A stretch of DNA of 63,639 nt from Nemertoderma westbladi. Lineage: Eukaryota; Animalia; Xenacoelomorpha. The translations under genes and the position numbers were made by a program. The notes beneath the pieces are model-generated. The model searched no databases. It was not told the origin of the DNA and was given only the letters and a program-made list of their open reading frames with translations. Below are positions 1 through 63,639 of this stretch, piece by piece (positions within the stretch are counted from its first letter, which is position 1; every line of letters begins with the position of its first letter). The stretch covers positions 1-63,639 of the forward strand of contig JAUCBJ010003479.1 of the NCBI GenBank assembly GCA_032718475.1. The letters run 5' to 3'.

Positions 1-2129
1 ACCGCAAACTAAGCAGCCCCATTTCCCTGTGCAAGACTCCACACAGTGACCCCTGGACAAACAGCGATAACATCGTCCATCTCTTTCTACATGCTCTTTC
101 CTTTCATGTGGTTCCATCTCTTTATACTTTGGGCACTTAAGTAAAGAGTGATCGGTTGACCTGCACAATATGCAAGTATAACGTATCCTCTTTACCTGGT
201 TTAGTGCCTTTGGTATCTTATTGGGATATTTAATCGACTGTCCATCCTTCGGTTGCGTAATCTGGGTACTATATGAAGATACTTTACCTGACTTAACTAA
301 AAACTGTCGGTCGTTATCTTTATTCCGCTTATAACTGTCACTATGATGTCTCTCTCTATATTCTTTTGCAGCTGTGCTGTTAATTATTCGAGCTTCCTTC
401 TTTAGCCATGATGCCAGCTCCTCTAATTTCGGATAGGAACCGCTTTCCTCCATTACATCGACTTTCCTCAGCCATTTGTCATATATTTTGTAAGGTAATT
501 TACTAGCAATCTCAGTAATATTGCGTTGGCTGTTCAATTCGTGTGGTCTCTGTAATGCAGCAAGGGTCTTTGCCGTTCTGTTCACTTTATCAGAATATGC
601 CTGAATTTCTACTGGTGTTTCCACACTTTTTCCCGCCAACAAATTTCTTATGGAATCGTTAATAATTCTGACTGGGTTTCCAAAACGTTCCTCTAGCTCT
701 TGCCATGCTTCCATATATCCTTCTTCACCTTGCCCTTCTAAATGCTTTATCAGTTCCAATGGTGAGCCATCCAAAAATTGTAGTAAATGTACTAACTTTT
801 CCTGTGGTGCCAAAATCGTATTATGGACCTGCTGAAAGAACCTTTGTTTAAAGTTTAACCATTCTAATGGCTCGCCCCGATACTTTATCGGTATTGGTCT
901 GGGCAAATTCTGTCTTTGTTCATGGCGAATCCAGTAATGAATGTCTGAAGGGTTGCCTACAGGTAGTGCAGGGTCCGCGTTTGTCTCATAGCTTTGAAAC
1001 GGTGATAAGTTATTATTCGTTACCTTATTATTGCCATGATTTCCAGGGGCAAATTTTATTCTACTGTATGTATCTTCTGCTTCAATGTATGCACTCAACT
1101 TACGTATGCACCCTCGGCATAAAGTGGCTGCATCACACGCCCTCTTGGATTCCCCCATTATATCATGACATGTGTCATATTTACCGTCAAATATATTTTT
1201 CACGAAATTACTTATTTCCTGTTGCAACTCAATCAATTTATTTAGTTGTAAATGTGCTAGATCACGCCCAGCTGTCCTATCTATAATTTCAATTGCCCGT
1301 TTGCAATTTGATTCCACCTGTAATATGGTTTGGCTCATATTTTCTATCTCCTCTACGACATGTACTAGATATACATTATTCCTATTATGTTGTGCACTAT
1401 TGTGTTGGTCGCTATTTCCTGGCCTGATGCTCCGTGCAAGAGGGGTGTGGGTGCCCCCTGGAGGCATCAGTCCCTCAGTTGACCAGCTAGCCGATACCGG
1501 TACCTGATGGCCAGGTTGCATTTGATCATACCCAGTGTAGCTTCCTCTATCCTGTTCTGATTGCCGTTTAGGCCTAAACCTTACCTGTTGTGTTTGCTCA
1601 TCCTGTCTGCTAAACTCCCTTCCGGTGACTGGTAACTCCCCGTTTCCAGTTGCTGTTCGTACACCAGCCCTAAAACGTGTTCGCTGTGGATCTGCCGAGC
1701 TGATTAAACCAGCTACCGGTAGGCCTAGCTCATAGTCCCCGTGATGGAGGTTGTCTGGATTTCCCGCCAAGACTGGTCCGGGTTTCTGCCCATGTTGGCG
1801 TTCTGAAACTGGGAACGGTTGTTGTACATGAATATTGCGTCGTCCAGGCAGGTTCCCACCTTGGGGACGTCATCTGTTGGACTCGATCTCGCCGCCGGCG
1901 CTCCTAGGCCTAGAGATGTCATCAACGAATGTAACTGATGTTCGTCGTCGATTAATGTTCGGGGGTTGTGGTTATACGGAACTTGTGGCACCTGAGTGAC
2001 AGTTGATGATCTTTCAGGTGCGATGTGCGAATACGCTGGATTCCATAAACTACCGGCAGGCATTGCTGAAACTGCAGGCCAAGTGGATTCGTTATACCCG
2101 GAACAGGAACCGGCTTTGGATTCATCCAT
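1..2129 (-). CDS. gag: BEL/Pao retrotransposon gag of the left element; runs off the window, with a probable frameshift near the N-terminus
   Basis: I translated the - strand by hand: the frame is open from 1869 to 1. It reads PIKYRGEPLEWLNFKQRFFQQVHNTILAPQEKLVHLLQFLDG...AWQELEERFGNP (DUF1759-type BEL gag core), then knuckles CILCRSTDHSLLKC, CYRCLSRGHCVESC and CLVCG. The MDESKAG ORF (2129-1725) is in another frame that overlaps it, implying an indel between ~1730 and 1870. The ORF track misses this frame because it has no stop in the window. Confidence 0.88.
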
Positions 2130-2508
2130 TACGAATTACTTATTCGATGTTATATGATTGACTCTTAGTTTATTTTATTTATTTATATTATTATGTCACG
2201 TTTATTTGTGTAATCTATATTTACCCGAGCGATATATCTAATGTAATATACTTTGTTTGGTTGCTCTCAATGTTTTACTAATTCACAGGTGCTGTGGTTC
2301 TTAAACAAACACCAGTGCCTGTAAACAAGTTATTGACTGTGTTCTTCTTTACTAATAATTATGCGCTTGTCGCTATGTTACTACCTAGGTAATCGTTCTC
2401 ATACGCTGGTGTAAACAGTATAAACTCACTTTATGAAACTCCGTGTTTTAGTACAGTAGGGTTGTGTTGCGATCCTATTTGGAGATCGCTAGTGATGATG
2501 TCCGTTGC

Positions 2509-3057
2509 AATCACATGCGCTGGGATAATAACAATCCCCAGTTCATGTAATGGCTATTAAATCAAGTTATACAGTCAACATAAATTAATAATATAATCAA
2601 TCAGCTTTCAATCACATGCGCTGGGATAACAAATCGCCAGTTCATGTAATCTTTTAAAATAAAGTTATAAAGAAAACATAAATTAATACTATACCGGTAA
2701 TAGTAATAATCAGCTATTCAATCACATACGCTGGGATATAACAATAACCAGTTCATGTAATCTTAGCCTAATATAAATTTTAAAGAAAACAGAACTGAAT
2801 AATATAATCAACCTTTTAATCACAAGCGCTGGTATAATAACAATAACCAGTTCATGTAATCTTAGCCTAATATAAATTTTAAAGAAAACAGAACTGAATA
2901 ATATAATCAACCTTTTAATCACAAGCGCTGGTATAATAACAATAACCAGTTCATGTAATCTTAGCCTAATATAAATTTTAAAGAAAACAGAACTGAATAA
3001 TATAATTAACCTTTTAATCACAAGCGCTGGTTTAATAACAATAACCAGTTCATGTAA
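2509..3057. repeat. ~99-bp tandem repeat (~6 copies) in the 5' leader of the left BEL element
   Basis: Unit AATCACAAGCGCTGGTATAATAACAATAACCAGTTCATGTAAT... recurs at ~2509, 2610, 2720, 2819, 2918 and 3017. Confidence 0.92.
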
Positions 3058-3544
3058 TTAAACAAATTATGAACGAAACATAAATAATATACCGGTAAAA
3101 ATAATAATAAGTTACGTATGATTAAGAAAGGTTTATAATTCAATCAAGAAGAATAAATAAATTAATAAAATAGAAAATTCAATTTATTAATCGAAAAAGT
3201 TTAAAAATGGCCTCAAATTCATTTACTTAATGTTGGCCCGGTTTACAACATTGTGATTCGCGCTGGCCGGGAGCAATCAAATGACGCGCTACTGGCTACG
3301 AACTGGATTGAGAGGTCCATCAAAGGGAAAAGCATCAGGGGCCCGAACGGGCTAATATACGGAAAACACTAACCGTGATCAATTGAAGGGCTATTCCACT
3401 TATAATGTATCTCAAAGTCAAGCAATATAAACACCCAAATAATAATCAATGTACGTATACTATAGATAAACCTATTAGGTTCCCAACAAATCTAGGTAGC
3501 CGCTAGCAGCGGTAAATGAATTTGCTGAGCCCAAAGCTACGAAT

Positions 3545-3760
3545 GAATAATGAACTTGGAACTCAGGCTTTTATAGTCTTTAGATCTGGGCCCCAAAATA
3601 TATCATAACAATACAAACCAATAGCAGAGCATCATTGAATGTAAATGAACTGTCATTGGTCCAAGTATTTGTGGGTCCAGCCAATGGAGCTTCATAGCCT
3701 CTTATAGCAAAGGCACATATTCTGGGTCGAGCCATGTAAATAGGTAAGCTTCACCCAATA
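3545..3760 (-). promoter_or_regulatory. Pol II promoter of the putative left LTR (CCAAT cluster, TATA box, Inr-like TCATT)
   Basis: The - strand reads GACTATAAAAGCC (TATA at 3575-3569), with TCATT motifs ~15-25 nt downstream and several CCAAT/ATTGG motifs upstream. Confidence 0.5.
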
Positions 3761-4187
3761 GGGTAAATTAACGCCTACATTAACCGCCCATCAGAAGTCA
3801 CTGACTTCTAACTAACAACAATAAACAGCGTTAAGTTATCCCTAGACAAATTAAACCTCAACAATTATTCACTAATTATCTATCTAAATTATGTATCAAC
3901 AACAATCAAATTAATGTAGAATCATTTATATTTATATACTTACAATATGTATGCCTAATGCACAATAAAATCGAAAATTACAGAACATTCATAACATCAT
4001 TATAGTTTACCGATGTAACTGATAGTTCATAGCACATAATTTGAACATAAATCACTATATACAGTATATCTTCTATACTTAAACGCTAACGAATAATTAG
4101 TGCGATATTACTATAATATAACTTGGAATAATATATATAATGTACAATATATGTACGTACAGTACATATCAATGAGACATGGCTCAA

Positions 4188-4481
4188 GCATCGTTCGCCA
4201 CCAGGGCATAAATATTCGGTCGTTCTTAATGAACAGAGGGCTAAAGATGTTGCTGAAGCATCGTTTGCCATAAAGGCAGATATTTCGTTTGTTCTATATG
4301 AACAGAGGGCTAAAGCTTGTATTACTAAAAGCTAAAGCATCGGTTGCTCGAAGAGCAAAATATTCGTTTGTTCTTTGCGAACGGAGGGCTAAATTAAAAA
4401 ACGCAGAATAATTTAGCATCGTTTGTACAAATAAGGCACAAATAATAATCGTTTGTTCTACGTAAGAACAGAGGGCTAAAG
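4188..4481. repeat. Degenerate ~70-80 bp repeats (4 copies) in the putative U3
   Basis: GCATCGTT...ATATTCGTTTGTTCT...GAACAGAGGGCTAAA recurs four times. Confidence 0.8.
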
Positions 4482-4804
4482 GCATCATGTTTATCAATTT
4501 AGATTACCTAAACAAAGGTACCGGTATATAAATAAATTGGGTTAATTAAATTCAAATACACATTTTCATTTTACTTTACATTTTACCAATGTCAAAAGTA
4601 GTAACCAGTAAAGTTATATAAATTTACTAAATATTACAGTATGTTTCCTTAGTCCAAATCCTTTTCTCTACTGTACCTTTATTACGTCAGTTAATTCTCG
4701 CCGCCCACCTTGAATAAATCGGAGAAAAAAAAAAAAAAAAAAACTTTCCATCTGTTGCCGCCCACCTTGAACCAATCCATTTAGGTTGCTTTCCAATTAT
4801 TCGC

Positions 4805-6700
4805 CTAACATTTCGCGCACTTACAGTCTTTGTATTGTCGTAGAGTCTGTGAGATTTCCTCAACATTATCCTTTGTCACCTTTGTAATCATCTCGATCGT
4901 GGTTGTAACCGAGGTGTGGATGGCATAATCAACCAGATCTTCGTAATCGAATTTTCGCGTGTTCAGGATTCCCCTACATTGCCATTCCATTGGGATAGGA
5001 AAAAAACCAATACTTATAGCCGCTACGTCTCTATCTCGAGATTTCAATCGGTTCATGAGAGCCAGATTACATGTTGCGTATTTCTCAAATCTTCTTAGCA
5101 TTTCTTGCTGCTTAGCCATGTCGTCTTGGCAATGAAATAGGGCATGACCTCTACAACCACATCTGGGGCACCGATTCAAGAGCAGTGGACAAACCTGTAA
5201 CGAGTGTTCCTTCTGGCTTCCACAATAATTGCAGCTACTCCTACCAATTCTGAAGTGGCATACCTTGGGTCCCAGATGTTCTCCCCATTTCGATTGTGCT
5301 ATAGGACAAGTTGGCAAAGCACATCGCCGACAGGCTGGGTAATGGTCTTTTTGCATTGGAACGAATTTGTTCCTGGTAGGAAGCTTCGGAATTTGAGCAA
5401 AAGGTCTTTGGAGCCCATTATGATCATGAGTGTTCTTATATACCTCCATCTCTAACTCATTTAGCGACGTAAGGTAGATACTAGCTAGGGTGTATGCGGA
5501 TGATGGTATTGGATCATCTTGGTCAATATCGTATCCTTCCAAATCAATGATAGCTGGATCCAGGTCTTCAGCGAGACTTATACTAACATTCCCTGCGGTA
5601 TGTTGCTGTAGTTGTTTCATTCCATCATCCTCTTTTATCATTGTTCTCAAAATTCCAACCATTGCTTTAGCCAGCTCTCCTTTCCAGTTCCTCAAAGTTG
5701 AGATCATCCTTGTGGGTTGATCAACCACCGCTTCATGACAGAACTTGCAAATTCCGCAAACCATGTCCTGAATTACCTCTGATAATCTGACTCGTTGTTG
5801 GTGTGATAGGTTCCGGTTTCCTTTCTTCTCACCACTAGTGAATATGTTATCCAACCTATCCGTGTTTTCAAACCTTTCCCAGCAACTAACCTTTAGATCA
5901 TACTTCCTAGTAACTTGAATAACGTTGAACAAAATAAAATTGGCGGCATTTTCAGTACGTGATGTTGATGCTGATCTATCCATATTGTCAAAAGCTGCAA
6001 ATATATGTCGATATCATTTATTGTAACATGAAGTTCCATCATTTTCTGGCACCTTTTCCGATTCATGCCAGATCCTTTTGGTGATTGTAATAGCGCAGAA
6101 GCTACATAATCTGCTTCTGCTTCTCCAAATTCAGGTGATTTCAACTCTAAAGCTTCTTCAAGTGCTGCAAGTGCAAGAGCATCGCGTAGGCCACGTTCCT
6201 TTGCCAAGCGAGTAATTTCTTTCTGTTGCCGCTCTGATTTTTGTAATAACAATGTGTCAGCCTGATCTGTCTGAGCAGCTGCTCCTGACTGCTCGAGCTG
6301 TAGCAGAAGTAATTTTCGCTTGACTTTGGCACGATGAACTCGAACTGATGCGCTCGTAGAGGTTCGAGAATGTGCTATAGAGCCAGAGTGAGTTGAAATT
6401 GTTCGATTACGTTTGAGCTCGCCAACTTGCAATTGTTCATGAGATGATACATACTGTGGAACATCTGAAGGCACAACTACAATAGGTATGGCGTTACTCC
6501 GACATGTCTGGGTCTGAGTCACGGTCTGCTCATTGCTATTAATATATTCGCGAATGTCATTGAGTTTAGATTCAAGGTCTGACAATACAGTTACTGATTG
6601 GGCAGCTAGCTCACGTGACACATCAGAAAACCCAAATCTTTCGAAATCGAAAGTTGATTTTTCATAGTGACTACACAAAGATTTGTATACATTAATACAA
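4805..6700 (-). pseudogene. Accessory ORF of the left BEL element: N-terminal coiled coil plus C-terminal CCHC zinc-knuckle module (disrupted)
   Basis: ORFs 5893-6735 and 4805-5983 can be joined through one frameshift (~6070) and one in-frame TGA (6014-6016). The C-terminal CNYCGSQKEHSLQVCPLLLNRCPRCGCRGHALFHC has the same Cys/His spacing as ORF 26381-26935. Confidence 0.7.
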
Positions 6701-9545
6701 GTAGTAGTTCTAATTGTGAATGTCATTAGTTCCAATTTAATAGCACACAGACGTAATCACACGTCAGTAGTTCTAAACCAAGCGTCAGTAATTCTAAACC
6801 GGATACGTCAATAGTTATAATCAAAGCGTCAGTAGTTCTAATTGTGAATGTCATTAGTTCCAATTTAATAGCACACAGACTTAATCACACGTCAGTAGTT
6901 CTAAACCAAGCGTCAGTAATTCTAAACCGGATACGTCAATAGTTATAATCAAAGCGTCAGTAGTTCTAATTGTGAATGTCATTAGTTCCAATATAACTGC
7001 ACACAGACTTAATCACACGTCATTAGCTCTAAACCAAGCGTCAGTAGTTCTAATTGTGAATGTCATTAGTTCCAATTTAATAGCACACAGACGTAATCAC
7101 ACGTCAGTAGTTCTAAACCAAGCGTCAGTTGTTCTAAACCGGATACGACAATAGTTATAATCAAAAAGTCAGTAGTTCTAATTGTGAATGTCATTAGTTC
7201 CAATTTAATAGCACACAGACGTAATCACACGCCAGTAGTTCTAAACCAAGCGTCAGTAGTTCTAATTGTGAAAGTCATTAGTTCCAATTTAATACCACAC
7301 AGACGTAATCACACGTCAGTAGTTCTAAACCAAGCGTCAGTAGTTCTAAACCGGATACGACAATAGTTATAATCAAAAAGTCAGTAGTTCTAATTGTGAA
7401 TGTCATTAGTTCCAATTTAATAGCACACAGACGTAATCACACGCCAGTAGTTCTAATTGTGAATGTCATTAGTTCCAATTTAATAGCACACAGACGTAAT
7501 CACACGCCAGTAGTTCTAATTGTGAATGTCATTAGTTCCAATTTAATAGCACACAGACGTAATCACACGCCAGTAGTTCTAAACCAAGCGTCAGTAGTTC
7601 TAATTGTGAAAGTCATTAGTTCCAATTTAATAGCACACGCACTTAATCACACGTCAGTAGTTCTAATTGTGAATGTCATTAGTTCCAATTTAATAGCACA
7701 CAGACTTAATCACACGTCAGTAGTTCTAAACCAAGCGTCAGTAGTTCTAAACCGGATACGACAATAGTTATAAACCAAGCGTCAGTAGTTCTAATTGTGA
7801 ATGTCATTAGTTCCAATTTAATAGCACACAGACGTAATCACACGCCAGTAGTTCTAATTGTGAATGTCATTAGTTCCAATTTAATAGCACACAGACGTAA
7901 TCACACGCCAGTAGTTCTAAACCAAGCGTCAGTAGTTCTAATTGTGAAAGTCATTAGTTCCAATTTAATAGCACACAGACGTAATCACACGTCAGTAGTT
8001 CTAAACCAAGCGTCAGTAGTTCTAATTGTGAAAGTCATTAGTTCCAATTTAATAGCACACAGACGTAATCACACGTCAGTAGTTCTAAACCAAGCGTCAG
8101 TTGTTCTAAACCGGATACGTCAATAGTTATAATCAAAGCGTCAGTAGTTCTAATTGTGAATGTCATTAGTTCCAATTTAATAGCACACAGACGTAATCAC
8201 ACGTCAGTAGTTCTAAACCAAGCGTCAGTAATTCTAAACCGGATACGTCAATAGTTATAATCAAAGCGTCAGTAGTTCTAATTGTGAATGTTATTAGTTC
8301 CAATTTAACTGCACACAGACGTAATCACACGTCAGTAGTTCTAAACCAAGCGTCAGTAGTTCTAATTGTGAATGTCATTAGTTCCAATTTAATAGCACAC
8401 AGACGTAATCACACGTCAGTAGTTCTAAACCAAGCGTCAGTTGTTCTAAACCGGATACGACAATAGTTATAATCAAAAAGTCAGTAGTTCTAATTGTGAA
8501 TGTCATTAGTTCCAATTTAATACCACACAGACGTAATCACACGTCAGTAGTTCTAAACCAAGCGTCAGTAGTTCTAATTGTGAATGTCATTATTTCCAAT
8601 TTAATAGCACACAGACGTAATCACACGTCAGTAGTTCTAAACCAAGCGTCAGTTGTTCTAAACCGGATACGACAATAGTTATAATCAAAAAGTCAGTAGT
8701 TCTAATTGTGAATGTCATTAGTTCCAATTTAATAGCACACAGACGTAATCACACGTCAATAGTTCTGAACCAAGCGTCAGTAGTTCTAAACCGGATACGT
8801 CAATAGTTATAATCAAAGCGTCAGTAGTTCTAATTGTGAATGTTATTAGTTCCAATTTAACTGCACACAGACGTAATCACACGTCAGTAGTTCTAAACCA
8901 AGCGTCAGTAGTTCTAATTGTGAATGTCATTAGTTCCAATTTAATAGCACACAGACGTAATCACACGTCAGTAGTTCTAAACCAAGCGTCAGTTGTTCTA
9001 AACCGGATACGACAATAGTTATAATCAAAAAGTCAGTAGTTCTAATTGTGAATGTCATTAGTTCCAATTTAATACCACACAGACGTAATCACACGTCAGT
9101 AGTTCTAAACCAAGCGTCAGTAGTTCTAATTGTGAATGTCATTAGTTCCAATTTAATAGCACACAGACGTAATCACACGTCAGTAGTTCTAAACCAAGCG
9201 TCAGTTGTTCTAAACCGGATACGACAATAGTTATAATCAAAAAGTCAGTAGTTCTAATTGTGAATGTCATTAGTTCCAATTTAATAGCACATAGACGTAA
9301 TCACACGTCAGTAGTTCTAAACCAAGCGTCAGTTGTTCTAAACCGGATACGTCAATAGTTATAATCAAAGCGTCAGTAGTTCTAATTGTGAATGTCATTA
9401 GTTCCAATTTAATAGCACACAGACGTAATCACACGTCAGTAGTTCTAAACCAAGCGTCAGTTGTTCTAAACCGGATACGTCAATAATTATAATCAAAGCG
9501 TCAGTAGTTCTAATTGTGAATGTCATTAGTTCCAATTTAATAGCA
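6701..9545. repeat. 2.8 kb higher-order satellite built from ~21-bp subunits
   Basis: Blocks of 63 bp (GTAGTTCTAATTGTGAATGTCATTAGTTCCAATTTAATAGCACACAGACGTAATCACACGTCA), 21 bp (GTAGTTCTAAACCAAGCGTCA) and 44 bp combine into 63, 84, 128, 212 and 552 bp periods. Confidence 0.97.
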
Positions 9546-9745
9546 AACTGGACCGTCAGTTATTATATTTAATTACAATTATCATTGTTAATTCGCCGAG
9601 ACGAGACATTATTTCGCCGAGATGAGATTTAAGTATCAATATCAGTCAATATCTATAGTTGCAATATCTTTGCGAATGTTTATTCCCTTAGCATTCTCAT
9701 TGCCACTTCTATATGGTGTACTGTAGCAACCAACAGAACATAACA

Positions 9746-11015
9746 TGTAAAAGCTTCTGTGGGATATAACTGGCCCTTTTGCTTCGCAATCCAGTTTCCC
9801 CCCCCCCCCCAGGCGCTGGAATACTCTAAAAGGTTCTCTAACTGTATATATATTCCCCTCGCCCGCAAGGTACCGTTATAGGTGTTTTAACGGACATAAA
9901 AGTCCTTCTGCTATATACGTGTTTTGGCGGACATGGTAAGGCAAAAAACCTGCAATGTACCAAATACCTTTACACAGCTTAGCCTTGATGATTCAGATTG
10001 CGACATCTAGCAGCTGGTTGCTGGCATGGAAACAGCCATTGGACGCAGGGTTCTTTGTTTGGCTTGAGCCAATCAGAGCGATTTTTTCTGTCGACGTGTA
10101 GATATTTGGTCGATCATGCTGGGAGTGTTCAGTCTTACTGTTTTTTTAGTGATACTTTGTGTTATTGCTATCTGGGCCAGGAACACCGGCTAGAGTCAAC
10201 TCGGTTTCATACTTTAGAAGAAACATTTGTAGGCTTAAATTATAGAGCGTATAACCGTTATCATAACTTATCACATCACTTATCTAATCATATCAACTGA
10301 TCGCAATTCAGTCGTACATTATCGGTTCAATATACATTATTATACTGCTATTTACTATTGTTTGGTTGAATATTATTTGGAGAACATTTATAAAGAACCC
10401 AAATTTCCCAATTTTCTTGATACACTACAGGTTAGAGAGACGGGTTATATATAGCGATTGCGACTTATATTATTGTGTATGTAGTGAATTTAATGCTATT
10501 TGATAAGCACTACATTGGTCCGTTGCTGTTCTCTTTATATATGATAAAAATCATTGACGGTCGGCAAATTAGTGGGCAGTATTGTGTGTTACCGGTAGTG
10601 TGCATGATTGTGACTGATAACGAAGCATTTCCTAAAGAATGCGCCTTATACGTGAATCATAAGCCTTACTGTTGCGTGTAGTATAAGTCATATCTCTGTT
10701 TACCTAGATAGAGCGCCACGTCGTAAAGGAACTGTTAATATTTCCCGAAAGTGAATAATATTAGTCAGAAATTATTTATTAACGATCAATCGAATAATAC
10801 AATACAGTAAGCTTCACTGCAATAATAATCTGAGCCCTCAGAATCCAGTCTCCCGGGTATATCCAGCGGGTGAATGGACGCGCACTAGGCTGGCTTCTGC
10901 TAATGTTGTTTTTATTGGTATTAAATATTTGTCATCTTCTAAAGTCTATTTATAAACCAAAAGACATATAAATTTTGGCAGGTTAAACTGCTAAAGGTCT
11001 TCAAAAGCGCTTACA
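9746..11015 (+). repeat. LTR1 (1270 bp)
   Basis: Runs TGTAAAAGCTT...AAGCGCTTACA. It is nearly identical to 27389-28652: about 10 substitutions seen by eye plus a C13 vs C7 run. Confidence 0.95.
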
Positions 11016-11081
11016 ATAACGGTTATTGACTTTATTGCAGTAAGCAATAAAGTTGAAAGTACCGGTCGACCGGTAAACCTG

Positions 11082-11910
11082 AACCGGTACTTCTGTAGGT
11101 CCGTAGGCCCAACTGCCAGAACCGGTACTGCTGTAGGTCCGTAGGTCCAACTGTCAGAACCGGTACTTCTGTAGGCCTGTAGGCCCAACTGTCCTAACCG
11201 GTACTTCCAGTATAAGTACATTAGTATTATTCGATTTTGATTATTGTATACTGGTAGGTCTTAGTATTTAATCAGGGACTGCAGCCCTGGTTTTTTATTG
11301 AGATTTTACTCATTTCTGTCGGTTTTATTTACATGTAAGTTAATATTGAGCTGAAGACGTGTAAGTCTGCTCAGATTGTTCAGATAATTGTAGGCCGGAC
11401 CGTTGTTAGATTGTTGTTGAGTTTGGAGAGATTACGGCGTGTGTAGAGTTTGTCCGATAGAGTGCCAGTTAGTAAGTTAGGGCAGCCATAGCTGTAAGGT
11501 AAATCCCCTCTTAAAGAATAAGTCGTACTACCGTGTTAGAACGCATACTAACTAACAATTTTGGAATCTGCACATACTGTAGTTTATTTAGGCTTGACAG
11601 TATTCTGCCAGCGCTTTGGCCTGTGTTTGTTTGTGTGGTCTGTTCAGGTACCGTAATAGTTATTACTCAGATATTTTGTAGGCTGGATTGTTGTCTAGCT
11701 ATTATTAGGTCTGAAGAGATTGCTGCGTGTGTAGAGTTTGTCCGATAGAGTGCCAGTTAGTAAGTTGGGGCAGCCATAGCTGTAAGGTCAATCCCCTCTT
11801 AAAGAATAAGTCGTACTACCGTGTTAGAACGCATACTAACTAACCGTTTTGGAATCTGCACATACAGTAGTTTATTTAGGCTTGGTGGTAGTCTGCCAGC
11901 GTTTGGTTTG
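11082..11910 (+). repeat. Leader repeats: ~39-bp ACCGGTAC repeats (11082-11207) and a duplication with ~288-bp period (~11426 and ~11714)
   Basis: ACCGGTACTTCTGTAGGTCCGTAGGCCCAACTG... occurs 3-4 times. GTGTGTAGAGTTTGTCCGATAGAGTGCCAGTTAGTAAG... occurs twice. Both recur in the second unit (~28720-29545). Confidence 0.9.
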
Positions 11911-13248
11911 TATTTTGTTTGAGTATTCTGTACGGGTAGCGTAATATTTATTATTCAGAGTTTATGCGATTATTCGCAACATTCATGTCCCCAAGTTTAT
12001 TCCTACAGTAATTGTGTTTGTTACACATACCGTTATAGTTAAATTAACCCCGGTACTACACGGGCTGCTTGGCGTAGGTAAAGACTGGTGATTTCGTGCA
12101 CTGGTCACTCCAGCAGATGCCGTGGTTCTTTTAACTGTTCAAGTATATTTAACTACTGATTATTTGTTGTACCAGTACTTGTACCTAATTTAGGGTTTAG
12201 TGTACAGTGCTTTCCGAAAGTAATTAGTGTGTAGGCAGTATATTTGTGTTGTAAAGTGGTTAATAGGCACGTTGGATCTGGTAGTCCGCGGTAATTAACT
12301 TCCAGGTAGGAACACTCCGTGATACATAACGTAGTACCTATAGCGATACGGCTATAGGTCGTCAGGCGGTGGTATTTTCCTATCTGGACAGTGCAATATA
12401 TTTACTACTACTTATTATTTTCAAATACCGTAGTACCCTGTCCGTTGTAATAACCAGAATTCTAACCCTTTGTTAGGCTGGTTTGTAGACTTCCTGTAAA
12501 ATTACCCTAAAAATTTCGTACGTAATATTTTGTTGTGTTTAATTAGAGAATTAATCTCACCCGTATCGTAAGTAATTTGTAGTATTAAGTAACTTAGGAA
12601 AATTAGAATAATCTGTTTTAGTGTCAAATAAGTAGCACTCCACTGAGAGCGCACAGCTTCTGTGTAGTGACCCCAGAAATAATAACATTTATTTCAAATA
12701 TTGACAAAATCCATTTTAAACGGGTATATAAATATTATAAATCAACTCAAACGATTTATAAATAGTAGGCCTGCCATACAACAACTAGGTCTCAATATCA
12801 GTTGGACTACTGCTTAAATAACGGTAACAAAGTAAGTTAAAGTAACCAAGTAACCCTAAAATATTCAGAAATTCAATTATTCTAAAATCATTGATATACC
12901 GGTATTTACCATAGGCTTATTATATTTATTTCTATAAATTTGAGCTAAAATCATACCGGTATTCTGTAATTAATTCTAGTTCATAATTATACTTATATAT
13001 ACTATAAGTGTAGGCTGTATACCGGTATTCACGATAGGCCTATTATATATTTATATATATTTGTGCTAAATTTATATACCGGTACTCTGTGACAAAACTA
13101 GTTTACAATACTTATATATATTATAAGTGTATACCGGTATTCTAATATACTGCAATAAATTACTGGTACTAGGCCAACGGTCATACTGAATTACTAGACT
13201 TGCTTTAACTGTAACTATAGCAGTAAGCATTCAACTGTATAGCTAAAC

Positions 13249-16200
13249 ATGTCTGACACTCAGCAAAACCTGTCAGACAGTCTAATCGATACAACCATCT
13301 GTGACACAGATAGGAGTGTGGAGCGATTAAGAAAGGAGTTCAGCTCACCTCCTACTGAAAGAAAAGTCATCCCTCCAGTAGTGGTATCGGACCCTAAGCT
13401 AATCCAACACCGTAGGTCTATCATCGGCACTCGGGCCCAAGTCAAACGGAACCAGGAAGCAGCTGTCCCACAGCAGCAACAGCCTAGTCAAGAAACTTGT
13501 TCCCAGCGATCCGATAGCTCCAGTAGTTCGGATACTGTCGAGCTGACCCCTGAACGCGGATTACGGATGGCGGCTAAAGCCTACTCGAACCCCCTTCTCA
13601 CCCTTCCTGCCGCAGTGCTAACTACTATATTGATTGCGGTGGAGGAACATCAAGCCGATTGGGCGAGAAATAAGCGAGCGACCCAAGATAATTATGCGGG
13701 ATATGCCAGGGAAGAATTGATGTCTATTGTCGAGTCACAATGGAACTTTCCCGGACCCGGACTCCCGTTAGATTTGTCCGAAGCTACTTGGGAAGACATA
13801 CACAGGATGGGAGTGACTAAAGATACAATGGATCCAGCTGTTTGGAAGAGGTCGGCAGCAGGATATGTGCAGGGATTCTTCGGCTCCTTAGAGCGATTAG
13901 AAGAACAACTGTTTCGACAACCCCAAGGACCTCAAGAGCAGGAAGAACTGCTATACCAAGTACGCGAAAGAACCCTACGCATTCGACTAATCCTATCAGC
14001 CTTTGAGGAAACTTCCAAAAGAAGACAGGACACGTCGCTGCAAGTTGCTGTCAAAACTTGGTTCCAGCGGGTAGGTCGCAAAGTACAAGAAACGGACCAG
14101 TGGAAATCCCAGCTGTCTGAGAGGCTAACCTATGAAGAACCAACCGATGCCACCCTTCCTCAAGTGGAAGGCGAAGAGACCGCAGAGAGACCACGAACGA
14201 GAGACGCCATAGATATTTATCTGTCCGACTATCAGCGATTCCTAGGAGACGAAGAGTTGAGGAGACGGCTGTCTGGACTCTCCCCTAATAGTGAAGGAAC
14301 CCAACGTGTGTTAGACTCAATCGATGCTGAAATGTTAGCTGCTAACCAAGCAGAATTTGATGAAAAACTCCGCCTCGCTAGAGTCCAAGAAGAACAAGTA
14401 AAGAAAAGACGGATAGAGGAACAAAAGGCGGCAGCTATGGCAGAAGCAGAAGCAGAAAGAAAGGCAGCGGCGGCAGAAGCAGAAGCAGAAAGAAAAGCAG
14501 CAAAGGCAGCGACGGCAGAAGCAGAAGCAGAAAGAAAGGCAGCGGCGGCAGAAGCAGAAGCAGAAAGAAAAGCAGCAAAGGCAGCGGCGGCAGAAGCAGA
14601 AGCAGAAAGAAAGGCAGCGGCGGCAGAAGCAGAAGCAGAAAGAAAAGCAGCAAAGGCAGTGGCAGAAGCAGAACGGAGAGCCTCTGAGCAGACTACCCAA
14701 CTGGAGTTGGAAAATCTGCAAGAGACGCAAGACAACATAAATAAACAGTTAACTGCTAGTCAAATGCAGATGATGAGACGATCTACTCCCAAACGCCAGG
14801 GATACACATCATCGGAGGAAAGCGAAACCACCGATCCTGAAGGCGGAGGAAATAGATCTCGTCTAAGCAGGCGTAGAAAAACATCTCGCCGTCACAAATT
14901 GCCTGATTTGCCCCCAGCTGTTAGAAGACAGCTAGCTAGCACAGACTTAGGTAGTACGGAACCCGCATACCAAACTATTCAGGTCAAAAGACTCCCTACA
15001 ATAGTTGATGAGCCTGAAATAATTAGGCCTGTCATTCCCAAAGTCACTTCTGTGTTAGAGACCCCTGTACTTCCAGAGCTCAACTCTAAATTCCCTTTAC
15101 ATAGTACTACACTGCCTGTACCCGGTAGAACAGTCCAAGAGAATATCCCTGTCCTGATAGCAGAGAGAGAAATCAAAGATTTGTCTCCCGTCGTCCCACA
15201 TCAGCCCGCTACAATGTTGGCGACTCCCGCTTCGGCGGTCGAGTGGGTAGAAGAGGGACGGCGGGGGATGAACCTCCTGCTCGGACAGATGCAGGAGACT
15301 GTCCACCAACTTAAGGGAACAGTAAGGGAAGGTAGGGCAGAATTGCAAGAAGTGCAGCAAAGTATCGCACTGGAACGCGACAAATTAGTCAATATACAAA
15401 AGGGCATACCAATACCCCCTGTAACATTGTGTCAACCTGTTAGGTCTGAAGTATTACATGCGCAAGGTGTGGAGCCTACACGCATCTATACTGCTAGTGA
15501 AGTAGAAACTCCTATAGCAAACCCTATTAAGGGTGATTATAGACCTGTTATTAATGATATTCCCTATAGACCTGATAATGATCCGAGAAATTTATATACC
15601 GATAATTCGATATTAAATAACACGATGGCCCAAGAAAGCTTTACGCGTCAGATGGCTAGAACAGAAGCCCGCCAAGCGGTCAAAGTGGGAGAGATCGTTA
15701 AATTCAATGGAGATGAGATGAAATGGTTACCTTTCAATGAATATTACAAAGATAGCATACAAAACTCTGTACTATCTCAGGAGAGAAACTTAGGTTCCTC
15801 ATCAAGTGCTTGGAAGGACCTCCCAGGTTAATGGCGTTAAAGTTTATTGGACATCCAGAAGGATTAAGACAAGTATGGGATACATTAAACATCAGGTATG
15901 GTAACAAGGATAACATAGCTAAGTATTTGTATGCAAAATTAGTAGCCCCCCGACACTTCCTTAGTAGCGGGATTATAGAGTTTTCCGATGAGATTCAAGA
16001 GATCTGTAGACAATTGGACTGGTTAGGTAAGTCTCATGAATATCAGAGTTCCATGGTTATTGGAGCAGTAGTCTCTACTTTACCAAAGGGTGGAGTATGT
16101 ACACGCTGGGACAAGAAAGTGTTGTACCTGAATGAACAACAACGACGAAGTCCTACCATGGCTGATCTCATGTCTTTCTTAGATGGTGAAGTAAAACTAC

Positions 16201-19200
16201 AGCTCATCAAGCAGTCCAGAGAGAAAACATCGGAAAATAAGGTAAGTGAGAAACCCGCTTCTAGGAGAAGAGTAACACCGGTGTGTTACACTGACGACGG
16301 CGAACGCCAAGCTTCTCAAGAAGAGGACAGCGGGAAAGACACTGAGAGATCTTACTACGTTGAAAAAACCTCAAAAGATGTAAGTAAATACAAGGCTCGA
16401 AACAACGATAGGAGAGAACAGGTTGCCAAGACCCCTCCTCAGTCTCCTAACAGAATACACCGAAGAAAACCCGAAGAAAAAACGAGAGTGCATCAAGTTA
16501 CCCAAGGTAAAGTGAGTAACATAAAACCTAACTGTGCGCTGTGCGACGGGACCCACCGTTTGAGTGCGTGTGCTGAATTTCTAAAGAAATCCCTTGTAGA
16601 CAGACGTGCAGTCGTATGGGATAAGCGGTTATGCTATAATTGCCTCAGACCAGGACACCAACGGCGAACCTGTTACTCCGACATAAAGTGTGCAAAGTGT
16701 GGCGCGAAACATCACATCTTGTTACACAGTGAGTTCGAACGAGACAAAATGAGTCAGGTAAGTGAGCCCGAACTACATGTCCAATTCAGTGATGTAAACG
16801 ACACTGATCAAGAATCTGAGATGGAAGGATTCTATACTGACGAATTCTCCGACGCCAACGAATCCTGTTATCTAATCAATACCGCAGTGTATCGAGCACT
16901 TACTTATGAAAAGGACACCAACAATGAGTTTTCCCCAACTACTTTTGCCAAACAACCATCTTGGAAAGCTCCAACTTCCAACGTAGGAATCAGAGAATTT
17001 CCTGTAGTGCAGGTAAGAGTTCACAGTCTTAACAAAAGTTACATAGTGAACGCCCTCCTTGACTCCGGCAGCACAGGAACATTCATCGATCAAGAACTAG
17101 CCGAAGATATCTTTGCTGGACAACCCAAGTTCCGGACTAAATTGAATATGTCAGGAATTATGCAGGTTTGGAAATCTACCGTAACGGCAGATTACTATGT
17201 AGGTGTGTTGTCCACCCCCCAGGATAAGTTAGGAGCACAAGGTATAAGGTCGGTAAAAATGGTGGCTATAAAGAACTTCGCTACTACTCAAGCAGACCTT
17301 TATAATTGGGACGAGGATGAGAGCATCCAACATCTTAAGATACCTCGATTCCAGACAGATTATCCTGGAGTGCAAATACTCATCGGCCAAAACGCGCATG
17401 AAGCGCTCGAAACATTGGAGAAACGGCCTGCTCAACCACAGCCACTGCAAACCTATGCGGTAAGAACTAGAGTAGGTTGGTACTTTACTGGCCCTTCCCG
17501 CAGGACTCTCGAAGAGAGAATGCCCCAAGAACAAATATACCAAGTAAACGATTGGGAAGTGGAGAGCAGTGAGGTGGACGAACTAACTGAGGGAACACCA
17601 TACTCCTCAGATAATGACGACATCTACCAACTCTTCGATGAAGAGAACACAATCGACCTACTTACAGAAAACCAAACTTGGAAAAATCAGGTGAACCTAT
17701 GTCAACTGATTCGCCCATCAGAACCCATCGCTTACAATGACGAACTCAACGATGAGATAGAGCGCTACAACGCTAGAACTCGGGACGAACTAGCCGTACG
17801 ATTCTTTACTCAGGAACTGGTAGAGCCCAATTCATATGATAAGGCTCTATCGATAGAAGAAGAAAGAGCCAAGCAAATCCAGGAAACAACTACACGTTTT
17901 TTAAAAGACCAAGGTAGATATGAAATCGGCCTACCATTTCGAAAACGAGAACCTAGATTTATAAATAACAGACCTTTGGCAGAGAAAAGAATCGCTCAAT
18001 TACATCGACGACTTACAGCTAATGCTTCAGCGAAAGAAATGTACCAAACTCAGCTGAAGAAATTTATAACAAAGGGATACGCGGAGCGAGTACCCGAAGG
18101 AACACCAGTGACTGAGAGAACGTATTACTTAACGCATCATTACGTTCCCAAACCCGGTAAACCACACGAAGTACGAGTCGTATTCTATGGCTCCGCCCTA
18201 TATATGGGCCAATCCCTCAATTCCGAGTTGTTACCAGGACCCAACTTACTCCAATCTTTGTTGGGAATACTTTTAAGATTAAGACAATATTCCATCGCGT
18301 TCGCCTCAGATATAGAAGGAATGTTCTTACAAGTCAAGGCGCTGGATAGAGATAGAGACAGCCTGAGATTTCTGTGGTGGCCTGAAGGAGACCTCAATCA
18401 GAAACCGGTAGAATACTGGATGACCATCCAGGCCTTTGGAATCATATCAAGCCCTTCCAACGCCTGCTCCGTGGTGCGAACCACTGCGAATGACAACCGA
18501 GACTCCTTCTCAAAAGAGGTGATAGACAACATCAAACGGAATATATACATGGACGACAATTTAAGGTCCCTTCCATCAGTAGAAGAAGCCATAGCTGTCG
18601 CGAAAGGAACGGTAGAGTGTTTGAAAAGAGGTGGATTTAGACTAACGAAATTCACCAGCAACTCCCGTGAGTTTCTAGAAGCGATACCGGTAGAAGACCG
18701 CGGAGCGAAAGACCTAGACTTAATAAAGGACGATCTTCCTGAAACCAAGACGCTAGGCTTGAAGTGGGACACTGAAAGAGACATCCTGTTTTTTCAGTTA
18801 AAACAGCGAGATAATCCAGTTCGGACCAAACGGATTTGTTTAAGTATTCTGAGCACTTATTTCGACCCATTGGGATTCATTAGCCCAGTTATATTGATTG
18901 CTCGCTGCTCGGAGTTTAGTACAACAAATGTGGCTTGAAAACCACTCATGGGACGATCCGCTTAAGGGAGAATTGTTAAGGAAATGGATGAAATGGGAAG
19001 ATTCTCTACCTGCCATCGAGAACTTTATAATTTCCCGTGCATATTTTGGCCATGTTCTCCCTACGTACTCTTATCAACTCCATGTGTTTGGAGACGCCAG
19101 CGACATGGGAATAGGTATAGTAGCATATCTGCGAGTCGAAACTCCGGATGGGATCAAGGTCGCCTTGGTTACCTCTAAGGCATTGATTAACAACAAGTTA

Positions 19201-21436
19201 AAGGTTCCTCGAGCGGAGTTAAAGGCAGCTTTATACGCTACAGCCATCGGCCGGAACGTAACGGAACAAATCGACTATCCACTGGAGAAAACGGTTTATT
19301 GGACCGACGCTTTACTCGTGTTGGAGTATCTAACCAATGAAGTCTGTCAGTTCAGCGTTTTTGTTACTAACTGAGTAGCTATTATTCTTAGTCGCACAAA
19401 GATAGATCAATGGAGACATTGCCCTGGTACGATTAATCCAGCCGATATCACCTCCAGGGGAGCAACTCCACAGGAACTGATAGATACTCCAGATTGGTTG
19501 GGTGGACCCGACTTCCTGAGCAAGGAAGAGGATGAATGGCCTCCTCACCTTACTACGGCAGAGATTAGACAAGCCAATGGAGCTGAGACAGTCAAACCTA
19601 AAACCCGGGCGAGTAAATCGAAGTTATTTAAACCGACTATCGATCTATCTGTATTACATACTTCCGGGAATGATGCTTCGGATCCACAATCCCTCAACAC
19701 AAATAAGTCTGTTGTGGAAATTAGAGATAAAGATTGGAAATCTGGAATACCAGACGTCTCGCAAGGAATCTCACCCATGCTGCAGAGAGCAATGCATCAT
19801 TACAGTTCCTGGAATCGGCTCTGTAAAGCCGTCACATATTTAAGACGATGTTTTCATCATCACTACTCCAGGACGAAGACCACTAGTGATACCGCTCCAT
19901 TGACATCTGCACAAGTTCATGTTATTAAAAATTTACCCAAATATAAGACATCTGACCGTTTTCTAAAGGAGAAAATTAGTCACCAGGAGCATGAAGAAAC
20001 CAATAAGCAGGTACTGAGACTCCTGCAATGCTATGAGGATCCCGAAAAGTATTTCCTGTTGTTAAGAAATCCGCAGATGCGCTTAAGGGATCGATTCTCG
20101 AGCACAATGATAGATGGGTTAATACGTGTTGGAGGAAGACTCACCAATGCGCCCTTATCCTTTGACACCAAATTCCCCATACTTATTAGAAATCTTGAAG
20201 TACAAATCAAGATGATTGTAGATGTTCACAGTAAACTTTATCATGCTGGCAGAGAACGATTCTTAGCGAAATTCGAACTCGCTATTATTTTAATAAACCC
20301 CGTAGAGCTCTGAACCAAGTTCTTAGGAACTGCATACCCTGTAGGAAAGCATTCAGTAGGCCTTTAACACAGCGAGAGGCAGAATTACCTAGGGAACGAG
20401 TAAGCTTCTATGAACCACCTTTTACTAATACTGGTGTAGATTTATTTGGCCCTATTGAAGTATATCGTGCGAGGACTATAGTCAAGAGATGGTGTGTCAT
20501 CTTCGTGTGCATGACTTGTAGAGCCATCCATCTCGATATGGTGAACGATCTATCTACCAACAGCTTCGTCTTAAGTTTACGACGACAGATCGCTCGCTTC
20601 GGGACGAGTAATACCATGAGATCGGATAAGGGAACGAACTTCATTGGTGCCAACAACGAAATACAGGCTTACGTGAAGGACTGGAACCAAAGACAGGGGA
20701 CGACCAGCTAAGGATAACAGCATCTAGCTGGACCTTCAACGCCGCCGACGCCCCTTGGTGGGGAGGAAGTTGGGAGAGATTAATTCGAAGTGTCAAAACC
20801 GCATTTCACTTTATAGTGCCATGCCGCGCGTATCTCACCGACGAACTTTTGCGGACGTTAATGGAGGAAATCGCTGCCTATCTCAACGAGAGACCGCTTA
20901 TGCCAGTCTCATCGAGTCCCGATTCCCTGGAAGCGCTAACACCCGCGCACTTCCTACTGAAGAAACCTGTAGCCATGCTCCCACGATCGGAGATTGCCGA
21001 CGGAGACGAATACTGCCGTCGAACTTGGCAGCTTATGCAGTTGCTATCCCGTCGTTTCGCTGACCATTTCGAGAAACATTATCTGCCCACGCTACAACTT
21101 CGAACTAAGTGGTTTGCGCAGCAAGAAAACGTCAGCGCCGGAGATATGGTGCTTATTGTAGATCCAGACCTCCCACGTAAACGGTGGCAGACAGGTCGTA
21201 TCATCGAGACCCACATCTCGGAGGATGGTTTAGTGCGCTCAGTAGAACTTGTCGTCATGCGGCGTAATTTCAAGAAGCCAGGCATAATCTTTGAGACGCA
21301 ACAACTCAATTGCCCAGTTGGTCGTTTATGTTTACTGGAAAGAGACAGAGAACTCTTTGGAAACTATGGAAGGCAAGACACTCTTCCCACGACCACCTCC
21401 CTAATTCCTCAAACATCTAGGGACTCCCTAACGTGA
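13249..21436 (+). pseudogene. gag-pol: BEL/Pao gag-pol polyprotein, disrupted by ~4 frameshifts and 1 stop
   Basis: Gag core KFNGDEMKWLPF; three knuckles CALCDGTHRLSAC, CYNCLRPGHQRRTC and CAKCGAKHH. Protease ALLDSGS (17061); RT SDIEGMFLQV and YMDD (18546); RNase H HVFGDAS, RAELKAA, WTDA and NPAD. Integrase HHCC plus GVDLFGP, SDKGTNF and GGSWERL. Breaks at ~15783, ~18900, TGA 19372-19374, ~20270 and ~20695. Confidence 0.96.
14437..14675 (+). repeat. Coding minisatellite in gag (AEAEAERKAAA / AEAEAERKAAKAAA), predicted long helix or coiled coil
   Basis: Repeated GCAGAAGCAGAAGCAGAAAGAAAGGCAGCGGCG units in frame. Confidence 0.93.
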
Positions 21437-22864
21437 TACGTCTGGAGTGGGTGTATGACTATATTGTTTTATCTAATTTATTATATTTTTATATGCGAAC
21501 TTTATTATGTACTTTATTATAATCGTTTTTATTCAATTTTATTTAGTAAAATGTTATTTAGTGATTATTTAGTAGATTAGTGCAATATATTAGTGTTTAT
21601 TACGTACGTAATTACTTAATATATATTTAGTGCGACGGCGAGAAAATAATTATTTTTCTCTTTCCTTACTGTCCGTATCATATTATAAATACGTGACTAC
21701 AGTAAGATGAAATGTCCGTACTTCTTAAAGTACAATAAAGCCACTACTATATTCAAGTATTATTGGTAGGCAGAGTATTAGGAATGCAAAGTTCAGATCC
21801 TCGTGTCTCGGCTAAACCAAGCTCTGGGTAGACCTTGGAAACGACTTGCCTCTTCACACTGACATTGCTTCGTGCGATATTGCTCTTCTACCTTATATTA
21901 AATAATACACATAGTAGCGTGATGTCCCTCTAACAGTAGCGTAAAACGCAAATAAATCTGTTAAACTTTTTGACCATCTGTAATTCTAGTCGATTAAGAT
22001 ATCGCGGCACCCACCGATATACTTGAAAGACAAATTCTAGAATCAGTGGTTAACGTCCCCAGACAAGTTCTGGAATAAATCGGTGCCCATCTTAAATATT
22101 AATTTAATATTTATTAAGATCTGTAAAATTCAGATCCGTTAACAATTCTAGTCGATTAAGATATCGTAGCACTTACCGATACTCTTAAAAGACAAATTTC
22201 ATAGAATTAAGGATCCTATGTCACCAGACCTGCTCTGGAATCAAATTGTGTCAATTTTAACATCAAATAATACAATTCACGGGAATAAATTTAAATTCAT
22301 ATTTTAAATGAATTTCATAAATTGTCATTTTGTACAATTTATAACATTCCCAAAATTCCATTAATTAATAGATCATGGGAGCGGAGATTCATCCTATTGA
22401 GTGTATTAGAGTGCGAGAATCTCCAACATATAGTCAATAGCCGATAAAATTAATAAAATCATGCATAAAGAGGATATTGACAATTAAAGAATTATTATTA
22501 AATAGCATCCCAGATCTGTATGCATGAGAATTAACCTAATTCTACCGCTAGCATTCCATAATGTCACCATAGCAACACCCACGCTAGAATTAGAAGCAAG
22601 TTAAAAGAACAATAGAAGGCTTATCCCATTGCATAGCATAGAATATAGCACACTGCTAGTATCCAAGGATACACAGTAATAACGTGACATTCTGGAAGGC
22701 ACTGACTAACGGACAAATGGCCTGTATGTGTGCAGTTGGTGACAGTTGTGTGGAATTTGTGCGTTTATAGGTGAATGTTACTGCTAAAGTATGTTTACAG
22801 TAGCTAGTCGCAATTGTAAAAGTAGCCCAACTCTCCTATAGAAAGAACCTAAGTGGATCCAAGC

Positions 22865-22986
22865 CTTTGGGACGGACAGTGGAGTAACTTGTGCCGGTTA
22901 TCGTTGTCGTGCTGTTGCTACATGTTGGCGTAAACACCGCGACGACGGTACATCGGCGCTGAGAATCCCACTGTCCGGGGGCAAAG
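22865..22986 (+). other. Long imperfect RNA hairpin upstream of the accessory ORF
   Basis: Nested pairings: CTTTG/CAAAG; CGGACAGTGG (22873-22882) with CCACTGTCCG (22968-22977); GTGCCGGT/ATCGGCGC; TATCGTTGTCGTG/CGCGACGACGGTA; TGTT/AACA; GCTA/TGGC. Several pairs are G-U. Confidence 0.8.
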
Positions 22987-23057
22987 AGAAGTAGGCAGCG
23001 ACGCCCGCTCGCCTAAATACAAACTTATTTGGATATTAATAAACTCAGATAGCAGAT

Positions 23058-26000
23058 ATGACGGAGTTGATAGAAGATGATCTTGGTATTAGGGAGCGAT
23101 ATACTCTACCTTTACAAGCATTTGTAGATAGCTTAATACGCGGTGAAGCCGATCCAACCATTACGGAGGACGATGGTCATTATATCGAACCGCCGATGTC
23201 CCAAGAGCAACTTGCGCGTGAATTGGACTATCGAAAATTCACCGCTCGCTATACGAATCGTAATGGTACGTATATGGACTTCTTAACTACCGGCCATCCT
23301 ATCGATTTGCATGATACGGACGATGTAGATACAGAGAGGGAAATGGTTCTATTTAAATATCATACCCAGCGGAGTCGTAACGATAAACCGAGAATAGATC
23401 ACGAAAATTCTATTCGTAATCGACTGGAAAGAGAAAACGTTGAAGAACCGGATAAACGCATCGACTTCAACGAATACCTAGAATTTTTGAGAGAAACCTA
23501 TCTCAACATCGCCAGTCAGCAGAACTTAGAGACTCGATATCCTCAAGGTATACATCACGACCCTGTGGTAGAACTCAAACGGCTCTATTTCACTATGATG
23601 TATCTTACCGCCGATCGTCCACTACCTGTTATCCCGGATAGTTTTGAACAAATGGAAGAATACTGCAAAACTGGAGAACGTTCACCCGCGTTTCCTCTAC
23701 AGGACGTACGTCTTTGGTATTATTGTGACGAATGCCCTAGACCCAACCAACAAACGGAAAGACACAAACATCCGCGGAGACGTTGCGCTAAACATAGTTT
23801 TACGCATTACACTTACGGGAGTTTCGAGCGAAACCTGTTCGACATACCACCCATGATCGCTCGTCTTAAACGATCACTGAATAAATCCATGATCAGAGTT
23901 CCGGAATACTCGGTCAGGCCTCCTCATTCCCTAGTGAGACCTCAAACTCTTGATCCTAACAGTATCACTGATCCTCCCGAACTATATTCCCTGTTCAAAG
24001 ACTTAGTGTTACCCGAACAATTAATCGGTGGTGCTCCGGTAGTAGGTTCGTTAGACATCCGCCCATCCTACTTAGCCGGATTGGGACGCGGGCAGCTAAT
24101 ATCGCCCTTTGATCCTTACAATCGTCCAGGATTAAACCCGATGCAACCCGCCACGGAAGTCGAGGAGAGCGTTATAAGAAACGCTTTAGACGCCATTCGA
24201 CAGAAAATCGGAAAGGGAACACAAGATTGTTTAGAGAAACGTAAATTACAACAACAAGTCCAATCGGTGAAGGAGTTAGCCTTGCCACAGTTCGATAGAG
24301 AAATCCAAAACCTCGAGGAAGACATCGAGCTTGGACGCACGTATTCTCTACAAGAATTTTTAGATGAACGCTTACAGAGACAAGCGGAAGAAAATCTAAT
24401 CGAAGAGAAACACACGAAACTGGAAGAAAGAGAAGAAGCCGCTTTAGCCCAACCTGAAGCTCAAATCCTCATGACAGACCTCTACTCTAAAACCGTTCGT
24501 CATCCCTCGATGATTCCACATTTCGGAGACAAGCTCTTCGCGACGATACAGCCTCAACCGGTTGATATCAGTACAGGATCGCAAAATCTTATCGCTGACG
24601 CCCCTATGTTACAGCGTCCGCCGATCGAGGCCGCTCGTGTTGACGGTATACTCGTTGAACCTCCGGACAATCGAGCGGATCTTGTCCGTCGTATGGTACA
24701 TGATGTCAACATACGCGCTAGACCTTTACAGAACTCGTTTTATGGGATTAAAGACCACCCTTATTACGTTAATCTGACTCAATATTATATGGTAAAACCA
24801 GAAGACCCGACGCATAATTTAAAGTTTCTACCACTAATAAATCCTCTAGACATTGTCGAACTCGAACAATTGCAGAAACATCTGGATCAGTTAGTAAAGG
24901 TAAACTCATTTAGAAAACCATATAACATTTCTCGAATCGAGAAAGATATAGAACCTCCTTATAATCTCGATGGATTTATTAAAACTCGATTAGTCCATTG
25001 GAATCTAGATGTATTATTTGAAGAAGAGAAAATACAAAGATATGGAAATGTGGAGACGTATACCACTCGGCATATGAAGTATAGTGATCTCCCTGACGCT
25101 AACCAATGCGCCACCTTGTGGCATCCAGTAGGGATGACCCTAGAGAACGCCACCAAGGAGTGGAATGAAACTCTTAATGTTATTGAGATGTATGGAGTTG
25201 TCACCTACGATAATGAAGGTAGCGTTCCGGTCGGAGAACTAGGAACTACGCGCATGATTCACATACGCGGATTAGCTGGTTCTACCCACGTGTTTACTCG
25301 AGCGTGTTCCGACGTGATTGATTATTCCTTTGAAACTCTCACCGAAACACAAAAGAATCTCCGACATGGACAATTCGAACTCGCGCAGCGTTACGTCATT
25401 GACACCGAACGCAAACCGGCCATGGGCATCGATGGATCGATGTTACCCCAGCCCGTACTCGAAATGTTGTTCAACGAAAGAATCCTTAAAATCGGCTCAG
25501 CTGTTTATGGAGATCTCCAAAACGACTTTCGGAATATGGAGGACATTCCATACCCTTTCGTTGATACTCAGCTGATTGCTCCCTGGGCAGAAGGTCGAGG
25601 TTTCTTCCGCACCATGTATGCTAATACGCCTAGCAACATTACCAAGGTGCAACGAACTTCCATCGGACATCTCGCCTTTCAGGAATACGGATGGAATTTC
25701 AAAGTCGGAAATCCCATTAACTATCAACAAGTATACGGAGACCATTATTCTCGATTATACTTTGATGGACCATTGACCGCACCTGGCGCCGTGTATAGCT
25801 TCATGAGTGTTCCACTCCGTCCCTCCTTAGCTATATACACGATCTTTGAAAACACCGCACTTGCCGGTTGGCTAGCCGATGTGTGCAGTCGTACTATACG
25901 CGCCCATCCATTAATACTTGGGACCAAACTCGCTAAGCTAGATGAACATAATAAATTCATCCGTTTCGAATGTTTCCGGCGATTTTTAACCCCGTTCCAC

Positions 26001-27310
26001 AACGTGGATAGCCAATTTAAAGACCGCGCTTTGACCAAGCTCAGCCTAAGAGACTCAGCTGCAGAGAAGTTGGATAGCGCTGGATTCGCCGTTTTCCAAG
26101 AGATTTGTATATCAAACTTACACTCCTCTGTTATACAAAGACCTCGAATCCCCACAGGTTATTCTGTCGTGGAAATTCAGACAATAGGTCCACCTGAAGA
26201 GACAGACGCGCCCACTTCAGCTATGCACTTGGAAGACGAACCAATATGTTTAGAATCTGAAGAGATTCAGCCTATCGCGCCCCAGACCAGCGACAATGAT
26301 TACATCATAGAATGGTATCAAGGTCCACAGTGTCTCACTGCGTACGATTATCGAGATGCCAACTATGTTTCTAGGCAACGTTGTCGGTTATGCGCATCGA
26401 GAGACCACGATACGCCCATGGACACAACGTCCGCTGTTCCTATTTCCAAGAACAACCGACTATGGAAATTTATTGCGCATATTGCAGACTCAATAACTTG
26501 CATATCTTTGCGGTTTGCCCCCAATTTATGACTCAATGTCACCATTGTCAACTAAAGGGACATGCCAGTTTCGATTGCCCCTTTAATCACGATTTGGAAA
26601 GCGTAGATGAAATGATCACACTACGTTACATCAGAGCTTGGGAAGCGAACGCTGATTTACATTGTGATTCGCGCCATCGCTATTATCCCGGACGCGCTTA
26701 CGAAGGAGTTTATGCGTTCCATCCTTATCTATTCGCTTCGGTTGAACAGAAATCACGCATATCAAGTTACGAGCTACTGAAGCGCGTTGGAGAATGTATT
26801 TCAACCAAATTCGTACGCAAATTTCTCAGGAGTGTTAATCCTAGCGACCTTCATTCCTATAACTTAATCAATTATATCCGTCAGGATCCGGACTATGGAG
26901 ACTTGTTTGTTAACTCACACCCCGAGTTACAGTAAGTACATCGACGGCCTTACGAATACCGAGCCCGCGAACGCGAGTTGGAAAGGACCATTAAACCCCG
27001 GAGGTTTCTAACTGCTTATGGTCCACCCACGGCCCTCGTTCAGACCACTCGTAAAGGACCCGTAAGAGCGGCTGTCTTGAAACGAGCTCTCAAAGCCGTT
27101 AGACCCCTCTCCCCTGACGTTGATGTCAATCAACCCGGTACTTCGACTGGCGGATACACCGACCATAATCCTACACCCTCTGATGCAATCATATTGCACC
27201 CTTCACCCAGGAGTTATAGCCCTCCTTGTAAAGTGGCTCGCCCCAAAGAGAAAAAGACTCTGGCTAGCTTTAAGAAACTGCGTAAACGCCGTCCGCGCAA
27301 GAAAGACTAA
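23058..27310 (+). CDS. Accessory ORF (~1400 codons reconstructed): DEDDy 3'-5' exonuclease-like domain, CCHC zinc knuckles and a basic NLS-like tail; one frameshift and one in-frame stop
   Basis: ExoI-like VVTYDNEG (D at 25209, E at 25215). ExoII-like LPQPVLEMLFNERILKIGSAVYGDL (D at 25512), then FVDTQLIA and SIGHLAFQEYG. ExoIII-like RPSLAIYTIFE. A -1 shift at ~26413 leads into CAYCRLNNLHIFAVCPQFMTQCHHCQLKGHASFDC. After TAA 26933-26935 the same frame stays open to KKLRKRRPRKKD* at 27310. Confidence 0.82.
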
Positions 27311-27377
27311 CTGTTTAGAGTATTTACGTATATTAGAAACTGTGATTTTGTATATTTTATAGACTCAAATCCCATTT

Positions 27378-27388
27378 TCTGGGAGCGG
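27378..27388 (+). other. Polypurine-tract position (TCTGGGAGCGG) abutting LTR2
   Basis: G-rich tract immediately before the TG of LTR2. Confidence 0.75.
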
Positions 27389-28652
27389 TGTAAAAGCTTC
27401 TGTGGAATATAGCTGGCCCTTTTGCTTCGCAATCCAGTTTCCCCCCCAGGCGCTGGAATACTCTAAAAGGTTCTCTAACTGTATATATATTCCCCTCGCC
27501 CGCAAGGTACCGTTATAGGTGTTTTAACGGACATAAAAGTCCTTCTGCTATATACGTGTTTTGGCGGACATGGTAAGGCAAAAAACCTGCAATGTACCAA
27601 ATACCTTTACACAGCTTAGCCTTGATGATTCAGATTGCGACATCTAGCAGCTGGTTGCTGGCATGGAAACAGCCATTGGACGCAGGGTTCTTTGTTTGGC
27701 TTGAGCCAATCAGAGCGATTTTTTCTGTTGACGTGTAGATATTTGGTCGATCATGCTGGGAGTGTTCAGTCTTACTGTTTTTTTAGTGATACTTTGTGTT
27801 ATTGCTATCTGGGCCAGGAACACCGGCTAGAGTCAACTCGGTTTCATACTTTAGAAGAAACATTAGTAGGCTTAAATTATAGAGCGTATAACCGTTATCA
27901 TAACTTATCACATCACTTATCTAATCATATCAACTGATCGCAATTCAGTCTTACATTATCGGTTCAATATACATTATTATACTGCTATTTACTATTGTTT
28001 GGTTGAATATTATTTGGAGAACATTTATAAAGAACCCAAATTTCCCAATTTTCTTGATACACTACAGGTTAGAGAGACGGGTTATATATAGCGATTGCGA
28101 CTTATATTATTGTGTATGTAGTGAATTTAATGCTATTTGATAAGCACTACATTGGTCCGTTGCTGTTCTCTTTATATATGATAAAAAACATTGACGGTCG
28201 GCAAATTAGTGGGCAGTATTGTGTGTTACCGGTAGTGTGCATGATTGTGACTGATAACGAAGCATTTCCTAAAGAATGCGCCTTATACGTGAATCATAAG
28301 CCTTACTGTTGCGTGTAGTATAAGTCATATCTCTGTTTACCTAGATAGAGCGCCACGTCGTAAAGGAACTGTTAATATTTCCCGAAAGTGAATAATATTA
28401 GTCAGAAATTATTTATTAACGATCAATCGAATAATACAATACAGTAAGCTTCACTGCAATAATAATCTAAGCCCTCAGAATCCAGTCTCCCGGGTATATC
28501 CAGCGGGTGAATGGACGCGCACTAGGCTGGCTTCTGCTAATGTTGTGTTTATTGGTATTAAATATTTGTCATCTTCTAAAGTCTATTTATAAACCAAAAG
28601 ACATATAAATTTTGGCAGGTTAAACTGCTAAAGGTCTTCAAAAGCGTGTACA
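27389..28652 (+). repeat. LTR2 (1264 bp), shared: 3' LTR of unit 1 and 5' LTR of unit 2
   Basis: Runs TGTAAAAGCTT...AAGCGTGTACA and is followed by the same leader (ATAACGGTTATTGAC...) as LTR1. Confidence 0.95.
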
Positions 28653-30885
28653 ATAACGGTTATTGACTTTATTGCAGTAAGCAATAAAGTTGAAAGTACC
28701 GGTCGACCGGTAAACCTGAACCGGTACTTCTGTAGGTCCGTAGGCCCAACTGCCAGAACCGGTACTGCTGTAGGTCCGTAGGTCCAACTGTCAGAACCGG
28801 TACTTCTGTAGGCCTGTAGGCCCAACTGTCCTAACCGGTACTTCCAGTATAAGTACATTAGTATTATTCGATTTTGATTACTGTATACTGGTAGGTCTTA
28901 GTATTTAATCAGGGACTGCAGCCCTGGTTTTTTATTGAGATTTTACTCATTTCTGTCGGTTTTATTTACATGTAAGTTAATATTGAGCTGAAGACGTGTA
29001 AGTCTGCTCAGATTGTTCAGATAATTGTAGGCCGGACTGTTGTTAGATTGTTGTTGAGTTTGGAGAGATTACGGCGTGTGTAGAGTTTGTCCGATAGAGT
29101 GCCAGTTAGTAAGTTGGGGCAGCCATAGCTGTAAGGTCAATCCCCTCTTAAAGAATAAGTCGTACTATCGTGTTAGAACGCATACTAACTAACAATTTTG
29201 GAATCTGCACATACTGTAGTTTATTTAGGCTTGACAGTATTCTGCCAGCGCTTTGGCCTGTGTTTGTTTGTGTGGTCTGTTCAGGTACCGTAATAGTTAT
29301 TACTCAGATATTTTGTAGGCTGGATTGTTGTCTAGCTATTATTAGGTCTGAAGAGATTGCTGCGTGTGTAGAGTTTGTCCGATAGAGTGCCAGTTAGTAA
29401 GTTGGGGCAGCCATAGCTGTAAGGTCAATCCCCTCTTAAAGAATAAGTCGTACTACCGTGTTAGAACGCATACTAACTAACCATTTTGGAATCTGCACAT
29501 ACAGTAGTTTATTTAGGCTTGGTGGTAGTCTGCCAGCGTTTGGTTTGTATTTTGTTTGAGTATTCTGTACGGGTAGCGTAATATTTATTATTCAGAGTTT
29601 ATGCGATTATTCGCAACATTTATGTCCCCAAGTTTATTCCGACAGTAATTGTGTTTGTTACACATACCGTTATAGTTAAATTAACCCCGGTACTACACGG
29701 GCTGCTTGGCGTAGGTAAAGACTGGTGATTTTGTGCACTGGTCACTCCAGCAGATGCCGTGGTTCTTTTAACTGTTCAAGTATATTTAACTACTGATTAT
29801 TTGTTGTACCAGTACTTGTACCTAATTTAGGGTTTAGTGTACAGTGCTTTCCGAAAGTAATTAGTGTGTAGGCAGTATATTTGTGTTGTAAAGTGGTTAA
29901 TAGGCACGTTGGATCTGGTAGTCCGCGGTAATTAACTTCCAGGTAGGAACACTCCGTGATACATAACGTAGTACCTATAGCGATACGGCTATAGGTCGTC
30001 AGGCGGTGGTATTTTCCTATCTGGACAGTGCAATATATTTACTACTACTTATTATTTTCAAATACCGTAGTACCCTGTCCGTTGTAATAACCAGAATTCT
30101 AACCCTTTGTTAGGCTGGTTTGTAGACTTCCTGTAAAATTACCCTAAAAATTTCGTACGTAATATTTTGTTGTGTTTAATTAGAGAATTAATCTCACCCG
30201 TATCGTAAGTAATTTGTAGTATTAAGTAACTTAGGAAAATTAGAATAATCTGTTTTAGTGTCAAATAAGTAGCACTCCACTGAGAGCGCACAGCTTCTGT
30301 GTAGTGACCCCAGAAATAATAACATTTATTTCAAATATTGACAAAACCCATTTTAAACGGGTATATAAATATTATAAATCAACTCAAACGATTTATAAAT
30401 AGTAGGCCTGCCATACAACAACTAGGTCTCAATATCAGTTGGACTACTGCTTAAATAACGGTAACAAAGTAAGTTAAAGTAACCAAGTAACCCTAAAATA
30501 TTCAGAAATTCAATTATTCTAAAATCATTGATATACCGGTATTTACCATAGGCTTATTATATTTATTTCTATAAATTTGAGCTAAAATCATACCGGTATT
30601 CTGTAATTAATTCTAGTTCATAATTATACTTATATATACTATAAGTGTAGGCTGTATACCGGTATTCACGATAGGCCTATTATATATTTATATATATTTG
30701 TGCTAAATTTATATACCGGTACTCTGTGACAAAACTAGTTTACAATACTTATATATATTATAAGTGTATACCGGTATTCTAATATACTGCAATAAATTAC
30801 TGGTACTAGGCCAACGGTCATACTGAATTACTAGACTTGCTTTAACTGTAACTATAGCAGTAAGCATTCAACTGTATAGCTAAAC

Positions 30886-32217
30886 ATGTCTGACACTCAG
30901 CAAAACCTGTCAGACAGTCTAATCGATACAACCATCTGTGACACAGATAGGAGTGTGGAGCGATTAAGAAAGGAGTTCAGCTCACCTCCTACTGAAAGAA
31001 AAGTCATCCCTCCAGTAGTGGTATCGGACCCTAAGCTAATCCAACACCGTAGGTCTATCATCGGCACTCGGGCCCAAGTCAAACGGAACCAGGAAGCAGC
31101 TGTCCCACACCAGCAACAGCCTAGTCAAGAAACTCGTTCCCAGCGATCCGATAGCTCCAGTAGTTCGGATACTGTCGAGCTGACCCCTGAACGCGGATTA
31201 CGGATGGCGGCTAAAGCCTACTCGGACCCCCTTCTCACCCTTCCTGCCGCAGTGCTAACTACTATATTGATTGCGGTGGAGGAACATCAAGCCGATTGGG
31301 CGAGAAATAAGCGAGCGACCCAAGATAATTATGCGGGATACGCCAGGGAAGAATTGATGTCTATTGTCGAGTCACAATGGAACTTTCCCGGACCCGGACT
31401 CCCGTTAGATTTGTCCGAAGCTACTTGGGAAGACATACACAGGATGGGAGTGACTAAAGATACAATGGATCCAGCTGTTTGGAAGAGGTCGGCAGCAGGA
31501 TATGTGCAGGGATTCTTCGGCTCCTTAGAGCGATTAGAAGAACAACTGTTTCGACAACCCCAAGGACCTCAAGAGCAGGAAGAACTGCTATACCAAGTAC
31601 GCGAAAGAACCCTACGCATTCGACTAATCCTATCAGCCTTTGAGGAAACTTCCAAAAGAAGACAGGACACGTCGCTGCAAGTTGCTGTCAAAACTTGGTT
31701 CCAGCGGGTAGGTCGCAAAGTACAAGAAACGGACCAGTGGAAATCCCAGCTGTCTGAGAGGCTAACCTATGAAGAACCAACCGATGCCACCCTTCCTCAA
31801 GTGGAAGGCGAAGAGACCGCAGAGAGACCACGAACGGGAGACGCCATAGACATTTATCTGTCCGACTATCAGCGATTCCTAGGAGACGAAGAGTTGAGGA
31901 GACGGCTGTCTGGACTCTCCCCTAATAGTGAAGGAACCCAACGTGTGTTAGACTCAATCGATGCTGAAATGTTAGCTGCTAACCAAGCAGAATTTGATGA
32001 AAAACTCCGCCTCGCTAGAGTCCAAGAAGAACAAGTAAAGAAAAGACGGATAGAGGAACAAAAGGCGGCAGCTATGGCAGAAGCAGAAGCAGAAAGAAAG
32101 GCAGCGGCGGCAGAAGCAGAAGCAGAAAGAAAAGCAGCAAAGGCAGCGACGGCAGAAGCAGAAGCAAAAAGAAAGGCAGCGGCGGCAGAAGCAGAAGCAG
32201 AAAGAAAAGCAGCAAAG
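30886..32217 (+). pseudogene. gag: Truncated second gag copy fused to LTR3 by an internal deletion
   Basis: Near-identical to 13249-~14575 and breaks inside the AEAERKAA repeat. The last residues (PIRAIFSVDV) are read from LTR sequence. Confidence 0.93.
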
Positions 32218-33164
32218 CCAATCAGAGCGATTTTTTCTGTCGACGTGTAGATATTTGGTCGATCATGCTGGGAGTGTTCAGTCTTACTGTTTTTTTAGTG
32301 ATACTTTGTGTTATTGCTATCTGGGCCAGGAACACCGGCTAGAGTCAACTCGGTTTCATACTTTAGAAGAAACATTAGTAGGCTTAAATTATAGAGCGTA
32401 TAACCGTTATCATAACTTATCACATCACTTATCTAATCATATCAACTGATCGCAATTCAGTCTTACATTATCGGTTCAATATACATTATTATACTGCTAT
32501 TTACTATTGTTTGGTTGAATATTATTTGGAGAACATTTATAAAGAACCCAAATTTCCCAATTTTCTTGATACACTACAGGTTAGAGAGACGGGTTATATA
32601 TAGCGATTGCGACTTATATTATTGTGTATGTAGTGAATTTAATGCTATTTGATAAGCACTACATTGGTCCGTTGCTGTTCTCTTTATATATGATAAAAAT
32701 CATTGACGGTCGGCAAATTAGTGGGCAGTATTGTGTGTTACCGGTAGTGTGCATGATTGTGACTGATAACGAAGCATTTCCTAAAGAATGCGCCTTATAC
32801 GTGAATCATAAGCCTTACTGTTGCGTGTAGTATAAGTCATATCTCTGTTTACCTAGATAGAGCGCCACGTCGTAAAGGAACTGTTAATATTTCCCGAAAG
32901 TGAATAATATTAGTCAGAAATTATTTATTAACGATCAATCGAATAATACAATACAGTAAGCTTCACTGCAATAATAATCTAAGCCCTCAGAATCCAGTCT
33001 CCCGGGTATATCCAGCGGGTGAATGGACGCGCACTAGGCTGGCTTCTGCTAATGTTGTGTTTATTGGTATTAAATATTTGTCATCTTCTAAAGTCTATTT
33101 ATAAACCAAAAGACATATAAATTTTGGCAGGTTAAACTGCTAAAGGTCTTCAAAAGCGCGTACA
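32216..33164 (+). repeat. LTR3, 5'-truncated (949 bp; equals LTR1 10067-11015)
   Basis: Starts AGCCAATCAGAGCG, ends AAGCGCGTACA, and is followed directly by the TSD TAACA. Confidence 0.95.
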
Positions 33165-33961
33165 TAACACAACACAATCCTGGATTCTATAGCAAGGTTG
33201 GGGGAAAAACAGTTCAAAAATAATTAACGGTTGGCTGCTGTGTTAGTTTTCCAAGCGGCGTCAAGAAGAAAAAAGGCACTGCACTGGCGGCGTTAGGTAC
33301 TACTGCACTGCTGGCGCATCCCGGGGCTGACGGACACCGGCTGTCACTCATCCTGGACCTGCCCTGCATTGTTTATTTGGCAATAGGTAGCGGCAGCCAC
33401 AATCCGCACTCTTAAAACAACTTAGCTTTAGTTAGGCCAGCCTGTCTGCATGTGTGCTGTGCACTTCTTACTGGTCGGCAATGCCTAATCTCTAAAATCA
33501 CAAACGGATTATTCTCCATAGGAATTACATTACATACGCACATACACGTATGTATAACGGATACGGCGAAAAGTTATACCCGTTTAGATTCCCCTCGTGC
33601 ATCGTTTCCATGTCAGCGGCCAATAGCGATTAGGAACACATTTTCTTAATCAGCCAATAAGGACCGGGTAACACATCAGTTATTCTAGTTTCTATACAAA
33701 TAATGCAAGCAAATCTTCATTTACATTAATAACCTTGGAAGTCAAATTTTCACCTTTTTTCCTTGGGGGGGGGGGGGGGGGGGGTTGCCTTTTATACATG
33801 GGGGTACGGGTCTGCCTTTTGATCCTTGTTTTATACACTAAAAAGTGTAACCAACCCACGAATAAACAACCACAATCAATCATGGTTGCTAATTACAGTC
33901 ATTCTTACCGGTAATGTAATTTGTACTACTAGGATCGGCATGCTGCAGTGCAGCTGCATTT

Positions 33962-34940
33962 TTAAGAATGTTGTGCCGGCTTGTCGATAAAATTGCGCCG
34001 CAACAACTCCCTATCACCCATGACATTTGCTAGATCATCCGCATCTTCAAGGCCAGTGTACTTTAAGATGCGTCTCATGAAAGTCATGGGCTGTCCACCA
34101 TGCTTATTCACTCCATGAGGCTGCCAAAGTACAAAATTATGCACTGGCTGGTCCTCACGGCGAAAGCAATGTCCTGCAAAGCAGAGGCGATTTTGTTCTA
34201 GTGTCACGCTTGGGGGAACCAATGAGACACCTCCAATGTTATATAGTGTCTGCTTGGAGATGTGTGCATTATACTTGACACAATGAACCCGGCGTAGCAT
34301 TCTTGTGAATGTGCCATCCAGAGATTTTGTGTCCTTAGCAGTTAGAGCCCAGCATTGACTCCCATAGAGGAGTACTGGATCTACTGCTGCTCTAAATAAT
34401 CGGACCTTAAGTTTCCGATTGATTCTCGGTGACTTCCAAATCCTGGAAAGCCTTTTCAAGGCTGCCAATGCCTTTCCCTTACGTATTCTAAGGTCCACAC
34501 CTGACTTCCGGATCCATGATCCCAGGTAACAGAAGTCGTCAACATGCTCAAGCATGTCATCCTTTAAGCTTATGCTCATCCGATCAGAAACTTGCTAAGG
34601 ACTTTCAAAGTTAACTGTCAAAATTTTGGTCTTTCTGGAGTTAATAAAAAGACCAACACAAGAAGCAGCATGTTCTAATGAGCGGAGGAGCCGTTGGGCT
34701 CCCTCTATTGATTCTGAGAGTACTCCTAAGTCATCAGTAAAGTCTAGATCAGTTAGGTACTTGGCAGGATTTCCTCGACTTCTGGAGCCAGCAGGTGGAG
34801 TTATCATCACCCCATCATCATTATGATGATCTAAGGACATGCGTAGAACATAGTCAACCACAATTATGAACAAGAATGGTGCAAGTGTGTCTCCCTGGAG
34901 GACGCCCCATAACACTTCAAATGGTTCTGTTTCACCATCA
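33962..34940 (-). mobile_element. 5'-truncated RTE-like non-LTR retrotransposon (RT C-terminal half, one in-frame stop at 34595-34597)
   Basis: Motifs GVLQGDTLAPFLFIIVVDYVLR, DLDFTDDL, VDDFCYLGSWI and LLYGSQCWALT. The two listed ORFs share a frame. Confidence 0.9.
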
Positions 34941-34942
34941 AC

Positions 34943-35398
34943 GTTAAACTAACTGATGAATAAAGGTTAGGACAGCGGTTAAACTAACTGAGGGCCAAAG
35001 GTTAGGACAGTGGTTAAACTAACTGAGGACCAAAGGTTAGGACAGTGGTTAAACTAACTGATGAACAAAGGTTAGGAGAGCGGTTAAACTAACTGATGAA
35101 TAAAGGTTAGGACAGCGGTTAAACTAACTGATGAATAAAGGTTAGGACAGCGGTTAAACTAACTGATGAATAAAGGTTAGGACAGCGGTTAAAGTAACTG
35201 ATGAACAAAGGTTAGGACAGCGGTTAAACTAACTGATGAACAAAGGTTAGGAGAGCGGTTAAACTAACTGATGAATAAAGGTTAGGACAGCGGTTAAACT
35301 AACTGATGAATAAAGGTTAGGACAGCGGTTAAACTAACTGAGGACCAAAGGTTAGGACAGCGGTTGAACTAACTGATGAATAAAGGTCAGGACAGCAG
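34943..35398. repeat. 35-bp minisatellite (~13 copies)
   Basis: Unit GGTTAAACTAACTGATGAATAAAGGTTAGGACAGC. Confidence 0.95.
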
Positions 35399-35603
35399 TT
35401 ACAATAACAAAGTTTAGGATGTTGAGGAACAAAGTTGAGTGTAAAATGCTTAAACGAACTTTTTTAAAATATATTATCAGTATAGCTTGATTAAGTTTTT
35501 GAAGGCATTCCTGACTTGACTGGGCGCCATATTAATTCAACTATGCGGCAAAAGTGCCGCCCAGTGGCAATGTTAATATTCTCCATGAATAGTAAGTACA
35601 CTC

Positions 35604-38322
35604 CGTCACCTTCAAGGCAGAACCCCCTAAGTCGATTTTTGTAGTTCTGAGATAATCGATAAAAACTGTTTATTTTTTAAAGAGATGCCTCAGTTTACTT
35701 GTTATTGTGTTTTTTGATAACTAAATATATATAGAATTCATATAACTAAACTTTCAATTTGATTTAGAATAACCTTTGAAATATATTGCGGTTTTTATGT
35801 AAAAATTCGGACTTATGGTGTTTTGCCAAAACAAGGGGGAACACCATTTTCTGGTATTATCCCGTAACTATACGATAGTTGCGGGGTATTGCCTAGAAAA
35901 CAAGGTATCCTCAATTTGGTAAAACACCATAAGTCCGAATTTTTACAAAAAACACGCAAAATATATCAAATAATAGCCAAGGCGTATCGTACGTCCTTAA
36001 TTATTTAGTGCGTAGTGCGCACGTAATACATGTGCGCATTTGTTATTAGCTAATACGTGCTATCTAACATGTTAACTAGCACATGATCAGGTGTTAGTAT
36101 TACCTGTAAACGCAATAATAACAAATAATCACATACAATATAGCTAACATACACGCACATGTTGGAAATTGTTGAATTCAAAATTCTAAAGGGCTCCATA
36201 AGTTTTTGATATTTTGGTATTAATTGCTTCTAAAATAAGTACGGGACTGTAGTTAGAATCATGTATCAATACAAATTGAACAAAATGTAGCCAAATGCAG
36301 AACTATAAGAAGAAAATTTAGATTCAAGAAAGCGGAACTCTAAGTACAAAATATAGCCATGGGTGGTACTCTACAGTAAGAACAAAGTCTAGCTACAGGG
36401 TTACAGCTACGTTAAAGTAAAGTTCACTTACATTACGTCATGACGAATAATTAAAGACCTGTTTTTTCTACAGTACGTGGCAACATTCTGAGCAACTCTA
36501 TCAGCAACTTAGTAAGCATTTCAGGTTGCCGATCAAGTTGCTCTATGTAAACGCGAACTTTGTTGCTGTTAAAGATGCCTCATATAACGGAGACTAAAAG
36601 TTAATGTTGCTCAAATTAAGTTGCTAGTTGCTGACCAAATTGTCCAAAACGTCCGGCAACCTAGAGTAACTTATAGCAACTTGGACAAAAACAAAATGAG
36701 GGATAGATATTTATCAGCGCCACAAACATTAAATGAGGGATAGATATTTATCAGCGCCACAAACATTAATGTGGGACAAACATTAATCAGGGTGACAAAC
36801 ATTAATGTGGGACATAAACATTGATGTAGGACACAAACATTAATGAGGGACACAAACATTAATGAGGGACACAAATATTAATGAGGGACACAAACATTAA
36901 TGAGGGATACAACATTAATGAGGGACACAAACATTAATTGAGGGACACTAACATTAATGAGGTACACAAATATTAATGAGGGACACAAACATTAATGAGC
37001 GACACAAACATTAATGAGGGACACAAACAATAAACGAGGGACAGATATCAATCAAGGGCACAAACATTAATGAGGGATACAAACATTAATGAGGGACACA
37101 AACATTAATGAGGGACGCAAAATTTAATGAGGTACACAAACATTAATGAGGGACACAAACATTAATGAGGGACACAAACAATAAACGAGGGACAGATATC
37201 AATCAAGGCCACAAACATTAATGAGGGATACAAACATTAATGAGGGACACAAACATTAATGAGGGACGCAAACATTAATGAGGTACACAAACATTAATGA
37301 GGGACACAAACATTAATGAGGTACACAAACATTAATGAGGGACACAAACATTAATGAGGGACACAAACATTAATGAGGGGCACAAACATTAATGAGGGAC
37401 ACAAACATTAATGAGGGTCACAAACATTAATGAGGGACACAAACATTAATGAGGGACACAAACATTAATGAAATACACAAACATTAATGAGGGACACAAA
37501 CAATAAACGAGGGACAGATATCAATCAAGGGCACAAACATTAATCATGGGCACTATCGCCCTTCGCACTTAGTATGATTCATGTTACCACCCATATACAT
37601 ACAATATATTACAGTATTACAATTCTCATTACTGTCAAGCAATAAAATAACAACAATAAATAATAACATATTAATCTGACCAAACCAATAAACTATGTTA
37701 TTGCCAATTGAAGGAAAGGATCAGGTTACAGAGATGTTTTTTCTAACCAAAACAATAAACGATGTTGTTAGTAAAAAGGGAAGGAGTAGGAGTAAAAAAA
37801 TGATGAACATGAGGGGGAGATAGGAATCGGGGAGGGGGGGGGGGGGGGGGTAACATGAATGGTGGTGGTAGGAGGTAAATTGAAAATATGGGGGTATACC
37901 AGCCGGGGTGTGGGTGGGGGGGGGGGGGGTCAATAATGTTTGTGTCCCTCATTAATATTTGTGTCCTGGCCGCAATACAAACCAGTATATAAATGATAAA
38001 TTACGGGGTTTTGCCAGGCTATTGTTTCTGATTTACGGGGTTTTACATGTTGTTATTTCTAATTTAAGGGGTTTTGCCAGGTGGACTGAATTTCATATAC
38101 TTGAATTTACGGTGTTTTGCAAGCCAATTATAGACTTGGGGGGTTCTGCCTCGAAGTGGGCATAAGTTACGGGGAACTGTCTTTGGCTTATAACTCAAAA
38201 ATGGCTGGTAGAAAAGCTTCGGGGTTCTGCCAGACGAAAAAGCCGATATCGAATTACCCAAAAAGTCAAAAACATGAAAATCGAAAAAAATCGACTTAGG
38301 GGGTTCTGCCTTGAAGGTGACG
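35604..38322. mobile_element. Non-autonomous DNA transposon with 37-bp perfect TIRs and a 4-bp TSD (ACTC)
   Basis: CGTCACCTTCAAGGCAGAACCCCCTAAGTCGATTTTT at 35604-35640 and its reverse complement at 38286-38322. ACTC lies at 35600-35603 and 38323-38326. Subterminal GGGGTTTTGCC/GGGGTTCTGCC repeats; no transposase. Confidence 0.88.
36695..37548. repeat. 19-bp minisatellite inside the TIR element
   Basis: Unit GACACAAACATTAATGAGG, ~40 copies, with an inverted short copy at ~37933-37966. Confidence 0.95.
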
Positions 38323-38610
38323 ACTCGGTATATACACTATACAGTACGTAATACCGAAACAAGCTATACAGGCCCATATGGGCTGTAGACCTTCGTGAGA
38401 TTACACACAGGTTACTGTACAAACGATATCTCTATCTCTAGAAGAAGTAAAAGTGTAGTTCAATAGAGTTAATTATTGGTATATTGGTTTTAGGTTGACG
38501 AAGTGCATAATAGGGATTAATCACGTAACATAGACGTAGAGATATTATTGCTATAAATTCTTACTGCTGCGATCTATATTGACTATATGACCACACCCTT
38601 GATACTAGTT

Positions 38611-38949
38611 CTACCCTTTGTTATAGTAGTTTGTTTATGCCAATTGGAGGTTTTTATGATGTGAAGGATATATACTGTACCTCTACTTAAAGTAACATGC
38701 ATGGTTGCCTTTATGAGAGCACAATAATGAATGCCTAAATCCAACAATTAATTAAAATGTTGGCACAAACTTATTAACGCAAAAAATAATTGTTGAAATA
38801 GTCCGCCCCAGGGCTTATTGGAACGTGAGGGGAACACGTCCCATAGGATAGGAGGGCCGTTGCATACACATCAAAAGGTTGATGATTAATGTACTGTATT
38901 AATAATAATAATGAATACTTAACTCTAACAATCAAATTATAATGTTGGC
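38611..38949 (+). repeat. ~330-bp direct duplicate of 48973-49294
   Basis: Long identical runs, e.g. GATGTGAAGGATATATACTGTACCTCTACTTAAAGTAACATGCATGGTTGCC...GTCCGCCCCAGGGCTTATTGGAACGTGAGGGGAACACGTCCCA. Confidence 0.93.
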
Positions 38950-39637
38950 TACAGGGGCAGTTCTAGGATATTTTTGGAGCAAACTATTTAACTCACTGAG
39001 GACAATTTTTTGGACTTGTAATGGCTCCACGTAAGCAATGGAGTCCAATCTTGACACGTTTATAAACGCCAGCTTTGAATCGTTAAAAAACAATATTCCC
39101 AACAACAACTTTGTCTAAACCCGTCTACTCTAAACTTTAAAATGATTATGTTTATAATATAAATAATAATATATTTATTGATGTTTATACTGTATCTAAT
39201 TATTTAGTTAATGGAAGGCAATGCCGTCAGCTGGTGGTAACCAGTATCATCGATCCAAAGGTGCGGAGAAAGGGACACGACTTGTGTGGCACTCCTTCCC
39301 ATTAATTTGTAATGATATCGTTTATTGTTTTGGTTAGTAAAGCCCATGTTTAATTTTAAGAGCCAATAAACATACTTTAGTATTTTTAGCCGCACAAACT
39401 TTCATAACATATGTGTGGTAGTGGAAAATATTAAAGTAATTAAATGTCAGACTGAGTTTAATTTAACTTAAATGCAATGGGCCATTATTTGTATTTTTAA
39501 CCCTGTCGAAAATTATTAATTCAGACTATTTTAATTGCAAAATTATATTATATTAAGAAATTTACTGCTGACCGCACAACATGCCGTAAACCCAAGCCAC
39601 TGAACTTACCAATATAGATATTTCCAGTAGGCCTATA

Positions 39638-40272
39638 TGAGGCGCCGTTAACGCCAAAAGGTCAGCAATAATATTAAAGGTTTTAAAAAGAATATTAGAG
39701 AATTTCAAAACATATTTTCGGCCGAAATTTCGGCCGAAATATTTTATTACATTTTTTCAGCTCTTTCATTTGATGTCATTTTCGGCCGAAATTTCGGCCG
39801 AAATATTTTGTTACATTTTCTTCAGCTCTTTCATTTGATGTCATTTTCGGCCGAAATCTCGACCGAAATTTCGGCCGAAAATGTCATCAAATGGAAGAGC
39901 TGAAAATGTAATAAAATATTTCGGTCGAGATTTCGGCCGAAATTTCGGCCGAAAATGACATCAAATTGAAGAGCTGAAAAAATGTAATAATATATTTCGG
40001 CCGAAAATTCAGTCGAAATTTCGGCCGAAAATGACATCAAATGAAAGAGCTGAAAAAATGTAATAAAATATTTCGGCCGAAATTTCGGTCGAAATTTCGG
40101 CCGAAAATTCGATCGAAATTTCGGCCGAAAATGACATCAAATGAAAGAGCTGAAAAAATGTAACAAAATATTTCGGCCGAAATTTCGGCCGAAAATATGT
40201 TTTGAAATTCTCTAGTATTCTTTTTAAAACCTTTAATATTATTGCTGACCTTTTGGCGTTAACGGCGCCTCA
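39638..40272. mobile_element. Foldback-type MITE, almost fully palindromic, flanked by TA
   Basis: TGAGGCGCCGTTAACGCCAAAAGGTCAGC... and its reverse complement at the right end; internal TTTCGGCCGAAA repeats. Confidence 0.88.
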
Positions 40273-41120
40273 TAGGCCTATTGTAAAAAGGTACTGCAAG
40301 CTTCTACTGGGCCGATGCGAACTACCTTCGATTTAGTTGTTACAGTTTGTGGAATGTGTGGGGTGCAGTAGCCCGGTAGGCAGTTCGTCCTTTCTTATAT
40401 GAAATGCGAGAGCCGAGAGGAGTGGGGTGGAGGAGGGTGTGATGTGTTTCTTTATTTTCCCTTAACCTTTATTATTTCCTTTATAATTTCTTTATTTTCC
40501 CGTAGCCCGCCATGAAGCGCCACCATGATGGAAACATAAAAAAGTAACAGTTAGATATACTGGTAGTGCAGATTTTATTTCATTTAATTACGGATTACAA
40601 TAGGGCAATACAGCAGTAAAAATAATATGGCGATAAAATAATATTAATAAAATTCCCGCCCGGCCGAGACCAAAGACAGATTACTACCTCCACGAAATCG
40701 CCCTCTTTTAACCCCCCCTGACCCCTGAACCCAATATTAATCATACCGTATGTGTGAATTAAGTATAAAGAAAAGAAAATACCATCCTCTCAAAAACTTG
40801 CTACATCTAACAACGGCACCGACTGACAAAAACGCCCCACTCCTAATTCTGCACTGAATGAATGACAGGTAGGCCAAGTTACATACAGTATAACAATAGC
40901 GACAAGCTAAAAATGACCAGCAGTACCCAATGATAAATGTAGGGCCCACAAACAAACCTACAACCCAATCAATGTCGTCACAACCAATATAGGAGCCACA
41001 CCAACAAACTCAATATAGAACAAGCCCTAGTTAACTAATGAATGAATCAGAACTTCAGATTATGGGCCAATAAACAACACACGGAATACATAGAAAAGAC
41101 GTAAATAAAGTGCAGGCAGA

Positions 41121-42192
41121 AATAATACATCAAATAAACATACTGCATAAGATAAATTACAAGCCAAAAATAATACATCAAATAAACAACTTACTGCATA
41201 AGATAAATTACAAGCCAAAAATAATACAACAAATAAACATACTGACATAAGATAAATTACAAGCCAAAATAATATATCAAATAAACATACTGCATAAGAT
41301 AAATTACAAGCCAAAAATAATACATCAAATAAACATACTGCATAAGATAAATTACAAGCCAAAAATAATACATCAAATAAACATACTGCATAAGATAAAT
41401 TACAAGCCAAAATAATACATCAAATAAACATACTGCCTAAGATAATTTACAAGCCAAAAATAATACATCAAATAAACATACTGCATAAGATAAATTACAA
41501 GCCAAAAATAATACATCAAATAAACATACTGCATAAGATAAATTACAAACCTAAAATAATACATCAAATAAACATACTGCATAAGATAATTTACAAGCCA
41601 AAAATAATACATCAAATAAACATACTGACATAAGATAAATTACAAGCCAAAATAATATATCAAATAAACATACTGACATAAGATAAATTACAAGCCAAAA
41701 TAATATATCAAATAAACATACTGCATAAGATAAATTACAAGCCAAAAATAATACATCAAATAAACATACTGCATAAGATAAATTACAAGCCAAAAATAAT
41801 ACATCAAATAAACATACTGCATAAGATAAATTACAAGCCAAAATAATACATCAAATAAACATACTGCCTAAGATAATTTACAAGCCAAAAATAATACATC
41901 AAATAAACATACTGCATAAGATAAATTACAAGCCAAAAATAATACATCAAATAAACATACTGCATAAGATAAATTACAAGCCAAAATAATACATCAAATA
42001 AACATACTGCCTAAGATAATTTACAAGCCAAAAATAATACATCAAATAAACATACTGCATAAGATAAATTACAAGCCAAAAATAATACATCAAATAAACA
42101 TACTGCATAAGATAAATTACAAACCTAAAATAATACATCAAATAAACATACTGCATAAGATAATTTACAAGCCAAAAATAATACATCAAATA
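41121..42192. repeat. 48-bp minisatellite (~22 copies)
   Basis: Unit AATAATACATCAAATAAACATACTGCATAAGATAAATTACAAGCCAAA. Confidence 0.96.
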
Positions 42193-42681
42193 ATAGATTA
42201 TAGTATGAACATCAGATCGAGAATTAACTTCCCTACAGAGTCTGCGTCTGGCGGCGGCCGTCCGTCTTAACAGTGACCATACCATGGACCAATCGCAGGT
42301 GACATCAACCTTGACGCTTGACACGTCCACACCTTCACATGTGCAATGTGGGCAGTGCTGAAAGGCTATGCAACCAATACAGAATCAAACTATGTTTGTA
42401 CAGTATGTTGGATTGTGTGACCGTGTCTATTTCGGTATATTCTATCCCAAGGTTGCCAGGCAGTTGGTTTCACCCGGGTCTGGGCAGCATGCATCCGCCT
42501 CAGTGAGTTATCATAATGCCGTCGTAATAATCGTTAAGATTGTTATCGTTGTCGTAAAGATTGAAACTTGTCGAAGCTAAAATATAAAACGTGAAATAAA
42601 ATAAAAGAAAAGGGACGTGTTGAGGAAGTGATTTATAGATTCGAAATAGTATGTACATCGGATATTATTTATTTCAATAAA

Positions 42682-44500
42682 TTAGAAAAGACAAATTTTT
42701 TTTAATGCGAGTGAGAAACTATTTTTGGATTTTTTGGAACGGATGTCGAGTGGCAACGAGTTCCAAACGACTGGACCTCGAAAACTCACGGATCGTTGGG
42801 AATAACTAAGGTGAAAAAGGGGAAGAGTGAAATCAACACGTACAGAAGAACGAGTATGGTAGTTGTGAGTAGCCGATCGTTTGGTGAAAAGTTTACCTAG
42901 AGAGGAAGAAGGGCTTATTGTTTCTTTGTTAATATCATACATGAAGGTTGCAACGGTATCTGTTTGTTTAAGAACATTTAAAGGGAAAACATGGCGCAGT
43001 TTGTAAAAAATTTCGGAAGATTTGGATATTTTCTTAGTAATGTACAGTAATTAATGTGGGTTTTCCAGTTTAATTTTGAATCGACCCATATTCCGAGTAA
43101 TGTTGTACTATCGGTTAAATTAATGAGAGTGTTATTGATTTTTATTTGCGGTATGGTACTATCGCCGTTCATTGGTGCTGTTTGTGAATAGGGTATATTC
43201 AATTTTTTTTAGATTCAGCAGACGTTAACCAGTTATATAAATTTGAAAGTTCATGGTTTGAGCTGTTGAGTAAAATGTTGATATCAGGATGTGAATTTAA
43301 AACAGTGTTGTATCATCAACAAAAAGTGTAGTGAGTAAGTTGGTAACATTGGGTAGGTCGTTGATGAAAATGAGGAAGAGAGTCGGGGACAAAACCGAGC
43401 CTTGAGGTACGCCGTAACATAGTGGAAGGAGGGAACAGTGGATACCCTCAACTGAAACGAATTGGTTACGATTGGCTAAAAAGCTTGCAAAAAGTTTTAG
43501 GGGTGTGCCTCGGACACCATAGGCCTCAATTTTCCTAATTAGAATCTTGTAGGCAATGGTGTCGAAAGCTTTTTTTAAATTTATGTAAACAGCACAAGTC
43601 GAATGGTGGAAGTCAAACATAGCGTGAATCTGTTCAGTATTAGTGAGTAGAGCATGGGAAGTAGAAATTTTCGGACAGCATAAAGTTCTGTGATGTAGTG
43701 AGAATATTGTATTTGGTTAGGTAAGGCCTTAATTAATTGATAATTGAGTATCTGTTCTAGAATTTTACTGAGGAAAGGGAGCAGGGAAATGGAGCGGTAA
43801 TTATTGGGATCGTTTGGGTCATCAGACTTGTAAATTGGGATGACTTTTGCAGTTTTAAGAGAGTCTGGAAAAAAGCCACTTGAAATAGATACATTAAATA
43901 AGTAGCACAAATGATGAGAAAGCGGTTCAGCGGCCAGTTTGATAAGTGAAGGAGGGAATGGATCGTTGGAGCTGCTATTTGGTTTGAGTTGAAGAATTTT
44001 ATATTGCACTTCGACTGGAGATGTTTCGGATAGAGAAAGAGAATTGGGGCGAGTGTGGGATATGTGGCGGAGTGGAGAAGATCTAGGTCCTGATGGTAGA
44101 GTACTTTGTAATTTGGGTCCAATAGTAGCAAAATTTTGATTGAATGTTTCGGCAATTTCTTTTGGATCGGAAATAATTTGAGATTGGGCATTAGTTTTAA
44201 TTATCAGTTTTTTTGGGGGATAATTTCTCAGAAGTTTTATGAAGTATTGAGTTAATAACAGTCCATGTTTTGCGAATATAGTTGGAATTACATTCGAATT
44301 GATTAGAATAATAACTTTTTTCAGCTGTCCTAAGAATAGATGTTAAGCGATTGCGATAAGAATTGAACAACAAGCGATCAGTTTCAGTTCTTGTTTTTAC
44401 GTATCTATGGTACAATTTTTCTTTAGTGCGTTTTGCTTTGAGCAAGTTATCAGTTATCCATGGATTGTTCGGGCGAGTTTTATGTGTGTAAGTTTTCGAG
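42682..44500 (-). mobile_element. Degenerate CR1-group (Crack/Daphne/L2-like) LINE ORF2 fragment
   Basis: Motifs LKTAKVIPIYK, NYRSISLLPFLSKILE, LKKAFDT, GVPQGSVLSPTLFLIFINDLP, LFVDDT and HNYHTR, spread over several frames. Confidence 0.9.
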
Positions 44501-45244
44501 GGTAGGTGGGTCTATAAAACTTACAAAAATTTGCGGGCCCCTTTCCTGGCCGGGCCCTGACGCCTTGTAAGCCTAGGCCCTAAGGCGGTCCTGCATTCAT
44601 ATTGGGATCCCCAATCCTGGAGTGATCACTCGAAACATTGAATCCTTCACTATCATTGAAAGAAGGCGATTCACTTTCCTGTAAACGGTCTGTGAGATAT
44701 CGACGTAACTCTGACAACAATTGCCTTCTTCGATCCTGATAAAACATTGGACATTCCAAAAATGGGCCTATTCAAATAATCGTTATACATATGTTTTATA
44801 CATGGGTTATACATAATTATACAATACAGTTTGTTGTACATGTATGTTAAGCAGTCACAGCCACAGACACATCTTGCAGACACATGAAATACCAAAGTGC
44901 ACGTCAAAAAACTGGTACTACAGTATAATATTATATTTTTATCATAGATATTATCTATAAATAAGCTCGTAACTACAGTGATGTTCTTCATGAAGTTGGG
45001 AGGTTGTACAGTAGTAAGTGCACGTACATGGTTTCTGCACCAGATGTATGAACCGTTGTCTGCGTAATGTTTACATCCGTTTGGTTTCACTTTACTTTTA
45101 CTACCCCAAATAATCATGGGACAAGACAAGAACACTGAAATATTGTCCTAAGTGGTAAGTTATGTCGGTACAGAAATTCACGACAATTTAGTAACGGATG
45201 TAGTAGAAACCAATGAGCAATCAGATCTATTTTTAGTAACACCA

Positions 45245-45465
45245 AAACATATTAATTCCTTTTTTGAATGCTAAAACATATTAATTTATTTTTTCGACGC
45301 TAAAACGTATTAATTATTATTTTCGATGTTAAAACATATTAATTATTATTTTCGATGTTAAAACATATTAATTATTATTTTCGATGTTAATTATATTAAT
45401 TATTATTTTCGATGTTAAAACATATTAATTCCCTTTTTCGATGCTAAAACATATTAATTTTATTT
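45245..45465. repeat. ~29-bp AT-rich minisatellite
   Basis: AAAACATATTAATTATTATTTTCGATGTT, ~7 copies. Confidence 0.88.
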
Positions 45466-45574
45466 TTGAATATAATAATTTCAATAACACAATTTTAAAT
45501 CACAAAAAAATTAATTGGCCACAAATCACCAGGGCGTAGTATTCGGTAACGAAGCTATACTGTAGGCCTACATG

Positions 45575-45772
45575 TATATTGAACACATCCAGTGCAGCGT
45601 CGCCTAACAAGTTCAACAAAACAGCTTTCCGTATGGGTGCATCGTCAGTATTAAACCCAGAAGCTATGAAGTAAATTTCAACCTTCTGTCGCCACATCTC
45701 AAACTCCTTTGCTTTATCCACGGCCGAAATATTCAGGGCGGGGAGAATATTTAATGAGCGCTTTGTCGCCAT
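45575..45772 (-). pseudogene. gag: Gypsy (Mag-like) gag N-terminal fragment
   Basis: EFEMWRQKVEIYFIASG...RKAVLLNLLGDAALDVFN matches the W...Y..ASG...K.A.LL..LG..A.DVF pattern of Mag-clade gag. Confidence 0.7.
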
Positions 45773-45804
45773 TCAGTAATCAAATCGGTAGGTGCTAAAA
45801 TGCA

Positions 45805-46788
45805 CAATGAGCAACAATGAGCAACAATGAGCAACAACGAGCAACAATGAGCAACAACGAGTAACAATGAGCAACAACGAGCAATAATGAGCAACAACGA
45901 GCAACAATGAGCAACAACGAGTAACAATGAGCAACAACGAGCAATAATAAAGTAAACAACGAGTAACAATGAGTAACAATGAGCAACAACGAGCAATAAT
46001 GAGCAACAACGAGCAACAAGGAGCAACAACGAGTAACAATGAGCAACAACGAGCAATAATAAAGTAAACAACGAGTAACAATGAGTAACAATGAGCAACA
46101 ACGAGCAATAATGAGCAACAACGAGCAACAATGAGCAACAACGAGTAACAATGAGCAACAACGAGCAATAATAAAGTAAACAACGAGTAACAATGAGTAA
46201 CAATGAGCAACAACGATCAACAACGACCAATAATGAGGAACAACGAGCAACAATGGGCAAGTACGAGCAACAACGAGCAACAATGAGCAATTACGAGCAA
46301 CAATCAGCAACAACGAGCAAGAATGAGCAACAACGACCAACAATGAGTAACAATGAGCAACAACGATCAACAATGAGCAACAATAAGCAACAATGCGGAA
46401 CAACGAACAACAACGAGCAACAACGATCAACAACGACCAATAATGAGGAACAACGAGCAACAATGGGCAAGTACGAGCAACAACGAGCAACAATGAGCAA
46501 TTACGAGCAACAATCAGCAACAACGAGCAAGAATGAGCAACAACGACCAACAATGAGGAACAACGAGCAACAATTAACAACAACGAGCAATAATAAAGTA
46601 CAACAACGAGCAACAATGAGCAACAACGAGCACCAATGTGCAACATAATGAGCAACAACGAGCACCAATGTGTGCAACAACGAGCAACAATGAACAATAA
46701 CGAGCAACAATGAGCAATAACGAGCAATAATAAAGTACAACAACGAGCAATAACGAGCAATAATAAAGTACAACAACGAGCAACAATG
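45805..46788. repeat. ~10-bp-based simple satellite (GAGCAACAAT / GAGCAACAAC)
   Basis: Directly visible. It produces the spurious Leu/Val/Cys-rich ORFs in the track. Confidence 0.95.
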
Positions 46789-46840
46789 ATACTTATGCAG
46801 TATAATGTATCCCAGTAACCCCGAAGATATATGTAGGATA

Positions 46841-48098
46841 CTAGAAAGCCTGTGGCCCTTCGGGCCACAGCTTTCTAGTGCACGTGCAGAGGATATATGA
46901 ATATGTGTGGAGAAATGTGTCGCAGATTGGAGAACTACAACAAAACAGACACCATCATAAAATAAAACACCACACCATAGGAGATAACTGTCTAGTTTCA
47001 ACTTTAGCTTCGGCTTATTCTTATTGTAAATAACCTAATTTCGAGAAAATGATCACTTTCGGAAAATTTACCCTCTACCTGCAGACTGCGTGAAATGCAG
47101 ATGGCGCTGCAGTTCTGTAAAGATGGAGTTTATGGTAAAGTGAAGTAAGATGCCTGCTTGTCAGTTTTCAGCTTAAACAGATGTAAATAACAAAATTTCG
47201 AGAAAAAGTTCACTTTGAGACATTTCGCCCTCTAGCTGAAGACTGGGGAACTATAGACGACTCAGCGACTCCGGAAAGATTGAGCCTATGCTGTAGTAGA
47301 TACCTACCAAGGTTCAGCTGAAAAGGATTAAAAACAACCAAATGAGATCAGGTTTCACTACCAGACAATTTGCCCTCTAGCGGTAGACGGGGGATCTGTA
47401 GACGACTCTTAAGACTCCATAAAGTTACAGCCTATGCTGTAATAGATGCCTACCAAGTTTCAGTCTAAACGGATAGTAAATAACAAAGTTGGAGAAGATG
47501 TTCACTTTCAGACATTTCGCCCTCTAGCTGAAGGCTGGGGAATTATAGACGACTCAGCGACTCCGTAAAGATTGAGCCTATGCTGTAGTAGATACCTACC
47601 AAGTTTCAGCTGAAAAGAATTAAAAACAACGAAATGAGATCAGGTTTTCACTATCAGACAATTCGCCCTCTAGCGGCAGACAGGGGAACCGTATACGACT
47701 CTAAGACTCCAAAAAGATATAGCCTATGCTGTAATATATACCTACCAAGTACCAATCTAAACGGATTGTAAATAACGAAGTTGGAGAAGGTGGTCACTTT
47801 CAGTGATTTCACCCTCTAGCGGCAGATTGGAGAAATGCAGATTTATCTGCGTCTCTGTAAAAATGCAGCCTTTGCTAAATTAGACAAAAACCTGCAAAGT
47901 TTTATCTTAAACGGATTGTAAATAACAAAGTTAGAGAAGATTTTCACTTAAGGAAATTCACCCTCTAGCGGCAGATGGCGGAATTTCAGACGGCTCTGAA
48001 TATTACGTTGCAACGAGTTAGGGTGAGACCTTTCTAACGAGCTGTAGCAATTTACATACAAATTTACATACAAACTGAGCAGATTTATATATATGAGA
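46841..48098 (-). mobile_element. Non-autonomous Helitron with internal ~146-bp tandem repeats
   Basis: The - strand starts A|TCTCATATATATAAATCTGCTCAGTTTGTATG at 48098 and ends with hairpin CTGTGGCCCGAAGGGCCACAG, then GCTTTCTAG|T at 46841. This gives a 5' TC, a 3' CTAG and an A|T target site. Confidence 0.8.
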
Positions 48099-49477
48099 TA
48101 AATAAATTCCTAATCAAGAACTTAATAAAAAATGCTTCCATACCCGCAATGTCATAACAAGTTCCAGTTCGTTGCGTTCCTTGGAAACTGTGCCTGGAAG
48201 CACACACCCGCCAAGCCAATCGCAATCGGGAATTTAAGCGGGATGACGCGAGCGAGAAATTAAAGTTGCAATTGTTCCAATAGGTTTAGTTGAAATTGTG
48301 GCCCCTACTTGTTACATGTAATTATAAATTTTAGTTAATTTCATACTTTTCATATAATAAAACTTACAATATAATTATGTTGTGAATTACTTTGCAGTAA
48401 TTTGTTGCGGCATATTATACTATGTACTGTATTATCATGTAATCAATAATTCATCAATTTTTAATAATAGTTATTTTTAGTTAATTATGTAATTTATAAG
48501 TATAGGCCTAAGTAATATTTAATTAATCGATCATTTTTTAGTAAGTTTTTTTATGTCAAATTATTAAGCAATTATTATATTACAGTGCATATTTTTAGGA
48601 ATTGTGGCATTTTGTACAATAATAAATCAATTTGCAGTTAGTGACAATCATTAATAGTTAATTAGCAGTTTTAGTTAATTAGGTAATTATATGCAATATT
48701 ACAGTGCAATATATGCCAATCAAGATTTGTTATTTACTACTATTACGTTAATAAATAAACTTTCGAATAATTAGATTTCTGAAGAAGGGCATAGAGGAAT
48801 CAACACACTTTGAAAAGGACTGGTTTGCCATGGGCTGGGCAGGGCATACTGCTGTATCTGTACTGTAGCTGAATCAACAGACTTTTGTAAAAAGTATAAA
48901 TGGTTCGCCACGGGGGCATAGGGGAATCTACCAAAAAATTTCTTACCACTGTGCCTCAAATGTGATATTACCCTACCATTTGTTATAGTAGTTTGTTTAT
49001 TCCAATTTTTATGATGTGAAGGATATATACTGTACCTCTACTTAAAGTAACATGCATGGTTGCCTTTATGAGAGCACAATAATGAATGCCTAAATCCAAC
49101 AATTAATTAAAATGTTGGCACAAACTTATTGACGTAAAAAATAATTGTTGAAATAGTCCGCCCCAGGGCTTATTGGAACGTGAGGGGAACACGTCCCATG
49201 GGATAGGAGGGCCGCTGCATACACATCAAGAGGTTGATGGTGAGTGAGTGCATAATGGATACGTCTTCTCTAACAATCCAATTATAATGTTGGCACAAAG
49301 TTATTGACGTAAAATAATTATTACTATAGTCATTATTACAGTATTAGGCTTATTTGAACGTGAGAGGAACCCATCCAACCAATAGGCCGAGGACAACACA
49401 CCTAAATCTTAACTCAACATTCTAAATGTCATATAGTCGTCAGGTGTGCGAAAACAAAACAACTTGGTCGTTAAGGT

Positions 49478-49490
49478 GATTGGTATAAAG
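49478..49490 (+). promoter_or_regulatory. Candidate TATA box of the Ly6/uPAR-like gene
   Basis: GATTGGTATAAAG about 140 bp upstream of the ATG. Confidence 0.45.
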
Positions 49491-49627
49491 GTCGAACTTG
49501 CACTAACAAAACATACCCAACATGAAAACAATTATTACCACATTAGGGTTCATTATTTAAATTTAAATCAAACAAATTCACTTCATTAAATTTTTCCTTC
49601 AACTAACAGACGAACAAATTCACCGCA

Positions 49628-49670
49628 ATGCTTCTCCATGCTATCATCTTGATCGGCCTCATCAACAGTG
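49628..49670 (+). CDS. Ly6/uPAR (three-finger)-like gene, exon 1 (signal peptide)
   Basis: MLLHAIILIGLINS plus 1 nt, then donor GTAAGT. The phase-1 intron is compatible with exon 2. Confidence 0.8.
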
Positions 49671-51193
49671 GTAAGTTAATTTCATTATTAATTAGACTTA
49701 CGAATACCGAGTATTAGTGTTATCTTCTAATGTTCCTAATAGTGGAACTTTTCTATCCAGTCATCTTTTAAACTTTTGGGCGCATTTTAAAGAGGCCAGA
49801 CGAAGAATTCATTCTGAAAATTCTCTCCCCCCATCCCAAATCATTTTTCGGACTGTAATTCAAGGCGGCGGTGTTCAATTAAACCTATCAAAGCATTTAC
49901 CTCTGAATTTGATTACAATTCCGTTGCTATGGTGAGGGGTAAAATGAAAAAATGACATGTTACTTTAAATTGACTTTGTATTTACTACAGTATATTTATT
50001 TTCTTTATTTATATTTATTTTTATATTTACATCAATCTGTAATATGTAATATAATATATTGATAACATACTATTAATTCTGCAAGTTAATAATTCGGAAT
50101 GTACAAATTGGGTAAACACAAGTAGTAGGCCCTATTGCTCCCTGATTGGAGACTTTCGCTCATTAACAGGTATCGATATAAATATGTGAATGTGATAGAG
50201 TCACCGGAATTGGTACCCCGGTAATAACTATATTGATAACAAATTGCAATATATTGCATTTTATTATCACTCGTTGTTTATATTCTAGTTTTATTGCAAT
50301 ATTTGATTCAATCCGTTTCTGTGTTCCCCTAAATACTCGCTGTAATAATACCCTTTATTTGAAAATGGCTCTTTTTCTCACCAATATTTTTAAAATTGAG
50401 TGAATTAATTTAACTTCTTTTCACTAATTTCCAGAAAATTAGTTAAAAAAGTCTTTTTTCAACTAATTTATGACTTTTTTTTAACTAATGTTTTACTTTT
50501 TTTTAACTAATTTTTATTTTTTTAACTAATTTTTACTTGTTTTAACTAATTTTTACTTTCTTTAACTAATTTTTTTTTATTCAATGAACTATTTACTACA
50601 CAATATAATCAAATTGATACATATTTTCATATAATTGAATAAGTTCCTGCTACATAATGATTATATAATGTAGACCGAGGCTTGTCGGGTAGCTTACTGT
50701 ACAGCTACTGTAGCTACAGTATATGTATTTATTTGAGATTCCGTATTAAAATATAGTAAATATTATTTGATAACGCTGGTAATATTTTTTTTCAAATAAA
50801 ACAATATATTCGAAATAAAAACGTAAAGGAAAACACTATTTTCCACTTATTTTCATAAGCGAAATTCAGATATTCTGCCCTCTATATTTTCCACTCGTTG
50901 GCATTTTCGTAGGCTTCGCTCGTGCTAAAAACCTGCCAACTCTTATAAAACTCAACCACTCGGACAGAATATTTGAATTTCGCTAAATTGAAAATGAAAG
51001 AAAAAAAGCGGTGTTTTCCGCTTACTTTTTTTTTTATCGAATAATAAATAGTCCTTTCTTTCTGGTACCTCTGTCAGTGAGAGACCTTGAACTACATTTG
51101 TTATATTTTAATCATCCCCACCCAACCTTACCTATAATGTTAATTAATTACATATATATTAATTATGCTATCTTTATAATTTAACTACTTTAG

Positions 51194-51345
51194 GCCTGGG
51201 ACTTAAATGTTACCAAGGGGAAACATATTGCACAAAATGCGATTTGGATCAGTGTTGGAAAGATTGGACTACGGCAATATCTAAAGCTACAGCTGTGAAA
51301 TCCACTGAATGCCCTTCAGGACAAACTGACACCAAGCATTGTTAT
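51194..51345 (+). CDS. Ly6/uPAR-like gene, exon 2
   Basis: Acceptor TTTAG; (G)LGLKCYQGETYCTKCDLDQCWKDW...TECPSGQTDTKHCY; donor GTAAGT. LKCY is the typical LU-domain start. Confidence 0.88.
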
Positions 51346-51879
51346 GTAAGTATTGCAATAAGCGTACACGTTACAGTATTGTGATGTACACGACCAGCAT
51401 AAATCATTCCAGAATATCAAACTATATTCTTTTGATTTCATCATAATCATTTGATTGATGCATTTGTTTTAATCAATTAAACTGATTAGTAAAATTGCAC
51501 AATTGTACAAGGGTAAGTAAGCATTAAATAAAAAGGAATCAAAGCACTGATACAATATATTATATGGACTAGGGTAGCTGTTAGAATCTGAGTACACGAA
51601 AGCGAGCCATGGTAGTAGGTGGGTGGTGATGTGTGACATGTCATTTTCATTTTACATTATAGAATTCCATGATACGGGCGCGTTTTTTTTGATGTTAGTG
51701 ATTTTTAGTCGGAAGCAGTTCTGTATGAAGTTTGCATTATGGAAATCATTCTGTGAGGGGCTGGCAGTGCAGATACGTTCAGTGATGGATGTAGTTCTGT
51801 ATTTGAAGTTTATAATTGAACGTAGCTGTGGCAGGGGGTATGTGGCCAGTGCTCTGTGAAATCCACTTGAAATTCCCTT

Positions 51880-52174
51880 ACGTAAGTGGGAGATACCCAT
51901 GTTGAGTTGTGAGGCAATGCGGAAAGGTAACTGTAGCTCGAGACAGGGGCAATCAAGTGTTCTAACAATAGCAACTCCGATAGGCAATGATCGATAATGG
52001 TGGGGTACCAGAGAGTAGATATAGTGTATTATTCTCCAAATAGTTCCCAAGAAGTAAGAGCCGCGTTGCACCTTGCGGTGGTAGGCGTCGAGTTTGTCGA
52101 TATCCTTTCGGCGTAGGGATCCAATAGTCAGAGTTAATCTGTACTATAACAGGGACGGCGAGTGTGTTCCACAT
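51880..52174 (-). mobile_element. Degenerate RTE-like LINE C-terminal fragment in intron 2
   Basis: Joining frames gives WNTLAVPVI...KDIDKLDAYHRKVQR...ENNTLYLLSGTPPLSII, which resembles the RTE post-RT region. Confidence 0.5.
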
Positions 52175-52341
52175 CTAATTAAAATATATTAATTTAAACA
52201 CATCACATTAAAAGTTGCGCTTTATCCAACCCTGGCCGTTCCGTTCCTACGTGTACTACAACATCCATTTTTGGCTTATACTCGTAGCGTAAACCATCCC
52301 CTCATCCTCTCTCCCGCCGTATAAACCATATTATCTACGTT

Positions 52342-55300
52342 TGTATAACCATTCTAGCTCCCTTTGTATAACCATTCTCTCCCTTTGTATAACCATTCTC
52401 TCCCTTTGTATAACCATTATCTCCCTTTGTATAACCATTCTCTCCCTTTGTATAACCATTATCTCCCTTTGTATAACCATTCTCTCCCTTTGTATAACCA
52501 TTATCTCCCTTTGTATAACCATTCTCTCCTTTTGTATAACCATTCTCTCCCTTTGTATAACCATTCTCTCCTTTTGTATAACCATTCTCTCCTTTTGTAT
52601 AACCATTCTCTCCCTTTGTATAACCATTCTCTCCTTTTGTATAACCATTCTCTCCCTTTGTATAACCATTCTCTCCCTTTGTATAACCATTATCTCCCTT
52701 TGTATAACCATTCTCTCCTTTTGTATAACCATTCTCTCCCTTTGTATAACCATTCTCTCCTTTTGTATAACCATTCTCTCCTTTTGTATAACCATTCTCT
52801 CCCTTTGTATAACCATTCTCTCCTTTTGTATAACCATTCTCTCCCTTTGTATAACCATTCTCTCCCTTTGTATAACCATTATCTCCCTTTGTATAACCAT
52901 TCTCTCCCTTTGTATAACCATTATCTCCCTTTGTATAACCATTCTCTCCTTTTGTATAACCATTCTCTCCCTTTGTATAACCATTCTCTCCTTTTGTATA
53001 ACCATTATCTCCCTTTGTATAACCATTCTCTCCCTTTGTATAACCATTATCTCCCTTTGTATAACCATTCTCTCCCTTTGTATAACCATTCTCTCCCTTT
53101 GTATAACCATTATCTCCCTTTGTATAACCATTCTCTCCTTTTGTATAACCATTCTCTCCCTTTGTATAACCATTCTCTCCCTTTGTATAACCATTATCTC
53201 CCTTTGTATAACCATTATCTCCCTTTGTATAACCATTATCTCCCTTTGTATAACCATTCTCTCCTTTTGTATATCCATTATCTTCCTTTGTATAACCATT
53301 CTCTCCTTTTGTATAACCATTCTCTCCCTTTGTATAACCATTCTCTCCTTTTGTATAACCATTCTCTCCCTTTGTATAACCATTATCTCCCTTTGTATAA
53401 CCATTCTCTCCCTTTGTATAACCATTCTCTCCCTTTGTATAACCATTCTCTCCCTTTGTATAACCATTATCTCCCTTTGTATAACCATTCTCTCCTTTTG
53501 TATAACCATTCTCTCCCTTTGTATAACCATTCTCTCCCTTTGTATAACCATTCTCTCCCTTTGTATAACCATTCTCTCCCTTTGTATAACCATTATCTCC
53601 CTTTGTATAACCATTCTCTCCTTTTGTATAACCATTCTCTCCCTTTGTATAACCATTCTCTCCCTTTGTATAACCATTATCTCCCTTTGTATAACCATTA
53701 TCTCCCTTTGTATAACCATTCTCTCCCTTTGTATAACCATTATCTCCCTTTGTATAACCATTCTCTCCTTTTGTATAACCATTCTCTCCCTTTGTATAAC
53801 CATTCTCTCCTTTTGTATAACCATTATCTCCCTTTGTATAACCATTATCTCCTTTTGTATAACCATTCTCTCCTTTTGTATAACCATTCTCTCCCTTTGT
53901 ATAACCATTCTCTCCTTTTGTATAACCATTATCTCCCTTTGTATAACCATTCTCTCCTTTGTATAACCATTCTCTCCTTTTGTATAACCATTATCTCCCT
54001 TTGTATAACCATTCTCTCCTTTGTATAACCATTATCTCCCTTTGTATAACCATTCTCTCCCTTTGTATAACCATTCTCTCCTTTTGTATAACCATTATCT
54101 CCCTTTGTATAACCATTATCTCCCTTTGTATAACCATTATCTCCCTTTGTATAACCATTCTCTCCCTTTGTATAACCATTATCTCCCTTTGTATAACCAT
54201 TCTCTCCCTTTGTATAACCATTCTCTCCCTTTGTATAACCATTCTCTCCCTTTGTATAACCATTCTCTCCCTTTGTATAACCATTATCTCCCTTTGTATA
54301 ACCATTCTCTCCTTTTGTATAACCATTCTCTCCCTTTGTATAACCATTCTCTCCTTTTGTATAACCATTATCTCCCTTTGTATAACCATTATCTCCTTTT
54401 GTATAACCATTCTCTCCTTTTGTATAACCATTCTCTCCCTTTGTATAACCATTCTCTCCTTTTGTATAACCATTATCTCCCTTTGTATAACCATTCTCTC
54501 CCTTTGTATAACCATTCTCTCCCTTTGTATAACCATTCTCTCCTTTTGTATAACCATTCTCTCCCTTTGTATACCCATTCTCTCCCTTTGTATAACCATT
54601 CTCTCCCTTTGTATAACCATTCCCTCCCTTTGTATAACCATTCTCTCCCTTTGTATAACCATTCTCTCCCTTTGTATAACCATTATCTCCCTTTGTATAA
54701 CCATTATCTCCCTTTGTATAACCATTATCTCCCTTTGTATAACCATTCTCTCCTTTTGTATAACCATTCTCTCCCTTTGTATAACCATTCTCTCCCTTTG
54801 TATACCCATTCTCTCCCTTTGTATAACCATTCTCTCCCTTTGTATACCCATTCTCTCCCTTTGTATAACCATTCTCTCCCTTTGTATAACCATTATCTCC
54901 CTTTGTATACCCATTCTCTCCCTTTGTATAACCATTCTCTCCCTTTGTATACCCATTCTCTCCCTTTGTATAACCATTCTCTCCCTTTGTATAACCATTA
55001 TCTCCCTTTGTATACCCATTCTCTCCCTTTGTATAACCATTCTCTCCCTTTGTATAACCATTCTCTCCCTTTGTATACCCATTCTCTCCCTTTGTATACC
55101 CATTCTCTCCATTTGTATAACCATTCTCTCTCTTTGTATAACCATTATCTCCCTTTGTATACCCATTCTCTCCCTTTGTATAACCATTCTCTCCCTTTGT
55201 ATACCCATTCTCTCCTTTTGTATAACCATTCTCTCCTTTTGTATAACCATTCTCTCCTTTGTATAACCATTCTCTCCCTTTGTATAACCATTCTCTCCCT

Positions 55301-55390
55301 TTGTATAACCATTCTCTCCCTTTGTATAACCATTCTCTCCAGCCGTATAAACCATTATCTCCCGCCGTATAAACCATTATCTCCCGCCAT
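52342..55390. repeat. 21-bp minisatellite (~3 kb, ~145 copies) in intron 2
   Basis: Unit TGTATAACCATTCTCTCCCTT, with interspersed TTAT/CTTT/ACCC variants. Confidence 0.98.
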
Positions 55391-55430
55391 ATATATAAAT
55401 ATATAATTTATTCATGTGTTATTGTTATAG

Positions 55431-55658
55431 GCGGGTGTAGCTCTCAAAGCGTTACACGAAGGAGGCGATTTTAAGATCTTGGGAGGATGCGCTAGTCGTC
55501 CCAAACTGGATATGATGGACACGACGGATACAGCTAAAGGTGGTCTGGGCAAAAGCCAGCCAGCAATAGCTAATACTGACGCCTGTACCGCGAATGGTGA
55601 ATATTACTACGCAAAAGATCCGGATGTGGATTACTACACAAAGTATACCGACGCCTAT
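55431..55658 (+). CDS. Ly6/uPAR-like gene, exon 3
   Basis: Acceptor TTGTTATAG; AGVALKALHEGGDFKILGGCASRP...TDACTANGEYYY...YTDAY (228 nt, phase 0/0); donor GTGAGT. Confidence 0.85.
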
Positions 55659-55829
55659 GTGAGTTAACTTAAAAACGTAAACAGTAAAATCATAAACAGT
55701 AAAATCATAAGTAAACGTTTCATAACATTACATAAACGTTTCAGTAGCGGCGGAATGGTTGTCCTGGACGCTAGACGTAAGGGATATAAAATTCCGGCAT
55801 TGATCGTAATAAATTTACTTTACACAAGC

Positions 55830-56140
55830 TAAGTATGTTTAGTAAGTTTAGTAATACTTTATGTAAGTATGTTTAGTAAGTTTAGTAATACTTTATGTAA
55901 GTATGTTTAGTAAGTTTAGTAATACTTTATGTAAGTATGTTTAGTAAGTTTAGTAATACTTTATGTAAGTATGTTTAGTAAGTTTAGTAATACTTTATGT
56001 AAGTATGTTTAGTAAGTTTAGTAATACTTTATGTAAGTATGTTTAGTAAGTTTAGTAATACTTTATGTAAGTATGTTTAGTAAGTTTAGTAATACTTTAT
56101 GTAAGTATGTTTAGTAAGTTTAGTAATACTTTATGTAAGT
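55830..56140. repeat. 34-bp minisatellite (9 copies)
   Basis: Unit TAAGTATGTTTAGTAAGTTTAGTAATACTTTATG. Confidence 0.96.
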
Positions 56141-57650
56141 TTGATACTCTGATATTTATTAATAGTTTACAGTAATTTGAATTAACTCATAGCTCATATT
56201 AATATTGTATTCAAAATTATATTTTTTAAACTTAAAAGTTCCGTGTGTATTAATGTACGGATAAAAATCTACTAAATATGCTATTAGGCTGATTGTTAGT
56301 ATTTGAATCAGTAAGGCCTATATTTACATCTTCGTTGGGCGTTCGCATAAGGTGAGGGGCCTTCTTGAAGCAAAAGTTGCAAGCCTTCTTAGCGAACAAT
56401 TATAATTATACTATGGCTTAAGTTATATATTGGCTTCCGACACAAACACCCCCCCCCCCCCCCCCTCCCCACCCCGCCGTGTATTCACTCCAACGTGGTG
56501 TGTCCCAGGTTTTAAGGTGAAGTGTGTGTTTGCAAAATTTGAAAAAACGGTAATGGGGTCAATCAAAGGAGAAAGGGAATATAGGAAATTTTACAACGAT
56601 CAAGAATATAATATTTTCAAAAGTGATATTGTGAAAAATAATGAATTTGAAATGTGGTCTCGGTTTGTTTGTAACAATTGGATGTCCCCGATTGATACCT
56701 TTCACCCGCACTGGTTAACGCTACATACTGTGGACGTAAGTGCCATACAATACCCACGTTCTGGAGACCTTTCGCGAACTGGGGACGTCCCCAAAACTTT
56801 CTGACTGGAAATTCGAAATCTTCATTGCCAAATTAGTCTAAATATGAAATTTCACCGTATTTAGGCTCAGTCCCCACTTTGTTTGTGTTAAGCCGCACTT
56901 GTATGTATTCCGTGTTATGGGGTATGTATACCCATGTCCCCACTATAACAGTGTTAAGTATACACACATTATCTACGTCATTTTGTGACGTCACAATGTC
57001 CCCAGTGAGCTAAATTTTTAACGACCCCGGTTTGTGGTTGAAATTAAGTATGTTGTTATGTGTTATGTTCAATTATTTATGGATTAGTTAGTCAGGTCTG
57101 TCTTTGAGACAATGCAGCTCAGGCAATCCCTAGATAATGTTTTTTTATTGTTTTTATACTCTCGTGAATAATTGTAAAAGTTAATATTTCCCTAAGTTAC
57201 CTAAGCACCCCTTGTGGTGCAAGTTTCCTCAGTTACTAAGCAATGGATTTATTTCACTTAGTCGATAGTGCTAAACAATCCCGCATGCACTATGCATACA
57301 AGCATGTAGCAATTTTTTTTTAAATATTTGGACAAATATCGTAATACGGCCACTGCTACTTTTTTCTGCGGGGGCACTAATTAAATTCATGTTTAAAATA
57401 AATACAAATAAGGTGGAGCACATCGATATATGATATAACTCTTATCATTCAAATTATATTCACCTCATTCATTTATATTAATTATATCATTAATTTTATA
57501 CCTTTAATTTTTTAGACCCTTCTACGTACTGTAGTTGAAATAGACATTATAATAAATTAACGAGAACACACCGTTCTAAATACTGTCCCTTACGCACATC
57601 TGGGGACATTAGTTTTTTAGTGCGAGAGAGAGTATTATATTAGGCCCTAC

Positions 57651-57888
57651 GTGTGTGTGACTGGGGGGTAACGGCGCGTGAGTGTATGACTGGGGGTATC
57701 GGCGCGTGAGTGTATGACGGGGGGGTATCGGCGCGTGTGTGTGACTGGGGGGTAACGGCGCGTGTGTGTGAGGGGGGGTATCGGCGCGTGTGTGTGACTC
57801 ATGGTAACAGCGCGTGTGAATGACTGGGGGTATCGGCGCGTGTGTGTGACTCATGGTAACGGCGCGTGTGAATGACTGGGGGTATCAG
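57651..57888. repeat. ~25-bp GC-rich minisatellite
   Basis: GTGTGTGACTGGGGGTA(A/T)CGGCGC variants, ~9 copies. Confidence 0.88.
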
Positions 57889-58488
57889 CTAGTTATATAT
57901 CTGTGATTTACTTACTATCAACCTGTTTATTAACAATATAATATGTTGAAGTTAGAGAAGCAACTAGTTCCCTTTGCCCCACGCCCGCACTATAACTTCG
58001 GGTCCGGCAACAAACTTTAGCTTGGTTTCTAGACCCCAACAAGTCGTAGACCTAGATCCCCTGACAAATCCGGACTGAATGAAGAAAAAAATAACCGATT
58101 TCCTTCGATTTACAACTTCGTTTTGTAAAGTTTATACATTTTTACCCTCGTGGTTTATCCTATTCCTTGAGCGAAACTTAAATACGCCGCTGTTCAATTA
58201 TCACGTGTAACAGTAACTAATAATAAAATAAACCGCTAATCGCACTAATTGCTTAATTTGCATCGTTGCTTCTACTGTAGCAGACAATAATATAACACTA
58301 TTCTTGAATAGGTTATAATAAAATTGTCTTGAACGCGATATAGCCTATTGGTTAAAATTGACACCATTCAGAATCAATACAAATTATCATTATTTGCTTC
58401 TGGTTTAAAGTAAATCTAAAGATTAATGTTAACATTTTAAAAACCACAGCAATTCACTGATCACTTCCATATTATTTATTACTTTTAG

Positions 58489-58737
58489 ATTAAAGGACTA
58501 GCGACTGGTTTGGCCAAAGAAAAAAATTTCGCTGAACCAGCAGTTAGTGATGAATACTCCTTTACTGACCAAACCTGCATTGATGTTTTGAAGGATCATA
58601 ACGACCTTTTTAAGCCTCAGCACATTCGTGGGTACGTATGCTGCGACTCCAATGATTGCAACGTTGCCGGGGCTACAGGAGTGGCCGCCACTGGAATCCT
58701 CGTTACCATACTGTTGGTGGTTGCTTGGATACAGTAA
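58489..58737 (+). CDS. Ly6/uPAR-like gene, exon 4 (CCxxxxCN motif and GPI-type tail)
   Basis: Acceptor CTTTTAG; IKGLATGLAKE...GYVCCDSNDCN VAGATGVAATGILVTILLVVAWIQ*. The four exons join in frame to 672 nt (223 aa, 12 Cys). Confidence 0.9.
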   Translation: MKGLATGLAKEKNFAEPAVSDEYSFTDQTCIDVLKDHNDLFKPQHIRGYVCCDSNDCNVAGATGVAATGILVTILLVVAWIQ

Positions 58738-58910
58738 CCCCCGGAATCGCTTCTCTGCATCGCTAAACACTCAATACCCCGCCGTCATGGTTATAGAAGG
58801 AATTGGAACCAGCAACACTTACACATGGGGCTAAAGTATCAGAACTATCTACAGTATCAATCGATTCTACCACAGAGTTTACGAATGGCCTCGATACCGT
58901 ACCGGTACTA

Positions 58911-59828
58911 CCCAGTGAAAAGTGCGCAAGCGTATCGCAAGCGTGCAACGCAGGCGTATCTCATGTGATTCCCAAGAGTTATGGCCCGACCTTTACGCAA
59001 GCGATCTACTTGAGTTATGTCACATAAATATCGCAACAATTTGCGTTAAGTCGCATAAAAATCACAACAACTTGCGTTCAGTCGCATAAAACTCACATGC
59101 GATTCACTTGCGACTTTCACGCGTCATGACGCATAAATATCGCAAAAATCTACTGGTTGTGATTTTTGTGTAATATATATTGAGACCTTGTGATAGAAAA
59201 TATGATACAGTAGTTGATTCTTCCACTACTGTTTGATACTATGGGCTTCCATATCATCTGCCTACTGTACTTACCTTACATTACATTACATTACTAAACT
59301 TAGAATATGAGACATGCTGTATCAATCAATACTAGAAATGGTTGGTTATATAGAGGATAATACAAATAGATTAGAATAACCATGACACATTTTTAACTAT
59401 TCCCTATAATTTTCAATTCTATAAAATATATTAATATAATCACTGAATTCGACAGCCATATTAGATAATTCGTATTCATCAATTTTATATTTTAAAACTA
59501 TTTATTTCTTGATAGGCAACTTTATTTTAATTTATAATCTTTAGTGTAATTAAAAACATGCGATTCGCATGGGAATTAACGCATGAGATTCTCATGGTGT
59601 AAAACATGCGTAAAATAAGCGTTAAATGATGTGTGATTCCCATGCGATTTTCATGCACGGAATCACATGCGTAATTTAAGTTGTGAATCGCATGCGTGGA
59701 ATCGCTTCCCTATTTTACATGTGATTCACATGCGAATCACAAGAGTTTTATCGCTATTTATTGAGCCGCAATAAAAACGCATGACGCTTTAAAATCACTT
59801 GCGATACGCATGCGCATTTTTCACTGGG
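58911..59828. mobile_element. MITE with ~31-bp TIRs (CCCAG termini) and TA flanks, 3' of the Ly6-like stop codon
   Basis: TA|CCCAGTGAAAAGTGCGCAAGCGTATCGCAAG ... CTTGCGATACGCATGCGCATTTTTCACTGGG|TA, with subterminal CACATGCGATT repeats. Confidence 0.85.
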
Positions 59829-60763
59829 TAAATACAGTACATAAAACTACATTGATTTCAAGCTCAAATTTAATTTTATAGCAGTTACGACACCAGTTAA
59901 TACTGTTTTTTTTTGTGTAGGCCTATGGGTTGGCAATCTGGGTGCAGGGTTTGCATTTGCGGAACTTTAACGGGGATGGGGGGGGGGGGGGGGGGGGGTA
60001 AAAGTTTTATAATAAAAAAACAAAAATTATCTTTATTGGGCGGGGCTTTGAGTGTTATAATATGGCGATTGACTGACGTGAAATTAAATTTTGTTGAGGC
60101 TGGGCTAACATTTATCGTTCATATTCTATGTTTAAAAATAATGTTACACAACTCCAGCAAGGATTTGGACAGTGGATTTGAGCCCATACGAGGCCAGACA
60201 TATTTCCCAAATCGTTACTAAAATGTAGGCCTACAGTATATGGGTTAGGATTACACGTAACATGTTAAATATAAGATACAATAAATGTTTGCCCAGCCTC
60301 AATGTTTAGGCCTACTTACATAGGTAAGCAAAATTATTATTTACGACGCATTTTACAAGCACTGTATTCTGTATTGGTCATTCTCTATCTAATAATGTTG
60401 TTCTGTTGCTACACATTAATTATAAGGCTAACTTAACTGTAACTGTATACAGTATACAGTAGGCCTACTGCAGACGATGACCGTACTGTAGTGTTTCATA
60501 CTGTACAGTAAGGTAATCCACAATATACTGTAGTTCAGTATCACCACGTGAAAGACAATCACTGAAACATTGTAGCTGTGTTTGATCACCGGTGACCTAA
60601 AAGTTACTTTTGAATAATGAATCTACTGAGCTGCGCCATTCAGAGTAGTTCAATGATGCATTACAGTAGTAATGTTGCCTACAGTACTGTGAAATTGCAC
60701 TGAACTGTAATAGTTTTGCTTACCTCGGTAAATTTTACGGAGCACCTCGGTTGGTGTCAAGTT

Positions 60764-60778
60764 AAAATGGCGGAAGTG
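60764..60778. promoter_or_regulatory. Overlapping YY1-like (AAAATGGCGG) and ETS-like (CGGAAGTG) motif; candidate promoter of a neighbouring gene
   Basis: AAAATGGCGGAAGTG within a locally GC-richer patch; no associated exon could be established. Confidence 0.4.
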
Positions 60779-61499
60779 GCAGATGGCACTATCTTTTTGC
60801 GCCATTCAGCAGGAGTGGTTTGATGTGGAGGTCTCTGTAAAATTTACAATTGTTAATAAATCCTTTACGTTTTTGACTTTGATTTTGGATTGTGGGATGG
60901 ATTATCGATGTTGACCGCTTTTTGAATTTAATGACAACGAGTATATTTATTTGCTTATTACAAACACCTTGTTGTATTACTTTATTAAATTTATTTTTTT
61001 AATTCATATTTTTTATGCACTAATGTAGGCCTACAGTACTGTATAATAAATAAGGCTTTTTAAGCCAATTAGCCAATTTAATACCGGAAATAACTAACAG
61101 TAACTGTCGTTATTTTTGTCTCGTCCTTATACTGCACTTATCTGACTGTGATTAATAATTATCAAAATTTTACTTCAAATAATCAATAATGTACAAACAT
61201 TGTATAACTAGAGTAAACGTGTCGCAATTATATCGTTGTTAAATTAATTAATAATAAGGTGTCTATATACCCATATTATTGTTGACACAATGTGACTTTT
61301 AAATAACAAGCATTTTATTATCAGCGGTTTCTTGCTGAATTTGAATTAAATTGAAATGAAATAATTAAATTATAGGACAATCATACTTAATTAATTGAAT
61401 TGTAATCAACAATGGTGTTTTAATAAAGTGATGACTATTTTCTGCTTCATGTTAAAGATATGGGTACATCGAGTAATTCAATTAGTGATTACTTTGTAT

Positions 61500-62780
61500 A
61501 AACCACTACACGAAGTGGGGCCTTCGCGCAGCACGTGAAATGAGTTAATGCTAAGTATCAACTCGAAAGGATTATAAAAACATAGGAGAAGATTTTCCCG
61601 GAAAACGTTAACCCTCTAGCGGGAGACTGGGTAACTGAAGAAGGAAGGATTAGTTTCCCTACAAAGCCACAGCCTATGGTCTATTACATATCTACCAAGT
61701 TTCCGATTGACGGATCATAAATAACGAAATGTTGGAAGGTTTTCACTTTCATACATTTAGCCCTCTAGCGGCATATTAAAGAACTACGGATCGATCACCT
61801 TCCTCACAAAGACGAGGCATGTGGTCTAGTACATACCGGTACTGTATATTCCAAAATTCAGCTTAAATAGATTAAGATCAAGGAATTCGCGAAGGTTATC
61901 ACTTTCCTACATTTCGCCCTCTAGCGGCAGACTCGAAAACTCCGGACCGATTACTGTCCACACAAAGACTTAGGATGTCTTCTAGTACATATATGACAAG
62001 TTTCAGCGTAATCAGATCATAAACAACTAAATGGAAGAATAATTTCACATTCGGGACATTTCGCCCTCTAGCGGCAGACTGGAGAACTGCAGACAGATTA
62101 GCCTCCTTTGAAATTTACAGCTAATGGTCTAGTACATACTTCCCAAGTTTCAGCTTAAACGGATTAAAAGCAAAGAAATGGGTGGCCATTTAATGTTTAG
62201 ACATGTGGCCCTCTAGCGGGAGACTGGAAAACTTCGGACCGATTACAATCCACACAAAGACTCAGGATGTTATCTAGTACATATATGACAAGTTTCAGCG
62301 TAATCAGATCATAAACAACTAAATGGAAGAATAATTTCACATTCGGGACATTTCGCCCTCTAGCGGCAGACTGGAGAACTGCAGATAGATTAGCCTCCTT
62401 TGAAATTTACAGCTAATGGTCTAGTACATACTTCCCAAGTTTCAGCTTAAACGGATTAAAAGCAAAGAAATGGGTGGCCATTTAATGTTTAGACATGTGG
62501 CCCTCTAGCGGGAGACCATTGCACTGATGGTGTCTGAAAGTCTCTCAAAAATCTCAACTTTTGCTCATATTGATACCTACAAATTTTCAACTTGGCAGCT
62601 TTAAATCCGACAAAGTTATTAGCATGTCAAAATCGTAACGACGACGACAACGACGACGACGACAACGACGACGACGACAACGACGACGACGACGACGACG
62701 ACAACTATTTGCATAAATTGACCCACCCCCTAACAGTGTCAATTCGCTAAGGCTCCGCCAACTTCGTGGCTCGCCCCACA
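61500..62780. mobile_element. Helentron/HINE-like non-autonomous element: ~146-bp core repeats plus (ACG/ACA)n microsatellite; ends approximate
   Basis: Seven cores containing CCCTCTAGCGG (61611, 61760, 61916, 62063, 62208, 62355, 62500), related to those at 47.0-48.0 kb. ACGACGACA tract at 62639-62703. Confidence 0.6.
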
Positions 62781-63639
62781 GGTGTTGTTATGTTCTATAA
62801 CTACTGTAACAGGTTATAAGGCTTTAATCAACACTGTAGATTAAAGTATTTTTCGAATTCCCTTATACTTTTAGTTCGAAATTTTTCGATCTACTGTTGG
62901 TTTAATTTGTTTGGGCCTCAAACAATGAATTCTGAAGTTCTTAACTTCTGCGTTTTCACAATGAATGAATTACCATTACTTATATCTTTGAAGTGAAGCC
63001 TTTTCTGGTACGTACACTATCTACTACCCTGTGTGAAGAGTGAATTAGTAGCACCAGCCATTCAAAAATGTGTGTACAAACAATAGCGGAAGAATCACGG
63101 TTGAACGGATAAGTAGCGGGAATTTTATGTGTGATGAATTTATACTTCGAGATAAGAATTTAAACAGTTTTGGTCTTTTGACTAACGTTTTTTGTGGATT
63201 GTGTCATTAGTAGACAGATGCCGATTGAAAATGTAAAGTTGTTTGAATACCGAGAGTTGCCTTAGTGGAATTGGATACAGAGTGTTGGATTAGTCGCATT
63301 AGTTCGGAGTGTTTCGTTTATAGTCTACACAGTGTGATGTGTATTATAAATATTTAAATACAGTAGGCTTATAAAATGATATGTTTATTGGGAATTGTAG
63401 AGTGTTGCTTTACTGTAGGCCTATGCTATACAATAGGAACTGATTGAGGTGGAAAACAAAGTAGCAAAGTAATTGATTGCAAAGATACGTAATATTGTTT
63501 TGTATATAACATTTCACAGTAGTTACAGTAGGTTTTTATATTGAATTTAAATAATACAGGCCACTTTAATCTTAATTTCAATCTGTACACTGTTTTTAGA
63601 AGTACTAAAGTGCTAACAAACAGCAGTCCTGCAATGGTA

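Follow-up and report, generated by a model that had tools for sequence, protein, structure and literature searches.

The replication of BEL/Pao retrotransposons, tRNA-primed by definition, counts as poorly understood; typical members have genomes of 4.2-10 kb, LTRs of 0.2-1.2 kb and an 18-nt site for host tRNA-Arg or tRNA-Gly (PMC8742986). Tabulated BEL/Pao medians are 7.4 kb in length and 0.38 kb in the LTR, with maxima of 22.8 kb and 2.4 kb that possibly include nested inserts (PMC3118150). Self-priming is known from Gypsy and Copia lineages: in Tf1 the primer comes from the initial 11 bases of the RNA, with RNase H cleavage (PMC7175516), and the Tf1/sushi group, plant Tcn1 and TAR lack a tRNA site and have about 11 nt behind the 5' LTR that complement their own LTR (PMC7175516, PMC4600332, PMC6317226). 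The bdelloid rotifer elements Juno and Vesta carry in the env position an RNase D-like gene, ORF3, without a transmembrane segment and with altered last motifs, for which a part in 3'-end processing or silencing has been proposed (PMC5408684). Three-LTR forms of BARE1 and Cassandra, with two internal domains among the three LTRs, involve LTR recombination or template switching (PMC7215508), and the very large, high-copy planarian LTR elements Burro and GYPSM1 have accessory domains that include AIR1-like knuckles (PMC6431247).

The window analyzed here, a 63,639-nt stretch of Nemertoderma westbladi DNA, contains two BEL elements. For the first, the original prediction had proposed an ~18.9 kb LTR-to-LTR unit with ~1.27 kb LTRs; both values hold for the span from LTR1 to LTR2, but a third LTR had been missed and the insertion ends at 33164. 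Its boundaries and repeats are as follows.

9741..9745, plus strand: left target-site duplication, TAACA
9746..11015, plus strand: LTR1, 1270 bp, ends TGT...ACA; AATAAA absent inside, ATTAAA at 10920
27381..27388, plus strand: polypurine tract immediately 5' of LTR2
27389..28652, plus strand: LTR2, 1264 bp, TGT...ACA, common to both tandem units
28653..32215, plus strand: second unit, with copied primer-binding position, leader and 5' gag, and an internal deletion of ~13 kb
32216..33164, plus strand: partial LTR3, the 3' 949 bp of the third LTR, which closes the insertion
33165..33169, plus strand: right target-site duplication, TAACA, 5 bp; one duplication brackets the whole three-LTR tandem

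The insertion of 23,419 bp (9746-33164) is thus a three-LTR tandem with a repeat unit of 17,643 bp, in which a single LTR-to-LTR element measures 18.9 kb. LTR1 and LTR2 differ by 10 substitutions and one 6-7 bp homopolymer gap, the leader and 5' gag of the second unit are 99.5% alike to those of the first (18 substitutions in 3568 bp), and each of the three LTRs and two leaders carries substitutions of its own. Copies of the unit and of the LTR diverge by 0.3-0.8%, far less than the contigs of the family do, which favors one origin for the tandem. The tandem most likely formed at or soon after insertion, either by unequal exchange between LTRs or by template switching, and the second unit would later have lost ~13 kb to a microhomology deletion. 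The present copy is defective: gag, pol and the third ORF all contain breaks. In its arrangement it resembles the three-LTR forms of BARE1 and Cassandra, from which it differs in that an ORF3-LTR-leader-gag junction, with the nearest AATAAA outside the LTR, is found in two BEL elements of one window (PMC7215508); the double junction and the placement of AATAAA hint at a possible high frequency of tandems among such BEL elements.

The internal region upstream of the third ORF comprises the following features.

11016..13248, plus strand: non-coding leader, 2233 bp, with internal duplications of ~290 bp and ~125 bp
13249..15831, plus strand: gag N-terminal ORF, with low-complexity and A/E/K repeats, running into DUF1759; frame break near 15756-15831
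15756..18938, plus strand: gag C-part, protease and reverse transcriptase; DUF1759, LLDSGS at 17055, YMDD at 18546
18898..21436, plus strand: RNase H and integrase in four pieces; Peptidase_A17, DUF5641, integrase zinc finger, core motifs at 20436/20622/20771
21437..23057, plus strand: AT-rich spacer, 1621 bp, with six AATAAA and z <= -2 in 4/13 windows
21444..21454, plus strand: purine tract and TGT, 7 nt past the pol stop, like a true PPT/LTR junction and also kept by a related contig (run X4)

Frame breaks in the RNase H-integrase part lie near 18900-18938, 19372-19374, 20235-20313 and 20630-20711. In BEL/Pao, gag has three Cys-His knuckles, the last one ending in His; here, motif reading places three at 16533, 16632 and 16689. 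Because of these knuckles, the matches to Peptidase_A17 (E 1.6e-27), DUF5641 (E 1.6e-20) and DUF1759 (E 3.6e-6), and the motif order PR-RT-RH-IN, the element is assigned by its enzymes to BEL/Pao, as had been proposed, as a variant rather than a typical Semotivirus. No relative of its reverse transcriptase was found in viral_contigs. The TG...CA LTRs, the 5-bp duplication, the triple gag knuckle, the enzyme order, the Pao-specific Pfam domains, the purine tract 5' of the 3' LTR and the optional third gene behind pol are shared with Belpaoviridae, whereas the length of 18.9 kb, the LTR of 1.27 kb, the 2.2-kb leader, the 1.6-kb spacer and the lack of a TGG-marked tRNA site set it apart from typical members (PMC8742986). 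The contention that BEL/Pao elements are typically much shorter agrees with the 4.2-10 kb range and is tempered by the tabulated maxima (PMC3118150); the size is unusual for BEL/Pao, but no record. A structured leader of 2.2 kb had been predicted, and its length is confirmed, but strong structure is confined to its start (the window that begins at 11016 has z -5.0), with z <= -2 in 3/18 leader windows, 3/20 pol windows and 2/20 windows of flank DNA. The spacer, also of the predicted length, shows no similarity to the LTR, and the tract at 21444..21454 may be a relic LTR border or a second plus-strand origin.

Behind the spacer, where env would be, lies the sense ORF predicted at ~1400 codons, present in this copy in three pieces.

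23058..27310, plus strand: third ORF, ~1417 codons, with breaks near 26375-26531 and at 26933-26935
25176..25901, plus strand: DEDDy-type (RNase D / PF01612-like) 3'-5' exonuclease-like domain, with motifs at 25206, 25506 and 25836

The ORF consists of an N-part of ~700 aa that matched no known family, the exonuclease-like domain, a double zinc knuckle located in the second piece, a motif common to its homologues and a basic tail (K/R at 13 of the last 25 residues). Its N-terminus is acidic. As predicted, it is free of a transmembrane segment, since the highest 19-residue hydropathy mean is only 1.21; no Pfam family and no fusogen homology were found for it, and Pfam left the exonuclease-like domain undetected as well. 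The gene product is predicted to be a soluble nuclease-like protein, unlike the env-like third genes of Belpaoviridae. In the ESM Atlas, the nearest clusters to the domain belong to PF01612 (at 0.90), and 10 of the 10 best family matches fall within the same family or clan; the RNase D model TIGR01388 aligns to the second motif (E 0.0038). A search for relatives among 1.84 billion proteins returned a single distant homologue, P0001 (domain E 1.1e-5; 31% identity over 150 columns), which itself matches PF01612 weakly (E 0.2) and shares the exonuclease-plus-knuckle layout. The score of the knuckle alignment with P0001 was reached by 0/2000 shuffles for both elements of the window, and the P0001 knuckles resemble nucleocapsid and Air2 knuckles in PDB; the first exonuclease motif aligned alone is not significant (1289/2000 shuffles do as well). 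AlphaFold models (pLDDT 31 and 37) were too low to use, and the fold search gave no result. On this converging weak evidence, the third ORF likely holds a DEDDy-type exonuclease with zinc knuckles.

Of the original prediction, the knuckles and the basic tail were borne out, and exonuclease-like motifs are present, the third of them in a non-canonical form. That motif is Y-x3-D in canonical DEDDy enzymes; the third ORF and P0001 both have the D-x-E and D motifs followed by Y-x3-E. This change of the last acidic residue, seen in both proteins, may mean that the domain has no nuclease activity. A somewhat unlikely extension of this is that the protein is a counter-silencing or RNA-packaging factor whose dead nuclease fold, like that of Maelstrom or EXD1, binds RNA and does not cut it; the strong divergence of the domain, the nucleocapsid- and Air2-like knuckles and the action of inactive DEDD derivatives in piRNA pathways (PMC5408684) agree with it, while the retention of acidic residues at all four motif positions in two ~30% identical proteins, and the reading of rotifer ORF3s with an altered motif (DEED) as intact (PMC5408684), argue against it. 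The gene resembles that of Juno and Vesta in the features given above, although those elements are not BEL/Pao (the clades of that paper being Juno, Vesta, TelKA and Mag), have LTRs of 159-551 bp and low copy number, and differ, by their descriptions, in that the domain here lies within a ~1400-residue knuckle protein (PMC5408684). Burro and GYPSM1 are likewise very large, high-copy and knuckle-bearing, but belong to the Gypsy superfamily, exceed 30 kb and have an env-like region, with no exonuclease named in the excerpt (PMC6431247).

The start of the leader bears on priming.

10251..10261, plus strand: candidate self-primer; reverse complement, without mismatch, of the first 11 nt behind the LTR; identical in LTR2 and LTR3
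11016..11026, plus strand: primer-binding position, without TGG, complementary to LTR positions 10251-10261
11026..11056, plus strand: hairpin of 13 bp immediately following the primer-binding position; its stem contains AATAAA (11046)

As originally noted, no TGG occurs in the 85 nt behind LTR1, where the 18-nt tRNA-Arg/Gly site of BEL/Pao was not found. The complementarity to the element's own LTR, which had gone unnamed, is a candidate substitute. It covers 11/11 nt and begins at the first base past the LTR end, which is fixed by the target-site duplication. In LTRs generated by Markov models of order 1-5, an equal match arose in 6-24 of 3000 trials (0.2-0.8%), with six start positions allowed; an 11-nt complement was reached at 5/2203 leader positions and 52/32066 other positions. 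The 11-mer is a near-palindrome whose AACGG/CCGTT cores recur in the LTR, and the site could therefore be a repeated protein-binding motif. The duplex is of ordinary energy, with 102/218 control windows at least as stable, and is predicted in 3/24 start/end choices, those with a start <= ~30 nt from the site and an end at 11100; no TATA/Inr motif places transcription start at 10251. The recurring cores and this weak, context-dependent duplex would fit an unlikely scenario in which the complement has arisen by chance from a recurring DNA-binding motif, a host RNA (a tRNA half or other small RNA) primes, as half-tRNAs do in copia elements (PMC6317226), and the third ORF is unrelated to priming. 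The exact adjoining of complement and LTR end, at the chance given, weighs against it, as does the second element, which lies on the minus strand.

1..2135, minus strand: BEL gag, 25% identical to that of the first element over 315 columns, continuing beyond the window
3214..3226, minus strand: primer-binding position, 4 nt past the predicted LTR end, without TGG; followed by AATAAA in a hairpin, at 3188
3231..4700, minus strand: putative LTR, preceded by a purine tract, with TATAAAA at 3575 and an Inr-like motif at 3544, ending in CA; one copy in the window, with predicted ends
3512..3524, minus strand: candidate self-primer, 13-nt exact complement of 3226-3214
4805..6756, minus strand: 3' part of an accessory ORF homologous to the third ORF, with knuckles and the shared motif; a satellite near 6700 truncates it upstream

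Despite the low identity of the two gag regions, the second element has a 13-nt match that is non-palindromic, is longer than any other exact inverted match within 2.6 kb and has a length reached by 6/32066 control positions. Its duplex is more stable than 104/104 control windows, with a mean pairing probability of 0.51-1.0 in 15/18 start/end choices. The predicted echo of the first element thus holds for the knuckles, the missing TGG and the homologous ORF, likewise placed before an LTR-like region, but no exonuclease was detected in the ~650 retained codons. The missing TGG, the exact adjacent 11-nt complement and the 13-nt match in the second BEL point to Tf1-like priming, and the first element is likely primed from its own RNA and not by tRNA, Tf1 priming being known by experiment and that of the present BEL predicted from sequence (PMC7175516, PMC4600332, PMC6317226). 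Literature searches yielded no report of self-priming in BEL/Pao, and no description in this group of self-priming together with an exonuclease gene.

A quite unlikely alternative assigns primer formation to the exonuclease: the LTR site at the 3' end of the RNA would pair with the primer-binding position, and the nuclease would trim the unpaired tail to a paired 3'-OH usable by reverse transcriptase; the third gene would then have been gained, and tRNA priming lost, in a single adaptation. RNase D-type enzymes trim the 3' ends of structured RNAs (PMC5408684), both elements combine a missing TGG with homologous third ORFs, and the candidate primer of the second element lies ~20 nt (about +21) past the predicted start and not at +1, unlike in Tf1; on the other hand, RNase H alone suffices for Tf1-type priming (PMC7175516), and the retained part of the second accessory ORF gave no exonuclease. 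Extended further, to a new BEL/Pao lineage without tRNA in which the knuckle-exonuclease creates the primer and a poly(A) signal outside the LTR, 3' of the primer-binding position, makes head-to-tail tandems the preferred source copies, the proposal becomes highly unlikely.

Further copies were assessed with contigs from four runs, representing at most 3 samples and 3 studies. Matches to the element numbered 86,818 / 134,466 / 35,479 / 722, mostly 90-99% alike. With the element divided into 30 bins, all were covered in 4/4 runs, and in run X1 the depth was 0.20-1.20 million in accessory bins and 0.35-1.52 million in gag-pol bins; within the reach of short contigs, copies lacking 21.45-27.39 kb, which the original prediction had named as its refutation, did not appear. 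Joints skipping the accessory region numbered 0 among the 15 listed of 88, and of six differences listed in the long frame of the third ORF, a small, tool-selected sample, four fall at third codon positions. As far as short contigs can tell, the accessory region is family-wide in a high-copy family; at 100-460 nt, they do not place each accessory copy inside a BEL element. That this region is a one-off insertion, or the tandem an assembly artefact, is barely credible and largely refuted: a purine tract and TGT do lie right behind pol, where an ordinary BEL LTR would begin, and none of the contigs listed spans the unit, but diverged contigs cover the entire region in four runs, the second element has its homologous ORF in the same place, and the separately substituted LTRs and leaders stand within one target-site duplication.

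Taken together, we favor, at about an even chance, the explanation that the insertion is a recent three-LTR tandem from a high-copy BEL/Pao family that likely primes itself and, in its third gene, likely encodes a DEDDy-type 3'-5' exonuclease with RNA-binding knuckles. Under the favored explanation, transcription would begin at or slightly before LTR position 10251, the RNA 5' region would fold back on the 11 nt behind the LTR, and the primer would be excised, as it is in yeast Tf1, by the element's own RNase H. Masking of the nearby AATAAA by the adjacent hairpin would give full-length RNA, and plus-strand synthesis would start from the purine tract at 27381-27388, perhaps from 21444 too. The third protein, translated from an mRNA that is spliced or starts internally, would be an accessory RNA-end factor, probably not required for making the primer; its knuckles and basic tail would bind RNA while the nuclease trims 3' ends, either on element RNA or on silencing RNAs of the host.

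Since 2017, no role has been assigned to the DEDDy gene of the low-copy rotifer elements. A very abundant family in which a probable DEDDy gene is retained, fused to knuckles, offers many natural copies for the study of covariation, selection and expression, and the nuclease domain, unbroken in this copy, can be assayed by itself. As standard LTR finder settings cap the distance at 12 kb and the LTR at 1 kb and filter by tRNA (PMC6562904), such elements would be missed and more may be hidden. Should primer formation by the exonuclease be true, it would constitute a third LTR priming mode beside tRNA and RNase H self-cleavage; if self-priming of the Tf1 type is true, the BEL elements described here would add one more independent origin of this priming mode, in the sole LTR superfamily for which no report of it was found.

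Self-comparison of the window revealed a long direct repeat (9746-14583 versus 27389-32220, 99.3% identical), the LTR portion of which has a third copy at 32216-33168. The main retrotransposon insertion, element 1, is organized as follows:

9746-11015, forward strand, LTR1, with TGT...ACA ends
23058-27310, forward strand, third ORF, the accessory gene after pol
27389-28652, forward strand, LTR2, with TGT...ACA ends
downstream of LTR2, forward strand, third LTR, partial, the last 949 bp only

Behind LTR2 come another leader and 5' gag and then the third LTR remnant, and the whole is bracketed by a 5-bp duplication (TAACA) before 9746 and after 33164. The insertion is therefore a three-LTR tandem, 23,419 bp long, whose tandem unit measures 17,643 bp. 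The 18.9 kb LTR-to-LTR unit of the original prediction is real, but its right boundary at 28652 was rejected as the insertion end, because the second leader and gag, the third LTR and the right TAACA lie beyond it. The second unit has lost ~13 kb at a deletion junction where a few bases are shared. This deletion begins within an expanded A/E/K-rich repeat in gag (14430-14681 and 32067-32215), a region where several contig joints of the public sequencing runs are also located. The tandem copies diverge by only 0.3-0.8% (10/1263 positions in the LTR, 17/3563 in leader and gag), and both units therefore derive from one element and have about the age of the insertion. The layout resembles the three-LTR structures known for BARE1 and Cassandra (PMC7215508). 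A leader structured throughout its length was also considered and rejected.

The pol pieces of element 1 match Peptidase_A17 (E 1.6e-27), DUF5641 (E 1.6e-20) and DUF1759 (E 3.6e-6), gag carries three Cys-His knuckles and the domain order is PR-RT-RH-IN; by sequence, the element is classified as BEL/Pao. Gag-pol of this copy has five breaks, its third ORF two. According to the ICTV profile (PMC8742986), BEL/Pao elements measure 4.2-10 kb, have LTRs of 0.2-1.2 kb and carry an 18-nt primer site for tRNA-Arg or tRNA-Gly; a 62-genome survey reports median lengths of 7.4 kb and maxima of 16-23 kb (PMC3118150). The description of the element as a giant therefore holds against the typical range and median but not against the maxima: it is large among BEL/Pao elements, but no size record. 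Pattern matches in metagenome contigs yielded no related loci (0/52 and 0/182), and viral contigs no relative of its reverse transcriptase (0/3).

Whether the accessory region is a one-off insertion in this copy was evaluated using four public runs, which represent at most three samples from three studies and the best of which may be the window's own source. Contigs matching 9300-29200 numbered 86,818, 134,466, 35,479 and 722 in the four runs, mostly 90-99% alike, and covered 30/30 bins of this interval in each run. In run X1, contig depth, which is not a copy number, was 0.20-1.20 million for spacer and third ORF bins and 0.35-1.52 million for gag-pol, and none of the 15 joints listed, out of 88, skips the accessory region. 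Copies lacking 21.45-27.39 kb, a prospect raised at the outset, thus did not emerge, and a one-off insertion is unlikely given the complete coverage, similar depths and absence of skipping joints among those listed; these short contigs cannot link the ORF to pol copy by copy. A second purine tract and TGT lie seven nucleotides beyond the pol stop codon, at the place expected for the LTR of an ordinary BEL element; they may mark the point at which the accessory cassette was gained or a second plus-strand origin. The spacer was also considered as a diverged LTR copy, which was rejected on finding only a 20-nt match (E 0.03).

The third ORF lacks a hydrophobic segment (hydropathy maximum 1.21), in agreement with the predicted absence of a transmembrane segment, and has no Pfam match, and an env-like role was rejected on both grounds. 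Pfam, NCBIfam and PHROGs contain no match to its first ~700 residues (23058-25150), which comprise a charged helical stretch and, at 23724, a Cys/His cluster. In ESM Atlas, residues 640-1010 lie closest to clusters of PF01612 3'-5' exonucleases, with a score of 0.90 that is also reached by 4-10 of 100 shuffled proteins. The acidic DEDDy motifs originally proposed read D-x-E, D and Y-x3-E both here and in P0001, a distant database homolog. The NCBIfam RNase D model matches the second motif (E 0.0038); the first, aligned alone, is not significant (1289/2000 shuffles), and the third departs from the canonical Y-x3-D. Because MAFFT misregistered the first motif, its columns were excluded from MAFFT alignment comparisons. 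Searches with the domain returned nothing below E 0.5 in PDB sequences and no match in PHROGs, two AlphaFold models were of too low confidence for fold comparison, and word-based homolog searches with the third ORF retained none of 3535 and 311 candidates. The domain, which none of the ORF's breaks interrupts, very probably adopts an exonuclease fold, and the balance tips slightly towards the predicted exonuclease being catalytically active.

P0001 (648 aa) was the sole match among 1.84 billion representatives searched with HMMER (E 1.1e-5), and is 31% identical to the third ORF across 150 columns of the exonuclease-like domain. C-terminal to this domain it presents three zinc knuckles and a motif, which align with the second piece of the third ORF and with the accessory ORF of element 2, a second, distant BEL element, at scores reached by 0/2000 shuffles in both cases. 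A small protein family with a nuclease-linker-knuckles layout therefore occurs outside this host too. Outside the window, no relative of the third ORF besides P0001 is known. P0001 is a single record on one 9449-bp contig, and a word-based search with it recovered only itself (1/7990). Its linker is of low complexity.

Element 2 lies on the minus strand (1-6756), runs off the window and has a leader with ~100-bp repeats (2505-3114); its gag is 25% identical to that of element 1. Its accessory ORF is followed by a purine tract, then by ~1.5 kb in which TATA and Inr-like motifs occur and which ends in CA, and then by leader and gag, the LTR end being deduced from one copy. In both elements the first AATAAA past the promoter region falls just outside the LTR, at 30 nt (element 1) or 43 nt (element 2) of the leader, within the stem of a hairpin directly behind the complementary site; the hairpin-window z is -5.0 for element 1, whereas the corresponding window of element 2 has a z of 0.3. 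Both elements also show the ORF-LTR-leader-gag junction of a tandem, and together these features suggest, as two cases rather than a rule, that read-through and tandem copies could be frequent in these elements. A satellite of ~85-bp-based higher-order units (6692-9548) interrupts the accessory ORF of element 2; its end lies about 200 bp upstream of the main insertion. Where the element 2 LTR starts (minus strand, 4700-4770), a short poly-T stretch is flanked by a 15-bp direct repeat that includes the purine tract, an arrangement resembling a small retroposed insert. Elsewhere, the window contains non-LTR (LINE-like) reverse transcriptase ORF fragments at 33962-34594, with a DUF6451 match, and 43581-44342, both on the minus strand; nested inverted repeats at 39621-40287, foldback- or MITE-like, with 167-nt arms 98% complementary; and ~140 copies of a 21-bp unit at 52195-55400, 95-99% alike, with several frames open.

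In contrast to the tRNA site of the ICTV profile (PMC8742986), element 1 has no TGG behind its LTR, as had been predicted; the window contains no tRNA gene, and no Rfam family was found within 1-34000. The first 11 nt after the LTR (11016-11026) are instead the exact reverse complement of LTR positions 10251-10261, and both sites are identical in the other copies within the tandem. An equal match arose in 6-24 of 3000 trials of Markov controls (order 1-5, site left out of training) and at 5/2203 leader positions. The site is near-palindromic and its cores recur within the LTR; 102/218 control windows were at least as stable as its duplex, which was predicted in 3/24 folding contexts only. In element 2, the 13 nt that begin four bases after the inferred LTR-end CA are exactly complementary to 3524-3512. 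This is the longest inverted match within 2.6 kb, and its duplex exceeds 104/104 control windows in stability and is paired in 15/18 folding contexts. Self-priming is probable on these sequence features. Two further exact complements, of 12 nt (11031-11042 with 13148-13159, connecting the hairpin that follows the primer site with a region 90 nt upstream of gag) and of 13 nt (10788-10800 with 11224-11236, involving the LTR), are possible alternative folds.

Each of these traits has precedent in another superfamily. The Juno and Vesta elements of bdelloid rotifers are reported to carry DEDDy genes of unshown function in env position (PMC5408684), a placement shared with the predicted gene of element 1. 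Full-text literature searches, in a collection with few subscription journals, turned up neither an exonuclease gene nor self-priming for any BEL/Pao element, and neither feature appears for BEL in passages of PMC13524379, PMC3601003, PMC3587641 and PMC5718144. On this literature the union of traits appears new within BEL/Pao; an entry of this type may already exist in Repbase, Dfam or GyDB, and long BEL elements of this build may also be present in the supplements of PMC3118150, PMC5408684 or bioRxiv preprints.

One account would couple exonuclease to priming, the nuclease shortening the RNA from its 3' end until it reaches the primer duplex. This is improbable: the element 2 ORF retains 650 codons in which a six-frame search found no exonuclease (nor had it a usable ESM Atlas match), and because of this the suggested co-occurrence of exonuclease and tRNA-site loss is a conjecture. 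Under the reading we favor, to which we give even chances as a whole, element 1 would represent a self-priming BEL/Pao family that works in this respect like Tf1 and encodes an accessory RNA-binding nuclease. This nuclease would act on RNA 3' ends, those of the element's RNA or those of silencing RNAs of the host.

Follow-up and report, generated by a model that had tools for sequence, protein, structure and literature searches.

The window, the whole 63,639-nucleotide stretch of Nemertoderma westbladi contig JAUCBJ010003479.1 that was analyzed, contains a Bel/Pao LTR retrotransposon unit of 18,907 bp, here called element A, whose features all lie on the forward strand. Self-comparison delimits LTR1 at 9746 to 11015 (1,270 bp, TGTA..TACA), preceded by one copy of a 5-bp target-site duplication, TAACA, at 9741 to 9745. 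LTR2 (27389 to 28652), which follows a polypurine tract at 27381 to 27388, is identical to LTR1 at 1,254 of 1,264 aligned bases and is common to element A and a second, shortened unit comprising a leader and the start of gag (28664 to 32215). A deletion joins the end of this second unit to a partial LTR3 (32216 to 33164) that begins at the equivalent of position 10067; we observe that gag and LTR are joined at a short AGC(C)AA microhomology. Since LTR3 ends at 33164 and is directly followed by the same TAACA (33165 to 33169) that precedes LTR1, the LTR end is fixed and the post-LTR sequence begins at 11016, in agreement with the initial annotation. The leader of element A (11016 to 13240, 2.2 kb) has several palindromes and hairpins at its start, along with repeated ACCGGTA motifs, and contains two 290-bp repeats (11380 to 11959). 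Many variant copies of element A are found in sequencing runs, with 40 of 254 variant rows listed.

The coding part consists of an N-terminal gag-like frame without a Pfam match (13243 to 15831) and a broken gag-pol region (15756 to 21436), which is split over five reading frames and encodes DUF1759, CCHC knuckles, a reverse transcriptase (RT) with YMDD, a Pao Peptidase_A17/RNase H region, an integrase zinc finger, and DUF5641. Pfam places the domains in the order DUF1759, Peptidase_A17 (E 1.6e-27), Integrase_H2C2, and DUF5641 (E 1.6e-20). Among the 120 matches listed, the RT shows 38 to 47% identity to Pao-type proteins, nearly all of which carry PF05380, and the named proteins among these matches come from marine invertebrates and fish. 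With Pao-type Gag and Pol domains in the order PR-RT-RH-IN, TG..CA LTRs, a target duplication, and a polypurine tract, element A is classified by protein phylogeny as a Bel/Pao element, despite its large size and the absence of an 18-nt tRNA primer-binding site (PBS). The LTRs, domain order, Pao-specific Pfam domains, and polypurine tract are shared with Belpaoviridae/Semotivirus, which the ICTV describes as having an 18-nt PBS for tRNA-Arg or tRNA-Gly and a genome of 4.2 to 10 kb (PMC8742986). Element A departs from that description in its PBS, in its length, and in a long accessory frame unlike env in appearance, with which it reaches about twice the ICTV size limit. We read this as indicating that the ICTV tRNA-PBS description does not cover the branch to which element A belongs. 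A Pfam search for a chromodomain in its pol found none, and its Pol is Pao-type, in contrast to the Ty3/gypsy chromovirus Pol of Tf1/sushi elements.

The accessory frame (23043 to 26531, 1,162 aa) is overlapped by a Cys/His knuckle frame (26375 to 26935) and may contain a 3'-5' exonuclease domain, for which there is a lead only. An Atlas score of 0.85 points toward this function. The sole homolog among 1.8 billion representatives, P0121 (E 1e-05), combines the accessory part and the Cys/His knuckle part in one protein and shows a weak match to PF01612, a DEDD-type exonuclease family (E 0.2). Pfam and PDB searches with the accessory frame gave no match, no homolog occurred among 1,868 candidates, searches from P0121 found no further ones, and the predicted folds were unusable (pLDDT 32 and 28). 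The putative exonuclease is thus an unproven lead.

Directly after LTR1, at offset 0, lies the predicted PBS of element A (11016 to 11026, ATAACGGTTAT), which starts with AT and lacks TGG; a second copy follows LTR2 (28653 to 28663). Its reverse complement forms the predicted, intron-free self-primer segment at 10251 to 10261, recurring at 27888 to 27898 in LTR2 and at 32400 to 32410 in LTR3, with no other forward-strand site, and the last base of the segment pairs with the first post-LTR base. The perfect 11-nt pairing between the post-LTR bases and the element's own LTR is therefore present in all three LTRs, as the initial annotation had proposed. Consistent with its further claim that a tRNA-type PBS is lacking, no TGG occurs among the 8 nt that follow the LTR; a search of the whole window for tRNA genes found none. 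A match of at least 11 nt at offset 0 arose in 3 of 5,000 dinucleotide shuffles of the LTR (13 of 5,000 at offsets 0 to 5), so that the match is not due to chance, and 5 of 16,189 internal 11-mers of element A have a complement in the LTR. The rule applied to Tf1/sushi-type self-priming, as given in the available portion of PMC6317226, asks for a stretch that begins 0 to 5 bp past the LTR and complements it over 10 bp or more; element A has 11 nt at offset 0.

The 11-bp duplex has a predicted energy of -11.6 kcal/mol, or -17.1 kcal/mol when a predicted imperfect extension helix with G-U pairs (10242 to 10249, toward 11027 to 11035) is included. The 11-mer is indeed quasi-palindromic and can fold locally (11014 to 11028), as had been cautioned, but this hairpin reaches only -0.4 kcal/mol. 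Just 3' of the PBS, a 9-bp hairpin is predicted at 11030 to 11052 (-8.5 kcal/mol, pair probability 1.0 in four of four folds); in the folds it prevails over a 10-nt match between 11032 to 11041 and 10816 to 10825. In equilibrium folds the probability of the 11-bp duplex depends on the RNA start, being near 0 for starts at 10129 or 10200 and 0.9 to 1.0 at most pairs only for starts at 10240 or 10251. At 754 nt, the enclosed loop exceeds all others in a set of 35 (45 to 360 nt), and a single poly(A)-type hexamer, ATTAAA at 10920, lies downstream of the primer segment. An Rfam scan over 9700 to 13300 returned only two weak matches, far below gathering scores. Contig cover over the window drops steeply past approximately 10265.

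A second, distinct family, family B, appears to lie in tandem on the minus strand of positions 1 to 6800, with a putative LTR (approximately 4170 to 3231), a leader, and a gag that runs past the window start. Its LTR limits are inferred, there being no second LTR copy, and the gag downstream of the site was read by eye as Bel/Pao-like. The predicted self-primer segment of family B (3512 to 3524, minus strand, 13 nt) lies 51 nt past the point, 3575, at which TATAAAAG starts, and its exact complement forms the post-LTR site (3214 to 3226, minus strand), 4 nt after the CAACA end. This complement arose in 1 of 5,000 shuffles and is not due to chance; none of 2,466 internal 13-mers had one. A Cys/His knuckle frame of family B (4805 to 6013, minus strand) resembles that of element A (35% over 48 aa, E 3e-07 in a single comparison). 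Element A and family B both carry an uninterrupted self-complement, and a self-comparison of the window found no DNA similarity between the two.

To these we add 79 relative loci recovered from metagenome contigs by RT alignment (from the best 80 of 515 confirmed, with 27 of 64 parts scanned) and 16 from genome contigs, the 95 loci together forming 68 RT clusters; a search of viral contigs yielded none among 69 candidates. In 16 loci the LTR end is set by a second LTR copy, and these, with element A, make up 17 fixed elements. Of the other loci, 15 were left out as same-family duplicates, 40 were scanned blind, and 24 stayed outside the analysis. Under a strict rule, which admits Watson-Crick pairs alone and demands strict splice sites, a self-complement of at least 10 nt is present in 13 of the 17 fixed elements but not in L061, L071, L080, and L093; a looser rule (one G-U pair and a looser acceptor) raises the count to 16. 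In cross-family controls, 15 of 304 pairs reach at least 10 nt under the strict rule, whose table also included family B, and 12 of these 15 fall among four families with one common core. Under the looser rule, 83 of 1,404 control pairs have at least 10 nt and 40 of 1,404 have at least 11 nt. The exception without a self-complement, L093, is also the only one of 38 elements with TGG, a tRNA-type site, after the LTR; no TGG occurs within 8 nt of the LTR in element A and 36 of the 37 others. The sixteen loci L080 to L095 are Bel/Pao loci within prokaryote genome assemblies, L093 sitting in a 1.4-Mb Wolbachia record, and most of the sixteen are probably contigs of the host animal binned into metagenome-assembled genomes.

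The blind scan considered 1,002 candidate ends in its 40 loci and accepted a site in 20 of them (13 split, 7 uninterrupted). These sites were picked by score and therefore show breadth, not significance; for L083 the second-ranked candidate was used, the first falling within the LTR pair. Many of the 20 loci without an accepted site probably lack one because their contig does not include the LTR.

The sites share a common form. The most frequent complement length is 11 nt (19 of 38 elements), equal to that of Tf1, and the duplex always ends 0 to 6 nt from the LTR end. The paired site begins with GT or AT in 36 of 36 elements while comprising 31 different 10-mers; for this count L080 and L093 were left out, L081 and L084 were anchored one base inside the helix, and offsets were set by hand. 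In 23 of 35 elements the primer is followed by C. Element A fits in both this C and its AT start, and L049 fits too, its LTR ending in TA and having been placed by eye. One LTR, that of L069, lacks a CA end. The initial annotation had proposed covariation across related families as a check, and the complement does track the post-LTR sequence of each family. Over the 25 nt that precede the donor, L081 and L084 differ at just two positions; of their three differences within the 30 nt that follow the LTR, two lie opposite these positions, which amounts to two compensatory changes. By eye, a second helix upstream of the primer recurs in the LTRs of L019, L020, L022, L058, L081, L083, and L084, with a bulge of roughly two bases (often AA) setting it apart.

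In most relatives the complement is split. Their LTRs contain a predicted splice donor and acceptor with a T-rich stretch in between, and the last bases of exon 1, joined to the first of exon 2, complement the post-LTR bases. For 12 of the 17 fixed elements the complement is present only across such a GT..AG interval inside the LTR, and it is uninterrupted in three (element A, L020, and L082); L080 has the intron with a one-mismatch junction in both of its LTRs. Across 38 elements the intervals measure 66 to 1,022 nt, with GTAAGT-like donors. The predicted LTR intron also accounts for the weak result of a duplex-energy test without splicing, in which 4 of 12 relatives scored at 14 or fewer of 200 shuffles. 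The initial annotation had drawn a parallel to Tf1, in which the RNA's first 11 bases pair with the PBS, the RNase H cut falling between bases 11 and 12, according to the available part of PMC7175516. Of this parallel, pairing and covariation stand, but the primer of most relatives is split and would lie inside the transcript instead of being its first 11 bases; as a segment spanning two exons, it is unlikely to occupy the 5' terminus of the RNA.

Split and uninterrupted forms occur as sisters in the RT tree, L019 with L020 (support 99) and L033 with L032 (support 96), the latter two sharing the same 9 exon-2 bases. Element A falls on a long branch (1.57) within a group of 45 (support 100). 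The uninterrupted forms lie dispersed over the tree, requiring 10 changes for 11 rows, a value equally low in 324 of 500 shuffles. The tree is a quick, midpoint-rooted version without the named references Sinbad, Suzu, Dan, Sparrow, and Surcouf, and L080 was scored in it as contiguous, though it bears an intron. Repeated intron loss is the simplest reading of this scatter, the direction of change being inferred. It appears probable that a Bel/Pao branch exchanged tRNA priming for a primer built by the host spliceosome, and that repeated, precise loss of the intron gave rise to ready-made primers such as those of element A and family B.

Element A itself yields no split primer. The best of 106 donor-acceptor pairs reached -9.5 kcal/mol, within the controls (-15.4 to -5.0 kcal/mol), the uninterrupted site reaching -13.8 kcal/mol in the same junction test. 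Donor 10257 with acceptor 10430 gives 10 nt of pairing, but the donor is non-consensus and the value lies within the controls; donor 10807 with acceptor 10981 was likewise rejected, no junction exceeding the controls. The latter pair, a GTAAGC donor and a CAG acceptor close to the LTR end and separated by approximately 174 nt, may mark another intron, whose junction pairs poorly with the PBS. Among the listed contigs aligned to the window, none showed a GT..AG intron with a matching joint.

The exact self-complement in element A and dozens of relatives suggests that this branch primes with its own RNA. For element A we favor, with some reserve, a route in which the pairing of post-LTR and LTR bases supplies the minus-strand primer in place of a host tRNA and the element's RNase H cuts in cis. 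The transcript would begin upstream of 10251, and its 5' LTR copy would fold onto the PBS. RNase H, a region that Pfam detects in pol and whose activity is predicted, would then cut just 3' of the duplex (10261/10262), by analogy to Tf1, and RT would extend the freed end through U5 before a jump to R's 3' copy. Intron-bearing relatives would depend on the host spliceosome, which would take the intron out of the cap-proximal LTR copy and thereby build the primer, and the unspliced 3' LTR copy would transmit the intron. A cis cut would take the spliced junction out of the template, so the intron of the progeny would come from the unspliced 3' LTR copy; occasional splicing of that copy would give rise to intronless elements such as element A and family B. 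The cis cut is taken over from Tf1, and sequence alone would not separate it from a primer supplied in trans. Self-priming by either route, be it a cis cut or another source of the primer, we regard as very likely.

Such a primer in trans could be a separate short LTR transcript or the 3' LTR copy of the genomic RNA, with the same pairing, trimmed by a 3'-5' exonuclease that would be the host's or, in element A and family B, the accessory protein. In 24 of 35 LTRs a poly(A)-type hexamer is situated 3' of the primer end, and often near it, so short LTR transcripts could carry the segment, and the Atlas score and P0121 are consistent with an exonuclease in the accessory frame. However, this exonuclease is unproven, Pfam and PDB giving no match, and the gene is present in no relative (no tblastn match in the 95 loci), all nine complete relatives being 5.5 to 7.7 kb long. 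Priming would accordingly need no encoded exonuclease, and trimming by one, which the initial annotation had offered as an option, fails as a general mechanism. In addition, upkeep of the intron would, under trimming, need packaged RNA that is unspliced at the cap-proximal intron, while Tf1 provides a tested precedent for a cut in cis. We therefore consider a trimmed primer rather unlikely, though deserving of serious attention.

Two further explanations abandon self-priming in element A. The duplex might be structural or regulatory, serving packaging, dimer formation, or translation control, with a tRNA fragment or another RNA as the primer. The Bel/Pao family is tRNA-primed according to the ICTV (PMC8742986), and half-tRNA priming occurs in some Ty1/copia lineages, as far as the accessible text of PMC6317226 goes. 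Set against this are the 31 different sites in 36 elements, each matching its own LTR, the duplex end, which always lies where a primer must end, and the lack of a duplex in the sole TGG element. Several relatives do carry a GTTCGAA core that resembles a tRNA T-loop, yet overall we judge this reading improbable. Even less credible is that the match in element A is incidental, a protein-binding palindrome (TAACNGTTA) occurring twice and the actual priming signal having decayed or lying elsewhere. The 11-mer is AT-rich as well as quasi-palindromic, its core ACCGTTA occurs again at 9872 and 12029, the loop of element A is the longest, and the duplex is unpredicted for upstream start sites. But the shuffles make such a coincidence rare, element A fits the clade in length, offset, first two bases, and following C, and no spliced alternative in it beats the controls; we hold an incidental match to be very improbable.

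Self-priming by an element's own RNA, the reading we prefer, has been described for Tf1/sushi, Tcn1, and TAR elements, going by the available parts of PMC6317226, PMC10085805, PMC7175516, PMC3601003, and PMC6934838. Tf1 and Tf2 of Schizosaccharomyces pombe, like element A, lack a tRNA site and pair an 11-nt LTR-derived segment with the post-LTR bases, as described in the accessible portions of PMC7175516 and PMC10085805. Helices also flank their pairing, giving a three-helix "pretzel" around the PBS in the Tf1/sushi group, to which the predicted extension helix and the 10-nt match of element A may correspond. They are Ty3/gypsy chromoviruses, whereas element A belongs to a different superfamily and resembles them in priming without being a Tf1/sushi member. 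The same sequence rule predicts self-priming for plant Tcn1 (Ty3/gypsy) and TAR/Houba/Osr-1 (Ty1/copia), which are again other superfamilies, and a split primer is unmentioned in the part of PMC6317226 that was available. For Bel/Pao, our literature search, with Repbase, GyDB, subscription papers, and supplements outside its scope, found no report of self-priming or LTR introns. The available text of PMC554778, PMC3118150, and PMC6238403 gave no passage for the terms PBS, tRNA, or priming, and that of PMC8220671 contained nothing on Bel/Pao priming.

Bel/Pao elements are officially described as tRNA-primed, with replication that is poorly understood (PMC8742986). Self-priming across a broad branch would, if true, mean that a mechanism tested in fission-yeast Tf1 alone arose independently. 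Assembly of the primer by splicing would couple the onset of reverse transcription to the RNA processing of the host and would explain the survival of an intron in an element copied through RNA. Such elements would be independent of the tRNA supply and possibly of silencing by tRNA fragments. The model sharply predicts where primer and strong-stop DNA end, and the self-complement rule provides a simple means of annotating the many Bel/Pao elements for which tools report no PBS.

Elsewhere in the window, non-LTR retrotransposon reverse transcriptase fragments were read by eye on the minus strand at 33962 to 34948 and 43297 to 44511. A 21-bp tandem array of approximately 140 copies spans 52195 to 55400, and other tandem arrays lie at 6692 to 9548, 36683 to 37553, 41098 to 42193, and 45796 to 46790.

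What the first reader, a model, noticed from the sequence alone, without database searches (positions are those of the whole stretch)
25150..25890. DEDDy (WRN/EXD/Mut-7/RNase D-like) 3'-5' exonuclease domain inside the retrotransposon
Seen: motifs VVTYDNEG, LPQPVLEMLFNERILKIGSAVYGDL, FVDTQLIA, SIGHLAFQEYG and RPSLAIYTIFE occur in the canonical order. Established: the WRN-exo-type pattern is hhghDxE ... LPxxLxxLLxDxxIxKVG...D ... hDL ... SLxxL....G ... YAxxD. Three acidic residues are intact; ExoIII has YxxxE instead of YxxxD. Inference: it could trim small-RNA 3' ends (host Mut-7/Nibbler/EXD1 act in small-RNA pathways, so counter-silencing is possible), proofread RT on an unusually long genome, or mature the primer.
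Basis: partly seen in the sequence, partly recalled or inferred. Interest (0 to 1): 0.85.

Follow-up and report, generated by a model that had tools for sequence, protein, structure and literature searches.

The report
BEL/Pao retrotransposon carrying RNA-trimming exonuclease
An unusually long (19 kb), young BEL/Pao jumping gene carries, where an envelope gene would sit, a selectively maintained gene with a divergent RNase D/WRN-type nuclease domain that likely trims RNA 3' ends, a kind of cargo already described in rotifer retrotransposons of other lineages.

Summary
All five motifs lie in order in a 1,162-codon ORF3 (23043-26531) behind pol of an 18.9-kb BEL/Pao element with 99.2%-identical LTRs and a 5-bp target duplication. 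Pfam misses the domain. A two-sequence profile searched blind against 301 bacterial genomes lands on RNase D in 29 of 30 fetched loci; NCBIfam RNase D (E 0.004) and ESM Atlas agree. The ExoII segment is firm; ExoI (D723/E725) and ExoIII (Y932/E936) rest on motif and one relative, P0001, which shares the E-for-D ExoIII and C-terminal zinc knuckles. Among copies, 36 of 40 listed variants are synonymous (34% expected). The DnaQ-fold model was guided by RNase D sequences, so it is not independent; activity is untested. The element has no tRNA primer site; the 11 nt after the LTR pair perfectly with an LTR-internal segment (Tf1-like self-priming signature). Best reading (0.35): a packaged RNA 3'-trimming enzyme acting on the element's own RNA, possibly the self-primer. 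Rivals: counter-silencing (0.25), inactive RNA binder (0.22), proofreading (0.12). DEDDy ORF3s are published for rotifer Juno/Vesta; I found none for BEL/Pao. New variant of a known kind.

The parts
25113..25916 (+). DEDDy-type 3'-5' exonuclease domain of ORF3 (residues about 691-958): ExoI D723/E725, ExoII D824, ExoIII Y932/E936; two insertions relative to RNase D
23058..26531 (+). ORF3 from its first Met: about 690 residues without a family hit, the exonuclease, an acidic linker and the start of a zinc knuckle; no transmembrane stretch
26375..26935 (+). Overlapping frame with two further CCHC-like knuckles (one canonical at 26537-26578); inferred to be the C-terminal part of ORF3, separated by a frame break near 26.4 kb in this copy
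   Evidence: P0001 has exonuclease and knuckles in one protein
9746..11015 (+). 5' LTR, 1,270 bp, TGT...ACA, preceded by target duplication TAACA
10251..10261 (+). LTR-internal 11-mer, perfect complement of the primer-site position; candidate self-primer
11016..11026 (+). 11 nt directly after the 5' LTR, at the primer-binding-site position; no TGG within 105 nt
13243..21436 (+). BEL/Pao gag-pol (DUF1759, three knuckles, protease LLDSG, RT YMDD, Peptidase_A17/RNase H, integrase, DUF5641), broken into six frames in this copy
21437..23057 (+). 1,621-nt non-coding gap between pol and ORF3; how ORF3 is expressed is unknown
27389..28652 (+). Second LTR, 1,264 bp, preceded by a purine-rich tract; 10 mismatches to LTR1 in 1,264 aligned bases
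28653..33164 (+). Tandem partial second unit (leader and 5' part of gag) joined to a partial third LTR (32216-33164), followed by TAACA

Best explanation
ORF3 of this BEL/Pao element encodes a selectively maintained RNase D/WRN/EXD-type nuclease domain, likely joined to zinc knuckles, that is likely an active RNA 3'-to-5' trimming enzyme and likely works on the element's own RNA. Shown: the element's anatomy, the homology of the ExoII segment to RNase D, purifying selection among copies, the absence of a tRNA primer site, and the 11-nt self-complement. Inferred: the ExoI and ExoIII registers; two-metal catalysis with Glu as fourth acid; that nucleocapsid-like knuckles bring the protein onto the element's RNA; and that it removes unpaired 3' tails until it meets a duplex. 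The most specific candidate substrate is the self-primer, whose 3' end must stop at the 11-bp duplex next to the LTR end before reverse transcriptase can extend it.
For: RNase D homology by independent routes: TIGR01388 E 0.0042; 43 of 301 genomes match the two-row profile, 42 of them over the ExoII part, and 29 of 30 fetched loci hold an RNase D frame; ESM Atlas; a fungal-type transposon-like locus L002 over the PF01612 cut-off is retrieved by the same profile. D, E, D, Y and E are all shared with P0001 at about 30% identity. 36 of 40 listed variants are synonymous and none of the 4 others touches these residues. P0001's knuckles match HIV nucleocapsid at E 1e-4. Self-complement: 5 of 3,000 LTR shuffles, and 16 of 22,137 positions in the element region.
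Against: No activity, expression or packaging data. The fourth acid is Glu, not Asp. Tf1 makes its self-primer with RNase H alone (PMC7175516, passage) and this element keeps an RNase H region. Unchecked scan notes report the same self-priming signature in many BEL/Pao elements with no exonuclease mentioned, so the two features may be unlinked. The transcription start is unknown: of four starts tried, the duplex formed in the minimum-energy fold only for the RNA starting at 10251. The knuckle similarity between the window and P0001 is weak (E 0.087). Whether P0001 lies in a retroelement was not checked.
Confidence: 0.35

Rival explanations
1. Counter-silencing: the enzyme is active and trims or destroys host small RNAs (piRNA/siRNA precursors) or their cleavage products aimed at the element.
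For: Nibbler, EXD1, EXD2 and QIP are among the fold neighbours of the guided model; the family is very high-copy (2,236 contigs of run X1 on 721 bases) and this copy is young; a stand-alone ORF3 could act in trans. PMC5408684 raises a silencing role (passage).
Against: The fold neighbours cover the whole DnaQ superfamily at tied Z-scores and the model was guided. No small-RNA data. Mature piRNAs are 2'-O-methylated at the 3' end, which hinders such enzymes (recalled). PMC5408684 found no clear link between DEDDy ORF3 and copy number.
Confidence: 0.25
2. Pseudo-nuclease: the domain has little or no activity and serves as an RNA-binding or localising module, like Egalitarian or EXD1.
For: ExoIII has Glu for Asp, and a second register (Y918/S922) would remove the fourth acid altogether. 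Purifying selection shows use, not catalysis. EXD1 and Maelstrom are inactive DEDD derivatives (PMC5408684, passage). Unchecked scan notes describe dead exonuclease cargo in other elements.
Against: All four acidic positions and the Tyr are kept in both family members at about 30% identity; the shared 'ENT' fixes the Y932/E936 register against P0001. Asp-to-Glu at this position left much activity in Klenow fragment (recalled; a search for it found 0 papers).
Confidence: 0.22
3. Proofreading or cDNA-end trimming: the enzyme removes mismatched or untemplated 3' nucleotides from DNA during reverse transcription of a 17-18 kb RNA or before integration.
For: The element is about twice the usual BEL/Pao length (18,907 bp against 4.2-10 kb, PMC3118150 passage). 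WRN and family A polymerase exonuclease domains tie with RNase D in the fold search. Dada DNA transposons carry a DEDDy domain proposed to process 3' ends (PMC3706591, passage).
Against: It is a separate ORF, not fused to RT. In the 301-genome search the fetched hits were RNase D, not polymerase I. The passages read on the longer Ogre and Burro elements list no such domain (PMC6431247).
Confidence: 0.12
4. The resemblance is limited to a short RNase D-like segment and the region is not a complete DnaQ-fold domain.
For: No Pfam or PDB sequence hit; the unguided model failed (pLDDT 30.7) and gave no DnaQ match; significant matches cover only about 45-70 residues.
Against: P0001 aligns to RNase D at all three motifs and scores 0.94-0.95 in ESM Atlas; the guided model spans residues 8-268 against DnaQ domains at Z 8-9.
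Confidence: 0.04

Closest known systems
DEDDy-exonuclease ORF3 of bdelloid rotifer LTR retrotransposons Juno and Vesta, and of Athena/Terminon retroelements (PMC5408684; abstract and passages)
   Same: RNase D-like DEDDy exonuclease in the ORF3 (env) position of an LTR retrotransposon, no transmembrane stretch, one acid swapped to Glu, activity unproven.
   Different: The host element here is BEL/Pao (Juno and Vesta are gypsy-like; recalled). The signature is D-E-D-E here and 'DEED' there (their Fig. 1C alignment is not held, so registers could not be compared). The domain here sits in a protein of more than 1,150 residues with two insertions and C-terminal knuckles. Sequence relationship to the rotifer ORFs was not tested.
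Bacterial RNase D (TIGR01388; PDB 1yt3) and the PF01612 DNA_pol_A_exo1 group (WRN-exo, EXD2, Nibbler/Mut-7, RRP6)
   Same: ExoI D-x-E, ExoII L..L....I.K...A...DL.....P.P..DTQ, and a PL-x6-Y-x3-acid ExoIII helix.
   Different: Far below the family cut-offs (16.4 against 298.95 bits; no PF01612 hit); no HRDC domain was detected; Glu at ExoIII.
Dada DNA transposons of Laccaria and Ectocarpus with a DEDDy domain (PMC3706591; passages)
   Same: Transposon-borne WRN-like DEDDy domain. Locus L002, which resembles a fungal transposon, is the closest canonical match found (33% identity).
   Different: DNA transposons, with the domain inserted in the transposase and all four DEDD residues canonical. That L002 is a Dada element was not established.
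Tf1/sushi self-priming (PMC7175516 and PMC6317226; passages)
   Same: No tRNA primer site; exactly 11 nt after the LTR are complementary to an LTR-internal segment.
   Different: [quoted passage not shown] Here the transcription start is unknown and an exonuclease is carried.

Membership tests
DEDDy (DnaQ-like) 3'-5' exonucleases | ExoII Asp in the RNase D/WRN sequence context | tested here: met
   D824 aligns in HMM, profile-profile and MAFFT comparisons
DEDDy (DnaQ-like) 3'-5' exonucleases | ExoI D-x-E at the end of the first strand | tested here: met
   D723/E725 align with RNase D and P0001 in most FFT-NS-2 and E-INS-i settings but few L-INS-i settings; a strand precedes or covers them in both models
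DEDDy (DnaQ-like) 3'-5' exonucleases | ExoIII Y-x3-D | tested here: not met
   Y932-x3-E936; Glu also in P0001. A conservative variant, not the canonical motif
DEDDy (DnaQ-like) 3'-5' exonucleases | DnaQ/RNase H-like fold | tested here: inconclusive
   Guided model pLDDT 50.2, pTM 0.52; VIA Z 8.9-8.7, rmsd 4.1-4.5, 152-169 aligned; Foldseek best 1yt3 E 1.9e-3. The alignment held RNase D rows in a register I selected, so this is not independent; the unguided model failed
DEDDy (DnaQ-like) 3'-5' exonucleases | Metal-dependent 3'-5' exonuclease activity | not testable with these tools
   needs an assay
Pfam PF01612 / NCBIfam RNase D equivalog | Score above the curated cut-off | tested here: not met
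   no PF01612 hit at E<=1; TIGR01388 16.4 against 298.95 bits
BEL/Pao LTR retrotransposons | Gag DUF1759 with three knuckles; PR-RT-RH-IN order; Peptidase_A17; DUF5641 | tested here: met
BEL/Pao LTR retrotransposons | TG...CA LTRs, purine tract, short target duplication | tested here: met
Rotifer Juno/Vesta DEDDy ORF3 pool | Sequence clade membership and DEED signature | not tested
   the rotifer sequences were not fetched; the signature differs as written
Env glycoprotein ORF3 | Transmembrane segment or fusion-protein homology | tested here: not met
   highest 19-residue hydropathy mean 1.21; no Pfam hit
Tf1-type self-priming elements | No tRNA PBS; about 11 nt at the PBS position complementary to own LTR | tested here: met
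Tf1-type self-priming elements | The complementary segment is the 5' end of the transcript and serves as primer | not testable with these tools
   no run on record as RNA holds the stretch searched; start site unknown

The most novel reading that the evidence does not exclude
This BEL/Pao lineage has replaced tRNA priming by a self-primer that is finished by its own captured exonuclease: the ORF3 enzyme, brought in by its zinc knuckles, chews a 3' tail back to the 11-bp LTR:primer-site duplex and so creates the 3'-OH for reverse transcription. That would be a retroelement-encoded primer-maturation nuclease with a D-E-D-E active site.
Probability: 0.15. Interest if true: 0.85.

Novelty: new variant of a known kind. 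Interest (0 to 1): 0.52.

Why it matters
Enzymatic ORF3 cargo in LTR retrotransposons is known, but the paper that described it left the function open. This case extends it to BEL/Pao, in a high-copy, recently active family under strong purifying selection, with a new active-site variant and RNA-binding knuckles. The exonuclease domain is unbroken in this copy and can be assayed alone. The element also supplies a defined candidate substrate (an 11-bp duplex with a 3' tail), so the question of what retrotransposon exonucleases do becomes directly testable against small-RNA and DNA substrates.

Tried and rejected
No hit for the domain: Pfam, PDB sequences, two word-based protein searches, phage records (5 hits at E about 10), PHROGs (best E 0.057; an 'exonuclease' family at E 0.28). 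P0001 found only itself and one weak plasmid hit. Locus scans found no relative in viral contigs (and 125 for RT), in one of two metagenome scans or in prokaryote genomes by pattern; three enterobacterial genomes gave no match to the profile. The single-sequence model was unusable and its fold search gave only helical fragments, best Z 6.2: inconclusive. The N-terminal 684 residues and the knuckle frame gave no significant PDB sequence hit. No RNA holder was listed, which says nothing about expression; run X5 is only guessed to be RNA. No whole genome is held, so full-length copies, a codon-model dN/dS and covariation of the 11-mer could not be examined. No tRNA gene lies in the window. Rejected: env (no transmembrane stretch); a host gene lying by chance in the element (it is between near-identical LTRs and present in thousands of contigs); a decayed passenger (36 of 40 variants synonymous). 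Paper searches found no BEL/Pao exonuclease and no paper whose passages report BEL/Pao self-priming (passages of 3 of the 6 listed papers read), but the library lacks most subscription papers. I recall, unverified, that an exonuclease-like domain may have been noted in nematode Cer elements; the paper I tried was not held.

Full report
Observation. The five motifs are present, in order, in one + strand frame, 23043-26531 (1,162 codons, first Met at 23058). The candidate catalytic residues are D723 and E725 (ExoI), D824 (ExoII), and Y932 and E936 (ExoIII).

The element. The frame lies in a BEL/Pao LTR retrotransposon. Upstream frames hit DUF1759, Peptidase_A17 and DUF5641 and carry three gag knuckles, protease, RT YMDD, RNase H and integrase motifs in BEL order. 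LTR1 is 9746-11015 and LTR2 27389-28652, with 10 mismatches in 1,264 aligned bases. A partial tandem unit and a partial third LTR follow to 33164, and TAACA flanks the whole. LTR to LTR it is 18,907 bp; BEL/Pao elements are usually 4.2-10 kb (PMC3118150, passage) and occur only in animals (PMC3601003, passage). Gag-pol is split into six frames in this copy; I cannot tell decay from assembly error. ORF3 follows pol after 1,621 non-coding bases and has no transmembrane stretch, so it is not env.

Is it a DEDDy domain? Standard searches miss it: Pfam, PDB sequences and two word-based searches. An exhaustive search of 1.84 billion representatives gave one relative, P0001 (E 2.4e-6, 30% identity). 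Four lines then point to the RNase D/WRN group. (1) NCBIfam RNase D matches residues 803-848 at E 0.0042. (2) A profile of only the window domain and P0001 matched 43 of 301 bacterial genomes at E<=0.05, once each. About 15 would be expected by chance at that threshold, but 42 of the 43 fall on the ExoII part of the profile in frames of 287-467 codons. Of the 30 loci fetched, 29 hold a frame with the RNase D ExoI motif. 26 of these were scanned and all pass the TIGR01388 cut-off; three were given in the wrong frame and not rescanned; one locus is unrelated. (3) The same profile retrieved 2 metagenome loci from 365 pattern matches, one with a canonical domain over the PF01612 cut-off. (4) ESM Atlas lists 3'-5' exonuclease clusters at 0.90 for the window (138-148 shared features, below the 170 typical of same-family hits) and, for P0001, unnamed clusters at 0.94-0.95 and a PF01612 cluster at 0.94. 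An HMM of the fetched RNase D domains scores ORF3 at 21.2 bits against a best of 5.5 in 1,000 shuffles, and hhalign gives 96.5% over 60 columns; both use sequences selected by the query and are not independent.

Registers and fold. ExoII is firm. ExoI and ExoIII depend on alignment mode: all three motifs were in register in 6 of 240 settings and 1 of 16. ExoIII Y932 was in register in all 32 default-mode settings that included P0001; ExoI was in register mostly in other modes. P0001 itself aligns to RNase D at all three motifs, with YIYCE at ExoIII, and matches the window's YTIFE through a shared ENT. So Glu for Asp is a family feature, not damage to this copy. A second register (Y918/S922) cannot be excluded. 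A single-sequence model failed. A model guided by an 18-row alignment that I chose for its register reached pLDDT 50.2 (76-80 over ExoII, 53-65 over the ExoIII helix) and matched DnaQ domains: Z 8.9-8.7, rmsd 4.1-4.5, 152-169 residues, with polymerase I, RNase D and WRN tied; Foldseek's best was RNase D at E 1.9e-3. This shows compatibility, not proof. One partly independent detail: the model put a strand on residues 735-743, where the alignment had gaps, as did the unguided model.

Selection. The family is abundant: 2,236 contigs of run X1 lie on the 721-base domain. Of the 40 best-supported variants listed (111 more not shown), 36 are synonymous, against 34% expected for the same mutation types; rough omega 0.06. 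None of the four replacements touches the five residues, and no small indel was listed in the domain. The listed rows favour old shared variants and count sites, not events. Across ORF3, 22 of 30 listed variants are synonymous. Deletion forms exist: a 2,804-base skip removing the domain in 3 of 4 runs and a 266-base skip in one contig.

Architecture. P0001 has the exonuclease followed by three knuckles that match HIV nucleocapsid (E 1e-4). In the window one knuckle start lies at the end of ORF3 and two more in the overlapping frame 26375-26935; other copies show an indel at about this place. I infer one protein broken near 26.4 kb in this copy; the tail similarity to P0001 is weak alone (E 0.087). 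The genomic setting of P0001 was not examined.

Priming. No TGG follows LTR1 within 105 bases. The 11 bases directly after it (11016-11026) are the perfect complement of 10251-10261 in the LTR; 5 of 3,000 dinucleotide shuffles reach this, and 16 of 22,137 positions in the element region have such a partner. I noticed this after the fact, so the statistics are post hoc. An RNA starting at 10251 forms 10 of the 11 pairs in its minimum-energy fold; three other starts do not. Tf1 uses its first 11 bases this way, released by RNase H (PMC7175516, passage). A second BEL-like element at the window's left end has a 13-nt complement 4 bases after a presumed, unverified LTR end. Unchecked scan notes report this signature in many BEL/Pao elements; this is not independent support, and it lowers the odds that it needs an exonuclease.

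Mechanism. I commit to an active, knuckle-tethered RNA 3'-trimming enzyme acting on the element's own RNA, with the self-primer as the most specific candidate (0.35). Counter-silencing (0.25), an inactive RNA-binding module (0.22), proofreading or cDNA trimming (0.12) and a false fold call (0.04) are the rivals. Catalysis, expression, packaging and substrate are all inferred.

Comparison. DEDDy ORF3s are published for rotifer Juno and Vesta LTR elements and Terminons, with DEDD changed to DEED and activity not shown (PMC5408684, abstract and passages; PMC6431247 and PMC5718144, passages), and for Dada DNA transposons (PMC3706591, passages). Figures and supplements of these papers were not seen; the rotifer alignment could bear on the signature comparison. 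Six searches found no BEL/Pao case and the passages search of the BEL/Pao survey has no occurrence of 'exonuclease', but older subscription papers are missing and I recall an unverified mention for nematode Cer elements (could not check). It works like an RNase D/WRN-group exonuclease; it fails the canonical ExoIII motif and the curated cut-offs, so it is a divergent variant rather than a filed member.

Verdict. Real, selected cargo; new variant of a known kind; interest 0.52. The novel reading, an element-encoded primer-maturation nuclease, has probability 0.15 and interest 0.85 if true.

Noticed in passing
window 10251-10261 and 11016-11026 (also 27888 and 28653): No tRNA primer site; an exact 11-nt complement between the primer-site position and the LTR, as in Tf1 self-priming.
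   Followed up: partly
window 1-about 3800, minus strand: A second, different BEL/Pao-like element (DUF1759 gag at 1-1869) with tandem repeats in its leader, no TGG after a presumed LTR end at 3231 and a 13-nt self-complement near 3524; the LTR boundary is unverified.
   Followed up: partly
window 28653-33164: Tandem partial second unit; the jump from gag to mid-LTR falls on a short shared stretch, suggesting a deletion by template switch or recombination.
   Followed up: partly
window 23058-25109: About 690 N-terminal residues of ORF3 with no family hit; a possible Cys/His zinc site near residues 228-254 and a charged helical stretch near 380-470.
   Followed up: partly
window 26936-27310: A 124-codon basic frame ending in a Lys/Arg run just before the purine tract; no Pfam hit.
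   Followed up: no
window 11016-13242: A 2.2-kb leader with short tandem repeats near 11080-11205, a duplication of about 290 bp (11380-11959) and another near 12895-13142.
   Followed up: no
window 14380-14690: Gag contains an Ala/Glu/Lys-rich tandem repeat, predicted helical.
   Followed up: no
window 52195-55400: An array of about 150 copies of a 21-bp unit, open in several frames.
   Followed up: no
window 39636-40274 and 35775-35970: Inverted-repeat elements resembling foldback or MITE transposons.
   Followed up: no
L002 3145-3974 and L001 659-1088: Intron-split, canonical DEDDy domains in fungal-looking, transposon-like metagenome contigs; possibly Dada-related.
   Followed up: partly
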